Part shown: positions 1 to 51,167 of the stretch, piece after piece
How positions within the stretch are numbered: the first letter of the stretch is position 1
Layout of the letters: every line of letters begins with the position of its first letter
Origin: Deltaproteobacteria bacterium
GTDB lineage: Bacteria > Desulfobacterota > Desulfobacteria > Desulfobacterales > Magnetomoraceae
Direction: 5' to 3'
Assembly: GCA_002753725.1 (NCBI GenBank)
Contig: PEAL01000001.1
Coordinates: 1 to 51,167 of the forward strand
DNA: 51,167 bases
Notes under the pieces: model-generated
The model's database searches: none
What the model saw: the letters and a program-made list of their open reading frames with translations, nothing else
What the model was told of the DNA's origin: nothing
Program-made: the position numbers and the translations under genes

Positions 1-149
1 TGAACAACAAAACACCACAAAACACTCTATTGCACAACATAACACCATATAGCACCTATTTGACAAATGCCATGCTATGATCAAAAAAAAAAACAGTGAA
101 TAAAATCCACTGGTTTCAAATGGTTATACCCTTTTTGACTTAAAAAGGA

Positions 150-233
150 TGCCGAAGGGGAGATTTGAACTCCCACGAGGAATCCCCCACTAGACCCTGA
201 ACCTAGCGCGTCTACCAATTCCGCCACTTCGGC
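150..233 (-). tRNA. tRNA-Leu (anticodon CAG)
   Basis: The reverse complement reads GCCGAAGTGGCGGAATTGGTAGACGCGCTAGGTTCAGGGTCTAGTGGGGGATTCCTCGTGGGAGTTCAAATCTCCCCTTCGGCA. It has a 7-bp acceptor stem (GCCGAAG/CTTCGGC), a D-loop AATTGGTAGA, an anticodon loop TTCAGGG, a long variable arm typical of class II tRNA, and a T-loop GTTCAAATC. CCA is not encoded. Confidence 0.93.
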
Positions 234-328
234 AAAAGAAAAATTGATTTTTAAAAAAGAATCTGCTATTTAAATACTTTTTATTTTTTTGTCAAGTGAA
301 AAGTTAAATCTTTTACTTCTGGATTTGT

Positions 329-1282
329 ATGAAACGAATTAATGGTATTGAAAATATTGCAACACCCTTTTCAAGGGCTGTTTTAACGATTGGAAATTTT
401 GACGGTGTACATTTGGGACATCAGCGTTTGTTCGCTCGTGTCGTTGAAACCGCAAAAAAGATTAATGGTACTTCAGCAGCCATGACATTTGAGCCGCATC
501 CGATGAAAGTTCTACAACCTGATGGCTGCCCATTTCCTTTAATTACCCTGTTTGAACAAAAAATGGAGCTGATGGAAAAAACGGGCCTGGATATATTAAT
601 TGTTATTCCTTTTAATCATGAATTTGCACAAATCTCTGCACAAAGTTTTGTTCAGGATCTTCTGGTCAACCGAATTGGTATTAAAGCAATGATTATTGGT
701 AATGACTATTGTTTTGGTAAAAAACGAGAAGGGAATGTTCAACTGCTTCAACAGTATGGTCGTGAATTAGGATTCGATGTTCAGGTGGTTCCTTGGAAGC
801 CTGTTGGCAACAAACTGGAAAGCCGTATCAGCTCTACTGCTATCCGGTCAGCAGTTTCATCGGGTGACCTTGATCAAGCCCGGGCAATGTTAGGGAGATA
901 TTATCAAGTTCGTGGGATTGTCAGACGTGGCAGAAATCGAGGCGGCCGACTGCTCGGCTTTCCAACTGCAAACCTTCAGCTTTGCGATGAATTAAAACCC
1001 TTAAGCGGTGTCTATGCTGTCAGTGTTCTTTTACAAAACAAAAGTTATCTGGGGGTAGCCAATATTGGTTTTTCACCAACATTCGATGACCAACAATATA
1101 CACTTGAAGTTCATTTGCTTGATTTTTTAGAAAATATTTACGACAAAAATATTTGTGTCAATTTTATTAAACGTCTGCGGGGTGAAAAGAAATTTTCTTC
1201 CATTGAAGCTTTGTCGGATCAGATTCATCGAGATATTCATGATGCCCAAATTATCTTCGCATCCCTCCGGTTATCTGAATGA
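329..1282 (+). CDS. ribF: Bifunctional riboflavin kinase / FAD synthetase
   Basis: N-terminal nucleotidyltransferase motif GNFDGVHLGHQ. C-terminal riboflavin kinase region GRxLGFPTAN ... LEVHLLDF. Length is 317 aa. Confidence 0.92.
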   Translation: MKRINGIENIATPFSRAVLTIGNFDGVHLGHQRLFARVVETAKKINGTSAAMTFEPHPMKVLQPDGCPFPLITLFEQKMELMEKTGLDILIVIPFNHEFAQISAQSFVQDLLVNRIGIKAMIIGNDYCFGKKREGNVQLLQQYGRELGFDVQVVPWKPVGNKLESRISSTAIRSAVSSGDLDQARAMLGRYYQVRGIVRRGRNRGGRLLGFPTANLQLCDELKPLSGVYAVSVLLQNKSYLGVANIGFSPTFDDQQYTLEVHLLDFLENIYDKNICVNFIKRLRGEKKFSSIEALSDQIHRDIHDAQIIFASLRLSE

Positions 1283-2361
1283 AATACATATCATTTATCA
1301 TTGGTTTAGTATTATCCGGTGCAGCGCTTTACTTAACGCTCATTAATGTTCCTTTGCATACACTATGGGAATATTTCTTTTCCATTCAGTTCCGTTGGGT
1401 TTTTATTTCAATAGGAATTAATTATATCAGTTTTTTGATACGAGCTTACCGGTGGCAACAGATTGTCAAAGAAATTCAGCCCATAAGCTTTTGTGCCGCA
1501 TACCATCCCACAGCCATCGCCTTTATGATCAATTGTATTCTTCCTGGACGTGTGGGTGAACTAGCTCGTCCTGCAATACTGTATCAAAAAAAACGTGTTC
1601 CTCTCTCTGGAGGTTTATCAACCATTGTAACTGAACGTTTGTTTGATATTACGATATTGATATTATTGTATGCCCTGGTCTTTATATATGTTGATATTGA
1701 TCCGAACTATCAAATGGAAATATTTAACTATACACTTTCTCAGACAACTCTTTCAACCCTGGCAACACATATTTTCGGGCTGTTCATCTTCTTGCTGGTA
1801 TGTATTGTCTGTATCAATGTGCAACGTATACGGTCATGGTTTAAACGTATTTTTCTACAAATACCGCGGTTGATTTTTTTTGCTGGTCCCCGTGTACAGA
1901 CATTTATTGCACATAAATGTGTTGATCCGATGATCAATATCATGGATCATGTTGCTGAAGGGTTTTCTTTATTAAGACGACCCGCCCGAATAATTCATTG
2001 TTTTTTTCTATCTGTTGTGATTTGGTTATTGGTTGCCTTTTCATATTTTGTTATGAGTTTTGGATGCACAGAACTCCATATCAGTTTTTTTGAAATGTGT
2101 GCTGTTCTGGTGATGATCTGTTTTTTTATTTCATTACCATCTGTACCCGGTTATTGGGGATTGTGGGAGGCGGGTGGCGTTTTTGCCATGACCATCTTTG
2201 GTATCGGAGAAAAAGAAGCGGTTGGTTTTACACTTGTTAATCATGCTGCCCAAGTTTTTCCTATAATTGTCGCGGGTCTTATTTCCGCCTTTTTAACAGG
2301 AACATCCATTTTCTCTTCCAGTCAACGAGAAACGGTTGAGAAAATACAAATAAAAGAGTAA
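1279..2361 (+). CDS. Flippase-like / lysylphosphatidylglycerol-synthase-TM-type (UPF0104) integral membrane protein
   Basis: About 8 hydrophobic helices. The conserved RAYRWQ and PGRVGELARP motifs are typical of this family. There is an ATGA overlap with the ribF stop. Confidence 0.7.
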   Translation: MKYISFIIGLVLSGAALYLTLINVPLHTLWEYFFSIQFRWVFISIGINYISFLIRAYRWQQIVKEIQPISFCAAYHPTAIAFMINCILPGRVGELARPAILYQKKRVPLSGGLSTIVTERLFDITILILLYALVFIYVDIDPNYQMEIFNYTLSQTTLSTLATHIFGLFIFLLVCIVCINVQRIRSWFKRIFLQIPRLIFFAGPRVQTFIAHKCVDPMINIMDHVAEGFSLLRRPARIIHCFFLSVVIWLLVAFSYFVMSFGCTELHISFFEMCAVLVMICFFISLPSVPGYWGLWEAGGVFAMTIFGIGEKEAVGFTLVNHAAQVFPIIVAGLISAFLTGTSIFSSSQRETVEKIQIKE

Positions 2362-2365
2362 AAAT

Positions 2366-2923
2366 ATGTCTGTTTTAGATATTTTTGTCTATCCTGATCC
2401 AATCTTGAAGAAAAAAGCGGCGTCTATTGAATCAATAGATGAAAGTATTCATCAATTAATTCATGATATGGCTGATACGTTGTATTCTGTTCAGGGAATT
2501 GGTCTGGCAGCGCCACAAGTCGGTTTTAGTAAACAACTGTTGCTGTATGATTTGGATCGTAACGATTTACAAGAAGGACTGTCTGATGAGGAACGTCTTC
2601 AACAAAAGAATTACAAGGTTATCATAAATCCTGAAATAATATTGACTGAAGGTACTGTTCTTTCTGAAAATGAAGGATGTTTAAGCGTTCCTGATTTCAG
2701 ATCAGACGTCTATCGCGCAAAAAAAATTCATCTGAAAGCAATGGATGAACATGGAAACGCTATAGACATTGAAACAGATGACTTCCTGTCTGTTGTCCTG
2801 CAACATGAGGTGGATCATCTAAATGGTGTATTATTTATCGATTATGTCAGTTCTCTCAAGCGAGAAATGTATAAACGCCGCATTATGAAAAAAAGAAAGA
2901 AAAATAAGCGTAAAAAAGAATGA
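2366..2923 (+). CDS. def: Peptide deformylase
   Basis: The three signature motifs GIGLAAPQ, EGCLS and HEVDH are present. A lysine-rich tail follows. Confidence 0.95.
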   Translation: MSVLDIFVYPDPILKKKAASIESIDESIHQLIHDMADTLYSVQGIGLAAPQVGFSKQLLLYDLDRNDLQEGLSDEERLQQKNYKVIINPEIILTEGTVLSENEGCLSVPDFRSDVYRAKKIHLKAMDEHGNAIDIETDDFLSVVLQHEVDHLNGVLFIDYVSSLKREMYKRRIMKKRKKNKRKKE

Positions 2924-3858
2924 AACAACAACGAATTATATTTTTAGGAACACCTGATTTTGCAGTACCATCTTTAGAGATGTTGTATCATAGCACACAC
3001 AACATTGTGAGCGTTATTACGCAACCGGATCGTCCTAAAGGCAGAGGAAAAAAGCTGGAATCCTCGCCAATCAAAAAAAAGGCTCTTGAATTGGGACTGA
3101 ATATTCTTCAGCCAAAATCTATCAATTCTCCGGAGTGCATTGAACAAATTCAATCATTACATCCAGATTTTTTGATTGTTGTTGCCTTTGGACAGTTACT
3201 CAAAAAACCTCTATTGAATATTGCTTCAAGAGGGGTTTTAAATGTTCATCCGTCTCTTTTGCCAAAGTATCGTGGTCCAGCTCCCATTCAATGGTCGATT
3301 ATTCATGGATGTGAACAGTCAGGCGTTTCAATTATGAAACTGGATGAAGGCCTTGATACTGGTGATATTCTACAGGTTCAGATGATTTCCATTCAACCTG
3401 ATGAAACAGCAGGAATGCTTCATCAGCGTCTATCCAAAACAGGTGCGATCTTGCTTGTCAATACGATAGAAAAAATAGTCAACCAATCTGTTACGCCAAT
3501 GCCACAGGATCATTCTCTTGCCACCTATGCGCCCATATTATCCAAAAAAGATGGTCTGATTCAATGGCAACAACCGACAACATCGATTATTAATTTCATT
3601 CGCGGAATGAATCCCTGGCCTGGTGCTTTTACATTTATTGATAACAAACGATTTAAAATATTTAGAGCTGAAAATATTGATGGCATAGAACAACAACCTC
3701 CGGGTACCGTTCTTGATGCTTTTCCAGGCGAATTATGGATTGCCACTGAAGATGGATGTTTGTCTATTTTAGAAATTCAAAGTGCTTCTGGAAAACGGTT
3801 GGCTATTGAAAATTTTCTCAGAGGAAACACGATTGCTCCCGGAACAATTCTTTCTTAA
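2920..3858 (+). CDS. fmt: Methionyl-tRNA formyltransferase
   Basis: FLGTPDFAVP N-terminus and the HPSLLPKYRGPAPIQ formyltransferase motif. ATGA overlap with def gives the classic def-fmt pair. Confidence 0.95.
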   Translation: MKQQRIIFLGTPDFAVPSLEMLYHSTHNIVSVITQPDRPKGRGKKLESSPIKKKALELGLNILQPKSINSPECIEQIQSLHPDFLIVVAFGQLLKKPLLNIASRGVLNVHPSLLPKYRGPAPIQWSIIHGCEQSGVSIMKLDEGLDTGDILQVQMISIQPDETAGMLHQRLSKTGAILLVNTIEKIVNQSVTPMPQDHSLATYAPILSKKDGLIQWQQPTTSIINFIRGMNPWPGAFTFIDNKRFKIFRAENIDGIEQQPPGTVLDAFPGELWIATEDGCLSILEIQSASGKRLAIENFLRGNTIAPGTILS

Positions 3859-3909
3859 GAACCATAATTTATTTAGAGAACTTTCGATCATCAATTAATA
3901 GGAGTTTTT

Positions 3910-5244
3910 ATGAGAGTATCCTTTTTATCTATACTATTAATAAGTTTATTTATTCCTTTTTTGACGCATGCTTCATTTGTTCCAAAATTTCAGGATCAAA
4001 ATATTCATATCAACGATCTTGTGAAACTTTCCGAAACCGGGCAATTATTACTTCTTCATCCAGAAAAAAAAGTTTCATTACCCATTGGAAACGAAAAAAT
4101 AAATGACTTCGATGTCCGATTTTTGACCTCAATATGCGTTATTGAAGCCCCGGTTCATCGTGTTCGCGAAGTTGTGATGGATTTTTCGCATTACCATGAA
4201 TTTATGCCGCAAACCAGCTCCTCCACAATCCTTTCAAAATCAAAAAATCATGTAATCAATGAAATCAAACTATCGGTTAAAGTTCCTTTAATTCATATTG
4301 GTGTAAAGTTTACATTGGATTATTTTATGGAGCCTGATGGCGATATTAGCTGGTTTCGTGTTAAAGGTGATATGAAAGGGAATGTAGGACGATATGAATT
4401 CATTTCTCTTGGGCCCAATCGAACCATGCTCATAATGACCTATTGGACTGAATTACGAGGTATTGGCTTTCTAATGCGACTGTTACTAAGAGCCCAGCCA
4501 GATTTGGAAATGGCGATACCTGTATCCACAGGTTCATTGATTCTGGATGCCATCAAAAAACGATGTGAACTGACAGCTCAAGACGTTCCACCGGATATTA
4601 ACACGATCAGCAAGTTACCAAAAGATCCAATCATTCCTGTCTTAACCCAATCAAATATACCGGTAGATACGATCCAATTGCTTTCACGAATAGGAACTCT
4701 TGTTTTTGTGCATCCTGTTCAATGGATCAGAACAGAAAATAATGAGCCTGTTGCTGTCAAATTTGTAACAGCCGCCGGAAGAATGCAAGGTCCACTTGAA
4801 GCTGTAAAACCATTGGTTTCAGATTTTTCACGCTATTCAGAATTCATGTACCAGGTTAAATATGCCAAACGAGAATTGACGTATGATGGAATGATGGTTA
4901 ACTGGCGTTTAAAACTGGGGTTTGCTATCTTTAAATTCTACCTGGATTTTGTATTGGATTATGAATGGAAAAGCAATACTATCCTTTTATATCATTGTAA
5001 AGAGGGTGATTTGGAATATAACTATGGATCCTGGGAATGGTTTCGTCTATCAGACAATCAAACAATGACTTTTTTTACAACAGCTATTCCAATAGGCAAA
5101 CGAGCACCGATGATATTGAAATTTACCAAAATGATTCCCAATAGCCAGGTGGTGATGGGTGCATCGTCCACAGTTGTGGCCATTGAAAAAATGACGCCCT
5201 GGGTAGAAGATCAGGTATTGGAAGCGACGAATTTATATCAATAA
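3910..5244 (+). CDS. Secreted protein with two SRPBCC (START / polyketide-cyclase-like) repeats
   Basis: Sec-type signal peptide MRVSFLSILLISLFIPFLTHA. There are two internally similar halves (VMDFSHYHEFMPQ ... and VSDFSRYSEFMYQ ...). The fold assignment is from motif resemblance only. Confidence 0.5.
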   Translation: MRVSFLSILLISLFIPFLTHASFVPKFQDQNIHINDLVKLSETGQLLLLHPEKKVSLPIGNEKINDFDVRFLTSICVIEAPVHRVREVVMDFSHYHEFMPQTSSSTILSKSKNHVINEIKLSVKVPLIHIGVKFTLDYFMEPDGDISWFRVKGDMKGNVGRYEFISLGPNRTMLIMTYWTELRGIGFLMRLLLRAQPDLEMAIPVSTGSLILDAIKKRCELTAQDVPPDINTISKLPKDPIIPVLTQSNIPVDTIQLLSRIGTLVFVHPVQWIRTENNEPVAVKFVTAAGRMQGPLEAVKPLVSDFSRYSEFMYQVKYAKRELTYDGMMVNWRLKLGFAIFKFYLDFVLDYEWKSNTILLYHCKEGDLEYNYGSWEWFRLSDNQTMTFFTTAIPIGKRAPMILKFTKMIPNSQVVMGASSTVVAIEKMTPWVEDQVLEATNLYQ

Positions 5245-5309
5245 TAATCATTTTGATCTTAGAAACCCTTACGGATTGCAAGTTCTTTTTGAAAGGCAAT
5301 AGTCATTTT

Positions 5310-6140
5310 ATGGAAAAAATTTCAGTCATCATTCCAGTATACAATCGGCCTGATTTTGTTAGAGAGGCGATACAATCCGTTCTCGATCAGACATACCCTG
5401 ACATTGAAATTATTGTTGTCAATGATGGTTCCACCGACAATACCGCTGATGTAATGGATCAATTTGGAGATAGGATTTCTGTAATCTATCAGGAAAATCA
5501 GGGGGTAAGCGCAGCTCGAAATACGGGACTTCGTCACAGTTCTGCCCAATGGATCGCTTTTTTAGATTCTGATGATATCTGGCTGCCTGAAAAATTAACC
5601 TTGCAAATGCAATTTATGAAAAATAATACAACAGCACGGATCTGTCAGACCGAAGAAATTTGGATAAAAGATGGTAAACGATTATATCCCAAAAAAAAAC
5701 ATACCAAAAAATCTGGAATGATTTTTAAGCATTGCCTGCCGTTGTGTATTGTCAGTCCATCAGCCGTGATCATTCATAAAGAATTGTTTGATCAGGTTGG
5801 AATGTTTGATGAATCCTTACCTGCATGTGAAGATTATGACTTATGGCTTCGCATCTCCTGTAAGCACCCCATTTATTTGCTTGATTGTCCACTGATTATC
5901 AAAAGAGGAGGGCATTCAGATCAGCTGTCTCAGGCGATTCGTCTGGATCGATTTCGTATCCAGGCCCTGAGTAAACTTTTACATAGTAATGTATTGACAG
6001 ACACGCAACGCCTTGAAGCAGAAAAAGAACTTGAACGAAAGTGTCAGATTTATAAAAAAGGGTGTATCAAGCATGCTCGTCTTGAGGAAGCAGAAGCAAT
6101 TGACCGTCTGCTGAGTCATCTGATAAGGAACCAAAACTAA
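5310..6140 (+). CDS. Family 2 glycosyltransferase
   Basis: ISVIIPVYNRPDFV ... VVNDGSTD ... LDSDD (DxD) pattern. The start is placed at the internal ATG (MEKISVII) rather than the ORF-track start at 5253. Confidence 0.8.
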   Translation: MEKISVIIPVYNRPDFVREAIQSVLDQTYPDIEIIVVNDGSTDNTADVMDQFGDRISVIYQENQGVSAARNTGLRHSSAQWIAFLDSDDIWLPEKLTLQMQFMKNNTTARICQTEEIWIKDGKRLYPKKKHTKKSGMIFKHCLPLCIVSPSAVIIHKELFDQVGMFDESLPACEDYDLWLRISCKHPIYLLDCPLIIKRGGHSDQLSQAIRLDRFRIQALSKLLHSNVLTDTQRLEAEKELERKCQIYKKGCIKHARLEEAEAIDRLLSHLIRNQN

Positions 6141-6184
6141 AAAAACGATGAATTAATTTTAAAAACATTGTAAGACGTTTTATA

Positions 6185-7570
6185 ATGAAACAATATAAAG
6201 ATATTTCAAATAAAATTCCTAATAATTCCATGGCAATTATTCTGGAAAGTATATCCGATGGTGTTTTTACCGTTGATAAAAATTGGCGCATAACATCTTT
6301 CAACCGTGCTGCTGAGGAAATTACAGATATTTCAAAAAAAGATGCGATTGGTGTCTATTGTTGTGAAGTTTTTCGCTCCAATATGTGCAATGATGAATGC
6401 GCGTTGCGTCAAACAATTGAAACAGGAAAGCCCATCGTAAACAAGTTGGCATTTATTATCAATGCGAAAGGTAAACGAATCCCAATTAGTGTCTCAACAG
6501 CTTTATTGCGAGATGACACGGGGCAGGTTGTTGGAGGTGCAGAAACATTTCGTGACTTGAGTCTTGTAGAAGAACTTCGACGAGAATTAAAAGCCCAATT
6601 TCAAATTGGTGACATTATTAGTCAAAGCCCGGCAATGAAGCAATTTTTTGATATATTACCACAAATTTCAGCCAGCGAAAGCAGTGTATTAATTCAAGGA
6701 GAAACAGGCACCGGAAAAGAACTGACTGCAAAAGCTATCCATAATTTAAGTTATCGAAAAAATAAGCCTTTTATTGCATTAAACTGTGGCGCACTTCCAG
6801 ATAATTTATTGGAATCTGAATTGTTTGGTTATAAAACTGGCGCTTTTACAGGTGCAACAATGGATAAACCAGGGCGATTTGCGCTGGCAGAAGGCGGAAC
6901 GTTATTTCTTGATGAAATCGGGGAGGTCAGTAAAGCACTTCAGGTTAGACTTTTAAGAGTTTTGCAAGAAAAAACCTATGAACCACTGGGTGGAACCAAA
7001 ACGATTCATGCCAATGTTCGAATTATTGCTGCTACAAATAGAGATTTATCCGACCTGGTGAAACTGAAAAAGTTTAGACAGGACTTGTTCTATAGAATCA
7101 ACGTTGTTAAAATTGAATTACCCTCATTAAGAAAAAGAAAAGAGGATATCCCGCTTCTGATTGACCATTTTATCAAGCGGTTTAATCGATTTCAAAGTAA
7201 ATCCATCACCGGAATTTGCCAGGAAGCGATGTCGCTTCTACTGGCACATGATTATCCAGGAAATATTCGAGAGCTTGAAAATATTATTGAGCATGCCTTT
7301 GTTTTATGTCACAAAGGAGACATTTTACTCAATCATTTGCCGGATGATTTTGTCACTGATATAAAACGTCCACTATCAGAATCCTCAACCATTACTGAAT
7401 CCATTCGTGCCGTTGAGATTCAAGGCCTGCTTGATATTCTTAAGCGCAATAATTATAACCGACTCGCAACCGCTCGTGAATTAGGAATTCATAAAACGAC
7501 ATTGTTTAGAAAATTGAAAAAATTAGGTATAAAACTCCCGGAAACTGATGGTCGATCAAGTCGACAGTGA
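6185..7570 (+). CDS. Sigma-54-dependent transcriptional activator (PAS sensor, AAA+ domain, Fis-type HTH; no receiver domain)
   Basis: Walker A GETGTGKE, ESELFGY, the GAFTGA sigma-54 contact loop, and a C-terminal HTH ATARELGIHKTTLFRKLKKLGI. The N-terminal PAS carries Cys59-Cys60-x7-Cys68-x3-Cys72. Confidence 0.92.
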   Translation: MKQYKDISNKIPNNSMAIILESISDGVFTVDKNWRITSFNRAAEEITDISKKDAIGVYCCEVFRSNMCNDECALRQTIETGKPIVNKLAFIINAKGKRIPISVSTALLRDDTGQVVGGAETFRDLSLVEELRRELKAQFQIGDIISQSPAMKQFFDILPQISASESSVLIQGETGTGKELTAKAIHNLSYRKNKPFIALNCGALPDNLLESELFGYKTGAFTGATMDKPGRFALAEGGTLFLDEIGEVSKALQVRLLRVLQEKTYEPLGGTKTIHANVRIIAATNRDLSDLVKLKKFRQDLFYRINVVKIELPSLRKRKEDIPLLIDHFIKRFNRFQSKSITGICQEAMSLLLAHDYPGNIRELENIIEHAFVLCHKGDILLNHLPDDFVTDIKRPLSESSTITESIRAVEIQGLLDILKRNNYNRLATARELGIHKTTLFRKLKKLGIKLPETDGRSSRQ

Positions 7571-7614
7571 TGACCATCATCCCCAACAATTTGAAATGGG
7601 AAAGAAAGGGCGAC

Positions 7615-7638
7615 GTCCCAAATCCCAAGATTTGGGAC
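7615..7638. repeat. Perfect 10-bp inverted repeat GTCCCAAATC-ccaa-GATTTGGGAC, copy 1 of the TCCCAAA-N8-TTTGGGA motif
   Basis: Read directly from the sequence, 45 nt after the activator stop. No T-tract follows. A second copy of the core motif lies at 27959-27980. Confidence 0.7.
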
Positions 7639-7821
7639 TCACCCCCCAAAATTTAACAAATCCCTTAATAAGGATTCTCATTCAGTCAGTGTCATCTATC
7701 ATTCTCACTCAATCACAAAACTGCTTTCCACCGCAAACGCCCCGCCTTTAAATGACGTATCAACGGCCTGCACACTCCAGTAATACGTCCCCGTAGATAG
7801 ATTTCGCAATTTATAAAATAG

Positions 7822-7836
7822 TGGCTGGGAATTCGC
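7822..7836 (+). promoter_or_regulatory. Candidate sigma-54 (-24/-12) promoter upstream of the amidohydrolase gene
   Basis: TGGCTGGGAATTCGC has the invariant GG-N10-GC spacing, but the -12 element is imperfect (TCGC rather than TTGC). It lies 76 nt upstream of the ATG at 7912 and next to a sigma-54 activator gene. Confidence 0.35.
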
Positions 7837-7911
7837 CGAGCCGAGGGGGAGATTCTTTATTGCTAATAGCATTTAATCATGTTACCTCCTGCTCATGCGA
7901 AAGAGTCAATC

Positions 7912-9090
7912 ATGAATGTGAAATATATTCATACCGGATGGTTGATTGATGGCACCGGACAAGATATTCAAAAAGATAGGGTGCTGACCATTCTCAATCA
8001 TACGCTTGTATCAATCGATCCTGTCAACCAGGATTTAATAAAAAAAATCACGCTTGATTTATCCAGACATACTATTTTACCGCCACTGATTGATGCACAT
8101 GTTCATTTATCCATGTCCGGGACACTTGATTTAAATCGTCGCCAATCTCAATTGAAGATGGATTTTCATGACGCACAACAATTGATTGTTCACCATTTAA
8201 ATACGTATCATGCATCAGGTATTTCAGATGTTCGTGATGGTGGAGATCACTGTGGACATACCCATCGTTTTAAGCAAACAAAAAAGCATTGTGTTCAGAT
8301 CCATTCTCCTGGAGTGGGCTGGCATCGAGAAGGTCGATATGGATCGTTTGTGGGGAAAGGAATTCCAGAAAATGAAAAATGTTTACATCATATCAAGACC
8401 TTTCAAGACATAGATCATATTAAAATTATTTTATCAGGTATGAATAGCTTGAAAACGTTTGGAAAACAGACGCCTGAACAGTTCTCCAGGAAAGATATGT
8501 CTGCCATTTGTCAGTGGGCTTATAAAAACAACACGCCTGTGATGGTGCATGCCAATGGTGAACATCCTGTTCATATAGCTATTGAATCAGGATGCTCTTC
8601 CATTGAACATGGTTACTTTATGGGGTCAGAAAATTTAAAAAAAATGGCTGATCAACAAATTTTTTGGACCCCTACATTGATTCCCATGTATACACTATCT
8701 GAGTACCTGGACAATCCAACAGAAAAAGACATCGCCCTGCGAACCTTTGATGATCAATGCAAGCAACTCATAAACGCTAAAACGTTGGGCGTTCCTGTTG
8801 TTTGCGGAAGTGATGCCGGAAGTTACGGCGTTGATCATGGAAAAAGTTTATTTGATGAACTTCAACTATTTGTCAGATGCGGATATTCTTTACCTCAAGC
8901 CATTCAATCCTGTACCTCCCTGAGCAACAAACTTTTGCGCAGTAAATTATCTGGAACACTTCAAAAAGGTGAACCTGCAAGGTTTATTGCAATAGAGGCA
9001 TCACCTGATAATTTTGTGGAAACGAGATCCCATCTTCATCCTCTGTTTCAGATGTTTGACGAATATTATGATGATTATCAAGTAGCTTGA
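7912..9090 (+). CDS. Metal-dependent amidohydrolase family protein
   Basis: PPLIDAHVHL metal-binding motif, later VMVHANG and CGSDAG. The start is chosen at the ATG preceded by AAAGAG; the ORF track starts at 7879. Confidence 0.8.
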   Translation: MNVKYIHTGWLIDGTGQDIQKDRVLTILNHTLVSIDPVNQDLIKKITLDLSRHTILPPLIDAHVHLSMSGTLDLNRRQSQLKMDFHDAQQLIVHHLNTYHASGISDVRDGGDHCGHTHRFKQTKKHCVQIHSPGVGWHREGRYGSFVGKGIPENEKCLHHIKTFQDIDHIKIILSGMNSLKTFGKQTPEQFSRKDMSAICQWAYKNNTPVMVHANGEHPVHIAIESGCSSIEHGYFMGSENLKKMADQQIFWTPTLIPMYTLSEYLDNPTEKDIALRTFDDQCKQLINAKTLGVPVVCGSDAGSYGVDHGKSLFDELQLFVRCGYSLPQAIQSCTSLSNKLLRSKLSGTLQKGEPARFIAIEASPDNFVETRSHLHPLFQMFDEYYDDYQVA

Positions 9091-12000
9091 ATTTTGCCAG
9101 TTGCGCTTTTAATTGATCAGACTGACCGGACAGTTCTGTTGCAGCGGATGCTGTTTCTTCACTCTGAGAGCTGATATTTTGAACGGCTGTAGAGATCTGG
9201 CCCATACCATCATTGATTTGTCCCATTGCCTGGGTTTGTTCCTTACTCGCTACCGCAATATCGGCAACCAAATCTTTAACTTTCAGAACGTTTTCCACCA
9301 CCTGCTCAAGGGCAATGCCTGTTCGTTCGGAAATCTGTACCCCTTCCATAGCCTTTTTATTAGAATTATCTATCAATTCAGCGGTTTCTTTTGCTGCCTG
9401 AGCACTTCTTCCCGCTAAATTTCTAACTTCCTGAGCAACGACAGCAAAGCCTTTGCCATGCTGTCCGGCGCGTGCAGCTTCAACAGCAGCATTTAGTGCC
9501 AGAATATTGGTTTGAAAGGCGATTTCATCGATCACTTTGATAATTTTTGAAATATTTTGAGCAGAATCATTGATTTCTTTCATGGCCTGACTCAAATGAT
9601 TCATTTCTTTCTGTCCGGTCGTTGCGGCCTGATTGGTTTCAGCAACCAGGGCATTGGCCATATCGGCATTTTCCGCATTTTGGCGAATTTGACGATCTGT
9701 TTCATGAATACTTGAAGATATCTCTTGAACAGATGCAGCCTGTTGTTGAGAACTTTCAGCCAGGTGCTGACTGGCAGAATTAAGCTGGATAGCTGATGCA
9801 GATACGTTTTTTGAAACATCGGCCACTTGTTCGAGAATTTGATTCAAAGAGGATAGTGTATTGTTTATCGCCTCTTTGATCATGGCATGATCCCCCTGAT
9901 AGTCTCCGTTGACTGTCAGGGTTAAATCTCCCTCAGAAATTCGTTCCAGAATAATTTGTGCTTCTTTGATCGGCATTAAAACAGCATCCAGGGTCTCATT
10001 GATCCCTTTGACAATCTTTGCAAAATCACCCTGATGCTTGCTGTCATCCGCCCGTGTATCCAAATGCCCGGAAATGGCAGCATTAACCAGGACATTGGCA
10101 TCTTTGATCAGATTGTTGACAGCATCGATACACATATTGAGATTGGTATTGAGTTTTCCAAAATCACCCTTTGCCTGCTCAGTAATTTTTTCTGGAATTT
10201 CTCCCCGACTGATCATGGCAACATAATTTTGAATGCGACGCAACGGCTGGACAAAAGCTTCGACAATATTATTGACATTCGTTACCAGCTCGCGATAATT
10301 GCCGGTAAACAGTTCTGCATCACCCCGTTGACTGAAATCACCATTGTTGATGGATTGGATGATTTCTACAATAGCCTTGTTGATATCCCGTTCACCACTG
10401 ACATTCAAAACAAATTCAATAGCACCAGTAACATGCCCCTGATGATCTTTGATTGGAAATCCTGTATATCGGATGGGTAAATTTATACCTTCAGGATCAG
10501 CAATGGTATCTGCTGTACATCCCTGTTGCGTGGTCATTGCCTTGTGGCAGGCACAGTCATTGGTTTGACAATGACTTGTTTTGAAAAAGGAGTAACATTT
10601 TTTACCAACAACATCTTTGATCGATAGTCCAAGAACATTCAATCCTGCATGATTCATATATTTGATCGAATAATCGTTATCGATTTCCATGACCGGTGTG
10701 GGCAGATGATCCAAATTGTAGAGTAAAGCTCGCTGCCCCATAACCATCTCATTCAAAGCTGTTCCCAATGTACCTGTTTCATCCTTGTTATCCATTGTTA
10801 ACGTGATTTCTTTATTACCCAATCGAATCTTTTCAATGAATTGAATAATCTTTTGAATCGGGCTCATCAAGCTTTTTGTCATGAGTAATGAAACCAATAA
10901 AATACCAAGAATTGAAAGCAACATAATCGCAACAATAACTTTTTGCATAACGTACACCGGAGCAAAGGCTTCAGCACAATCTATTTCAGCAATCAAAGCC
11001 CAGTTACACCCAAATACAGTCAATGGAGAGAAAGCAGACAAGACCCAGTTATTGTTATAATCTTTTATGATTTTTTCACCCTTTTTTCCAGATAAAGCGG
11101 TTCGACTGGCTTCTGTGTCAACCGTTCCTTTGGATGGATTGCGAAAAGAGGCTTCAACAGAGTGATCTGTCGGGTCTAAAAAAGAATCCGACCGCATGCG
11201 TTTATCTTCACCCACCAGATACGTTTCACCAGTGCTGCCCATGCCCTCACGTTGCTGCATGATCGTATTGATCGCTTTCAGTGACAGCTGAAGTCCAACG
11301 ATCATATCAACTGTATCGTTTTGAAGGATAGGTTGTGCAATGAATGCTGCGGGTTCATCATTGATCGGCGCATAGGGTTCAAAATCAGCAAAACCAAAAC
11401 TTTTTGTTTGAGTCACATTTTTAATGAGTTTTCCAAGTCCTGAATTGGCATATTTGCCATTGACCAGATTGGAATGATAATCTGCTGCTCTGTGAGTGGT
11501 ATAAAAAACAAAGCCATTGGAATCAATCAAAAATAATTCGCGATAATTATATGCTTCAATATACTGTTGACAAAAATCTTTAATTTGGCCTTCTTTTTTA
11601 TGGGCAATGTTTTCTTCAATGGATTCAGTGGTCAAGATGGCCCAGTTCAAGCTTTGAAGGCTGAGCGGTTCGTAGATAATGATTTTGAGATTGCCTTTTT
11701 CATCATTTTGCCAGGCCGTGCCTTTTTTTCCATTCAGTGCTTTTTTGGCAAAATCATCAGATATCGGCATTCCGATATCTCCTCTGTGAATCACACGATT
11801 GCTGCACAAACGCATGTTTCCATCCAGTTGTCCCACCAGAAAGCTTTCTCCTGTTTTTCCCATACCGGAACGATGTTGAATAATATCATTAATTTTTTGG
11901 ATAGGTACTTGAATGGCAATAATACCGATAAGGTTGTTTTGAGAACGAACAGCCCCTGCCATAAAAAGACTTTGCATATTGTCCGATGGTGCATAAGGCT

Positions 12001-12649
12001 GAAAATCCGACACCGCAATTTCGACCGTTTTAGCATTTTGAAAAACCAAGGCAAGACCTGAACCTTTTAAATTTCCTGTCAATAAATTTTGTCCTAAATC
12101 AGCCTTTTTTTCAACGGTATAAACAATATCGCCACCGGGGCTGATTAAAAAGACATCATCATAATTGAAATCTTGTTTAATATCTTTAAAAACAGCGCTG
12201 AATTCGCTTTCTATTTTCAGCCAATCCGCTCCACCGATGATTCTATCGTTTTTTAAAAACGCCTGATTAAATTTATGAATGGCAAGAGCTGAAAAGGGAT
12301 TATCTTTTAATGCATGAACCGTATTTTCAACCGTTTGAAAGGTTGCTTCCAATTGATGTTTTTTAAGCATCTGGATGGTTTCAAGTCGTTTTGAAGCCTT
12401 GTCTTTTATGCTTTCAATGGTTTGAGTCAGTACGTTCAAGTCGCCTTTACGCTCTTGAAAAAATTTCTGTATTTGTGCTTTTTTTATTTCACGAATACTT
12501 TCTAATTGCATAAACGATTGTTTTTTTAATGCTTTTTCTGCATTGTTTAAACAAAGATATTCTCCGATAGCCAGAGGAAAAATACCAACTATCAAGAATG
12601 CCACGACAAATTTTATTTTTAGACTGAGATTTTTTATTCGCAGGATCAT
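8984..12649 (-). CDS. Methyl-accepting chemotaxis protein with tandem double-Cache-like periplasmic sensor, HAMP, Cys-rich PAS, four HAMP-like repeats and MA domain
   Basis: Two periplasmic repeats of the Cache pattern (DFQPYAPS ... GMGKTGESFLVG and DFEPYAPI ... GMGSTGETYLVGEDKRMRSDS) lie between two TM helices. The signalling hairpin is [40 protein letters not shown]. The start is set at ATG 12649 (AAGGA RBS), because the ORF-track start at 12694 lies inside a hairpin. Confidence 0.9.
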   Translation of the reverse strand: MILRIKNLSLKIKFVVAFLIVGIFPLAIGEYLCLNNAEKALKKQSFMQLESIREIKKAQIQKFFQERKGDLNVLTQTIESIKDKASKRLETIQMLKKHQLEATFQTVENTVHALKDNPFSALAIHKFNQAFLKNDRIIGGADWLKIESEFSAVFKDIKQDFNYDDVFLISPGGDIVYTVEKKADLGQNLLTGNLKGSGLALVFQNAKTVEIAVSDFQPYAPSDNMQSLFMAGAVRSQNNLIGIIAIQVPIQKINDIIQHRSGMGKTGESFLVGQLDGNMRLCSNRVIHRGDIGMPISDDFAKKALNGKKGTAWQNDEKGNLKIIIYEPLSLQSLNWAILTTESIEENIAHKKEGQIKDFCQQYIEAYNYRELFLIDSNGFVFYTTHRAADYHSNLVNGKYANSGLGKLIKNVTQTKSFGFADFEPYAPINDEPAAFIAQPILQNDTVDMIVGLQLSLKAINTIMQQREGMGSTGETYLVGEDKRMRSDSFLDPTDHSVEASFRNPSKGTVDTEASRTALSGKKGEKIIKDYNNNWVLSAFSPLTVFGCNWALIAEIDCAEAFAPVYVMQKVIVAIMLLSILGILLVSLLMTKSLMSPIQKIIQFIEKIRLGNKEITLTMDNKDETGTLGTALNEMVMGQRALLYNLDHLPTPVMEIDNDYSIKYMNHAGLNVLGLSIKDVVGKKCYSFFKTSHCQTNDCACHKAMTTQQGCTADTIADPEGINLPIRYTGFPIKDHQGHVTGAIEFVLNVSGERDINKAIVEIIQSINNGDFSQRGDAELFTGNYRELVTNVNNIVEAFVQPLRRIQNYVAMISRGEIPEKITEQAKGDFGKLNTNLNMCIDAVNNLIKDANVLVNAAISGHLDTRADDSKHQGDFAKIVKGINETLDAVLMPIKEAQIILERISEGDLTLTVNGDYQGDHAMIKEAINNTLSSLNQILEQVADVSKNVSASAIQLNSASQHLAESSQQQAASVQEISSSIHETDRQIRQNAENADMANALVAETNQAATTGQKEMNHLSQAMKEINDSAQNISKIIKVIDEIAFQTNILALNAAVEAARAGQHGKGFAVVAQEVRNLAGRSAQAAKETAELIDNSNKKAMEGVQISERTGIALEQVVENVLKVKDLVADIAVASKEQTQAMGQINDGMGQISTAVQNISSQSEETASAATELSGQSDQLKAQLAKFKLLDNHHNIRQTSETEDEDGISFPQNYQVMPLLQ

Positions 12650-12684
12650 AGATTTTATCCTTAATTTTATAAGGGAGCGGGGGA

Positions 12685-12722
12685 GTGGGCACATCTTTTA
12701 TGGCAAACGAAAATGTGCCCAC
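12685..12722 (-). other. Intercistronic stem-loop between the two chemoreceptor genes
   Basis: GTGGGCACAT (12685-12694) pairs perfectly with ATGTGCCCAC (12713-12722), with an 18-nt loop. It starts 8 nt after the upstream receptor stop. No U-tract follows on the transcribed strand. Confidence 0.6.
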
Positions 12723-12729
12723 CATTTAT

Positions 12730-15700
12730 TTAGAATTCACCAAAACCACGTTCATCAGTATCTAAGGGTAAGATATCTTTTGGCGATTTTCGATGGGGAT
12801 AGTTTTTAGCGATCAATTTTTGCGATGGTGCCTTGACAGGCACTTTTTTCATTTCAGGGCCACGGCCTGACATTTTTTCATTTTTAATCAACTGAAATTT
12901 TGCCAATTGTGACTTTAAATCTTCGGATTGTGATGTCAATTCTGTTGCAGCGGAGGCTGTTTCTTCACTCTGAGAGCTGATATTTTGTACCGCTGTATTG
13001 ATTTGTCCCATGCCCTCATTGATCTGTCCCATGGCGTGGGTTTGTTCCTTGCTGGCCGTTGCGATCTCAGCCACAAGATCTTTGACTTTCATAACATTGT
13101 CCACAATTTTTGTCAGGGCTTCTTCTGTCCGACCGGCAAAATTTACACCCTCATTCACCTTTTTATTTGATCCTTCAATCATTTCCGCTGTTTCTTTTGC
13201 CGCCTGAGCACTTCGACCGGCAAGATTTCGAACTTCTTGTGCCACAACAGCAAAGCCCTTTCCATGTTGGCCAGCACGCGCAGCTTCAACGGCCGCATTC
13301 AATGCCAGGATATTGGTCTGAAAAGCAATTTCATCGATCACCTTGATAATTTTTGAAATATTTTGAGATGCTTCAAAAATTTCTTCCATAGCTTTGCTCA
13401 GTTGTTGCATTTCACCCTGACCGGTTGTGGCGGCTTGATTGGTTTCGCTGACCAATTGATTGGCCATATCGGCGTTATCAGCATTTTGTTTGATTTGTTG
13501 ATCGGTCTGATGAACACTGGCTGTAATTTCTTCAACCGATGCGGCTTGCTGCTGTGCACCTTCGGAAAGGTTGTGACTGGCCGATGTCAACTGATTGGCC
13601 GATGCTGCCACATTATCTGAAACTTCACCCACTTGATTCAGTATATCATTCAATGATGACAGGGTGTTGTTAATAGCATTCTTGATAATGGCATGATCGC
13701 CCCTATACTCACCGGTTACAAATTTCGTCAATACGCCATTGGAAATATTTTCCAGGATATCCTGGGCATCTTTGATGGGCAAAAGAATGGCATCCAATGT
13801 ATCATTGATACCTTTGACCACTTCGGCAAAATCTCCCTGGTGCCGGCTGACATCTGCGCGTGTATCCAGTTTTCCATCCAGGGATGCCTGCACCAGTTGT
13901 TTGGCATCCTTGACCAGACGATTAACCGCATCGATGCACATATTGAGATTGTTATTGAGAATTTCAAAATCACCTTTGGCCTGTTCAGTGATCGGTTCTG
14001 GAATTTCTCCACGGCTGATCTTCGCGACGTATTCCTGTATACGTTTCAGGGGGGTCACAAAGGCATCGACAATCTTGTTAACGTTATTAACAAGATCCGC
14101 ATAATTTCCAGTGAATTGACTGGCATCACCACGCATGCTGAAGTCACCATTATTGATAGAATTGATCATCTTGACAATCGCCTGATTGATTTTACGCTCT
14201 CCACTGACATCCAGAACAAACTCAATGGCACCAACAATATTTCCTTTGAGATCTTTGACAGGAGAACCCGTATAGCGGATTGGTAAATCCAAACCTGTGG
14301 GGTCAGCAATGGTATCAGCCGTGCAGACCTGATCCATGTTCATGGCTTTATGGCAACAGCATTCTGCGGTTTGACAATGACTGGTTTTAAAAAATGAATA
14401 ACATTTTTTACCGACAATATCTGACTGGGGAAGATTCAACAACTCACGCCCCGCTTTGTTGATATAAAGAATTGTGTAATCCCGATCAATTTCCATTAAT
14501 GGTGTGGGTAAATTTTCAAGATTATTGATCAGTTTTTGGGTTTCTGTGACCATCTGGTTGAGACCTTCAGACATAATACCGATTTCATCCTTACTATCAA
14601 CATCTAAGGTCAACACGTCTCCTGCCCGAATACGCTCAATAAAAGCAACAATTTTTGAGACCGGATGGCTGATACTTCGTGCAATAAACCAGGAAAAAAA
14701 CAATCCCAGGCCAATGGCGATCAGTGTAAATGTAATGGCCATACTATTGGCGGCGGTCACCTGGGATTCCATTTGTTCATATTGCCCCTGTTGGACGTTA
14801 TTGGTCGTTTTTTGGGCATTTCGAGCGGCATCCACCATGTTCGTCATAGCAACTTTTTGTTTTTCAATCATTTCAAATAATTCTTCAAAAGAGGTATAAT
14901 AGTGTTCAATACCAGTAATGATGGTTTCCACTTTGTCGATATTGTTTTTGTTTTTGAATCGGGATTTTAAATCTTGACAGAGCTCAATCATTGTTTTGAT
15001 ATTTTTTTCAACATCAAGATGATATTTTTTATCTTCTGAAATCAAAAAGTTTTTTTCAGCCTGTCTGGCGGCTAAAAACCGTTTGATCAAACGATTGGCA
15101 TCATCGGCTTTGGCCATTTTATCGTCTAAATTTTGGATAAACGTATTTTGAACAATTTCCAGTTCTTTCTTTTGCCCCTGTCGGATCGCAACAATGGCGT
15201 CCATTGTTGCAGTGGCAGCCTGAGCCATTTTGGTTTTGTCATCAGGGTTGTTGGATTTCAAGAATCGCAAAACAGCATTTTCATAATTACGATAGTTTGC
15301 AATCACCTGATTGGCTTGCTGAATATTGGCTGGATTTGAAAAACGATTTTTCAAATCTGTTGCCAAAGCAAACAATTGCCGATTCAATTCCTGCCACTGG
15401 GATAGAACGCTGGTATTACCTTCCATCATCACCATGCGATACCCTTTTGCCTCAAGCATATATTTAACCATCTGGTTGGCATCATCTGCTTTTGACAGTT
15501 TATCTTGAACATTTTTCAAATTGTCTTCTTTAATTTTTACAAGCTCGTTTTTTTGTTGCTCGCGAATGGTTTCACATTCTTTTAAGGCATTGCGTGCATT
15601 GTTTTGCATCGTCTCCAATAAAGATGTCTTCTGATTGGCAAATGCAACATATGTTTCAAAGGATTTGAGATATGTTTCACCGGCAGTAATGACTTCTTTC

Positions 15701-16020
15701 ATAGATTGGATATCAACATCCCGCTTGAAGTTTTTTTGTGTCTCCTTTGCCTGTTGAATCAATTTTTTATTAATATTTTCAACTTCTTTGATGCACACTG
15801 GATCTTTTCGAATAATAAAATTCTTTTCCTGTTGGCGAGACGATAAAATCATTTGCGTTAATTTATTCGTACCATCAACATTGTCAATGCGATTGGTTAC
15901 GCTATGCAGGCTGTTCAGACCGACACCTGCGATAAGCACTAATAAAAGTAAAACAATGATAAACCCCATAAAGATTTTAACACCAATTTTCAAATTTTTA
16001 AAAATAGCTATCATGATCAT
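12730..16020 (-). CDS. Methyl-accepting chemotaxis protein with helical bimodular-type periplasmic sensor, HAMP, Cys-rich PAS, four HAMP-like repeats, MA domain and C-terminal GFGEF pentapeptide
   Basis: N-terminal TM helix, then about 385 aa of helical periplasmic region with an internal repeat ([11 protein letters not shown] / [11 protein letters not shown]; [13 protein letters not shown] / [13 protein letters not shown]), then a second TM helix. The cytoplasmic half is paralogous to the downstream receptor. AAGGAG RBS precedes ATG 16020. Confidence 0.9.
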
Positions 16021-16096
16021 GAACTCCTTTCTAAAGATTCATTTGAAAGTGAAATGCGTTTAAAATACGAGACTATCGTATATCAACCCTTCTTTG

Positions 16097-16606
16097 TTAT
16101 TCTTTTCCGGTTATTTCCCGGAGTTGATCGATATCAATTCGTTGAGCGGATAACAGTTGCGAAAGGGAGATAATAAAACTGACCTGTTCATTCCTCTTTC
16201 CCATCCCCTGAATGATACCATCGCCTTTGCCATACTTGGGTGGCTCAATCTTATTTTTTGGAATTTCAAGCACATCCTTGACGCGATCCACCATTAGACC
16301 GGTAGGAACCTCATCAATTTCAACCACAATGGTGCAGGTGCGGTCATCATACGCTTTTTTAGGTAGTCCGAACCGCACTCGAACATCCATCAAAGGCACT
16401 ACTTTCCCCCGCAAATTGATCACACCAGCAAGATATGGGGGCATATCCGGTGCTGGAATAATTCGCTGGTTGGTGACAATTTCAGTTACCGTTTCAATAC
16501 AAACAGCATATTCTTCTGTATCCACCTCAAAGGTCAGATACATGTCCTCTATACTGTCTTCATCATCAACCGCTTCATGAGCGAATTTTTGGGATTTTTC
16601 CGTCAT
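16097..16606 (-). CDS. cheW: Chemotaxis coupling protein CheW
   Basis: 169-aa single CheW domain (YLTFEVDTEEYAV ... VINLRGKVVPLMDVR ... IVVE ... GLMVDRV). Strong AGGAGG RBS. Confidence 0.9.
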   Translation of the reverse strand: MTEKSQKFAHEAVDDEDSIEDMYLTFEVDTEEYAVCIETVTEIVTNQRIIPAPDMPPYLAGVINLRGKVVPLMDVRVRFGLPKKAYDDRTCTIVVEIDEVPTGLMVDRVKDVLEIPKNKIEPPKYGKGDGIIQGMGKRNEQVSFIISLSQLLSAQRIDIDQLREITGKE

Positions 16607-16824
16607 TCGACCTCCTTTACATTGTCAATGGATTAAACCTTTAGATGCTTGTTTTGTGATGATGGAATGTTTGCCCTTAATATTTTTTCAAGGACAGAAA
16701 TTTTATGATCAAGAGTGTAAATACATAAAAAATAAGAAAAAATCAACACTTACTGTTTTTCTTTATGGATACATCCAATCATAGCTAAAATGCTAAAACG
16801 TGTTCAAAAAAATGCCTATGTGAT

Positions 16825-18324
16825 ATGAGGATGAAAAACAAGGAGAAAAATGGATATATGAAAGATTCATTTACAGATATGTCTTTTGAGCGGTTTCAAA
16901 AACTCATCCTTCAGCGTACAGGTATTATATTTGGCGAACGCAGACGAAATGAATTGAAACGTCATGTTCTGACAACCACAAAAAAACAGGACGCATCTAA
17001 TATAGACCATCTTTACCGACGGCTGTCAGAATCACCGACCGATAGTCCTATCTGGGATTTTTTTATCGATACCATCATTGTTGGTGAAACCTATTTTTTT
17101 CGTGAAGAACTTTTGTTTCAGGCATTGCGTCATAAAATTTTGCCAGAAATTATTGCCCGACATGAAAAAGATCGAAGCATGCGGATTTGGAGTGCTGGAT
17201 GTTCAACCGGCGAAGAACCCTATTCCCTCGCAATATTAATGGATCAACTGTTAGGGGCAGATATCAAAAACTGGCATATTTTTATTCTGGCAACAGATAT
17301 CAATAAACCTTCCCTAAAAAAGGCTATTGATGGTCACTATCGAAGCTGGTCCCTTCGACAGACATCCAAAACAATCATTTCAACATACTTTAAAGAAAAA
17401 AAAGACAGATTTCATATTCGCGAAGATATTCAAAAACGGGTGATGTTTTCTTATCTGAATCTGAACAATCCCGTATATCCATCTTTAGCCACCTGTACTC
17501 ATGCGATGGATTTAATTTTGTGGCGTAATGTTGCCATATATTTTACGGATGATGTCATTCAAGACGTTCTTAAACGGTTTTATCGGTGTTTACTGCCATC
17601 GGGCTACTTTAATATTGGTGCTTCCGAAGCTGCTCATATGAGTGCCACACCATTTATTGCAAAACAATTTTCAGGCACGTTTATTTATCAAAAAGACCAG
17701 CCAGCAATGCCAAGCTTAACGCAAACGATCAAACCCATTCAACCCAAATATCCCCCCGACACAAAAAATAATTTTTCCGCAGATCAAAATGTCAACGTTA
17801 ATCCTTCAATTGTCTCCACAACAAAGGTAAAAACAGAATCCTCGTTATCTTTCCTTGAACAGGCGGAACAACATGCCCAAAACCAACGATACACAGAGGC
17901 GGTTCAGGCCTATAAATCCCACCTGTCCATTTATTCAAATGATGCCAAAGCATGGTTTCAAATGGCACGCGTTTATGCCAATAATGGAGATTTGAAGCAT
18001 GCAAAAGAGGCATGTACCCATGCGATCAAGTACGATCCATTGATTGTAGAGGCATATTATATTCAAGGGTTGATTAATGAAGAAGATGGCAAGCTTGAAG
18101 AAGCTATTGCTGATTATAAGAAAACATTATACCTGAAGCCCGATTTTGTGCTGGCACATTATCATCTGTCTTGTGTTTATCAACAAACACAAGAGGATGC
18201 AATGGCTGATCGTCATCGCACCCAATCCATTCGAATCTTGTCACAACGCCCATCGGATGAAAATATTCCTGGAGCCGATGAATTGACTGTCGGACAATTG
18301 TTGGCTTTATTAACGGGTAATTGA
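16825..18324 (+). CDS. cheR: Chemotaxis protein methyltransferase CheR fused to C-terminal TPR repeats
   Basis: GETYFFRE and the SAM-binding motif RIWSAGCSTGEEPYSLA. The C-terminal ~150 aa carry TPR-like repeats (AKAWFQMARVYANNGDLKHA ..., VEAYYIQGLINEEDGKLEEAI ...). The start is uncertain among ATGs at 16825, 16831 and 16858. Confidence 0.88.
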   Translation: MRMKNKEKNGYMKDSFTDMSFERFQKLILQRTGIIFGERRRNELKRHVLTTTKKQDASNIDHLYRRLSESPTDSPIWDFFIDTIIVGETYFFREELLFQALRHKILPEIIARHEKDRSMRIWSAGCSTGEEPYSLAILMDQLLGADIKNWHIFILATDINKPSLKKAIDGHYRSWSLRQTSKTIISTYFKEKKDRFHIREDIQKRVMFSYLNLNNPVYPSLATCTHAMDLILWRNVAIYFTDDVIQDVLKRFYRCLLPSGYFNIGASEAAHMSATPFIAKQFSGTFIYQKDQPAMPSLTQTIKPIQPKYPPDTKNNFSADQNVNVNPSIVSTTKVKTESSLSFLEQAEQHAQNQRYTEAVQAYKSHLSIYSNDAKAWFQMARVYANNGDLKHAKEACTHAIKYDPLIVEAYYIQGLINEEDGKLEEAIADYKKTLYLKPDFVLAHYHLSCVYQQTQEDAMADRHRTQSIRILSQRPSDENIPGADELTVGQLLALLTGN

Positions 18325-18334
18325 CATCGTTCAA

Positions 18335-18949
18335 TTACTCATTATCCTTTTTCAATCCTATTAATCGATAGACCAGCATTCCGGACAGCCAGGCGATATC
18401 TTCAGGCGATAATATTTCGTGAATATTATCAGGAAAAAGAATGTTGGCTTCAGGCGGGAATTCTTCATCCCCTTCCCACATCACAATTTGCATGGCAATA
18501 TTGGGTAAAATCTGAAATTCGAGGCCAAGATCACCAAACTCAATGGGACGCGCATTGAGTTTATGGGCGACATGTTTCAAAATTTTCAGTTGTTTGCCAA
18601 AAACCTTTTTTAATGGATCAATCGCCCGCTTAACAAAAGCGCTGAAATAAAATGATGCCCCTGGAATTTCTCGATAGGCAATCCATCGACTGGATTCTTT
18701 TTGCGGTCTGCCACTCAAATAATGAAGCAACAATACCTGCTCTTGAACTGGAATTTCATGTTCATCCTCAGATTGAAATTGAAAATTCGGATACTTAACA
18801 ATATAGATTCGATTTAAAAAAGGAATATAAAAGTTTTCACCATCAGCAGGATCAAAACCACTGTAAGTAACAATGGTTTCAAAGGCGATAGCCGATAATT
18901 TTTCTGCTGCAAGTTTTCTTGCATTTTCATAATCGTCAATGCGTGCCAT
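18335..18949 (-). CDS. DUF3786-like protein
   Basis: The pattern LLLHYLSG ... WIAYREIPGASFY ... FVKRAIDPL ... VMWEGDEEFPPEANILF ... SPEDIAWL resembles the DUF3786 family as I recall it. No search was run. Confidence 0.5.
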   Translation of the reverse strand: MARIDDYENARKLAAEKLSAIAFETIVTYSGFDPADGENFYIPFLNRIYIVKYPNFQFQSEDEHEIPVQEQVLLLHYLSGRPQKESSRWIAYREIPGASFYFSAFVKRAIDPLKKVFGKQLKILKHVAHKLNARPIEFGDLGLEFQILPNIAMQIVMWEGDEEFPPEANILFPDNIHEILSPEDIAWLSGMLVYRLIGLKKDNE

Positions 18950-19028
18950 TTTTTCCTCCCTGATAAGCGGTACATCAATCTTTTCTCTTATCTGTCATTT
19001 TTGACATTACTCTCATTAAACACTAAAG

Positions 19029-19766
19029 TCAAACGTGGCAGTTATTTAAAACCGATATCTTTAAAAAATTATTTTTCAGCCATGCCAAAGCACGTTCAAG
19101 CCATTGCAAATCTCCATCAAAAGAGCAATGCATATCCAGTTTTTCTGAAAACAGTTGATCGTTTACCGCGTAATCTTGAAATGAATCAATATCATAACAA
19201 CACATAAAAAATAATTTTTTTTGATCAGCCGACAAATCTTTTATGCCCGCTTGATTTTTTACAGCAATGATTTCAAGCATTCGGTCGTTATAGTTGTCAT
19301 CATTGGCCAGTTCCTGGGAATCCAGCCATTTTTCCAGTGTCTGTTCACACAGAAACCCTTTTTGATCATTATGTCCCATACAGTGAGCTTCTTTCATCAG
19401 CATATAGGATGCTGAAATTTTTCCAGTCTCCCGGGATCGGGAAACCAATCGTGCCAGAGGATAGTATCGACAGGATGCCGGACGATCTGGATACACCAGA
19501 CATCCTTCCTCTGAAACAAAGATACACCTAAGATCCATGTGCGATTTGGTTTTCAACACAACAACGGGCAATCCCGTTTCTGGACCGATGTAAGTGCGTG
19601 TGTATGTTTTTAAAAATATCGATGAATCGATCTGAAAATGGTGTTTCAATCGAATGATATCATAAGGCGTCAAAATTTGATGAAGATCCTGACAGCACGC
19701 GTTGAAGCACTGAATCTTCGGATGACATCGGAAAAAAAATACTTGCTCGGGAAATATATTTATCAT
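19029..19766 (-). CDS. YkgJ-family (CxxCxxCC-type) cysteine-cluster protein
   Basis: N-terminal FFFRCHPKIQCFNACCQDL cluster plus later Cys residues (CIFVSEEGCLVYPDRPASCRYYP), typical of the putative Zn/Fe-chelating UPF0153 family. Confidence 0.6.
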   Translation of the reverse strand: MINIFPEQVFFFRCHPKIQCFNACCQDLHQILTPYDIIRLKHHFQIDSSIFLKTYTRTYIGPETGLPVVVLKTKSHMDLRCIFVSEEGCLVYPDRPASCRYYPLARLVSRSRETGKISASYMLMKEAHCMGHNDQKGFLCEQTLEKWLDSQELANDDNYNDRMLEIIAVKNQAGIKDLSADQKKLFFMCCYDIDSFQDYAVNDQLFSEKLDMHCSFDGDLQWLERALAWLKNNFLKISVLNNCHV

Positions 19767-20153
19767 GGTTTAATCCCTGAATTAAGGGTTGAAAATCATC
19801 ATATATCAACGTTTAGAGAACCTGCGATTTTTAGACAAAATACTGACCAATCATCATAAACAAAACAGCTATTATATTATGAATGTTATTCAATACAGCC
19901 TTTGTTATTAATACTTGACAAGAGTGTTTGCATGATGTTAATGTTCGCCTCATTTATAACGAAGGTGCCAAAATTATCATAGTTATCAAATAGTTATTTA
20001 AAATCATCATGCGCCTTACGAAACAGTCTGTCCTGATACAAGGGCAGCTTTTATATATGATAGAGGACGTAATTTCTTACAATCCTGAATAATTAACATT
20101 AAAATTCCAGGAATTCAATCTGAATTCTTTGGAAAAAAACTTAGGAGGAGTTA

Positions 20154-20591
20154 ATGCCAAGTTTTGTCATTCAAGAAAAATGTGATGGTTGTAAAGGTGG
20201 GGACAAAACAGCCTGTATGTACATTTGCCCCAACGACCTGATGGTATTGGATGCAGATGCCATGAAAGCTTATAATCAAGAACCCGATCAATGCTGGGAA
20301 TGCTTTTCTTGCGTAAAGATTTGTCCGTCTCAGGCTATTGAAGTACGTGGATATTCTGACTTTGTGCCATTAGGAAGTAGCGTAATGCCAATGTTGGGAA
20401 CAGAAGATATTATGTGGACATGCAAGTTCAGAAATGGAACTGTCAAACGATTTAAGTTCCCTGTTCGTACAACTGCGGAAGGTTCAGCCAACGCTTATTT
20501 GGATCTGGTTGGTAAAGATCTGGATAGTGGTCTTCTTTCAACTGAAGAAGTTGATGGCTTAGTGTTACAGGGTCCCATCGCCACTGTGTAA
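20154..20591 (+). CDS. aprB: Adenylylsulfate (APS) reductase beta subunit
   Basis: MPSFVIQEKCDGCKGGDKTACMYICPNDLM and CWECFSCVKICP ferredoxin-like clusters. Size and position directly upstream of aprA fit. AGGAGG RBS. Confidence 0.95.
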   Translation: MPSFVIQEKCDGCKGGDKTACMYICPNDLMVLDADAMKAYNQEPDQCWECFSCVKICPSQAIEVRGYSDFVPLGSSVMPMLGTEDIMWTCKFRNGTVKRFKFPVRTTAEGSANAYLDLVGKDLDSGLLSTEEVDGLVLQGPIATV

Positions 20592-20647
20592 GGGAATTTT
20601 GTTCATTAACAAAGCAAAGAAAGAATTAATTTTTAGGAGGATTTAAG

Positions 20648-22621
20648 ATGGCATTACCAAACAAACCAAAGGGCGAAATTAAAGCGATTCGCGACCCCCA
20701 GGTTGAAGAACGAGAAGTTGATATTCTTATCGTTGGTGGTGGAATGGCTGCCTGCGGTACAGCATTTGAAGTCAAAAAATGGGCTGGCGACAAAAAAATC
20801 TTGCTGTGTGACAAAGCAGCCATGGAACGTAGTGGTGCTGTAGCTCAAGGTCTTTCAGCAATCAATACATACATTGGCGACAACACATCTGACGATTATG
20901 TCCGCATGGTTCGAAACGACCTGATGGGTATTGTTCGTGAAGACTTGATTTTTGACCTTGGCCGTCATGTGGATGACTCTGTACATCTGTTCGAAGAATG
21001 GGGCCTGCCAGTTTGGAAAAAAACCGACGACAACAAAAACCTTGATGGTAAAAAAGGCCAGAAAATGGGCTCCTTAAAAGGTGGAGCCAAACCTGTTCGC
21101 ACCGGTAAATGGCAGATCATGATCAACGGCGAATCTTACAAAAGAATCGTTGCTGAAGCTGCTAAACTGGCTCTGGGCGAAGAAAACATTCTGGAACGCG
21201 TTTTTATCGTTGAATTGTTGCTTGATGCAAATGTTGAAAATCAAATTGCCGGCGCAGTTGGTTTCTCAACACGTGAAAATAAAGTGTACATCATCAAAGC
21301 TAAAACAATGATGGTTGCTTGTGGTGGCGCTGTAAATATTTACCAACCCCGTTCAGTGGGTGAAGGTAAAGGTCGTGCATGGTATCCAGTATGGAACGCA
21401 GGTTCTACATACACAATGTGTATGAAAGTCGGTGCTGAACTTTCCATGATGGAAAACCGTTTCACCCCTGCTCGATTCAAAGATGGTTACGGCCCTGTTG
21501 GCGCCTGGTTCTTACTGTTCAAAGCTAAAGCATTGAATGGTCTGGGCGAAGTCTATGTTGCAAGTGACGCAGCCAAAAAAGAACTTGAAAGCTATGCACC
21601 TTATGGCACAGCAGCGATTACGCCTACTTGCTTGAGAAACCACCTGATGCTTTTTGAAATGAAAGCCGGTCGTGGTCCGATCATCATGGATACAGTTTCT
21701 GCTCTGGCTGAACTTGGAAAGAGCATGGACAAAAAAGAACTCAAGCATCTGGAATCAGAAGCATGGGAAGACTTTTTGGATATGACTTGCGGCCAGGCAA
21801 ACCTCTGGTGTGCAACTGACACAGAACCAGAAAAGAAAAATTCTGAAATTATGCCCACAGAACCTTATCTGTTGGGATCACATTCAGGATGCTGCGGCTT
21901 GTGGGTTTCTGGACCAAATGAAGATTGGGTACCGGCTTCTTACAAATGGGGCGACAAAGGCAAAATTTATAACAGAATGACCACCGTTAAAGGTCTGTTC
22001 ACCGCTGGTGATGGTGTGGGTTGTTCCGGTCATAAATTTTCTTCAGGTTCTCATGCTGAAGGCCGTATTGTTGCAAAATCAATGGCACAATACGTTCGAG
22101 ATCATGCAGATTTCACCCCGACATTGGCACAGTCCAAAGATGAACTGGTCGATCTGATTTACAAACCTGTTCGTCTGTATCTGGATAACAGTGCTTATAC
22201 AACAGATGTTGATATCAACCCCAATTATGTGAAACCGTCCGGCATGGCACTTCGTTTGATGAAAGCCACCAATGAATACGGCGCCGGTACAGCCACATAT
22301 TACCAGACCAGCAGCAAAAACCTGGAAATCGTAATGGAACTTCTCTCTGTTATGCGCGAAGACAGCGAAAAAATGGCCGCCGGTGACCTTCATGAACTCA
22401 TGAGAGTTTGGGAAATCTATCACCGAATTTGGACCGTTGAATCGCATCTGCGTCACATTCAGTTCAGAAAAGAAACCCGTTATCCAGGATTCTACTATCA
22501 AGCAAATCATCCACAACAAGATGATGCAAACTGGTTCTGCTTTGTAAATTCAAAATATGATCCCAAAGCAGCAACATGGGAAGTCAAAAAAGAAGAATAT
22601 GTCAAAATCATTCCTGACTAA
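20648..22621 (+). CDS. aprA: Adenylylsulfate (APS) reductase alpha subunit
   Basis: 657-aa flavoprotein with FAD motif ILIVGGGMAACG, conserved blocks NRFTPARFKDGYGPVGAWFL and EPYLLGSHSGCCG. AGGAGG RBS. Confidence 0.95.
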   Translation: MALPNKPKGEIKAIRDPQVEEREVDILIVGGGMAACGTAFEVKKWAGDKKILLCDKAAMERSGAVAQGLSAINTYIGDNTSDDYVRMVRNDLMGIVREDLIFDLGRHVDDSVHLFEEWGLPVWKKTDDNKNLDGKKGQKMGSLKGGAKPVRTGKWQIMINGESYKRIVAEAAKLALGEENILERVFIVELLLDANVENQIAGAVGFSTRENKVYIIKAKTMMVACGGAVNIYQPRSVGEGKGRAWYPVWNAGSTYTMCMKVGAELSMMENRFTPARFKDGYGPVGAWFLLFKAKALNGLGEVYVASDAAKKELESYAPYGTAAITPTCLRNHLMLFEMKAGRGPIIMDTVSALAELGKSMDKKELKHLESEAWEDFLDMTCGQANLWCATDTEPEKKNSEIMPTEPYLLGSHSGCCGLWVSGPNEDWVPASYKWGDKGKIYNRMTTVKGLFTAGDGVGCSGHKFSSGSHAEGRIVAKSMAQYVRDHADFTPTLAQSKDELVDLIYKPVRLYLDNSAYTTDVDINPNYVKPSGMALRLMKATNEYGAGTATYYQTSSKNLEIVMELLSVMREDSEKMAAGDLHELMRVWEIYHRIWTVESHLRHIQFRKETRYPGFYYQANHPQQDDANWFCFVNSKYDPKAATWEVKKEEYVKIIPD

Positions 22622-22680
22622 TCGATCATCGTGGATACACGAAACAGGAATTTTTTCTGATATAATCATGAAATAAACAT

Positions 22681-22718
22681 AAAAAACCTCCAGGCACTTG
22701 GTGACTGGAGGTTTTTTT
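22681..22718 (+). terminator. Rho-independent terminator / attenuator downstream of aprA
   Basis: AAAAAACCTCCAG ... CTGGAGGTTTTTT forms a 13-bp stem with an inner CAC/GTG pairing, followed by a T-tract. It begins 60 nt after the aprA stop. Confidence 0.75.
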
Positions 22719-22796
22719 GAAATAAATTCCTGTACAGATATTCTGGTTGAAAAAAATTCCCCTTTTTTTACTTCAGGCGGTTTTTATAGTAAATAC

Positions 22797-22856
22797 AGTG
22801 GACAGTGTGGACGAAATGGACATTACAAAAAATGTCCATTTCGTCCATTCAGTCCA
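22797..22856. other. Large composite hairpin in the aprA-qmoA spacer
   Basis: GTGGAC-agtgt-GGACGAAATGGACAT-tacaaaaa-ATGTCCATTTCGTCC-attca-GTCCAC. It has a perfect 15-bp inner stem plus a 6-bp outer stem, about 105 nt upstream of the qmoA ATG. Confidence 0.7.
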
Positions 22857-22961
22857 CTCAATTCATTATATTGCCGCCTGGAGTGGGTTGTTTTGCTTTT
22901 AAGAGGGCAGAATAATTTTTTATCCAAAAGATATATCTTACAGGCAATAGAAAGGGATAGC

Positions 22962-24236
22962 ATGACAGACAAAGCGACGCCTCCAGTCAGTGCAAATATT
23001 CTGGTTGTTGGAGGTGGGATCAGTGGTCTGACAACGACGCTTGAAGCTGCTGAAGCCGGATATGAAGTCATTTTGCTGGAAAAAGAACCGTCATTGGGCG
23101 GTCGAGTATCCCAATTGCGACAATATTTTCCAAAGCTTTGCCCACCAACCTGCGGTTTAGAAATTAATTATCGCCGCATTAAAGATAACCCAAGAGTTAA
23201 CGTATATACACTGGCTGAAGTTGAAAATGTGGACGGTGTTCCCGGTGACTATACCGTTACAGTCCGCATGAATCCAAGATATGTTACCAGTGAATGCACC
23301 TGCTGCGGTGACTGTGAAAAAGCCAGCAAGACTGAAATCCCCAATGAATTCAATTTTGGCATGGATAAAACCAAAGGCGCTTACTTGCCGCATAACATGG
23401 CATTTCCGCAACGATATGTTGTTTCACCGCAAATTATCGGAACCGAGGATGCCCGACGATGCAAAGAAGCCTGTAAATACAACGCCATTGACCTTGAGAT
23501 GGAATCCAAAACCATCGATTTCAAAGTAGGCGCTATTGTATGGGCGACAGGTTGGGTTCCCTATGATGCCACACGTATTGAAAATTTGGGTTTTGGTCGC
23601 TATGACAATATCATTACCAACATGATGCTGGAACGATTGGCAGCAAAAAATGGCCCCACTCAAGGAAAGATTCTACGGCCATCGGATGAAAAAGCTCCGG
23701 AATCTGTAGCATTTGTACAATGTGCAGGCTCACGGGATGAAAATCATCTGCCTTATTGTTCCTACATTTGTTGTATGGCATCCTTAAAGCATGCCACTTA
23801 TATTCGGGAACAATATCCAGATACGGAAGTATTTATTTTTTATATTGATGTTCGGGCACCCGGTCAGCGATATGAAAAATTTTATGATAAGCTGAAAAAT
23901 GATGATAAGGTCTTTTTGATCAAAGGCAAAGTCGCTGAAGTTTCGGAAGATGCCGCTGGTAATATTACCGTTGTGGCTGAAAATGCAGTCACTGGCGAAA
24001 AAATCCGAAAAACAGTGGATATGGCTGTCCTGGCAACAGGCATGCAACCCACAACAGCCAGTGTCAAATTGCCGGCAGACCTGAATTATACAGATGACGG
24101 GTTTATAATCAATGACTTTGAAAAGGGCGGAATGTTCGCAACCGGTTGTGCCAATAAACCGGCTGATGTCGTTACTTCCAACCAGAATGCTACTGGTATG
24201 GCCCTGAAGGCGATTCAAACCCTGGTGAGGAGGTAA
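22962..24236 (+). CDS. qmoA: Quinone-interacting membrane-bound oxidoreductase subunit A (HdrA-like flavoprotein)
   Basis: MTDKATPP...ILVVGGGISGLTTTLEAAEAGYEVILLEKEPSLGGR FAD fold, located downstream of aprBA. The start is moved to ATG 22962 because the ORF-track N-terminal extension crosses the terminator and hairpin. Confidence 0.9.
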   Translation: MTDKATPPVSANILVVGGGISGLTTTLEAAEAGYEVILLEKEPSLGGRVSQLRQYFPKLCPPTCGLEINYRRIKDNPRVNVYTLAEVENVDGVPGDYTVTVRMNPRYVTSECTCCGDCEKASKTEIPNEFNFGMDKTKGAYLPHNMAFPQRYVVSPQIIGTEDARRCKEACKYNAIDLEMESKTIDFKVGAIVWATGWVPYDATRIENLGFGRYDNIITNMMLERLAAKNGPTQGKILRPSDEKAPESVAFVQCAGSRDENHLPYCSYICCMASLKHATYIREQYPDTEVFIFYIDVRAPGQRYEKFYDKLKNDDKVFLIKGKVAEVSEDAAGNITVVAENAVTGEKIRKTVDMAVLATGMQPTTASVKLPADLNYTDDGFIINDFEKGGMFATGCANKPADVVTSNQNATGMALKAIQTLVRR

Positions 24237-24239
24237 TCA

Positions 24240-26579
24240 ATGGATAAAAAATTTGGTTTTTATATCTGTTCAGGCTGTGGGATTGGAGAGGCGGTCAATA
24301 CCGAATGGATTATGGACAACGTCCCTAAAGAAGAGGGATATTCAAATTGTACTGTTCATCCTTTTTTGTGCAGCAAAGAAGGTGTTGACATTATCAATCA
24401 AGACATCAAAGAAAAAGGTGTCAATACAATCGTTATTGGTGCATGTTCTCGTCGTGTCAATTATGATGTTTTTAAATTCAGCGGATGTATTCTTGAGCGA
24501 GTGAATCTTAGAGAACAGGTTGTCTGGTCACACGCACGACCTGAGGGTTGGACCATGCCTGAAGAAGTCAACGAAGATGAACCTGATCATCTTCAAATGA
24601 TGGCTGAAGATTATTTCCGCATGGGTATGGTGCGATGTGAAAAAGTAAGCTTGCCTGTGCCCTACAAACTGGATGCCAAAAGCGATAAGATATTGATTAT
24701 TGGTGGCGGTATCACAGGAATGCAGGCAGCTCTGGATGCATCAAAAGCGGGGTATGCATCGACCATCATTGAAAAAGATGGGCAATTGGGTGGCTATGCA
24801 GCAAAAGTCAGAAAACAGTTACCAATACAGGCGCCCTATGACCAACTCATTTCTCCCATTGTTCAACAAAAAATCAAAGCTGTTGAATCAGACAGCAACA
24901 TTTCAATCAAAACAAGTACAGTTGTCGCTCGAATTGCTGGTCAGCCCGGAGATTTTACGGTAACGCTGAAAGCACCGGGTGAAAAAATTGAATTTGATGT
25001 TCCAGATCCTGTACCACCCGAAATGCGCGTTGATGAAAAAGGCAAAGATCTGGAAAAAGAAAAACTCGATGAAATCTACAAAAAAATCAATGAGGGCAAA
25101 GCCGATATTCTGAAATTGGATCCCAATGGTGAAAAATTTGGTGCTGTTATTCTTACCGCTGGCTGGCGCCCCTATGAACCTGCAAAAGATGAATTCAGCC
25201 ATCTGGGATATGGTGCGATTAAAGACGTGGTCACCAATACGGCCTTTGAAGCAATTGCTAAAAACGGAAAAATTGTTCGTCCGTCTGATGGCAAAGAAGC
25301 AAAATCGGTTGTGTTTATCCAGAGCCCGGGACAAGGAAAAGACGATGACTTCTCTTACTGCGGTTCTGTTACCAGTATGGTCACACTCAAGCAAGCCAAG
25401 TATGTTCGTGAAGATTATTCAGATGATGGAAAAGCCTTTGTATTTTATCAACACATGCGAACACCTGGATTAAGTGAAAACTTTTACAAAGCTATGCAGC
25501 AGGATCCTGGAATTTTCATGAGCAAAGGTGATATCACGAGTGTCACACAAGATGGTGACAGTCTCATGGTTGAAGCCAAAGATACCCTGCTGGGTGAATC
25601 GGTTCAAGTCAAAGCGGACATGGTGGTTCTGGCAACGGGTATGGTTCCGGTAACACATGATGATCCTGTGGTCAATCTGGCGTACCGTCAGGGACCCGGG
25701 TTCCGTGATATCGGTTTGTTTGATGACTACGTTGATTCAAACTTTATTTGTTTTCCCTATGAAACCCAACGTACTGGAATCTATGCAGCCGGTGCGATTC
25801 GTCGCAGCTTGACCATGGAAGAGTCCATGGAAGACGCAACTGGCGCAACCTTGAAAGCCATTCAATGTTTGAAATCGGTTGATCGTGGTGAAGCCGTTCA
25901 TCCGAGAGCTGGTGATCAAACATTCCCTGATTTCTTCTTTCAACGATGTACCCAGTGTAAACGATGTACAGAAGAATGCCCCTTTGGCGCACTTGATGAT
26001 GATGAGAAAGGCACACCTAAACCCAATCCCACACGATGCCGCCGATGCGGTACCTGTATGGGCGCCTGTCCAGAGCGTATTATTAACTTTGCTGATTATA
26101 GCATTGATAGTATCGGCTCGATGGTTAAATGCATCAAAGTACCTTCAGAAGATGACTTTGATGAGCCTCCTCTACGTATCCTGGTTTTTCTTTGCGAGAA
26201 CGATGCCTACCCAGCAATGGATATGGCGGGCATGAATCGTATGCAATGGCATCATGATGTAAGGTTTATTCCGGTTCGATGTTTGGGATCGGTCAATACC
26301 ATCTGGATAAAAGATGCATTGTCTCAAGGTATGGATGGTGTCTTATATATTGGTTGTAAGCATGGCGATGATTATCAGTGCCACTTTGTCAAAGGAAGTG
26401 AACTGGCTGAAATTCGAAAATCTAAAATCAGTGACGCCTTAGCCAGTCTGGCACTTGAAGAAGAACGTGTTGCCATGTTTGAAATTGCCATAGACGAATA
26501 TGATAAGCTTCCAAAAATTATCAATACATTCATGGAAGAAGTTGAAGCCTTAGGACCCAATCCTTTCAAAGGTTTCTAA
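24240..26579 (+). CDS. qmoB: Quinone-interacting membrane-bound oxidoreductase subunit B (HdrA-like, 2x[4Fe-4S] ferredoxin insert, MvhD-like C-terminus)
   Basis: ILIIGGGITGMQAALDASKAGY FAD motif, CTQCKRCTEECP and CRRCGTCMGACP clusters, and a C-terminal ILVFLCENDAYP ... RCLGSVN MvhD-like region. GAGGAGG RBS. Confidence 0.92.
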   Translation: MDKKFGFYICSGCGIGEAVNTEWIMDNVPKEEGYSNCTVHPFLCSKEGVDIINQDIKEKGVNTIVIGACSRRVNYDVFKFSGCILERVNLREQVVWSHARPEGWTMPEEVNEDEPDHLQMMAEDYFRMGMVRCEKVSLPVPYKLDAKSDKILIIGGGITGMQAALDASKAGYASTIIEKDGQLGGYAAKVRKQLPIQAPYDQLISPIVQQKIKAVESDSNISIKTSTVVARIAGQPGDFTVTLKAPGEKIEFDVPDPVPPEMRVDEKGKDLEKEKLDEIYKKINEGKADILKLDPNGEKFGAVILTAGWRPYEPAKDEFSHLGYGAIKDVVTNTAFEAIAKNGKIVRPSDGKEAKSVVFIQSPGQGKDDDFSYCGSVTSMVTLKQAKYVREDYSDDGKAFVFYQHMRTPGLSENFYKAMQQDPGIFMSKGDITSVTQDGDSLMVEAKDTLLGESVQVKADMVVLATGMVPVTHDDPVVNLAYRQGPGFRDIGLFDDYVDSNFICFPYETQRTGIYAAGAIRRSLTMEESMEDATGATLKAIQCLKSVDRGEAVHPRAGDQTFPDFFFQRCTQCKRCTEECPFGALDDDEKGTPKPNPTRCRRCGTCMGACPERIINFADYSIDSIGSMVKCIKVPSEDDFDEPPLRILVFLCENDAYPAMDMAGMNRMQWHHDVRFIPVRCLGSVNTIWIKDALSQGMDGVLYIGCKHGDDYQCHFVKGSELAEIRKSKISDALASLALEEERVAMFEIAIDEYDKLPKIINTFMEEVEALGPNPFKGF

Positions 26580-26656
26580 ATCATGATTGATAAGTGAGCG
26601 TTGCTTATTGCTTAATATAACAACGAATCATTGAAAGAAAGAAAGGAATCAGGGGC

Positions 26657-27802
26657 ATGTTGTTAGAACCTGATGTTAAGTTTATCAAGGAGATTGAGAG
26701 CCTTGGGGGTGATACACTAAAAAAGTGCTTTCAATGCGCAACCTGTTCAGTGGCCTGCCCCATATCCCCGGATAATAAACCCTTCCCTCGGAAAGAAATG
26801 ATTGCAGCATCCTGGGGGTTGAAAGACAGGGTGGTAAAAAATGCCGATATCTGGCTGTGCCACAATTGTGGTGACTGTTCCACCTTATGTCCAAGGGGTG
26901 CAAAACCGGGTGATGTTCTGGCCGCGCTGAGAATGTACGCTATCAAGGAATACGCCTTTCCGAAAAAATTAGGCGAAATGGTGAGTGACCCATCAAAGTT
27001 GCCGATACTTTTGGCCATTCCTTTTATCATTTTTTTGATAGTGGGTATGGTCTGTAATATGTTTGTTGACCCCAATTGGCTGTGTTTCAGCCCTGGCGGC
27101 GATGAAATCGTGCATTCCCATTTTTTCAATTCCTGGTTGGTGGATTTGATTTTTGTTCCATTATCATTGTGTGTGGTTGCTGTCTTTGCACGGGGTGGGT
27201 ATCAATTCTTGAATGATATTCATCAAAATGCTGTTTTAGAAGGAAAAACAGATAAAAAAGAATTGGATCTTCTGGGGATTGCCCAGGCATTTCCAAAAGT
27301 GGTTTTGAAAATTCTAAAACATGAAAAATTTGATCAATGTGGCGAAAATCAAAGTCGCTCCACACCGCATATGCTGGTACTTTTTGGATTTATCGGACTG
27401 TTCATCGTAACCAGTATTTTCTTTGTGGTATTGTATGGTTTCCAGACACATGGACCATACTCTCAGTTTAATCCGGTAAAATGGTTGGCCAATATCAGTG
27501 GTATTGCCCTGGTGATGGGTGGACTGGTCATGTTAAAAGAACGTATTTCTCAGGATACTTCCAAACAGATCAGTACATATAAAGACTGGTCATTGATTGG
27601 ACTGGTACTTGCTCTGGGGCTTTCGGGTTTACTCACCGAAATGACACGATTAGGGGAACTGGCAGCCCTGTCTTATGGTCTGTACTACATTCATTTGGTT
27701 TTTGTATTCTGTCTGTTTGCTTATCTTCCTTTTTCCAAGCTGGCACATTTATTCTATCGAACGCTGGCAATGACTTATTCCGAATATGCCAATCGGCAGT
27801 AA
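26657..27802 (+). CDS. qmoC: Quinone-interacting membrane-bound oxidoreductase subunit C (HdrC-like FeS domain fused to HdrE-like membrane cytochrome b domain)
   Basis: CFQCATCSVACP and CHNCGDCSTLCP clusters are followed by about 6 TM helices. Confidence 0.9.
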   Translation: MLLEPDVKFIKEIESLGGDTLKKCFQCATCSVACPISPDNKPFPRKEMIAASWGLKDRVVKNADIWLCHNCGDCSTLCPRGAKPGDVLAALRMYAIKEYAFPKKLGEMVSDPSKLPILLAIPFIIFLIVGMVCNMFVDPNWLCFSPGGDEIVHSHFFNSWLVDLIFVPLSLCVVAVFARGGYQFLNDIHQNAVLEGKTDKKELDLLGIAQAFPKVVLKILKHEKFDQCGENQSRSTPHMLVLFGFIGLFIVTSIFFVVLYGFQTHGPYSQFNPVKWLANISGIALVMGGLVMLKERISQDTSKQISTYKDWSLIGLVLALGLSGLLTEMTRLGELAALSYGLYYIHLVFVFCLFAYLPFSKLAHLFYRTLAMTYSEYANRQ

Positions 27803-27832
27803 GTAAACTGACAGTAAGATAGATATTATCTT

Positions 27833-27877
27833 AAAAAAAAAAGGCGGTTTCTTTTTAAAGAGACCGCCTTTTTTATT
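27833..27877. terminator. Bidirectional rho-independent terminator between convergent qmoC and dfx
   Basis: An A10 run, then AAGGCGGTTTCT-ttttaa-AGAGACCGCCTT (12-bp stem with one G-U pair), then TTTTATT. A-tract and T-tract flanks would let it work on both strands. Confidence 0.85.
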
Positions 27878-27958
27878 CCAGACTATATTTTATTGCTTCT
27901 GATATGAATAAGGAATCACGATTAAATAACTTTCCCATTTGAAGTCCCTTGGGTGGAG

Positions 27959-27980
27959 TCCCAAAGCTTTAGCTTTGGGA
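27959..27980. repeat. Copy 2 of the TCCCAAA-N8-TTTGGGA palindrome
   Basis: TCCCAAAgctttagcTTTGGGA has the inner stem CCCAAAGC/GCTTTGGG with a 4-nt loop. It lies between the qmoC terminator and the 3' end of dfx. Confidence 0.7.
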
Positions 27981-28056
27981 GTTCCTTAGTTTTTCAATGC
28001 GTGTGACCCATCAAAAATAAGGATCAGGGTGAATGAACCTTTTTTATTTTTGGGAA

Positions 28057-28431
28057 TTATGCTTTCCATAAACCATGAAGATTACAGAATTCACGGGCTA
28101 TAATTGTATCAGCTTCAACAGGAAAGGTTGCTTCTGGTGTATCACCCGGGTTTAAGAATTGTCTGTAGGCTTTTCCACCTGCCAAAATTTCAATCCATTC
28201 AATAGAGTGTTTTTCGTCCATTGGATGAGCAACCTCACCCACTTTGACTTTAACACCACCAGGCACTTTTTCGATAACTGGCACATGTTTTTCTTTTGCT
28301 GCGTCAACCGTGTTTTCTTTCATAAAAACCATTGGTTTTCCGCAACATACGAGTTCTCCTGCTCCAGCATGGATAACCTCTACCATGTTGCCACATATTT
28401 CACATTTATATATTCCGAGTTTTTCCGCCAT
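28057..28431 (-). CDS. dfx: Desulfoferrodoxin (2Fe superoxide reductase)
   Basis: N-terminal desulforedoxin-like [10 protein letters not shown] ... CCGKPM, then an SOR domain (KHVPVIE ... [13 protein letters not shown] ... CNLHGLW). Confidence 0.93.
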
Positions 28432-28451
28432 TATACGTACCTCCTTAGGGA

Positions 28452-29027
28452 TTAATAATTATCCGGCAATATTTCAAAATAAGCCTGTGGATGCGCACAT
28501 GCAGGGCAAGCACCAGGGGCTTCTGTTCCATCGTGGACATATCCACAATTTCTGCATCGCCATGTTACGCTTGAATCCTTTTTAAATGCCTTTCCTGTTT
28601 CAATGTTTTTTGCAAAGGCATTGAATCTATTTTCATGTTGTTTTTCAGCAATAGAAATAGCATCGTATACCATCGCAATGGCCTCAAAACCTTCTTCTCG
28701 TGCTATTTTTGCGAATTCAGGATACATTTGGGTATGCTCGTGATTTTCACCGGCAGCCGATGCCTGTAAATTCTCCAGGGTGGAACCAATTACACCAGCA
28801 GGAAAGGATGCTTGAATGTCAAGTTCACCACCTTCTAAAAATTTAAAAAACCGCTTGGCATGTTCCTTTTCCTGGTTTGCTGTTTCTTCAAAAGCATCAG
28901 CAACCTGAACATAGCCTTCTTTTTTAGCCTTGCTTGCGAAATACGTATATCGATTTCGCGCTTGAGATTCACCAGCAAATGAGGCCAATAAATTTCTCTC
29001 CGTTTTCGTGCCTTTAAGACTTGCCAT
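28452..29027 (-). CDS. rbr: Rubrerythrin
   Basis: [23 protein letters not shown] diiron four-helix motifs (ExxH) plus a C-terminal rubredoxin-like [10 protein letters not shown] ... CPACAHP. Confidence 0.93.
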
Positions 29028-29144
29028 AAAAAAACCTCCTTGTTATTAATGATATGAATCACTCGTTATTTAATATGAACCACGTAACGATAATTCAATT
29101 TTTTGTCAAGAACAATATCTATAATTAACAATTATGAACGATTG

Positions 29145-30944
29145 TTAAAGCATTGCCCGCTTGAATTTATCCAACTGTTTTTGATAATGCTCAGGATTTT
29201 TTAAATCCATTGTCATCACTTTCTCAGCCAGTCGTACCGCCTGTTCAAAATAGCCATTGATATAATAGGCCTCCGCCAATGTATCTAATATATAATGACT
29301 GGATTCTAATTCTGCCGCTTTTTGGGCCAGAACAAGAGCTTTTTCCGGATTGCGTAATTTTTTTTGATGACAGGTCGCATACAGCCATGCCAAATTGTTG
29401 AGAACAGTAGCGTTATGGGGGGCAAGATGTATGGAAACGCTAAATGCATCAATGGCTGTTTGATAGTGTTTGTTAAGTAAGGCAGCATCGCCCAAAAGTG
29501 TGTATAGCTCGGCGTTTTTCGGTTCTTTTTCAATGACCGCCTGGATATATTCTTCTGCATGCATTAAAAACAGCATATTTTCTAAATTATCCGGTAGCTG
29601 AAAGCTGATCCCAATTAAAAGGCAAATTCCCAGAATGTAGGCAATCATGCCTCGTTTAATTTTTCGGTCATGATGTGAGATCCAGCGAGGGTCAGCCTCG
29701 CAACGTTCAAGATAATCAATACGTTGAGCAATACTGAAATGATGCCAATTGGGCTGTGTTGCTGGACGTCCGCTGAAAAAAGTAATTTTTTTAAAAGCAT
29801 TGACAAGGGGGAGTGCAGACCCAATCATTTGAAAAGCATAAATATCAGCTTCACGCTCAAAGTTCCGCATAAAAAAACCAAAGAGTACACGAAAATAGAA
29901 AATAAAAAAGAAAATCATACATATTGTGAACATTAGTGAAGCGATGTTCATTTGATCCGGTCCCATTGTTTTGAAAAAAAAATACATCCCATATTTTACA
30001 AAATTAACAATGGCAAATGAAAAAGCCAGCACGGCCATAAAATATTTAATCAGATGCTTTTTTTTGACATGGCCAATTTCATGAGCAATGACGGATTCCA
30101 GTTCTTCAATGGTCAGTGTTTCAATGAGAGCCTCTGTCACAAGGATGTAACGAACTTTTTTGGTCAGGCCCATGACACCTGCTGTAATCATTTTCCCACC
30201 GAAAATTGGCCAATATAAAATGTTTGCATATTGCACACCAGCTTTTTGGCAGGTGGCATCAATCCGGTCTCGACAAAATCCATCGGGTAATGGTTTGCAT
30301 CTCCATAAAAATTTGACAATTTTAGGCGCAAAAAAAGCAATAACCAGTAACAAGAAAACAAATTGTATATTTTCTCCAATGGTTGAACTGAGCATGGTTT
30401 TAAAAGTACAGTCTGGAAGCAATTGAAGCATATCTCCAAAAAAAGAAATAAACAACCAGGGCAGTAACATGGGAAGACTAAATGATAAGTTTGAAAAAAT
30501 ATACACCGGACGAGATGGTTTCTCCGGGTGTAAAAGGCTGTATACATTATATTCAAAGTAAAATATGATGATGATATAAACAAAAAATAATGCCAAAAAA
30601 CTGAGTGCTGTCAATGTGGGGATAGTTTGCAACAGCGGAATTCCATCAAAGAATTTTTTTAGATTCAATCCATAAATATCCAGCGTGTAAAAAAGAAGAG
30701 CAAGAATCATCAGACGTGAGGTTAACCGGTCGCACATGTCAAAATGAGAAAGTTGATGGTTTTGAATGATATCCTGTTCCAAACGTGAGAAGGCATGGCG
30801 AGCTACAGAGATAAAGATAAAAAATAAGAGATTAAATAGAATGATAGCCATTGAGTCTGAAAATAGATAAATGTCAGGTTTTTGGTAAGTTGAGAAAACA
30901 AGCAGGCTGACAATAAAATATATAAATTGAGTGAACATGTTCAA
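29145..30944 (-). CDS. Polytopic membrane M48-family Zn metallopeptidase with C-terminal TPR repeats
   Basis: About 230 aa of N-terminal TM helices, then the HEIGHVKKKH (HExxH) motif, further TM helices, and a TPR-like C-terminus (AELYTLLGDAALLNKHYQTAIDAF ..., VLNNLAWLYATC ...). Confidence 0.75.
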   Translation of the reverse strand: MNMFTQFIYFIVSLLVFSTYQKPDIYLFSDSMAIILFNLLFFIFISVARHAFSRLEQDIIQNHQLSHFDMCDRLTSRLMILALLFYTLDIYGLNLKKFFDGIPLLQTIPTLTALSFLALFFVYIIIIFYFEYNVYSLLHPEKPSRPVYIFSNLSFSLPMLLPWLFISFFGDMLQLLPDCTFKTMLSSTIGENIQFVFLLLVIAFFAPKIVKFLWRCKPLPDGFCRDRIDATCQKAGVQYANILYWPIFGGKMITAGVMGLTKKVRYILVTEALIETLTIEELESVIAHEIGHVKKKHLIKYFMAVLAFSFAIVNFVKYGMYFFFKTMGPDQMNIASLMFTICMIFFFIFYFRVLFGFFMRNFEREADIYAFQMIGSALPLVNAFKKITFFSGRPATQPNWHHFSIAQRIDYLERCEADPRWISHHDRKIKRGMIAYILGICLLIGISFQLPDNLENMLFLMHAEEYIQAVIEKEPKNAELYTLLGDAALLNKHYQTAIDAFSVSIHLAPHNATVLNNLAWLYATCHQKKLRNPEKALVLAQKAAELESSHYILDTLAEAYYINGYFEQAVRLAEKVMTMDLKNPEHYQKQLDKFKRAML

Positions 30945-31270
30945 GTCCCTGTTTCGATAAAAATGATTTCCACGGTTACATTGGTGATAGGATCATAATT
31001 GTCCAAGAGCCATCCTGCGTTGACCTTTAAATACTGTTCATAATGTTTCATAAGATTTTTGAAATTCAGATGTTTTTCTGTAATAATATGATCAATGTTT
31101 TTAAATGGGATGGTTATTTTTTCCATATCTTTGAAAAGTTCACGGGAAAAATAATTAAACAGGCGTTTTGGTATAAAGGGTGATGCAAATCGAACATAAA
31201 CGTTACCATCTCTATAAGTATAAAAATGCATTGTATTATTGATTGGCCCATAAGCTGAAAACCTTCTCAT
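30941..31270 (-). CDS. Hypothetical 109-aa protein (no recognisable motif)
   Basis: Its ORF has 4-nt overlaps at both ends with queH upstream and the M48 peptidase downstream, implying translational coupling. There is no TM segment or signal peptide. Confidence 0.5.
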   Translation of the reverse strand: MRRFSAYGPINNTMHFYTYRDGNVYVRFASPFIPKRLFNYFSRELFKDMEKITIPFKNIDHIITEKHLNFKNLMKHYEQYLKVNAGWLLDNYDPITNVTVEIIFIETGT

Positions 31271-31857
31271 AAAGAACCTTTCTTCTCAGATTTTCGATAG
31301 TCGTAAGTGCTTGAGTCAGGACGAATCTTTTTATAAAATCGTTCTTTTTCGCTGTAGATACAGCCACAATACTGCTGACGATACAAATTCAAATTTTTGG
31401 ATAATTCAATGCCTTGTTTCCATCCATCACGAAAATCTTCATAATAAAAGGGGATACCGTAAGTTTTTTCAAGATCCGCTCCCATTTCCCGGATCAGATC
31501 ATGGCTTTGAAACTTACTATAGAGCAACGTGCTGGTAAAAAAGTCGAATTTACCTCTTCGTGCCACAATTGCCGTGCTTTTTAGGCGATCATGGTAACAT
31601 ATGCGGCATCGGTTATTTTCTCTGAAAGCCACTTGTTGAATCCACTTTTCCAGAGGATATTCATCTGAGTAGATGACACGAAGATTCATTTGAGAGGCGT
31701 ATGTTATAAGTGTTTGTTTTCTAAGATCGAATTCATAAAAGGGATGAATGTTGGGGTTATAAAAATATCCCATAATATCAATAGTGTTATTCATAAAACA
31801 GGATATCGGATACACGGCACATGGTGCACAACAAATATGAATCAGGCCTTTCATCAT
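31267..31857 (-). CDS. queH: Epoxyqueuosine reductase QueH (DUF208 family)
   Basis: LIHICCAPCAVYP N-terminal Cys motif, the RCRICY motif, and a C-terminal QQYCGCIYSE, all characteristic of QueH. Confidence 0.85.
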   Translation of the reverse strand: MMKGLIHICCAPCAVYPISCFMNNTIDIMGYFYNPNIHPFYEFDLRKQTLITYASQMNLRVIYSDEYPLEKWIQQVAFRENNRCRICYHDRLKSTAIVARRGKFDFFTSTLLYSKFQSHDLIREMGADLEKTYGIPFYYEDFRDGWKQGIELSKNLNLYRQQYCGCIYSEKERFYKKIRPDSSTYDYRKSEKKGSL

Positions 31858-31949
31858 TTCATCTTTTCAATGGATCAAAGAATATTGAGAATTGAAAGTA
31901 ACACGTTGAGTGAACCAACTGTTTTGTTAACTGTCATTGATCACAATGA

Positions 31950-32315
31950 TTATCTAAGAGGTATATTTAAAATTTCTTCTTCAATGGCATCTGGATCTTC
32001 TGCATTGTACATGGCAATATTTTTCAAGTGAGCAAAACTATCAGGGTCCATACCTTCAAATATAATACCAAACCCACCCGGGGCATGTCGTGTGACCACG
32101 CCATCCATGTCCAGGCTGATTTCATCAACCCCTCCGGGAAGAATAATCTTAACATGACAGATCGTACCAAGATCTAATACTTCATCAGATTCCACAAAAA
32201 GGCCATTTAAACTAAGGTCCTTAGAATTGGCTTGGGTCGCAATTTCAGAACCTTCAACAGAAATAATGACCTGTGTTGAAAACTCTACGCGCGTCCTTCT
32301 TCGTTTTTCGTTCAT
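31950..32315 (-). CDS. PilZ domain protein (putative c-di-GMP receptor)
   Basis: RRRTR (RxxxR) and DLSLNG (DxSxxG) c-di-GMP-binding motifs at the right spacing. The start is taken at MNEKRRR; the ORF-track start is 32330. Confidence 0.75.
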   Translation of the reverse strand: MNEKRRRTRVEFSTQVIISVEGSEIATQANSKDLSLNGLFVESDEVLDLGTICHVKIILPGGVDEISLDMDGVVTRHAPGGFGIIFEGMDPDSFAHLKNIAMYNAEDPDAIEEEILNIPLR

Positions 32316-32392
32316 AAAAAATCCTCTCATGAAAACTCAATATTAGGGTTGTGAGCCAGTGACCGGTTTAATTGTTTTTTTCACCGTGAAAA

Positions 32393-33430
32393 TCACATTT
32401 CCGATGATAGTTGGCCACACGCTGCTGAAATATCCGAACCTTTACTTTGACGTATAATAGCGGTATAATTATTTTTTATCAAGATATTTTGAAAAGTCTC
32501 AATACTGGAATCATCTGGACGTTCAAATTTGCTTTTAAGATGGGGATTGTATGGAATCAGGTTAATTTTTGAGTAAACACCACGCAACAACTCACAGAGC
32601 TTTTTCGCATGTTTGATACCATCATTAATATGTTTTATCAAAACATATTCTATTGTAATTCTTCGACCGGGGCGTAACGGGTAATTTCGGCAAGTGGATA
32701 GCAGCTGTTCAATGGGATATGTTCGATTGATCGGCATTAGCATATCACGGGTTTGGTTGTCGGTTGCATTCAAAGAAACAGCCAATTGAACGGGAGAATC
32801 CTGGCTAAATTTGACCATATTGGGAACAATGCCGCAGGTTGACAGGGTCACTTTTCGCGTTGAAAATTGGAACCCATATGTAGAGTTAATCAAAATATCA
32901 ATGGCCTTTACCACATTTTGATAATTGGCCAGCGGTTCGCCCATTCCCATCAGTACAATATTTTTCAAGGGCAGGTTGTTACCTTCCAAGTCCCGCATGA
33001 CCATCTGAACCTGCGCCACAATTTCATCATGAGTAAGATTGCGTGAAAAACCTTGTTTTGCTGTCAGACAAAATGCACATCCCTGAGCACACCCCACTTG
33101 TGAGGAAATGCACAAAGTGTAATGGTTACGTTCTGGAATCATTACACTTTCAACATAGTGATCATCATATAAGCGAAAGGCATATTTTTTGGACCCATCT
33201 GTTGACGTTTGAACATGGGCAGGGATAATGCTTGAAATAATAAAATGTTCAGCCAGCTTGTGACGTAAGGAAAGGGAAATGTCCGTCATGGCTTGAAAAT
33301 CATCCGTTTGATGTTTATATATCCATTTAAAAATCTGTGTTGCCCGATAAGGCTTAACGCTATTATTTACCAGCCATTGTTCAAAGGCATTCAATGATAA
33401 AGATTTGATATTCATGTAAGGCATCGTCAT
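32393..33430 (-). CDS. rlmN: 23S rRNA / tRNA adenine-C2 methyltransferase RlmN (radical SAM)
   Basis: Radical-SAM CAQGCAFC (CxxxCxxC), MGMGEPLANY, and C-terminal SDISAACGQL. The start is ambiguous among ATGs at 33511, 33430 and 33415. Confidence 0.9.
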   Translation of the reverse strand: MTMPYMNIKSLSLNAFEQWLVNNSVKPYRATQIFKWIYKHQTDDFQAMTDISLSLRHKLAEHFIISSIIPAHVQTSTDGSKKYAFRLYDDHYVESVMIPERNHYTLCISSQVGCAQGCAFCLTAKQGFSRNLTHDEIVAQVQMVMRDLEGNNLPLKNIVLMGMGEPLANYQNVVKAIDILINSTYGFQFSTRKVTLSTCGIVPNMVKFSQDSPVQLAVSLNATDNQTRDMLMPINRTYPIEQLLSTCRNYPLRPGRRITIEYVLIKHINDGIKHAKKLCELLRGVYSKINLIPYNPHLKSKFERPDDSSIETFQNILIKNNYTAIIRQSKGSDISAACGQLSSEM

Positions 33431-33775
33431 CGTTTCCTTTAAAATTGTTTTTTTTATTATCATGGCACAAATATTGAATAATTGAAACCTCAAAAATATA
33501 TGTTGATTCATGTAAAGATATCGTTATTTAATATTGTTCAAAAAAAATATCTCTGTTGGCATACAACTTGATACAATCTGTATTTTTTTAACTGGACAAT
33601 AAATGTTTTTTTGAGGGAATTCCCTCTGTTGCTCTTTGGCATAACTATGGGCATCAACAAGAAGGTAGACATCTTCTATTTATGTGATTTTGATTCATAT
33701 TCTATTTTTTTTAACTTGACAATCCTTGAATATCATATTATCTATAAAACTTTTATAATCCTTGTGAGAGTTTCC

Positions 33776-35104
33776 ATGTTTGAAAATTTAAATGACAGAC
33801 TTAATAATATATTCAAGAAACTCAAAGGACACGGCAAGTTAACAGAAAAAAATATTGAAGATGGTCTCAAAGAAGTTCGGATGGCTTTGCTTGAGGCGGA
33901 TGTTCATTATAAAGTTGTTAAAAAATTCATTGCCAGCGTCAAAGATCGGGCTCTTGGTCAGGAAGTTTTGGCAAGTTTAACCCCTGGACAACAGGTGGTT
34001 AAGGTTGTTAATGAAGAGTTGACCGTGCTAATGGGCCAGGAAAATGAAGAGCTTCGAATTGCAGGACCAACCCCCATTCCAGTCATGTTGATTGGTCTTC
34101 AAGGGTCGGGCAAGACGACATCGGCAGGTAAGCTTGCAAAATTGCTTCGAACCAAAGGACGAAAACCATACTTGGTTCCAGCAGATGTTTATCGGCCAGC
34201 TGCAATCGATCAGCTTCAAAAAATTGGCAATGAAATCAATTTACCGGTTTTTCCTTCAACGGTAAAAATGGACCCTGTTGATATTTGTATTCAGGCGAGA
34301 GAGCGTGCAGCACAAGAAAATTGTGATACCCTGATTATCGATACCGCAGGACGGCTTCATTTGGATGATACGTTAATGAATGAACTCAAACGTATCAAAA
34401 AAGCCGTATCTCCCTCAGATATTCTGCTCGTGGCCGATGCAATGACTGGCCAGGATGCTGTGAATATCGCAAAGTCTTTTGATGACACCCTGGATTTGGG
34501 TGGAATTCTATTGACCAAAATGGATGGCGACGCCCGCGGCGGTGCTGCCCTTTCGATCAAAGCCATTACCGGAAAGCCCATTAAATTTCTGGGCATTGGC
34601 GAGAAATTGAATGATATAGAAGCCTTTCATCCGGAACGTATGGCATCCAGAATTCTGGGTATGGGCGATGTTCTGACATTGATCGAAAAAGCGCAATCGG
34701 TTGTTGATGAAAAAAAGGCTCTTGAGCTTGAGGAAAAACTTCGCAAAAGTCAGTTTACCCTGGAAGATTTTCGGGATCAAATGGTTCAAATCCGAAAAAT
34801 GGGGTCATTGACAGATATTATAGGTATGATTCCCGGTTTGGGAAATCTCAAGCAAATGAAAAACATGGAGGTTGATGACCGCGAGTTGGTCCGAATTGAA
34901 GCAATTATCAATTCAATGACCCGGCAGGAAAGGTATCAACCCAATGTTATCAATGGCAGCCGAAGAAAACGTATTGCGCGTGGCAGCGGAACAAACGTTC
35001 AAGATGTCAACCGTCTTCTGAAAAATTATTCGCAGGTCATGAAGATGATTAAAAAATTTAATAAGGGTGGCATGCGTAGCTTACGCGGTTTGATGCCATT
35101 TTGA
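33776..35104 (+). CDS. ffh: Signal recognition particle protein Ffh
   Basis: MFENLNDRLNNIFKKLKG N-domain, GTPase motifs GLQGSGKTT, DTAGR and TKMDGD, and a Met-rich M-domain. The start is set at ATG 33776, not the TTG at 33611. Confidence 0.95.
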   Translation: MFENLNDRLNNIFKKLKGHGKLTEKNIEDGLKEVRMALLEADVHYKVVKKFIASVKDRALGQEVLASLTPGQQVVKVVNEELTVLMGQENEELRIAGPTPIPVMLIGLQGSGKTTSAGKLAKLLRTKGRKPYLVPADVYRPAAIDQLQKIGNEINLPVFPSTVKMDPVDICIQARERAAQENCDTLIIDTAGRLHLDDTLMNELKRIKKAVSPSDILLVADAMTGQDAVNIAKSFDDTLDLGGILLTKMDGDARGGAALSIKAITGKPIKFLGIGEKLNDIEAFHPERMASRILGMGDVLTLIEKAQSVVDEKKALELEEKLRKSQFTLEDFRDQMVQIRKMGSLTDIIGMIPGLGNLKQMKNMEVDDRELVRIEAIINSMTRQERYQPNVINGSRRKRIARGSGTNVQDVNRLLKNYSQVMKMIKKFNKGGMRSLRGLMPF

Positions 35105-35119
35105 AGGAGAATAACAAAG

Positions 35120-35377
35120 ATGCCCGTAAAAATTAGACTGGCCCGGCATGGCGCAAAAAAGCGTCCATTTTATCGAATTGTTGTGGCTGATAGTCAAAGC
35201 CGAAGAGATGGTCGGTTTATCGAGAACATTGGAACATATAACCCTCTGACCGATCCTGCAGCTATATCACTGAAATCTGAAAGAGTTGCGTATTGGATGG
35301 GGCAGGGAGCAATCCCAACAAATACAGTCAAAAGCATTTTAAAGAAAGAAAATACAATCCAAAAAAATGCAGCATAA
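35120..35377 (+). CDS. rpsP: 30S ribosomal protein S16
   Basis: [35 protein letters not shown] is the canonical S16 N-terminus. Confidence 0.95.
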
Positions 35378-35493
35378 CTGTTAGAACTCTCGATAATTCC
35401 AGTTCTATACCGATTTGTAGATTCCTGGTCTATGGTTAAGGGCCATATGCCCCCATAGAAATTTTGAACTATGAAAGAAGAGGAGATGAAGTA

Positions 35494-35724
35494 ATGAAGG
35501 ATCTGATCAAGTACATTGCAGAGGCACTTGTCGACAACCCTGATGAGGTTCGTGTTTCAGAAGTGGAAGGTAACCAGACTTCTGTTTTGGAACTGAAAGT
35601 AGCCAAAGAAGATCTCGGGAAGGTCATTGGCAAACAGGGTCGCACGGCTCGCGCAATGCGAACGCTCTTAAGTGCTGCTTCCGCTAAAGTCAAAAAACGA
35701 ACTGTTCTTGAAATTATTGAATAA
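35494..35724 (+). CDS. KH-domain RNA-binding protein (YlqC / UPF0109 family)
   Basis: [18 protein letters not shown] ... [20 protein letters not shown] with a GxxG KH motif, in the conserved position between rpsP and rimM. Confidence 0.85.
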
Positions 35725-36241
35725 TTTTCACGAACGATTTGTATTGGCGGGAAAAGTTATTGGGGTTCATGGTATCCGTGGCGTTATCAAATTTAATTCC
35801 TTTGTGGAACAAGATTTGCTGACGCCCGGCAACCTTTTTTTTTATCATTCCACGGACCACCAAATTAACCGCATTTCTATCTTATCCGTTTATTCTAATA
35901 AACGTATCTATTTGATTACGCTTGAAGGTGTTACCGATCGAACTCAGGCAGAGGCTTTCGTTGGTATCGATATTTATATCGAACGAATGGCCTTGCCTGA
36001 ACTCGATTCGGACACTTACTACTGGTTTGAAATCCAGGGACTTGATGTCGTGGATATTTCAGGTATTCACAGGGGCGTTGTCCGTTCGATTATGGAAACG
36101 GGTGGTAATGATGTTTATGTGATTGAACATAATGGTACAGAATACTTAATTCCAGCCATTACATCAGTGGTCAAAAAAATTGATATCGATCAAAACCAAA
36201 TGATTGTTGATATTCCTGAAGGTATTATCAGTGACATATAA
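35672..36241 (+). CDS. rimM: 16S rRNA processing protein RimM
   Basis: [19 protein letters not shown]-terminal motif and a PRC-barrel C-terminus. The true start may be an internal TTG near 35711, which would remove most of the overlap with the KH gene. Confidence 0.85.
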
Positions 36242-36271
36242 ATTTGGAAAACCGCTCGATTTTAAAGCTGT

Positions 36272-37078
36272 GTGACAAAGGTGCATTTTTCAGTCCTTAC
36301 ACTTTTTCCTGAAATGTTTGATGCCCTGTTCAATCACAGTATATTCAAGCGCGCTCTTGCGCAAAACGTTATTTCTGCGGATATCTATAACATCAGGGAC
36401 TTTGCAATAGGGAAACATCATGTCACAGATGACAAACCTTATGGGGGCGGCAGTGGCATGGTACTTAAACCTGACCCTATTGTGGGCGCCATCAAATTTG
36501 CAAAAAAATGGTATCCAAATGCATTGACTCTCTTACTGACACCACAAGGTAAGACCTTTGATCAACAAATGGCCAGAGAGTTCAGTCAGGAGAATGCGTT
36601 GCTGTTGATTTGTGGCCGATACGAAGGTGTTGATGAGCGCATCGCTCTTGACCATACGGATATGGAAATATCCATTGGAAATTTTGTTTTAACCGGCGGA
36701 GAACCAGCGGCTATGATTATTATGGATGCTGTGTCACGTCTGATTCCAGGGGTTTTAGGGGCTGATGATGCGGCCCAGTTGGATTCTTTTTCCGATGGTC
36801 TTTTGGAACATGCGCAATATACACGTCCTGAAAATTTTGATGACCACCATGTTCCAGATATTTTGCTTTCCGGACATCATCAAAACATATCTGACTGGCG
36901 TCGAGAATCCTCTTTGGTTCGAACACTCCTTAAGCATCCTGATTTATTTGACAGCATTACGCTGACATCTGAAGATCTGTTAATCTTAAGGAAATGGGAA
37001 AAAACAATTGAAAAGATCATCGGGAACCAATCTTCATGTGGCGCTGCTTCATTATCCAGTACTGGGAAAAACAGGTGA
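36272..37078 (+). CDS. trmD: tRNA (guanine37-N1)-methyltransferase TrmD
   Basis: FSVLTLFPEMF, YGGGSGMVLKP, LICGRYEGVDERI and SIGNFVLTGGEPAAM motifs. GTG start. Confidence 0.95.
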   Translation: MTKVHFSVLTLFPEMFDALFNHSIFKRALAQNVISADIYNIRDFAIGKHHVTDDKPYGGGSGMVLKPDPIVGAIKFAKKWYPNALTLLLTPQGKTFDQQMAREFSQENALLLICGRYEGVDERIALDHTDMEISIGNFVLTGGEPAAMIIMDAVSRLIPGVLGADDAAQLDSFSDGLLEHAQYTRPENFDDHHVPDILLSGHHQNISDWRRESSLVRTLLKHPDLFDSITLTSEDLLILRKWEKTIEKIIGNQSSCGAASLSSTGKNR

Positions 37079-37598
37079 AACCATTGCTTCAGCCATAACC
37101 AACCTGGACTTACATGATATTGCGCGTGCTTCAAAAACCTATGGTGTTCAATCTTTTCAAGTCATCATTCCTTTGGACGATCAAAGAAGAATCGCTCAAG
37201 AAATTTGTGAACACTGGACATCCGGCCCGGGGAGTAGATCTAACCCGCATCGAAAAACATCATTTGATCTTATTCAGATATCTCCTGATATTGAATCCGC
37301 TTTAAATCATATTTGTCAACAAACTGGGAGTTTTCCACAAACCATTGCCACCTCTGCCAATATCATTGATGGCTCTATTTCATACACAACGTGCCGCCAG
37401 TTGATTCAATCAATAGAACCCAATCTCCTTATATTTGGGACAGCCTGGGGAATCGCACCTGAATTTATGGACCAATGTGATTACATTTTGAAGCCCATTC
37501 AGTCTCAATCATCTTATAATCACCTTTCGGTCAGATCGGCTGTTTCGATTGTGCTGGATCGACTTGTTGGAACGTTTGAACGATTTACTGACCACTAA
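37008..37598 (+). CDS. Predicted SAM-dependent RNA methyltransferase (uncharacterised family often found between trmD and rplS)
   Basis: The N-terminus LHVALLHYPVLGKTGETIASAITNLDLHDIARASKTYGV resembles the Methyltrn_RNA_4-type family as I recall it. It overlaps the trmD 3' end by 71 nt in another frame. Confidence 0.6.
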   Translation: MKRSSGTNLHVALLHYPVLGKTGETIASAITNLDLHDIARASKTYGVQSFQVIIPLDDQRRIAQEICEHWTSGPGSRSNPHRKTSFDLIQISPDIESALNHICQQTGSFPQTIATSANIIDGSISYTTCRQLIQSIEPNLLIFGTAWGIAPEFMDQCDYILKPIQSQSSYNHLSVRSAVSIVLDRLVGTFERFTDH

Positions 37599-37762
37599 TT
37601 TTTTTTGAATTGGATCGCAAAGATGTTTGAACAATCATAAAAACAACACTTGCTTTTTTTTCAAAACTTTAATATATAATTTCGGTTTATGTGATTGTCC
37701 GTAATTATGTATGTCTTTCATGCTTCAATCACAAAATAAAAAATTAAATTTTGAAATGGAAA

Positions 37763-38113
37763 ATGACCATGAATGCGATCAGAGCAATCGAACAAGAGAT
37801 GATCCGTATGGATATACCGGAATTTATCGCCGGTGATACGGTACAAGTCTATGTAAAAATTAGAGAAGGTGAAAAAGAACGACTTCAGGCTTTTCAAGGT
37901 GTTGTCATTGGCAGACACAATGCATCTGTTCAATCCACTTTTACGGTACGCAAAGTTTCCGGTGGAATCGGTGTGGAACGAATTTTTCCCTTGTATTCTC
38001 CAAGCATTGACCGAATTGAAGTTGTTACTCGTGGTAAAGTTCGGCGGTCAAAAATTTATTACCTGCGTAAACTTCGCGGAAAAGCCGCTCGACTTAAAGT
38101 TCGACGTACCTAA
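37763..38113 (+). CDS. rplS: 50S ribosomal protein L19
   Basis: [45 protein letters not shown] is the canonical L19 sequence. The start is ATG 37763 or 37769. Confidence 0.95.
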
Positions 38114-38180
38114 ACAAATTTTACGGCAAAAGGTTTTTCGTGTTGATGTCTTTTGTCGTTTATTTTTTTGAAATAATACT

Positions 38181-38786
38181 GTGTGGACATTTGAACAACA
38201 GGCATGGCAGAACGGATATAAAACCGTTGTGGGTATTGATGAAGCTGGGCGTGGTCCTCTGGCCGGTCCGGTAGTTTCTGCAGCAGTTCTTTTGAAATAT
38301 CCATTTCCTGTCGATGGTATCACTGATTCTAAACAATTAACCGCTAAAAAGCGGGATTTTTTGTATGATGCTATTTATATGCATGCCATTGATGTGGGGG
38401 TGGGCATTGTTGAAAGAGAGACCATTGATACAATCAATATTCTTCAAGCTGCCCGTTTGTCTATGAAGTATGCTGTTGAACAATTGACAATCATTCCCGA
38501 TTATTTATTAATTGATGGCATTTTTCAAATTCATTATGATGTTGATCAGAAAACCATCAAAAAAGGGGATCAAAAGAGTATTTCCATTGCAGCAGCATCG
38601 ATTGTTGCAAAAGTTACCCGCGATCGAATGATGGCTAAGTACGCTTTGACATACCCTGATTATGGTTTTGAACGCCATAAAGGTTACGGAACACAGAAAC
38701 ATCGGAATGCTATTAAACAGTTCGGTGTTTGCCCTCTTCATCGTCGATCATTCAAAGGGGTAAAAGAATATGTCACAAGTGGATGA
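38181..38786 (+). CDS. rnhB: Ribonuclease HII
   Basis: VGIDEAGRGPLAGPVV active-site motif, DSKQL, and C-terminal HRRSF. GTG start. Confidence 0.93.
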   Translation: MWTFEQQAWQNGYKTVVGIDEAGRGPLAGPVVSAAVLLKYPFPVDGITDSKQLTAKKRDFLYDAIYMHAIDVGVGIVERETIDTINILQAARLSMKYAVEQLTIIPDYLLIDGIFQIHYDVDQKTIKKGDQKSISIAAASIVAKVTRDRMMAKYALTYPDYGFERHKGYGTQKHRNAIKQFGVCPLHRRSFKGVKEYVTSG

Positions 38787-39154
38787 AAGATAAACGTCAT
38801 CAGCTGGGCCGAGACAGCGAGCAATTAGCAGCCCTATATCTCCAGGAACATGGATATGAGATTATTCAGCACAATTTTCGTACCCGATTCGGTGAAATTG
38901 ATATCATTGCTCGAGAAAACAAAACCATCGTTTTTATCGAAGTCAAATCGCGCACATCAGCAAATTATGGATATGCCGTTCAGGCCCTGACCCGTAAACA
39001 ACAACTTCGGTTGTCCAAGACAGCACTTACATATTTGCATCAGAACCACTTGAAAAATCAAAGTGCCAGGTTTGATGTTGTCGCCATCCAAAAAGACCCG
39101 CAAAGCGGAATAGATATCCGATTGATCAAAAATGCCTTTGAATTTTATCTTTGA
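38783..39154 (+). CDS. yraN: YraN-family (UPF0102) endonuclease-like protein
   Basis: GRDSEQLAALYLQEHGYEIIQHNFRTRFGEIDIIA ... IVFIEVKSR. ATGA overlap with the rnhB stop. Confidence 0.88.
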   Translation: MKDKRHQLGRDSEQLAALYLQEHGYEIIQHNFRTRFGEIDIIARENKTIVFIEVKSRTSANYGYAVQALTRKQQLRLSKTALTYLHQNHLKNQSARFDVVAIQKDPQSGIDIRLIKNAFEFYL

Positions 39155-40022
39155 TGAACAATCATCCTGTACCTATCCAGGAACGTTGTATATCGTCGCA
39201 ACACCCATTGGCCATATGGAAGATATCACCATTCGTGGCCTGAAAATTTTAAATCAAGTGGAGTGGATTGCTGCTGAAGATACCCGCGAAACCCAAAAAC
39301 TGCTCAAGTATTACCATATAAAAACCCCATTAATTTCATGCCATGATCATAATGAAATCCAGTGCGCTGAAAAAATTATTTCGCGTCTGAAAACTGGAAA
39401 TGCCATAGCGCTTGTTTCCGATGCAGGAACGCCGACGATTTCAGATCCTGGCTTTCGTGTTGTTTCATTGGCTATCAAAGCTAATATTTCTGTTGTTCCG
39501 ATTCCTGGTGTTTCTGCGGCTATGACCGCCTTATCTGTTTCGGGCTTACCGTCTGATACGTTTGTTTTTCAAGGTTTTTTACCTAAAAAAGCGGGTAAGC
39601 GAGAAAAAATATTGAACCAGTTAGCCATTGAATCCCGAACACTCATTTTTTATGAATCGCCCAGAAGAATCGAAACACTTTTAGATCATCTGATTCAAAT
39701 TCTGGGTAACAGAGAGGCTATGCTTGGGCGTGAATTGACTAAAAAATATGAAGAATGTATACGGGGAAAATTATCTGACATTAAAACCTGGAGCGCAGAA
39801 CAAAAAGCAGTTAGAGGAGAGTGTACGCTTTTAGTTTCCGGGCATACCCTGAAAAGTCAAGAAAATAATTTTGATTTAATTCAACACATTCAAAGTTATC
39901 TGGAAAACCATGCAGATCGACCCATGTCGCAGAGTGTAAAAGACATGGTGACAATGTTTGGAGAATCTCGCAAAAAAATTTATGATATTGCCTTACAAAT
40001 AAAAACGAAAACAATGGACTAA
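39132..40022 (+). CDS. rsmI: 16S rRNA (cytidine1402-2'-O)-methyltransferase RsmI
   Basis: GTLYIVATPIGHMEDITIRGLKILNQVEWIAAEDTR, SDAGTPTISDPG and FYESPRR motifs. Confidence 0.92.
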   Translation: MPLNFIFDEQSSCTYPGTLYIVATPIGHMEDITIRGLKILNQVEWIAAEDTRETQKLLKYYHIKTPLISCHDHNEIQCAEKIISRLKTGNAIALVSDAGTPTISDPGFRVVSLAIKANISVVPIPGVSAAMTALSVSGLPSDTFVFQGFLPKKAGKREKILNQLAIESRTLIFYESPRRIETLLDHLIQILGNREAMLGRELTKKYEECIRGKLSDIKTWSAEQKAVRGECTLLVSGHTLKSQENNFDLIQHIQSYLENHADRPMSQSVKDMVTMFGESRKKIYDIALQIKTKTMD

Positions 40023-40625
40023 ATGAATTTGATCGCACAGAATGATTCACATGGAAAAAATGTATTACATCCCGTAATTTTAACGGTCCCGAATCAATTT
40101 TTCTCTTTTTCTATGCCACAGCGTGTTAAAGGGATCAGCAAACTGTCCAGGGAAACTGTTTTTATCTCCGCTCATCTCAGTCATCTGGCCATCCAACAAT
40201 TAAAACAAACATCCATTGGCATGCCGGAGCCAGACAATGGTGTATATTGGTCAGTGTCTCATAAACCCAAATTGGTCTGTGGTGTGGTATCAACGTGTAA
40301 AGCAGGCATTGATATTGAAGAACTGCGCCCTCAGCAACAATCCATGTATGCTTATGTTGCATCAGATGAAGAATGGGAATGCATCAATGGTTCACGTTCA
40401 AAGCGATCTTTTTTTCGTTGCTGGACAGCAAAAGAGGCGGTATTAAAAGCTGAGGGCACCGGCATTCCAGATTTACTGAAATGTCATGTTATTGAAGATC
40501 TTGGCGACACAGGCATGATTTTGGACTACCATGATCGTCAGTGGATCATCGAACATTACTATTTGAACAACCATATTGCAGCTATTGTGAAAGATAAAAT
40601 GGACATTGAGTGGCATTTGATTTGA
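40023..40625 (+). CDS. 4'-phosphopantetheinyl transferase (Sfp-type)
   Basis: GIDIEELRP and FFRCWTAKEAVLKAEGTG motifs. The start is directly after the rsmI stop (TAAATG). Confidence 0.8.
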   Translation: MNLIAQNDSHGKNVLHPVILTVPNQFFSFSMPQRVKGISKLSRETVFISAHLSHLAIQQLKQTSIGMPEPDNGVYWSVSHKPKLVCGVVSTCKAGIDIEELRPQQQSMYAYVASDEEWECINGSRSKRSFFRCWTAKEAVLKAEGTGIPDLLKCHVIEDLGDTGMILDYHDRQWIIEHYYLNNHIAAIVKDKMDIEWHLI

Positions 40626-40821
40626 ACAGTGGAGACATCAAGCAATAACGAGTCGGAAAAAAAATGCAACATAGGCAGATTTTTCCGCAAATTTTTTTTT
40701 AAAATATTAAATTATTTCAGTGAGTAATAGTTCATAAATTTTGTAAGCGCCTATAAAATATAAACATGGCGAAAAAGGAATGACGAATTAAAATCTCTTA
40801 TTATATCAGCGACTTGCCTGA

Positions 40822-40837
40822 TGGCATATTTTCTGCA
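40822..40837 (+). promoter_or_regulatory. Sigma-54 (-24/-12) promoter for the flgF operon
   Basis: TGGCATATTTTCTGCA matches TGGCAC-N5-TTGCA, with correct GG-N10-GC spacing. It ends 38 nt upstream of the flgF ATG. Confidence 0.7.
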
Positions 40838-40875
40838 ATCAAACCATTAACACAAACCTTTTTTAGGAGGAATTT

Positions 40876-41625
40876 ATGAGCGATGTCATAAACAGTGCAG
40901 CCAATTATGGATTATCCATGGCTGTCCGATCAAGTCTTTCCCAGGATGCGCGATATGACATGATCGCTAACAATCTGGCTAACATAGAAACACCCGGTTT
41001 TAAGGGAGATATGCTGTCCTTTGATAAAACTCTGGATGAAGTTATTACAACAGATTTTACTGATGGACAGATGCACCACACAGGCAATCCCCTGGATGTG
41101 TCGGTCAATGATGGTTTGTTTTTTTCGGTTGAAACGCCAGCCGGTACCCGTTTCACACGAAATGGAAGTTTTACCTTGAATGCCGAAGGTATGCTGATAA
41201 CATCAAATGGTCATCCGGTACTGGGGCAAAACGGACCGATAAACATCACTGGAACGGATATTGTCATTAATGAGGCCGGAGAAGTCATCGCAGATGGTCA
41301 AAGGATCGACACTTTGAAAATTATCGATTTTGGTGGTAAAAATATTGGAGAGGGCTGGATTTTTGGAGAAGAAGGCAGTACCTTGGAATCGTTAAAAAAA
41401 GAAGGTTCATCCTATTTTAACTTGGAGGGAGAGACAGCAACTTTGCCTCAAGCAGAGAATGTAAAAGTATCGCAAGGAACACTTGAACAATCAAATGTAG
41501 ACACAATGGCGCAAATGATTAAACTCATTGAAACACAAAGAAGTTTTGAGGCATATCATAAAATAATCAACACGTTCATGGAAACTGATACCAAAGCGGT
41601 AACCGATGTCGGACGTTTAGGATAA
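40876..41625 (+). CDS. flgF: Flagellar basal-body rod protein FlgF
   Basis: N-terminal rod motif ANNLANIETPGFK and a C-terminal LEQSNVD ... MIKLIETQRSFEAY. It lies directly upstream of flgG. Confidence 0.88.
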   Translation: MSDVINSAANYGLSMAVRSSLSQDARYDMIANNLANIETPGFKGDMLSFDKTLDEVITTDFTDGQMHHTGNPLDVSVNDGLFFSVETPAGTRFTRNGSFTLNAEGMLITSNGHPVLGQNGPINITGTDIVINEAGEVIADGQRIDTLKIIDFGGKNIGEGWIFGEEGSTLESLKKEGSSYFNLEGETATLPQAENVKVSQGTLEQSNVDTMAQMIKLIETQRSFEAYHKIINTFMETDTKAVTDVGRLG

Positions 41626-41651
41626 TAAAATAAACGCAAAAGGAGCTTTTT

Positions 41652-42434
41652 ATGATAAGAGGACTATGGTCAGCAGCATCAGGAATGTCTGCACAACAAA
41701 TGAGCATTGATGTGATTGCTAATAATCTGGCAAATGTGAATACCGCAGGGTTTAAAAAAAGTCGTGCGGACTTTCAGGATTTGATGTATCAAACGTTGCG
41801 TGTAGCCGGTGCAACAACAGCCAGCGGAAATGAAACTCCAACAGGTATTCAAGTGGGTATGGGATCAAAACCAGTGGGCGTACAAAAATTGTTCTCCCAG
41901 GGAAATTACAGCCAGACAGATAATGAGTTGGACTGGTCTATTGAAGGTAAAGGTTTTTTTAAAGTCAATACCAATGGTGAAGAATTGTTCACCCGTGCAG
42001 GTGCTTTTAAATTAGACAGTGAAGGCTTTATTTGTACATCGGCAGGTGATCGTGTTCAACCTGAAATGACCATTCCACCGGAAACAATATCCATCGCTGT
42101 TGATCCAGGAGGGAAACTGGTTGCTTTTGGTCCGGACAATGCAGAACTGGCAACAGCGGATATCAAACTTTATTCCTTCTCTAACCCGGGTGGATTGTTC
42201 AGCATAGGACGTAATTTATATCGTCCAACCGATGCTTCAGGTCAGGCGATTGAAGGCGCTCCAGGGCTTGATGGATTTGGTACCATTGGTCAGGGATTTC
42301 TCGAAATGTCAAATGTTGATGTGGTTCAGCAAATGGTATCAATGATTGTCGGCCAAAGAGCCTATGAAGTGAATTCCAAAGCCATCCAAACGGCAGACAG
42401 TATGCTTCAAATGGCAAATAATATTAAGAAGTAG
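41652..42434 (+). CDS. flgG: Flagellar basal-body distal rod protein FlgG
   Basis: MIRGLWSAASGMSAQQMSIDVIANNLANVNTAGFKKSRADFQDLMYQ and a C-terminal GFLEMSNVDVVQQMVSMIVGQRAYEVNSK. Confidence 0.95.
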   Translation: MIRGLWSAASGMSAQQMSIDVIANNLANVNTAGFKKSRADFQDLMYQTLRVAGATTASGNETPTGIQVGMGSKPVGVQKLFSQGNYSQTDNELDWSIEGKGFFKVNTNGEELFTRAGAFKLDSEGFICTSAGDRVQPEMTIPPETISIAVDPGGKLVAFGPDNAELATADIKLYSFSNPGGLFSIGRNLYRPTDASGQAIEGAPGLDGFGTIGQGFLEMSNVDVVQQMVSMIVGQRAYEVNSKAIQTADSMLQMANNIKK

Positions 42435-42442
42435 AGTAAGTT

Positions 42443-43423
42443 TTGCTTCTGTTTGAGATACCGTTTCATTTACGATCAATACTGGTGGAAAGCGTTATCA
42501 TTTGTTGCTTGGCATTTTCTGCCTTTGCACAACAATCAATAACCATAACCATTCCACCAAAGACATGGGTCAATGATCAGCGGGTTTACTTAAAAGATGT
42601 TGCAACGATTAATGCCCCTGCACATTTAAGCGAAAAAATTGCAAATATTTATTTGACGTACGCGCCCAAACCTGGAAAAAGTAAAACGGTTAAAGGTTCA
42701 TGGATTGAAGCACGAATTAAAGCGATTAATTTTTTTGAAGAGATTTCTCTTTCCATTCCTGAAAATGTTGAAATGTTCAGGTCATCTCAAGTCGTTACAC
42801 AGGATGATTATTTTAACTATTTTAACGATTTTGTATCAAAAAACATTGGATCAGATGTTCGTTTTGAAATCAGCCGGTTTCAGGTCAAAGGCGACGAGCC
42901 ACTGCCAGTAGGTCACTTGACAATAGATGTTCAACGTCAGACATCGGTCGATCTCAGAGGTTTTGTAAGCCTGACAGCATCGATACTAATCAATGATGTT
43001 TTTGTTCAGCGTGTTGGACTTTCTGGATGGATTGATCGATTTGAAGATATCGTTTGTGTTGCACAACCCTTGGATCGAAATCATTCCATTGAACAAAGAG
43101 ATATTGTGCTTCGGTCGCGTAACGTTTCTAAAGTTAAAGATTCTTATTATACCCGTCTTGAAGATGTTGTGGGGAAACGAATTAAACGGAAAGCAGGCAA
43201 TGGTGAAATTATTTTTTCATCTATGATTGAAGTCCCCCCCATGATCTATAAAGGGAACACAGTGACAATTATTGCAGAATCAAACGCATTGATTATTAAA
43301 ACAACTGGCATTGCACAATCAAATGGTTATCCCGGTGAACAAATTCGGGTCAAAAATACCATGAGCAATAAAATTGTTCAGGCGATTGTTGTGGATCAAA
43401 GCACGGTAAAAGTACAATACTAA
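42443..43423 (+). CDS. flgA: Flagellar P-ring assembly chaperone FlgA
   Basis: Signal-like N-terminus and a C-terminal SAF/FlgA motif (GNTVTIIAESNALIIKTTGIAQSNGYPGEQIRVKN ... VVDQSTVKV). The start (TTG at 42443) is uncertain. Confidence 0.8.
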   Translation: MLLFEIPFHLRSILVESVIICCLAFSAFAQQSITITIPPKTWVNDQRVYLKDVATINAPAHLSEKIANIYLTYAPKPGKSKTVKGSWIEARIKAINFFEEISLSIPENVEMFRSSQVVTQDDYFNYFNDFVSKNIGSDVRFEISRFQVKGDEPLPVGHLTIDVQRQTSVDLRGFVSLTASILINDVFVQRVGLSGWIDRFEDIVCVAQPLDRNHSIEQRDIVLRSRNVSKVKDSYYTRLEDVVGKRIKRKAGNGEIIFSSMIEVPPMIYKGNTVTIIAESNALIIKTTGIAQSNGYPGEQIRVKNTMSNKIVQAIVVDQSTVKVQY

Positions 43424-43439
43424 ATTAAGGAGCATCATT

Positions 43440-44168
43440 ATGAAAAACAATATGATGTACTGGCTAACCTCTTTTTTGATGCTGTTATGTGCCTGTGCCT
43501 CTGGCCCAAAGGCAACACAAACAACGGCCAATGATGAATCAATTGTAGCCCCATCGCATCCACCCATTCAGGAAAAATTACCCATAACAGAAATGTATCA
43601 GCCGCCAAAACCTTACGAAGGCTCATTATGGACAGATAGTGGGATGAACTTGTTTGGTGATAACCGTGCGGTTAAAATTGGTGATTTAGTGACGGTCCGC
43701 ATTTCTGAAAATCCAAAAGCAAAACTCCATGCAAAAACAGATACAAACAGAGAAACCACAATGAGTGGAAATGCAAATTTTTTGGGATATATGGAAGCAC
43801 TCCAACAAAAAAATAAAAATTTGAACCCTGCAAATTTAATTAACACCAGCTTTAAACCCGCATTTGTCGGTGAAGGCACCAATAATAGAGATGGCAACAT
43901 GACGGCCTATGTCACTTCGCGTGTCATTCGTGTCTTACCCAATGGAAATCTTTATATTTCCGGCCGCAGAGAAATAAAAGTTGATCAAGAAACTCAATAT
44001 ATTACGCTATCTGGCATTGTTCGTCCCGAAGATATTGACCTGAATAATGAAGTGCAGTCAACTTATATCAGTGATGCAAAAATCGAATATTCAGGTCGCG
44101 GCGTGATTGCAGAAAGACAACGTCCCGGATGGATGATGCGACTGCTGGATACAGCATGGCCATTTTAA
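43440..44168 (+). CDS. flgH: Flagellar L-ring lipoprotein FlgH
   Basis: Lipoprotein-type signal ending LLCAC. Conserved GSLW, IGDLVTVRISEN, TNNRDGNMT and ISGIVRPEDI blocks. Confidence 0.93.
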   Translation: MKNNMMYWLTSFLMLLCACASGPKATQTTANDESIVAPSHPPIQEKLPITEMYQPPKPYEGSLWTDSGMNLFGDNRAVKIGDLVTVRISENPKAKLHAKTDTNRETTMSGNANFLGYMEALQQKNKNLNPANLINTSFKPAFVGEGTNNRDGNMTAYVTSRVIRVLPNGNLYISGRREIKVDQETQYITLSGIVRPEDIDLNNEVQSTYISDAKIEYSGRGVIAERQRPGWMMRLLDTAWPF

Positions 44169-44171
44169 CAA

Positions 44172-45365
44172 TTGACAGGAATGTTTGACATGAAAAATCG
44201 ACCCATTCACATCAGTTTTTATTGTTTGCTTGCCTTTGTTTTTTGTGTATCATCGGCATCAGCAATTCGTCTCAAGGATATGTCCTCATTTAAAGGGGTT
44301 CGTAACAACCAGCTTATGGGCTATGGATTGATTGTTGGTCTTAATGGAACAGGAGACAAAGCCGGTACCGACTTTACGGTTCAATCCCTGGTCAATATGC
44401 TCGAACGAATGGGGGTTCATGTTGATAAAGCTAATGTTAACATGAAAAACGTAGCTGCTGTAATGGTTACATCCAATATCCCGCCATTTGCGAAAATTGG
44501 TCAAAAAGTTGATATTACCATTTCATCATTAGGCGATGCTCAAAGTCTTCAAGGGGGAACCCTTCTGCTCACACCACTTCGCGGTGTCGATAGAAAAGTA
44601 TACGCACTTGCACAAGGTCCTCTTTCTGTGGGAGGCTATACTGCTGGTGGCGCTGCAGGCGGTGGCGCCACAAAAAATCATCCCACTGTTGCCAGAATAT
44701 CAAGAGGAGCATCCATTGAACGTGAAATTCCCATTACACTACAGGGAAGAGAATTTTTAACGTTGATGCTCAATAATCCAGATTTCACAACAGCAATTCG
44801 TGTCAGAAACAGTATCAATGAAAAATTTGGTCAAATTCTTGCCAGTACTTCAGACTCAGGAACTGTTCAAATTCAAGTCCCTCATAATTTTAGAAATAAC
44901 ATCGTCCAGATGATTGCTGCCATTGAAAATTTACAGGTGGTTCCGGATACTGTCGCCAAAGTGATTGTTAATGAAAAAACCGGAACAGTCGTTATCGGTG
45001 AAAATGTTCGTATATCAACGGTTGCCGTTGCTCATGGCAATTTAAGTATTCAAATCAAAGAGAATATCAATGTATCACAACCCTCACCATTTGCCCCCGC
45101 AGCACCAGCAGGAGTAGGAACCACTCAAGCGCCCATGAGTGGCGGGCCTATCATGGCACCGGGAGGTCAAACAGTTGTTTCACCCAATTCGGATGTATAC
45201 GCTGCGGAAGAAGATAATAAATTATTGCTGGTGCCTTCTGGAAGTACGATTGGTGAACTGGTTCGGGCATTAAATGCCATTGGGGTGACACCAAGAGATT
45301 TGATGACTATACTAATGTCAATCAAAGCAGCAGGTGCGCTTCAGGCTGAAATTGAAATCTTATAA
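44172..45365 (+). CDS. flgI: Flagellar P-ring protein FlgI
   Basis: Signal peptide, then IRLKDMSSFKGVRNNQLMGYGLIVGLNGTGDK, QGGTLLLTPL and a C-terminal ILMSIKAAGALQAEIEIL. The likely true start is ATG 44181 or 44190. Confidence 0.95.
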   Translation: MTGMFDMKNRPIHISFYCLLAFVFCVSSASAIRLKDMSSFKGVRNNQLMGYGLIVGLNGTGDKAGTDFTVQSLVNMLERMGVHVDKANVNMKNVAAVMVTSNIPPFAKIGQKVDITISSLGDAQSLQGGTLLLTPLRGVDRKVYALAQGPLSVGGYTAGGAAGGGATKNHPTVARISRGASIEREIPITLQGREFLTLMLNNPDFTTAIRVRNSINEKFGQILASTSDSGTVQIQVPHNFRNNIVQMIAAIENLQVVPDTVAKVIVNEKTGTVVIGENVRISTVAVAHGNLSIQIKENINVSQPSPFAPAAPAGVGTTQAPMSGGPIMAPGGQTVVSPNSDVYAAEEDNKLLLVPSGSTIGELVRALNAIGVTPRDLMTILMSIKAAGALQAEIEIL

Positions 45366-45850
45366 TGAATAAAGACCTGAATAAAAACATATTCTATTTT
45401 ACCATATTAGTAATATCCTTTATTGGTGGTTCTTTCTCATTTATGTTCTGGAATTATTTGGCTGATTTTTCAAAAAATATCAAAGCAGCAGATGCCATAT
45501 CCATTGCAAATACTTATATTGTGTTTACGACGATTATTTTTGTAGGATTTTCTGTATTTCTTGCAATCGCAGGTTTTATCTTTACGCATCAGTTTTCAAC
45601 AACAAAAGAAGATCAATTCTCACACTTGCTCAGAGAATTGGGAACCCAGTTAAAAGAAAATGAAGATGACGTTGGCATTAAATTTATCAGTAAATCACTT
45701 GAAAATCCGGATGTAAAAAATTACCTGAGTGATAAATTAAATAAAAAGTTAGACCAGTTAATTAAAGAAAAAGCATACAATCTAAACAAAGAACAAACGA
45801 TTATTAACGGTTTATCATCATCAGACCATGCCAAAGATCAAGGAGGTTGA
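45365..45850 (+). CDS. Small 2-TM membrane protein with charged C-terminal tail (unknown function), inserted in the flagellar operon
   Basis: Two hydrophobic helices (FYFTILVISFIGGSFSFMFW and YIVFTTIIFVGFSVFLAIAGFIF), then a Lys/Glu/Asn-rich tail. TAATG overlap with the flgI stop. Markedly AT-rich. Confidence 0.6.
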   Translation: MNKDLNKNIFYFTILVISFIGGSFSFMFWNYLADFSKNIKAADAISIANTYIVFTTIIFVGFSVFLAIAGFIFTHQFSTTKEDQFSHLLRELGTQLKENEDDVGIKFISKSLENPDVKNYLSDKLNKKLDQLIKEKAYNLNKEQTIINGLSSSDHAKDQGG

Positions 45851-45852
45851 AT

Positions 45853-46440
45853 ATGGAGCATATAAAACCATACACTCCAAAAAGATTTGACACAGCATCA
45901 GAATTAATAAACCATTTGGAAACAAAAGAAAATTTCACGCTTTCTTTACCTGTTGACATTGATACGATCGCAGACTTATTAGGTATTAAAGTCCGATACA
46001 TTTATGATCAGGACAATTATAATACCATTGGCTCTATCTCTCTTAAAGAAGACAAAGCAACAGTAAAAATCAATATCCCTCAAAATGATTATGAACCCAG
46101 AAGAAGATTCACACTTGCACATGAAATTGGGCACCTATGTAAACATCTATCAGAAAGCAGAAGCACGATTATCGATACGCATCAGTCAATGAACAGAACA
46201 GCATCTTATTGGGATACGATAGAATCAGAAGCAAATACCTTTGCTGCACAGCTGTTAATGCCAAAAGAACACATTTTCAGCCAGGGAAATCACCTTATCT
46301 CAGAATATCAAAATGATCATTGCGTTGCTCAAATGCCCGTTGATGTGTTTGTTGAAAATATGTCGCGAATATTTAAAGTGTCAACGCCAGCAATGCGCTA
46401 TCGTTTGAAAAATCTTGGATTAATAGACTCTCTTTCTTGA
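45853..46440 (+). CDS. ImmA/IrrE-family (COG2856-type) HExxH zinc metallopeptidase
   Basis: PVDIDTIADLLGIKV ... RRRFTLAHEIGHLCKH ... ESEANTFAAQLLMP ... STPAMRYRLKNLGLI follows the ImmA/IrrE layout. AGGAGG lies 6 nt upstream of the ATG. There is no signal peptide. Confidence 0.75.
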   Translation: MEHIKPYTPKRFDTASELINHLETKENFTLSLPVDIDTIADLLGIKVRYIYDQDNYNTIGSISLKEDKATVKINIPQNDYEPRRRFTLAHEIGHLCKHLSESRSTIIDTHQSMNRTASYWDTIESEANTFAAQLLMPKEHIFSQGNHLISEYQNDHCVAQMPVDVFVENMSRIFKVSTPAMRYRLKNLGLIDSLS

Positions 46441-46459
46441 ATAAATAACAGAGGACGTC

Positions 46460-46759
46460 ATGGAACTTATAGATACAAGTGTACAACGAACCGATCTTAA
46501 ATCATGGGATTCAGCCCCAAAAGATAAAAAATTAAAAGCTGCCTGTCAGGAGTTTGAATCCTTTTTTATTTATGAACTTTTAAAATCGGCAAAAAAGGCC
46601 AATCCCCAAGGTCTATTTAACAATCAAAAAGAAATGGAATCCTATTCATCCATGATGGATCTTGAATTTGCCAAAAGTATCGCACAGGGGGGTGGTATGG
46701 GGTTGGGTGATATTTTATTTCATCAGCTTCAATCAACTGAACAACAGACAGGCAAATAG
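46460..46759 (+). CDS. flgJ: Flagellar rod-assembly protein FlgJ, rod-binding domain only
   Basis: 99 aa with the rod-binding motif KLKAACQEFESFFIYELLKSAKKA ... MMDLEFAKSIAQGGGMGLGDILFHQL. No glycoside-hydrolase or peptidase domain follows. Confidence 0.8.
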   Translation: MELIDTSVQRTDLKSWDSAPKDKKLKAACQEFESFFIYELLKSAKKANPQGLFNNQKEMESYSSMMDLEFAKSIAQGGGMGLGDILFHQLQSTEQQTGK

Positions 46760-46760
46760 C

Positions 46761-46787
46761 TAAAGTCACATCATTATTTGTCGATAT
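46761..46787 (+). promoter_or_regulatory. Sigma-28 (FliA)-type promoter for flgN-flgK-flgL
   Basis: TAAA-N15-GTCGATAT compared with the consensus TAAA-N15-GCCGATAA gives 4/4 in the -35 core, 6/8 in the -10, and exact spacing. It starts 2 nt after the flgJ stop and ends 34 nt before the flgN ATG. Confidence 0.6.
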
Positions 46788-46821
46788 AAACATGTGAGTA
46801 CCCAAATGAAATGAGCCCCCA

Positions 46822-47307
46822 ATGATTGAACAAGAAATTATAACATGCTTTGATCGATTGTATGGTCATTACACGGATTTGTATGCGTCCTTGAAAGAAG
46901 AACGCAGATATATCCCTCAATCAAACGTCGATCCTCTTCAAGTTGTTGTTCAAAAAATTGAGAATACTGTGGAAAAAATCAAACAGGAACGGATGGATTT
47001 AGTCTCTTTTCTATCAAAATATACCGGTAGCAGTTCACCTTCACTTGACGTTGATACCTTACTGCGATTTATTTCACCGATTTATCACAATGAATTTCTC
47101 ACACTGTATGAAGATGTTGACCGGTTAATCAATGAAATCAAGCGGTATGGCAAAGAAAACCGGTTTTTGATTGAAGATTGCCTGACATTTATTGATGAGA
47201 CGATTCGAGGGGTACTGGGGGCAAAGGATAGCAATCCAACCTATGACAAAGAAATGAAATTGCGCAAATTAAAAATGAATAACGTATTATTGAATAAAGA
47301 GGTGTAA
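46822..47307 (+). CDS. flgN: FlgN-like flagellar export chaperone
   Basis: 161-aa helical protein directly upstream of, and abutting, flgK. The call rests on position, size and helical heptad-like composition, with no strong motif. Confidence 0.5.
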   Translation: MIEQEIITCFDRLYGHYTDLYASLKEERRYIPQSNVDPLQVVVQKIENTVEKIKQERMDLVSFLSKYTGSSSPSLDVDTLLRFISPIYHNEFLTLYEDVDRLINEIKRYGKENRFLIEDCLTFIDETIRGVLGAKDSNPTYDKEMKLRKLKMNNVLLNKEV

Positions 47308-47308
47308 T

Positions 47309-49540
47309 GTGGGTGGTAGTATAGGCTTGCTGATGCAAATCGGCGTAAGTGGTTTGAGAAATCATCAATATGGTGTGGATGTAACGGCACATAATATTGC
47401 TAACGTCCATACAGATGGTTATTCAAGACAGACAGCGGAAACCTCTGCCAGACCGGGCATTAAAACGGGCGGCTTGGTTTTTGGTCAGGGCATTTATACA
47501 AGTGAAATCAAAAGAAATGTTGATGAAATTGTTAATAAACGACTGGATGAACACCGTTCCGCTTTAGCGAAATATACAGAACTTGAAACTGCCATGACCA
47601 CCCTTGAAGGTTTTTTCAGTGAGACAGGCAACTCCTCAGAAACAAGCTTAAGTGCATTGATGTCAGAGTTTGAAAATGCCTGGCAATCTGTTGCCAACAA
47701 CCCCAGTGGTGAGGCGGAAAGAGCCACATTGCTGGAACAAAGCAAAAGTTTGACAGAATCCTATCGCGGGTTGGATGAATATTTGAGAGATTTTCAGATT
47801 GATCTTACTCGAACCATTGCCAATGGTGTCGATGAAATCAACATGATCACCAGAGAACTTGCTGAAATTAATAAAAAGGTCTATGGCCTTGAGGCAGATT
47901 CTGTTATTGCCAATGATATGCGCGACAAACGAGATGTTTTAATTACAGATTTAAACGAACTGATGAATGTCAACACCTATACTCAGGAAAATGGTTTTAT
48001 TACGGTTACCACTGCAAAAGGGGCAATTCTGGTTAATGGCATGGATAGTTATCAGTTGGAAGCTGTTGGTGATCCAGATACAGGAATGTCTATCATCAAT
48101 TGGCTGACATCCGGCTCGCGTAAACTGGATATCACTGATGGTATCACTGACGGCAGTTTGGGAGGGTGGATTGAAATGCGTGATACCATTATCGGTTATC
48201 CTGATAAAACCGGTATTCGCGCAGACTATAACAGCTTGGCCAAAGAATTTGTATGGTCCATCAATAGGCAACATACCCAGGGATCTGGTATTGAGCTTTT
48301 TCCACCCAGTACCACATTGGTGGGTACGTATTATACAACTGATGATGATGCCACCATGAGCAGCCTGCCCTATGGAGACCGGCTTTATTTTGGGGTTGAT
48401 AAAGTGGGAGATACGCCGGCCATTCCAACCAGTTTTGATATGTGGATCGGAGACAGTGCAGGGGATAATATCAGACGTGTTAATGTTAAAATGATTACTG
48501 CCGGCAGCGTTGGCGAAGAAGATGTCCAATTGCTGACAATTGCAGACACGCCGGGCGAATTGGCCGATACCATCAATAAGCAGGTAGCCCTGGCTTTGGG
48601 AAAAGATGAAGAAGTTTTTGCAGAATTTGCAAAAGTGCCGGTCTTTGCAGAGATGTCAGAAGAAGAACTGGCTGAAATGACAGAAGAAGAACTGGAAGTT
48701 TTGCAGTCTTTACCAGAATCTGCACTGACACTTAAGTTTGGCTCAGATGCAACGTTTTCATTTGGTTTTTCTAATGACAATTCTAATGTGCTTGCAGCTC
48801 TGGGAATCAACACCTTTTTTAAAGGATACACTTCCGGCACCATAAAAATGAACAGTGTCATTGATAATAATATTAACTATATTGCAGCAGGCCGCATTAC
48901 TGATCGCCAGGATACAACCTACAATGTTTCACCGTCCATTCAGATGACCGATCTTGGAACCACAGGAAGCCTTAAAACAGCCGGTCCATACACTGGAACC
49001 GACATTGCCCTTTATGAAGTAAAAGTTGAAGCAACCGCTGATAAAGATGCCGTACAGTTCAAGTGGCGAAAAAGTCTTGACGCGGGAACCACATGGGTTC
49101 AAGGCGAGTGGGCCGATGTCACGGATGTTTTTTCCGGAAAAGATCCTATTACCCTTGAAAATGGTGTAACCCTAACATTTGAAGCAGGAAACTATGTTAA
49201 GGATGAAACCTATCGTGTCGAAGCAACTGCTGGTGGTGTTATTTCATACAGCAGTAATGAAAATGCATTTGCCATCACACAATTGGTTGAACCCATTCAG
49301 GAAAACTATCATAATCAATTGACCATTATCGGTATAAAATCTTTAGCGATTTCTCGGGAAAAAGGGATTATTGACGTTTCCACCGATCAGCTCAATGAAG
49401 TTCGTGATAATATTTCTGGTGTATCCCTTGATCAGGAATTTACAAAACTGGTAGAATTTCAACGATACTATCAGGCTGCTGCGAAGCTTGTCCAAACAGC
49501 AGATGAACTAATGAAAACAGTAACCACATTGAAACAATAA
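47309..49540 (+). CDS. flgK: Flagellar hook-associated protein 1 (FlgK), enlarged 743-aa form
   Basis: N-terminal GVSGLRNHQYGVDVTAHNIANVHTDGYSRQ and a C-terminal VSLDQEFTKLVEFQRYYQAAAKLVQTADELM. GTG start. The central region is large and includes an acidic EMSEEELAEMTEEELEVLQSL segment. Confidence 0.92.
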   Translation: MGGSIGLLMQIGVSGLRNHQYGVDVTAHNIANVHTDGYSRQTAETSARPGIKTGGLVFGQGIYTSEIKRNVDEIVNKRLDEHRSALAKYTELETAMTTLEGFFSETGNSSETSLSALMSEFENAWQSVANNPSGEAERATLLEQSKSLTESYRGLDEYLRDFQIDLTRTIANGVDEINMITRELAEINKKVYGLEADSVIANDMRDKRDVLITDLNELMNVNTYTQENGFITVTTAKGAILVNGMDSYQLEAVGDPDTGMSIINWLTSGSRKLDITDGITDGSLGGWIEMRDTIIGYPDKTGIRADYNSLAKEFVWSINRQHTQGSGIELFPPSTTLVGTYYTTDDDATMSSLPYGDRLYFGVDKVGDTPAIPTSFDMWIGDSAGDNIRRVNVKMITAGSVGEEDVQLLTIADTPGELADTINKQVALALGKDEEVFAEFAKVPVFAEMSEEELAEMTEEELEVLQSLPESALTLKFGSDATFSFGFSNDNSNVLAALGINTFFKGYTSGTIKMNSVIDNNINYIAAGRITDRQDTTYNVSPSIQMTDLGTTGSLKTAGPYTGTDIALYEVKVEATADKDAVQFKWRKSLDAGTTWVQGEWADVTDVFSGKDPITLENGVTLTFEAGNYVKDETYRVEATAGGVISYSSNENAFAITQLVEPIQENYHNQLTIIGIKSLAISREKGIIDVSTDQLNEVRDNISGVSLDQEFTKLVEFQRYYQAAAKLVQTADELMKTVTTLKQ

Positions 49541-49610
49541 AAACAATAGCGAGCATTTAATCTGCATTGCCTTGAAGGCAAAAAAGATTAGCTTCGCAAG
49601 GGGGAAAATT

Positions 49611-50519
49611 ATGAAAGTCGCAACCCTTACCGTATATAAGCATATCCAGGAAAGAGCAGAATATACAAGCAATGCCCTCAATAAAGCCATTGATATGGTT
49701 ACAACTGGCAGAAAAATTACGCAATTATCCGATGATCCATTTCGTTTGTCGCTGATGCTGGATACCCGCGCAGATTTAGCTGATATTGATCAGTACGAGC
49801 GAAACCTTGAAATGGGCGAAGCTTGGTTGGCAAGTACAGAGGAAAGCTTACGAAAAGTTCAGGATCGTCTGGCTGATCTTCAGGTGACGTCTCTGGCCAT
49901 GCTCAACGATACCAATAACAAAAGTGATAGAGAACTGGCCGCTATTAGCGTTGAAGAGGTCATGAACGATATTATTCAGGTGGTTAACACCGATGTGAAC
50001 GGTCGATACATTTATAGTGGTACTCGAACCAATGTCGAACCCTTTGTTTTTATGAACAATGCAGGGGAGGTCGTTGATGTCTCAGAAGCGACACGCGTAA
50101 CCTACAGGGGGGACAATCAGCCGTTTAAAATTCAAACACAAAATGACAATGAATTGACCGTTGGAAACGATGGATCGGCAATCTATGGAACAATGTTTGA
50201 CACTTTACTCAAACTGAGAGATGCGCTAAAAGAAAATGATGTTGATGGAATTGAAGAACAATTGGATCCATTAAAAGCGCATCAGGAACATATTTCCGCT
50301 GAAAACTCAGTGGTTGGATTTCGTATCACCCGACTGAAGTTCAGGCAAAGCGTTCTTGAAGGTGTAAATATTACAACCCAACAGAAACTGGCCAACCTCG
50401 AAGAAGTGGATATGACAGAAGCTATCTCCGAACTGTCTATCAAAGAATTGATGTATCAGGCGGCACTGTCGGCATCCTCAAAAGTGATCAACATGAAAAC
50501 GCTCATGGATTATATATAA
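49611..50519 (+). CDS. flgL: Flagellar hook-associated protein 3 (FlgL)
   Basis: Flagellin-like N-terminus (TGRKITQLSDDP) and a C-terminal VDMTEAISELSIKELMYQAALSASSKVI. The start is at the ATG preceded by AAGGGGGA. Confidence 0.88.
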   Translation: MKVATLTVYKHIQERAEYTSNALNKAIDMVTTGRKITQLSDDPFRLSLMLDTRADLADIDQYERNLEMGEAWLASTEESLRKVQDRLADLQVTSLAMLNDTNNKSDRELAAISVEEVMNDIIQVVNTDVNGRYIYSGTRTNVEPFVFMNNAGEVVDVSEATRVTYRGDNQPFKIQTQNDNELTVGNDGSAIYGTMFDTLLKLRDALKENDVDGIEEQLDPLKAHQEHISAENSVVGFRITRLKFRQSVLEGVNITTQQKLANLEEVDMTEAISELSIKELMYQAALSASSKVINMKTLMDYI

Positions 50520-50616
50520 TTGCAAGAGCAACATGCATAAATTAATTATTCATTTTTTTTCATCATACATCATACACGCTGCACCTGAAATACGCCGAAC
50601 ATCCAAAGATGGAATA

Positions 50617-50663
50617 AAACGGCTTTTAAACCCCATGGCCTTGCAACCATGGGGAAACCGTTT
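50617..50663. other. Nested stem-loop in the long non-coding region downstream of flgL
   Basis: AAACGG-cttttaaa-CCCCATGG-ccttgcaa-CCATGGGG-aaa-CCGTTT has an 8-bp inner stem and a 6-bp outer stem. No T-tract follows. Confidence 0.5.
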
Positions 50664-50933
50664 GTTCCAGGTTACAAAATAAAACCTGCATTTATGGCAA
50701 TCGATTCTTTCAGAATTCATTGCTTATCACCTTTAAATGATTCATAATAAAATTTTAAGTTGCTATCTTTCTTCGAATTGATTATAATTACTTTTTATAT
50801 TAAGACGCAATAACAAAACACCATTTTCCCAAATATTTTTAAAAACGATCAATAATTTTATCAAGAATCTTATCATATCACTAACGTCCTCAGACTGAAC
50901 GTCTCAGGGCAAATGATAAAAAAGGCTGAGAAA

Positions 50934-51167
50934 ATGAAACGACAAGTCATTGTAGGGGGGCTGATTTTCATTTTGGTCGCAACAGCTTATTCTCCTTTGT
51001 TTGCGGACAATGAACAGGAAAAAAAACCGGCTAAGCATGTTACCCTGATGGACAAGATGAAACCCTGGCGTCAAAAAGTCAGAGAACTGATCGCAAAAAA
51101 AAAAGGTTTTGTTTACAAGCTGTTAAATCCAGACAAGGAATCGTTGACTGATACTGAAGATACACAA
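50934..51167 (+). CDS. Partial CDS (5' end) for a putative secreted protein, running off the window
   Basis: ATG 50934 opens a frame that stays open to the window end: MKRQVIVGGLIFILVATAYSPLFADNEQEKK... It has a signal-peptide-like N-terminus. I translated it by hand and it is not in the ORF track. Confidence 0.35.
   Translation, partial: MKRQVIVGGLIFILVATAYSPLFADNEQEKKPAKHVTLMDKMKPWRQKVRELIAKKKGFVYKLLNPDKESLTDTEDTQ

Follow-up and report, generated by a model that had tools for sequence, protein, structure and literature searches.

A cysteine-triad PAS domain in two chemoreceptors of a sulfate reducer: a sister of the OrpR-type PAS and a candidate Fe–S redox sensor

In the 51,167-nucleotide stretch of DNA analysed here (hereafter, the window), two neighbouring genes on the minus strand were found by open reading frame and Pfam analysis to encode transmembrane chemoreceptors. 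MCP1 (8984..12694; 1236 aa) is composed of a double dCache, a HAMP, a Cys-containing PAS, two HAMP_2 and an MCP signalling domain, and MCP2 (12730..16020; 1096 aa) has the order HBM, HAMP, Cys-containing PAS, HAMP_2 and MCP signalling domain. A gene for CheW (16097..16606) is located directly upstream of them on the same strand, and a gene for a CheR-TPR methyltransferase (16825..18324; plus strand) is divergent from cheW, both as assigned with Pfam. The genes cheW, mcp2 and mcp1 probably constitute one operon, and CheW adjoined the MCPs with this type of PAS in 57 of the 79 genome loci that we compared; in the loci compared, no conserved linkage was found between this family of MCPs and the DUF3786, CxxCxxCC, amidohydrolase or GT2 genes of the window. 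The window also contains aprBA-qmoABC (20154-27802), and the host is a sulfate reducer.

The PAS domain corresponds to residues 660-770 of MCP1 (10385..10717) and residues 500-610 of MCP2 (14191..14523), where PAS_4/PAS_9 was assigned by Pfam at 661-768 and 501-609, respectively, each flanked by HAMP and HAMP_2. When read on the plus strand, both stretches were interrupted by stop codons, and the minus strand gave exactly the Cys-rich blocks quoted in the original prediction, which had thus placed the blocks correctly in both receptors. In MCP1, the block contains C700-x8-C709-x4-C714 (10553..10597, minus strand; codons at 10595-10597, 10568-10570 and 10553-10555, respectively), and the three residues of this triad are called Cys1, Cys2 and Cys3 below. 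Immediately before Cys2 is H708 (10571-10573), a candidate fourth ligand, and C716 (10547-10549) is a semi-conserved additional Cys just beyond the motif range. In MCP2, the triad is C540-x8-C549-x4-C554 (14359..14403, minus strand; codons at 14401-14403, 14374-14376 and 14359-14361), with H548 (14377-14379) as the candidate fourth ligand and C555 and C556 (14353-14358) as additional Cys residues. The PAS domains of MCP1 and MCP2 are alike because the entire cytoplasmic parts (621 aa) of the two receptors are 69% identical; namely, the two are tandem paralogues.

On the plus strand, furthermore, the window encodes a sigma-54 enhancer-binding protein (6185..7570; 461 aa) with the domain order PAS-AAA+-HTH_8 (Pfam: PAS_9 at residues 24-126, Sigma54_activat at 144-311 and HTH_8 at 407-447). 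The PAS of this activator (6233..6568, plus strand; residues 17-128) has the pattern C59-x8-C68-x3-C72 with E61 at the position +2 after Cys1, of which the codons are at 6359-6361 (C59), 6386-6388 (C68), 6398-6400 (C72) and 6365-6367 (E61). The Cys codons previously noticed at 6359-6400 are indeed present and encode C59, C60, C68 and C72; also, the C-x8-C spacing is common to MCP1, MCP2 and the activator, with a one-residue offset of the third Cys, as had been described.

The triad of the activator is identical to the signature of OrpR (DVU2106), a sigma-54 activator of Desulfovibrio vulgaris Hildenborough, in which C52/C61/C65 and D/E54 make up C-x8-C-x3-C (PMC8359166). The original prediction considered the motif unlike any characterised PAS cofactor site, which was wrong for the activator. 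In OrpR, the PAS has been reported to carry a redox-sensitive [4Fe-4S] cluster: UV-vis and EPR spectra indicate the conversion of [4Fe-4S]2+ to [3Fe-4S]1+, the redox control is lost in a triple Cys-to-Ser mutant as well as by deletion of the PAS, and the three Cys residues are 5-8 Å apart in the authors' model, where the assignment of the cluster to the PAS and of its ligands derives from the mutants and from full-length protein spectra and not from a structure (PMC8359166). OrpR adjoins and regulates the divergent orp operons via a 17-bp palindrome (PMC8359166), whereas no orp-type genes and no match to the palindrome were found anywhere in the window. With the PAS-AAA+-HTH organisation, the identical triad and Glu at +2, nonetheless, the activator is by its sequence a predicted redox regulator of the OrpR family, and OrpR-type regulators thus occur away from orp operons. 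C-x8-C-x3-C was present in all of the 120 closest homologues of the activator (248 PAS domains), a set chosen mainly via the AAA+ domain. Two homologues (P0202 and P0221; 67-70% identical) adjoin orp-like genes (DUF5320, Nitro_FeMo-Co and CbiA-Fer4), and no MCPs were found beside the closest homologues, whose neighbours were orp or unrelated genes.

The PAS of the MCPs was then characterised by an exhaustive profile search of cluster representatives, the clusters being defined at 50% identity; 224 clusters were hit at E<=1e-30 and 2211 at E<=1e-10. The proteins carrying the C-x8-C-x4-C PAS are mainly MCPs with a few histidine kinases, have one to seven copies of the domain in tandem and are distributed in Desulfobacterota, Planctomycetota, Myxococcota and other phyla; in many soluble MCPs, 5-7 near-identical copies are repeated. 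An MCP signalling domain was found in 117 and a sigma-54 AAA+ domain in none of the best 150 representatives, although this list is skewed to Cys-containing matches because the query profile rewards Cys, a bias offset in part by the count across loci and by the activator set. The three Cys columns were 98-99% conserved in 139 related domains and invariant in an alignment of 65 sequences, the members of which are 25-68% identical to the PAS of the window. The triad was found, furthermore, in 364 of the 392 PAS domains encoded at the 79 genome loci; the 28 domains without it belong to other PAS types and scored about 30 bits as opposed to about 150 bits, and only one high-scoring domain among the 392 lacked the triad. 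The conservation of the Cys motif is hence far beyond chance.

Outside the triad, the residue preceding Cys2 was His or Asp in 92% of the domains, and the family can be described by the pattern G-x-K-C-Y-x-[LF]-F-K-T-x-[HD]-C-x-T-x-x-C. At least one candidate for a fourth ligand was found in 245 of 248 domains. The Cys that forms C-x-C with Cys3 (C716 in MCP1 and C556 in MCP2) was conserved in 50-57% of the family and C726/C566 in 13%, and H717/H557 was not conserved. Of the ligand set originally proposed, four to five Cys and two His residues, therefore, the three Cys residues and the His/Asp before Cys2 were retained in the homologues; the fourth Cys was kept in ~55%, and neither the fifth Cys nor the second His was conserved. 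We also rejected the reading of the C-A-C-H sequence as a site for c-type heme, given that the His is not conserved, the fourth Cys is conserved in about half of the family, and the domain is cytoplasmic.

No dedicated NCBIfam or Pfam model was found for the PAS of the MCPs, which is matched by generic PAS models alone, and we found neither a paper on this family nor a solved structure; its best matches in the PDB were generic PAS domains with heme or flavin at no more than 20% identity. When the profiles of the MCP type and the OrpR type were compared with hhalign, the two were aligned with 99.7% probability (E 3e-25); the columns of Cys1, Cys2 and Cys3 coincided, and the only gap, of one residue, accounts for x4 in the MCPs and x3 in the activator between Cys2 and Cys3. 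Cross-HMM scores were 56-67 bits, compared with 35-50 bits for the generic Pfam PAS_4/PAS_9. In AlphaFold2 models, the PAS of MCP1 (pLDDT 95.5) takes a canonical PAS fold, and its three Cys residues are at positions topologically equivalent to those in the PAS of the activator (pLDDT 92): namely, the E-alpha helix starts at Cys1, the E-F loop includes Cys2, and Cys3 N-caps the F-alpha helix. The homology of the Cys site in the three proteins is thus substantiated. The pattern C-x-[DE]-hydrophobic-F-x-[TS]-x-x-C is also shared by the OrpR-type PAS and the PAS of the MCPs.

Judged from these profiles, the PAS of the MCPs is a sister family of the OrpR-type PAS, distinct from it and defined by C-x8-C-x4-C. 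About 25% identical to each other, the MCP type (x4) and activator type (x3) constitute two separate subfamilies, each mostly connected to one class of output, and it is only at the level of the superfamily that a single sensory site serving two outputs, as originally envisaged, can be upheld. One MCP (P0127) has a PAS of each type in tandem. Besides the output, which is chemotaxis and not transcription, and the frequent tandem arrays, the MCP family differs from OrpR in the conserved His/Asp before Cys2, where the OrpR type has a hydrophobic residue. In 68% of the family domains, D/E occupies the position +2 after Cys1; in the MCPs of the window, this residue is Ser.

The distance of 10 kb between the activator and the MCPs had been regarded as meaningful, but an OrpR-type activator was near the MCPs with Cys-containing PAS in 0 of the 79 loci. 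Indeed, the nearest homologue of the activator (80% identical) has no MCPs beside it, and sites of the sigma-54 -24/-12 type were not above chance in the window (29 found vs 30 expected), which also has no OrpR palindrome. We accordingly rejected a functional link between the two, for which we see no evidence; the activator uses the sister module independently of the MCPs. The 25 sigma-54 activators that were found upstream in these loci were of receiver-domain (REC) types.

The known receptors for energy taxis and aerotaxis utilize FAD (Aer), heme b (Aer2 and HemAT), c-type heme (DcrA) or di-iron hemerythrin (DcrH) as a cofactor. Among these, Aer2 of Pseudomonas aeruginosa and Vibrio is comparable with the MCPs of the window in that HAMP domains flank the PAS ahead of the MCP signalling domain and that a role as a gas or redox receptor is presumed; Aer2 is, however, a soluble protein with heme b, whereas MCP1 and MCP2 are transmembrane proteins with periplasmic sensors and the Cys triad. 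Only weak N-terminal matches were obtained between Aer2 and the PAS of the MCPs (E 1.5; below the cut-off in a second search). The PAS fold is also shared with Aer (FAD-PAS) and LOV domains (FMN-Cys adduct), and Foldseek gave TM-scores of 0.75-0.83 against LOV, NifL and DosP. Cys1 was aligned with the photoactive Cys forming the flavin adduct in the LOV domain of phototropin, and Cys1 therefore faces the cofactor pocket; nonetheless, the LOV signature for flavin binding, GXNCRFLQ, is absent (KCYSFFKT in the PAS of the MCPs), only the Cys aligns, and the identity is no more than 20%. DcrA and DcrH of Desulfovibrio vulgaris, which are thought to mediate avoidance of O2 or redox changes (PMC13401364), are likewise chemoreceptors of a sulfate reducer, but their sensor domains and cofactors are unrelated to the Cys-containing PAS. 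A review of aerotaxis receptors in 2026 makes no reference to Fe–S clusters and names no Fe–S receptor (PMC13401364).

Because of the homology to OrpR, the triad in the PAS of the MCPs most likely holds an Fe–S cluster, and we propose by analogy, with a probability of about one half, that MCP1 and MCP2 are two-input chemoreceptors driving redox or energy taxis. A cluster sensing redox or O2 was one of several candidates in the original prediction and is now the leading one. Each receptor would receive one input at a periplasmic ligand domain of its own (double dCache in MCP1, HBM in MCP2) and the other at the same cytoplasmic PAS. The cluster, probably [4Fe-4S], would be accommodated in the canonical cofactor pocket of the PAS, and one of its irons would be held by a non-Cys or variable residue, for which H708/H548 is a candidate, and would therefore be labile. 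A rise in redox potential or entry of O2 might then oxidize or remove the cluster and re-shape the E-F loop and the F-alpha helix; this change could be transmitted through a conserved D-I-T/S linker and the HAMP_2 array to the kinase-control tip and be relayed by CheW and CheA to a bias in swimming. If so, the single-PAS transmembrane receptors of the window would combine a chemical cue from the periplasm with the redox state of the cell. Weighing against the Fe–S cluster are the spacing between Cys2 and Cys3, which is one residue off that of OrpR, and Ser in the MCPs of the window where OrpR has the D/E candidate for the fourth ligand.

The combination of three Cys and one His is also typical of zinc, indeed its classic ligand set, and the triad with His/Asp might alternatively form a structural site for zinc or another single metal that does no more than stabilise the E-F loop, with the PAS sensing something else or acting passively between the HAMP domains, either as a spacer or for dimerisation. 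The 5-7 near-identical tandem copies in many soluble MCPs could suit such a structural repeat; however, the sister family member OrpR has Fe–S spectroscopy together with redox-dependent function, and the triad is in the canonical cofactor pocket. Alternation of His and Asp at the fourth position is commoner in Fe–S and catalytic sites than in structural zinc sites, which also argues against zinc. We hence consider a structural metal site unlikely, even with the precedent of PexR, an enhancer-binding protein of bacteria whose GAF domain is a Cys/His sensor that binds Zn/Fe (PMC12754779).

Also improbable, and more clearly so, is an Fe–S cluster on the three Cys residues with an open or exchangeable fourth position that directly senses a small molecule (sulfide/polysulfide, NO or O2) instead of the bulk redox potential, as in NreB of Bacillus licheniformis. 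The PAS of this protein is a sulfide sensor in which three Cys residues and a labile -SH ligand bind [2Fe-2S], and NreB of Staphylococcus carnosus has [4Fe-4S] at C-x2-C-x11-C-x2-C (PMC13478379). NreB resembles the PAS of the MCPs, with its predicted cofactor, in that the cluster is held by Cys residues in the loop/short-helix region of a cytoplasmic PAS; in the Bacillus protein, furthermore, only three Cys residues are conserved, as is the case for the three invariant ones here, and these are in the equivalent stretch ahead of the short helix preceding the third strand. Sulfide gradients would also be relevant to a host with aprBA-qmoABC. The near-invariant His/Asp beside Cys2, nonetheless, argues for a fourth ligand derived from the protein, and NreB differs in the spacing of Cys (C-x2-C-x11-C) as well as in its histidine kinase output and Firmicutes hosts; no specific sequence similarity was detected, and NreB chains were absent among the PDB profile matches of the PAS. 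A metal-free thiol switch forming reversible disulfides upon oxidation, for which Cys residues close together in a flexible loop would be suited and PAS sensors such as ArcB provide precedents, is very improbable given that three invariant Cys with rigid spacing and a conserved His/Asp are the pattern of a metal site and that the homologue OrpR carries a cluster.

Beyond the Fe–S cluster in MCP1 and MCP2, we suggest with less confidence that the C-x8-C-x4-C PAS might represent a widespread and undescribed class of Fe–S chemoreceptors, acting as the hitherto missing cytoplasmic sensor for redox, O2 or sulfide taxis in strict anaerobes such as Desulfobacterota and anaerobic Planctomycetota and Myxococcota. 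Should this be true, taxis in anaerobes would draw on a fifth cofactor chemistry in hundreds of chemoreceptor clusters, and the way in which strict anaerobes navigate by redox state would be accounted for. The receptors with 5-7 cluster-bearing PAS domains in tandem might be multi-cluster gauges with a graded or cooperative response to redox. With a concrete family motif, the idea is directly testable on one small and confidently modelled domain. We also noticed, among the PAS domains of the 79 loci, a further Cys-containing variant with the spacing C-x10-C-x2-C.

Two neighbouring genes on the minus strand encode the chemoreceptors MCP1 (8984-12694; 1236 aa, with a double dCache, HAMP, PAS at residues 661-768, two HAMP_2 units and MCPsignal) and MCP2 (12730-16020; 1096 aa, with HBM, HAMP, PAS at residues 501-609, HAMP_2 and MCPsignal), and a plus-strand gene (6185-7570; 461 aa) encodes an activator composed of PAS, sigma-54 AAA+, and HTH_8 domains. 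The peptide blocks reported in the original prediction are present, but on the minus strand, where the receptor genes lie: minus-strand translations give the NLDHLPTPVMEID block and its paralogue, and 10385-10717 and 14191-14523 are interrupted by stops when read on the plus strand. Cys residues within or close to the PAS motif are found at C700, C709, C714, C716, and C726 of MCP1, at C540, C549, C554, C555, C556, and C566 of MCP2, and at C59, C60, C68, and C72 of the activator, the last four agreeing with the codon position 6359-6400 originally assigned. The PAS domains of the two receptors are 68% identical, and either is 25% identical to that of the activator. Since the identity between MCP1 and MCP2 is 69% over the whole cytoplasmic part (621 aa; the periplasmic domains are unrelated), the two receptors share the PAS simply as tandem paralogues. 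The 3′ end of the MCP1 gene overlaps convergently with an amidohydrolase ORF (7879-9090, plus strand) by 107 nt at 8984-9090; one stop or start assignment may be off, or the overlap may be real.

An exhaustive profile search with the two receptor PAS segments against 1.84 billion representatives returned 12142 hits at E<=1e-3, of which 2211 reached E<=1e-10 and 224 reached E<=1e-30. In 139 near-full-length domains from the best 150 proteins, the three Cys of the C-x8-C-x4-C triad are present at 99%, 98%, and 99% (Cys1, Cys2, and Cys3, respectively). Around the triad, Gly at Cys1-3 (100%), Lys directly before Cys1 (94%), Thr at Cys2-3 (91%) and Cys2+2 (89%), and His (73%) or Asp (19%) preceding Cys2 are also conserved in these domains. 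The 4-5 Cys and 2 His once proposed as the ligand set did not hold, with the Cys of C-x-C at 50%, a fifth Cys at 13%, and the following His not conserved in the same domains. At least one candidate for a fourth ligand occurs in 245 of 248 motif instances, namely Asp/Glu at +2 (68%), His/Asp before Cys2 (92%), and Cys at Cys3+2 (57%); among the matches listed, the subgroup nearest to the window PAS (58-62% identical) retains just the three Cys and the His. When 65 sequences 25-68% identical to the window PAS were aligned, the invariant columns were only N22, G38, C41, C50, and C55. The best-150 list is skewed to Cys because the query profile rewards it, and a less biased count was therefore taken over all detectable PAS domains in the ORFs of 79 genome loci with such receptors. 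C-x8-C-x4-C was found in 364 of 392 domains; the remaining ones belong to other PAS types (~30 bits, versus ~150 bits), and loss of a Cys was seen in a single high-scoring domain. The best PAS match in a one-genome-per-species collection was just 61% identical to the window PAS; the collection seems to lack this species, or at least MCP1 and MCP2. Other Cys-rich PAS variants were noticed in ORFs of the loci L040, L043, L046, L069, and L033 (upstream of MCPs) and of L018, L021, and L052, one with GKKCY-x-x-F-...-C-x2-C-P, sharing the Cys1 position with the triad family, and another with H-C-Y-D-C-W...R-I-C-D-x-C; these suggest a broader set of putative metal-binding PAS families with differing spacings.

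In terms of output, the MCP signalling domain was present in 117 of the best 150 representatives (47/58 in a Pfam sample), and none of the 150 had a sigma-54 AAA+ domain. Those without the MCP signalling domain are mostly fragments, and three are hybrid histidine kinases of giant size: P0081 (4799 aa, ~30 PAS domains), P0089 (2440 aa, in which a 4HB sensor precedes eight HAMP_2 units), and P0129 (1709 aa). The proteins in genomes carry 1 to 7 copies of the PAS, with a mode of 5; typical members (e.g., 4858-7950 of the locus L004, and most of the 79 loci) are soluble MCPs in which 5-6, and at most 7, Cys-triad PAS domains stand in tandem. CheW adjoins the receptor in 57/79 loci, and the order in Desulfobulbales is response regulator, REC-type sigma-54 activator, small ORF, triple-CheW protein, and MCP. 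The main hosts are Desulfobulbales, Desulfocapsaceae, and Desulfobacterales, with further members in Pirellulales, Thermoguttaceae, Sedimentisphaerales, Myxococcota, Gemmatimonadaceae, Verrucomicrobiota, and Halochromatium.

The activator belongs to the already known OrpR-type regulators and is filed here as an OrpR-family member. OrpR of Desulfovibrio vulgaris is a PAS-AAA+-HTH sigma-54 activator, the PAS of which has three fully conserved Cys, C52/C61/C65 (C-x8-C-x3-C), and a conserved Asp/Glu at 54; orp expression becomes constitutive upon deletion of the PAS or replacement of all three Cys with Ser, and the anaerobically purified protein exhibits UV-vis and EPR signatures of [4Fe-4S]2+, which is converted to [3Fe-4S]1+ by mild oxidation (Fievet et al. 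2021, PMC8359166). The activator has the same pattern, C59-x8-C68-x3-C72 with E61, C60 being a variable position; the motif, originally considered to be outside the characterised PAS cofactor sites, is thus in the activator the known OrpR pattern (PMC8359166). Indeed, C-x-[DE]-[IV]-F-x-[SA]-x-x-C-x3-C was found in every PAS (1-3 per protein) of the 120/120 best activator homologues, all from Desulfobacterales and Desulfobulbales, and 460-aa homologues were 59-80% identical to the activator. The homologues P0202 (70% identical; DUF5320, Nitro_FeMo-Co, and two CbiA/Fer4 genes, the make-up of the orp operon) and P0221 of Desulfonema magnum (67%; DUF5320 and Nitro_FeMo-Co) have orp-like neighbours, and neither orp genes nor MCPs neighbour P0153 (80%) and P0199 (70%). 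The window contains no orp genes and no OrpR palindrome, and its matches to the sigma-54 promoter consensus are not above chance. At 18335-19766, a DUF3786 gene is followed on the same strand by a gene for a 245-aa CxxCxxCC-domain protein, and the closest activator homologue has a gene pair of the same sizes downstream (5670-7112 of its locus, L080), so that, compared with this relative, the MCP-cheW-cheR block appears to have been inserted or rearranged.

Profile-profile comparison matched the MCP type with the activator type at 99.7% probability (E 3e-25, 106 columns), with Cys1, Cys2, and Cys3 in register and one single-residue gap after Cys2. The window MCP PAS scored 56 bits on an HMM of the activator type and the activator PAS 66.6 bits on that of the MCP type; the generic Pfam models PAS_4 and PAS_9 give 35-50 bits. 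Also, P0127, a 601-aa soluble MCP, carries a C-x8-C-x4-C PAS (GKYCYDLFRTDDCRTSNCAC) and an OrpR-type C-x8-C-x3-C PAS (TCQEVFKSNICHKNC) in tandem upstream of its signalling domain; the latter motif is the only one of its type among the best 150 representatives. The original idea of one module plugged into several outputs is therefore right at the superfamily level but not for this locus, where the two types are separate lineages and their proximity is not conserved: no OrpR-type activator was near the receptor in any of the 79 loci, and the 25 upstream sigma-54 activators there are receiver-domain (REC) types. The MCP-type PAS is a widespread variant of the OrpR type and forms a large sister family of its own, differing from the OrpR type in spacing, candidate fourth-ligand position, and output.

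AlphaFold2 models of the MCP1 PAS (pLDDT 95.5) and the activator PAS (92.0) both have the canonical PAS fold, in which the short E-alpha helix begins with Cys1, the E-F loop contains Cys2, and the F-alpha helix is capped by Cys3. In heme-PAS proteins, the ligand is placed at the F-alpha N-terminus, and the flavin-adduct Cys of the phototropin LOV domain aligns with Cys1 in HMMER; the triad is hence predicted to line the usual PAS cofactor pocket. Foldseek matched only generic cofactor-binding PAS (DosP, LOV, and NifL; TM-score 0.75-0.83, identity <=20%), and a profile search of PDB sequences gave no relative closer than DosP (E 1.7e-5).

Given the homology with OrpR, an Fe-S cluster is the most likely cofactor of the Cys triad in the receptors; the ligand at one of its sites would be a residue other than Cys or a variable one, the candidates being H708 or C716 (MCP1) and H548 or C556 (MCP2). 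Alternatively, the cluster might be held by three Cys, have an exchangeable ligand, and sense sulfide or NO, by analogy with NreB of Bacillus licheniformis (PMC13478379); this would be attractive in a sulfate reducer (the window encodes aprBA-qmoABC). Less likely readings of the triad are a structural Zn site and a metal-free thiol switch. With an Fe-S cluster, oxidation or loss would alter the shape of both the E-F loop and the F-alpha helix. The PAS "DIT" linker couples PAS cores to downstream helices, and the C-terminal D-[IV]-[TS] of the MCP-type PAS (D 90%, T/S 95%; 139 domains) presumably corresponds to it. In MCP1 and MCP2, the signal would pass through this linker to the HAMP_2 units, on to the signalling tip, and then via CheW (16097-16606) to a CheA encoded elsewhere, with CheR (16825-18324) for adaptation. 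Each receptor would thus combine periplasmic ligand input with cytoplasmic redox input.

No published description of the C-x8-C-x4-C MCP PAS family was found in open-access papers and bioRxiv, an absence that is no proof. Iron-sulfur, Fe-S, and cysteine are all unmentioned in a 2026 review of aerotaxis receptors (PMC13401364), and a 2023 PAS census mentions NreB-type Fe-S motifs only. On the regulator OrpR, the same sources gave only the original paper and a later one on PexR. NCBIfam and Pfam cover the family with generic PAS models and have no dedicated one.

The host is confirmed to be sulfate-reducing by the core sulfate-reduction and oxygen-defence genes at 20154-29027: aprB-aprA-qmoA-qmoB-qmoC at 20154-27802 and then, on the opposite strand, those for desulfoferrodoxin (28057-28431) and rubrerythrin (28452-29027). 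A flagellar cluster at 40876-49540 comprises genes for two rod proteins (flgF/flgG-like), flgA, flgH, flgI, flgN, and flgK, with an IrrE/M78 peptidase-like ORF (45847-46440) inside it.

Follow-up and report, generated by a model that had tools for sequence, protein, structure and literature searches.

Proteins with an ImmA domain form a hub antitoxin node, and in the RosmerTA systems a Zn-peptidase antitoxin is paired with diverse toxins (PMC10440598; bioRxiv 10.1101/2022.05.11.491447). The RmrT toxin of the Gordonia phage Kita depolarises membranes, and in 58% of such pairs the toxin comes first (PMC10440598; bioRxiv 10.1101/2022.05.11.491447), while a deletion of rmrA could not be transformed (bioRxiv 10.1101/2022.05.11.491447). 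An earlier prediction cast COG2856 as the toxin that is paired with Xre antitoxins (Makarova et al. 2009, PMC2701414). For ImmA/ImmR, which is carried on the mobile ICEBs1, and for IrrE/DdrO the substrate is encoded by the adjacent gene (PMC2701414).

The cassette described here encodes a membrane protein and an ImmA-type peptidase between flgI and flgJ, in a window (the whole stretch of DNA that was analysed) of 51,167 nt from a Deltaproteobacteria bacterium (contig PEAL01000001.1). Among known systems it comes closest to RosmerTA with a toxin that depolarises membranes, as in Kita; we consider it an analogue of this system and not a member. The likeness lies in the two genes, often overlapping and frequently toxin-first, in the carriage by phages and defence islands, and in the partners, one an ImmA/M78 Zn-peptidase and the other a small protein whose family varies and which can act on membranes (PMC10440598). 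The cassette differs in that its peptidase lacks the N-terminal HTH that most RmrA carry, its TM partner matches no PADLOC RmrT model, and the whole is embedded in a flagellar operon, with toxicity and defence being putative roles read from the genes. It does have the tight, conserved two-gene linkage and the patchy, mobile-element-associated distribution of a generic type II-like toxin-antitoxin unit.

CapP of the CapP/CapH pair is the best profile and structural match of the peptidase and has the same HExxH...E core. In contrast to CapP/CapH, the cassette has neither a CapH-like HTH gene nor any CBASS gene near it (its neighbours are flagellar), its peptidase lacks the C-terminal half of CapP, and the partner is a membrane protein instead of a repressor. 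ImmA/ImmR of ICEBs1 and IrrE(PprI)/DdrO of Deinococcus share the M78/COG2856 fold; in these pairs and in CapP/CapH the substrate is an Xre-type repressor and the output transcriptional, whereas the cassette encodes no DNA-binding protein. Two further resemblances are analogies, not homology. In three IMG/VR prophage contigs a CI-like repressor gene immediately precedes the pair in the same orientation, an arrangement like that of lambda cI-rexA-rexB. Class II holins typically span the membrane twice, with both termini inside (N-in/C-in) and a charged cytoplasmic tail, and the TM protein shares these features, a likeness of topology only. Neither in sequence nor in fold does it resemble RexA, RexB or any holin, and Rex contains no protease.

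The cassette and its surroundings lie on the + strand. Upstream are flgF, flgG, flgA, flgH and flgI (40876..45365; Pfam matches and ORF list), in an order common to all relatives, with flgI itself at 44172-45365. The TM gene (45365-45850, 161 aa) and the peptidase gene (45853-46440, 195 aa, ATG start) follow, and then flgJ (46460-46759, 99 aa), which has the Rod-binding domain only (Pfam, 1.4e-9), with flgN and flgK as the next genes. The flgI stop overlaps the TM-gene start in a TAATG (45363-45367), a 2-nt gap separates the TM-gene stop from the peptidase ATG, and the flgJ ATG follows the peptidase stop after 19 nt. An AGGAGG Shine-Dalgarno (45841-45846) within the 3' end of the TM gene stands 6 nt before the peptidase ATG. 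The initial annotation had described two non-flagellar ORFs at this junction with exactly these spacings, and both the ORF list and the sequence bear it out. Among relatives, which we refer to by locus number, the TAATG overlap recurs in L002, while L001 and L016 have flgI/TM-gene gaps of 5-6 nt; GGAG-type sites occupy the same position before the peptidase in L001, L002, L005, L009 and L055. There is also an in-frame TTG at 45847, upstream of the peptidase ATG.

By profile and predicted structure, the 195-aa protein is a true M78 (ImmA/IrrE/CapP-type) zinc metallopeptidase of predicted activity and without an HTH. It matches Pfam Peptidase_M78 (PF06114) at E=4.3e-13 (49.6 bits, cut-off 22). 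The PADLOC matches are CapP (1.6e-24, the best profile match, over positions 7-150 of 242 only) and RmrA (6.6e-15, only at positions 163-295 of 380, its peptidase part), and the match to NCBIfam spr1629 (44.8 bits) is below the cut-off of 335. A Foldseek search with the AF2 model (pLDDT 91.8) returned CapP 7t5t (5.5e-7, TM 0.62), IrrE 3dti (6.6e-5) and PprI 8sln (1.6e-4). The zinc-binding/catalytic motif HEIGH (H90-E91-x-x-H94, 46120..46134) is invariant in 42 family members, the window copy among them; in ESEAN (46222..46236), which aligns with IEAQAD of CapP 7t5t and contains the presumed third zinc ligand E124, E124 and A127 are invariant in the 42 and N128 nearly so. Neither a signal peptide nor a TM segment was found in the peptidase, and it is thus predicted to be cytoplasmic. 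No HTH was matched in either cassette protein (Pfam) and the operon holds no HTH gene. The assignment to the ImmA/IrrE family made in the initial annotation therefore holds in both the PF06114 and the structure search, all the motifs that it quoted are in the translation, and the HTH partner that it reported missing is missing from cassette and operon alike.

The membrane protein had been read as 161 aa with two TM helices and a charged tail, and the AF2 model (pLDDT 77, all-helical, helices 3-32 and 41-98), the hydropathy and the positive-inside rule agree on this. The predicted topology is N-in, with TM1 at about 9-32, a 13-aa outer loop, TM2 at about 47-76 and, in the cytoplasm, a charged helical tail of 85 aa. 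The protein found no match in Pfam, NCBIfam, PHROGs or PADLOC (0 PADLOC matches at E<=0.1), none among PLSDB plasmids, and none in a fold search of its model against the PDB. Sequence searches place it in a small, previously unannotated 2-TM family, with 104 clusters in one search and 178 cluster representatives among 1.84 billion proteins. The family carries an invariant ANTYIVFTTIIFV motif in the TM2 helix. Alignment of 40 homologues (24-72% overall identity) defines the signature D43-A-x-S-I-A-N-T-Y-I-V-F-T-T-I-I-F-V-G61 (45491..45547, + strand), spanning the lead-in and first half of TM2, in which N49 and Y51-V60 are invariant; TM2 holds 12 invariant residues. The tail has conserved loop motifs as well, QQFSxSKE, which directly follows TM2, and ENPDV, where the helix is broken. 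A Helicobacter homologue with a single TM helix has a recognisable version of the signature (DIIALANSY) and is still paired, with a peptidase only 34-37% identical.

The two proteins travel together. In all 39 metagenome and viral loci that derive from the scan and have downstream sequence, the peptidase homologue is encoded directly 3' of the TM homologue on the same strand; the gene starts overlap by 4-8 nt in relatives and the two gene trees are largely congruent. Neither a recurring third gene nor an HTH gene recurring beside the pair was found among the surveyed loci. We thus define a new two-gene family, consisting of a 2-TM (or 1-TM) protein with the invariant ANTYIVFTTIIFV helix and an HTH-less ImmA-type peptidase. 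Within about 4 kb of the pair, the genes of the 26 non-redundant non-flagellar loci include six integrases, four CI-like HTH+S24 repressors, Abi_2, HsdR (restriction-modification) and type I-C Cas genes. DUF4007 and PAPS-reductase genes, which we take to be Ssp-like, are near the pair in L007 and L008. In the isolated temperate Burkholderia phage Milagro, the only phage found with the TM partner in a GenBank search, the pair has the integrase on one side and a Vsr/C5-methylase/Eco29kI module on the other, and its peptidase matches PF06114 at 2.5e-15. Judged by these neighbours, in most genomes the module appears to be a 'moron' carried by temperate phages and by integrase-flanked or defence islands.

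To follow the flgI-flgJ junction, relatives were gathered by a FlgI homologue search plus contig look-ups; a GTDB genome scan with FlgI gave five distant loci only (48-56% identity) and missed close relatives. The cassette is at the junction in the window, L001/L015, L002-L004 (Ca. Magnetomorum HK-1) and L016, and these Magnetomorum-clade loci are the only cassette-bearing ones with flagellar neighbours. It is absent at the junction in L060, L056, L057, L061, L062 and L010-L013; in sister and outgroup lineages flgI adjoins flgJ directly. The sisters of the cassette clade are L056 and L057, and L060 is nested within it (bootstrap 100% for L060+L002 and 98% for the clade including L060) in a tree built from the flanking flagellar genes, where an apparent loss could also result from recombination across the region. 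In the TM-gene and peptidase-gene trees alike, the flagellar copies form a single clade whose branching agrees with the tree of the flagellar genes. Taken together, the comparison indicates that the cassette was gained once, in the ancestor of one Ca. Magnetomorum HK-1-type sub-clade of multicellular magnetotactic bacteria, and that a single nested lineage, L060, later lost it cleanly. The clean loss implies that the cassette is dispensable, which is unexpected for a strongly addictive toxin-antitoxin module.

The TM gene has dN/dS values of 0.13-0.16 and the peptidase gene values of 0.11-0.14, compared to 0.07-0.22 for flgA, flgJ and flgN; all are approximate because dS is near saturation (1.0-1.7), and the flgI rows against L002 and L016 were left out as misaligned (pN about 0.7). 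These values and the matching trees indicate that the cassette, retained in at least four diverged genomes, has been kept under purifying selection and inherited vertically. All residues that are invariant in the family are preserved in the flagellar copies, which thus show no sign of a change of function. This would be a rare, datable capture of a mobile module within a core structural operon, with the intergenic DNA removed and the module retained long enough for synonymous sites to saturate. No target-site duplications or flanking repeats surround the cassette in the window, L001, L002 or L016. Short repeats at 45620/46109 and 45576/46169, between the TM and peptidase genes, are not kept in relatives and were judged to be due to chance. 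In gMMP-1 the junction is occupied by a TA-like pair of another kind, a protein of 84 aa and a PIN-like one of 163 aa, flanked by 72-nt direct repeats. This second, unrelated pair in another genome of the Magnetomoraceae makes the junction a candidate insertion hotspot, in an obligately multicellular lineage where cell suicide has a special meaning.

As to transcription, a sigma-54-type -24/-12 element, TGGCATATTTTCTGCA (40822..40837, + strand; consensus used: TGGCAC-N5-TTGCW), precedes the flgF ATG by 39 nt. The identical 16-mer is found at the same place in L001, L002, L016, L056 and L057 amid otherwise diverged intergenic DNA, with variants in gMMP-1 and L011. Consensus and cross-species conservation make it the likely promoter of the cassette-bearing operon. 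Hits of the generic sigma-54 pattern over the whole window were not above chance, the signal coming only from the conservation upstream of flgF. Between 40.5 and 50.5 kb, predicted sigma-70 promoters and terminators were no more numerous than expected from shuffling, and we discounted as evidence a + strand sigma-70 site within flgI (45285-45313) and a hairpin within TM2 (45560). The cassette has no intergenic space for a promoter of its own and is therefore most likely co-transcribed with flgFGAHI-JNKL from the conserved sigma-54 promoter. Since the TM gene has no separate Shine-Dalgarno, its translation is probably coupled to that of flgI, by re-initiation at the flgI stop, while the peptidase would be translated from its own strong ribosome-binding site.

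We lean towards the view, which we hold to be somewhat better than even, that the cassette is a mobile membrane-protein and peptidase module captured at flgI-flgJ, with a RosmerTA-like toxin-antitoxin or abortive-infection function and no part in the flagellum. The module would have inserted once, exactly between flgI and flgJ, with loss of all flanking non-coding DNA. The membrane protein is the proposed effector or toxin, whose invariant TM2 would depolarise or permeabilise the inner membrane, and the peptidase would be its cognate regulator, acting on the cytoplasmic tail as a putative substrate and normally keeping the membrane protein harmless until infection or stress tips the balance. 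If an ImmA-type protease does act on a membrane protein, the substrate range of these enzymes extends beyond DNA-binding repressors. The initial annotation had offered as one reading a horizontally acquired TA- or abortive-infection-like pair riding on the sigma-54 flagellar transcript. The acquisition, the self-contained pair and the conserved sigma-54-type element upstream all stand, and synteny, which finds the cassette sporadically in one sub-clade instead of across the order, favours that reading; its toxin-antitoxin or abortive-infection function is at the level of a proposal, and the tie to flagellotropic phage that it raised is speculative. Counting against toxin-antitoxin action are the lack of any match of the TM protein to a toxin, holin or PADLOC model and the lack of an HTH or other DNA-binding domain for autoregulation.

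Control could also run in the reverse direction, the peptidase activating the membrane protein, as CapP and ImmA act on a signal. DNA-damage signals activate CapP and IrrE/PprI, the signal being ssDNA in the case of CapP and PprI. Here a peptidase activated by infection or DNA damage, for example by ssDNA, would cut the tail and turn a latent pro-effector into a pore, giving abortive infection without addiction. We find this unlikely, if the most credible of the alternatives: the best profile and structure matches are CapP and IrrE/PprI (PprI entry 8sln was solved with ssDNA), clean loss in L060 with no apparent penalty suits a non-addictive module, and the conserved QQFSxSKE and ENPDV may be a cleavage or recognition site, but the 195-aa peptidase is without the GAF-like sensor domain found at the C-terminus of CapP and IrrE, and in the experimentally tested RosmerTA pairs the peptidase behaves like the neutralising partner (bioRxiv 10.1101/2022.05.11.491447). 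We give distinctly less weight to a non-lethal prophage, superinfection-exclusion or regulatory module, in which the membrane protein would only anchor or sequester a peptidase that is itself the 'toxin' and has as substrate a third protein encoded elsewhere, for instance a repressor of phage or host or a phage protein that is injected. The early prediction for COG2856, the lack of resemblance of the TM protein to any known toxin and the three prophage contigs, where the pair is in the immunity region beside a CI-like repressor, would fit; yet the CI-like neighbours have their own S24 self-cleavage domain and occur in only 4/26 non-redundant loci, no third gene recurs, and the extreme conservation of TM2 is hard to square with a passive anchor.

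A role in the host is the least probable of all, and we think it very improbable that the pair was co-opted for flagellar assembly, flagellar number or consortium cell fate. The seamless fit into the operon (TAATG overlap, spacer of 19 nt), a purifying selection like that on flgA and flgN and the retention in at least four diverged genomes would equally suit such a domesticated function. However, the cassette is absent from the nested L060, the sisters L056/L057 and all outgroups, which have the same single-domain FlgJ; the peptidase lacks a signal peptide and M78 enzymes are cytoplasmic regulators, not cell-wall enzymes; homologous pairs occur outside any flagellar context; and the flagellar copies retain all family-invariant residues. 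This bears on the second reading of the initial annotation, a flagellum-dedicated protease offsetting a FlgJ without hydrolase domain, for which we find no support. FlgJ is single-domain (84-131 aa, Rod-binding only) in all relatives, with or without the cassette, and because this is the rule a hydrolase-less FlgJ calls for no explanation and no compensating protease; moreover, homologues occur in non-flagellar contexts across many other taxa. Most likely, then, the pair is no structural or assembly component of the flagellum. A bolder extension of the captured-module reading, which we regard as improbable, is a flagellum-coupled abortive-infection switch, made when flagella, the receptor of flagellotropic phages, are built, and sacrificing infected cells for the consortium. 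The sigma-54 flagellar promoter would drive the module, the effector would be translated only by re-initiation after FlgI, and flgI-flgJ would be a lineage-specific landing pad for suicide modules, accounting for the PIN-type pair of gMMP-1.

The base composition of the cassette had also been taken as a sign of foreign origin. The TM gene does have the lowest total GC of 40 window genes (38 reference ORFs and the two cassette genes; z=-4.2), a deficit that sits mostly in codon positions 1 and 2 and thus reflects amino-acid composition. GC3 is marginally low, at 0.272 for the TM gene (z=-1.9) and 0.296 for the peptidase (z=-1.3) in a host range of 0.278-0.427, and flgJ and flgN are also GC-low. 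Because GC3 is nearly host-like and these two flagellar genes are low as well, composition alone is no proof of a foreign origin; that proof comes from the comparative evidence. The hand counts of G+C behind that claim were exactly reproduced at the start of the TM gene (29/120) and of flgJ (24/60); flgI has a mean of 52 G+C per 120-nt window and the 60-nt windows of the peptidase gene range from 16 to 26.

Two open reading frames lie between flgI (44172-45365; Pfam FlgI) and flgJ (46460-46759; 99 aa, Pfam Rod-binding), all on the forward strand. The first (161 aa, 45365-45850) encodes a protein with two transmembrane (TM) helices and the second (195 aa, 45853-46440) a Peptidase_M78 protein; flgN (46822-47307; Pfam FlgN) and flgK (47309-49540) follow. 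The ORF map is as the initial annotation described it, and the junctions that it reported proved exact when the sequence was rechecked: the flgI stop overlaps the TM-gene start in TAATG (45363-45367, +), AGGAGG (45841-45846, +) lies six bases 5' of the peptidase ATG, the gap between the TM stop and this ATG is 2 nt, and 19 nt separate the peptidase gene from flgJ. The cassette at the flgI-flgJ junction is real.

The ImmA/IrrE family call for the second gene was borne out by HMM search (Pfam Peptidase_M78, 4.3e-13). The top PADLOC matches are the CBASS-associated protease CapP (1.6e-24) and then several models of RmrA, the Zn-peptidase antitoxin of RosmerTA (down to 6.6e-15), all covering the peptidase domain alone; the NCBIfam spr1629 repressor/antitoxin model and PHROG 2439/87 are consistent with this at the domain level. 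An AlphaFold2 model built with 41 homologues as input is confident (pLDDT 91.8, pTM 0.88), and its top PDB matches are CapP 7t5t (E 5.5e-7), IrrE 3dti and PprI 8sln. Residues H90, E91, H94 and E124 are unvarying across the family alignment. The 195-aa protein has no HTH, signal peptide or C-terminal sensor domain.

The TM protein has no significant match in Pfam, NCBIfam, PHROGs or PADLOC, and its model, wholly helical (helices 3-32, 41-98, 103-111 and 115-155; pLDDT 77), matches no PDB fold. Across 40 homologues the N-terminus is net positive, at +2.2, whereas the loop of 13 residues has no net positive charge, which predicts an N-in/C-in protein with a charged helical tail of about 85 residues in the cytoplasm. 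The family is small, with 104 clusters at 90 % identity and 178 representatives among 1.84 billion proteins. What marks the family is DAxSIANTYIVFTTIIFVG where TM2 begins: twelve of its residues never vary, in proteins that otherwise share 24-72 % identity. The flagellar cassette copies keep every family-invariant residue.

Scanning with the TM profile recovered 31 loci from metagenomes and 9 from IMG/VR, and a peptidase homologue is found directly 3' of the TM gene, on the same strand, in all 39 loci that reach beyond the TM gene. The TM and peptidase trees are congruent for the most part, and no recurring third gene was found beside the pair across the loci compared. In relatives the two genes share 4-8 nt, and a ribosome-binding site of the GGAG type lies within the TM gene. 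A one-TM protein of 115 aa, a homologue of TM2 and the tail (hhalign 95.9 %, E 5.4e-9), is encoded just before a distant M78 peptidase of Helicobacter marmotae (34-37 % identity; L063 2657-3552, likewise L064 and L065), the two genes sharing 4 nt. This one-TM partner makes the module family broader than the two-TM form. A Fic-domain gene lies near the L063 pair, on the opposite strand.

Neighbours within about 4 kb of the pair were surveyed in 26 non-redundant, non-flagellar loci. They include six phage integrases, four CI-like HTH_3+S24 repressors, Abi_2, HsdR and type I-C Cas genes. An integrase or integrase fragment adjoins the pair in L005 and L009, DUF4007/PAPS-reductase genes adjoin it in L007 and L008, and a co-oriented CI-like repressor lies directly 5' of it in L031/L049, L053 and L054. 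The isolated temperate Burkholderia phage Milagro (L055, OM638609) carries the pair as genes 045/046, with an integrase on one side, a Vsr/C5-methylase/Eco29kI module on the other and a terminator after the pair; the 045-049 region looks like a moron/defence hotspot. The Milagro pair is annotated merely as 'hypothetical proteins'. A plasmid search for the TM protein gave no match. Host GC across the module loci ranges from 37 % to 65 %.

The order flgF-G-A-H-I-[TM-peptidase]-J-N-K-L is seen in three places besides the window: L001/L015 (cassette proteins 74 % identical to those of the window), Ca. Magnetomorum sp. HK-1 (L002-4; 67-71 %) and L016 (68-73 %). When relatives were ranked by FlgI identity to the window and their flgI-flgJ junctions inspected, the junction was empty in L060 (93 %; 24-nt spacer at L060 4177-4200), L056 (86 %), L057 (85 %), L061 (77 %), L062 (69 %) and L010-L013 (53-56 %). 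Placement of the cassette at this junction is lineage-specific in the kind of synteny survey that the initial annotation had proposed. L062 (Desulfobacterota) has an additional 75-aa ORF between flgJ and flgN (L062 4692-4919) with no Pfam match.

Neighbour-joining on a concatenation of seven flagellar proteins (2295 columns) makes L060 the sister of HK-1 (bootstrap 100 %) within the cassette-bearing clade (98 %) and gives 0 % support to a clade of the four cassette bearers alone. No cassette remnant is left in the 24-nt gap of L060, whose empty junction would reflect either clean loss or replacement by recombination. The flagellar copies are monophyletic for both cassette genes, their topology matches the flagellar tree, and their closest kin in the gene trees, L005 and L007, are both non-flagellar. 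The most parsimonious history is a single insertion followed by vertical descent, with one clean loss. The dN/dS ratios are 0.13-0.16 for the TM gene, 0.11-0.14 for the peptidase gene and 0.07-0.22 for flgA, flgJ and flgN, at dS values of about 1.0-1.7, near saturation.

The cassette had been described as compositionally foreign from hand counts of G+C, which we reproduced (29/120 at the TM-gene start, 24/60 at the flgJ start, flgI mean 52/120). Among 40 window genes, made up of 38 reference ORFs and both cassette genes, the TM gene does have the lowest GC (z=-4.2), but GC3 is near that of the host (TM 0.272, peptidase 0.296; the host averages 0.346, with a minimum of 0.278), and composition alone is no proof of foreign origin. 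Because GC3 is merely marginally low, the GC deficit is mainly driven by amino acids. The composition fits an old, ameliorated insertion. Two short direct DNA repeats shared by the TM and peptidase genes, 45620-45654 with 46109-46143 (77 % over 35 nt) and 45576-45593 with 46169-46186 (89 % over 18 nt), one of which spans the HExxH codons, show no conservation in L001, L002 or L016 and probably arose by chance.

Ca. Magnetomoraceae bacterium gMMP-1 (FlgI 74 %) holds a different overlapping pair, encoding 84-aa and 163-aa proteins, at the same junction (L058 5177-6151; L059 is arranged identically). The 163-aa protein matches PIN over its full length, though below threshold (5.9e-4), and a zinc ribbon is inserted in it. 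Direct repeats of 72 nt (93 % identical) bound the insert; their first nine bases are the last nine of flgI, and GC-rich hairpins lie within them. This arrangement supports the idea of a junction that tolerates or attracts TA-like modules.

The operon starts at flgF (40876), with housekeeping genes 5' of it. Thirty-nine bases upstream of flgF is a 16-nt sigma-54-type -24/-12 element, TGGCATATTTTCTGCA (40822-40837, +), which matches the sigma-54 consensus well. The element recurs unchanged in six diverged genomes, 38-45 nt 5' of flgF, and the flanking intergenic DNA is not conserved; in relatives the element is at L001:922, L002:959, L016:3327, L056:642, L057:641 and L058:645, that of gMMP-1 (L058) being the variant TGGTATCTTTTTTGCA. 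The cassette leaves no intergenic space, and a promoter and terminator scan of 40.5-50.5 kb gave no signal above chance. The TM gene overlaps the flgI stop and lacks a Shine-Dalgarno sequence and the peptidase gene has a strong one, which predicts low, FlgI-coupled TM protein and excess peptidase. Such a ratio is what a TA pair with the toxin gene first would be expected to show.

TA and anti-phage activity is established for pairs containing a Zn-peptidase (RosmerTA), the ImmA domain forms a hub 'antitoxin' node, the toxin comes first in 58 % of such pairs, and one RmrT toxin is membrane-depolarising (PMC10440598; bioRxiv 10.1101/2022.05.11.491447). Here the sole constant neighbour of the peptidase is the membrane protein with its predicted cytoplasmic tail. 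ImmA-family proteases typically cleave the product of a neighbouring gene (ImmR, DdrO, CapH). From this habit and the RosmerTA precedent we propose that the membrane protein would act as the effector and the peptidase as its regulator. A cleavage site would be expected within the tail, close to QQFSxSKE or ENPDV. We lean, at slightly better than even chances, towards a peptidase that neutralises the effector, in preference to one that activates it upon a signal, which we regard as unlikely. A third-party protein as the substrate is more doubtful still.

The initial annotation had also offered a flagellum-dedicated protease and anchor that would offset a FlgJ without a hydrolase domain. Every relative has a single-domain FlgJ of 84-131 aa, with or without the cassette, close flagellated relatives lack the cassette, and M78 enzymes act as cytoplasmic regulators; these points refute that proposal, and a domesticated or flagellar role of the pair is the least probable of the alternatives. 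The competing proposal of a horizontally acquired TA/Abi-like pair on the flagellar transcript is supported. The module is a variation on the theme of Zn-peptidase TA/defence pairs, and its genomic setting is unusual and datable.

Closely related magnetotactic populations, some cassette-bearing and some cassette-free, occur together in each of two metagenomes, JGI 3300028595 (L015, L016, L056) and ENA ERZ27252164 (L001, L004, L060, L061). Both metagenomes provide a natural comparison of populations with and without the cassette.
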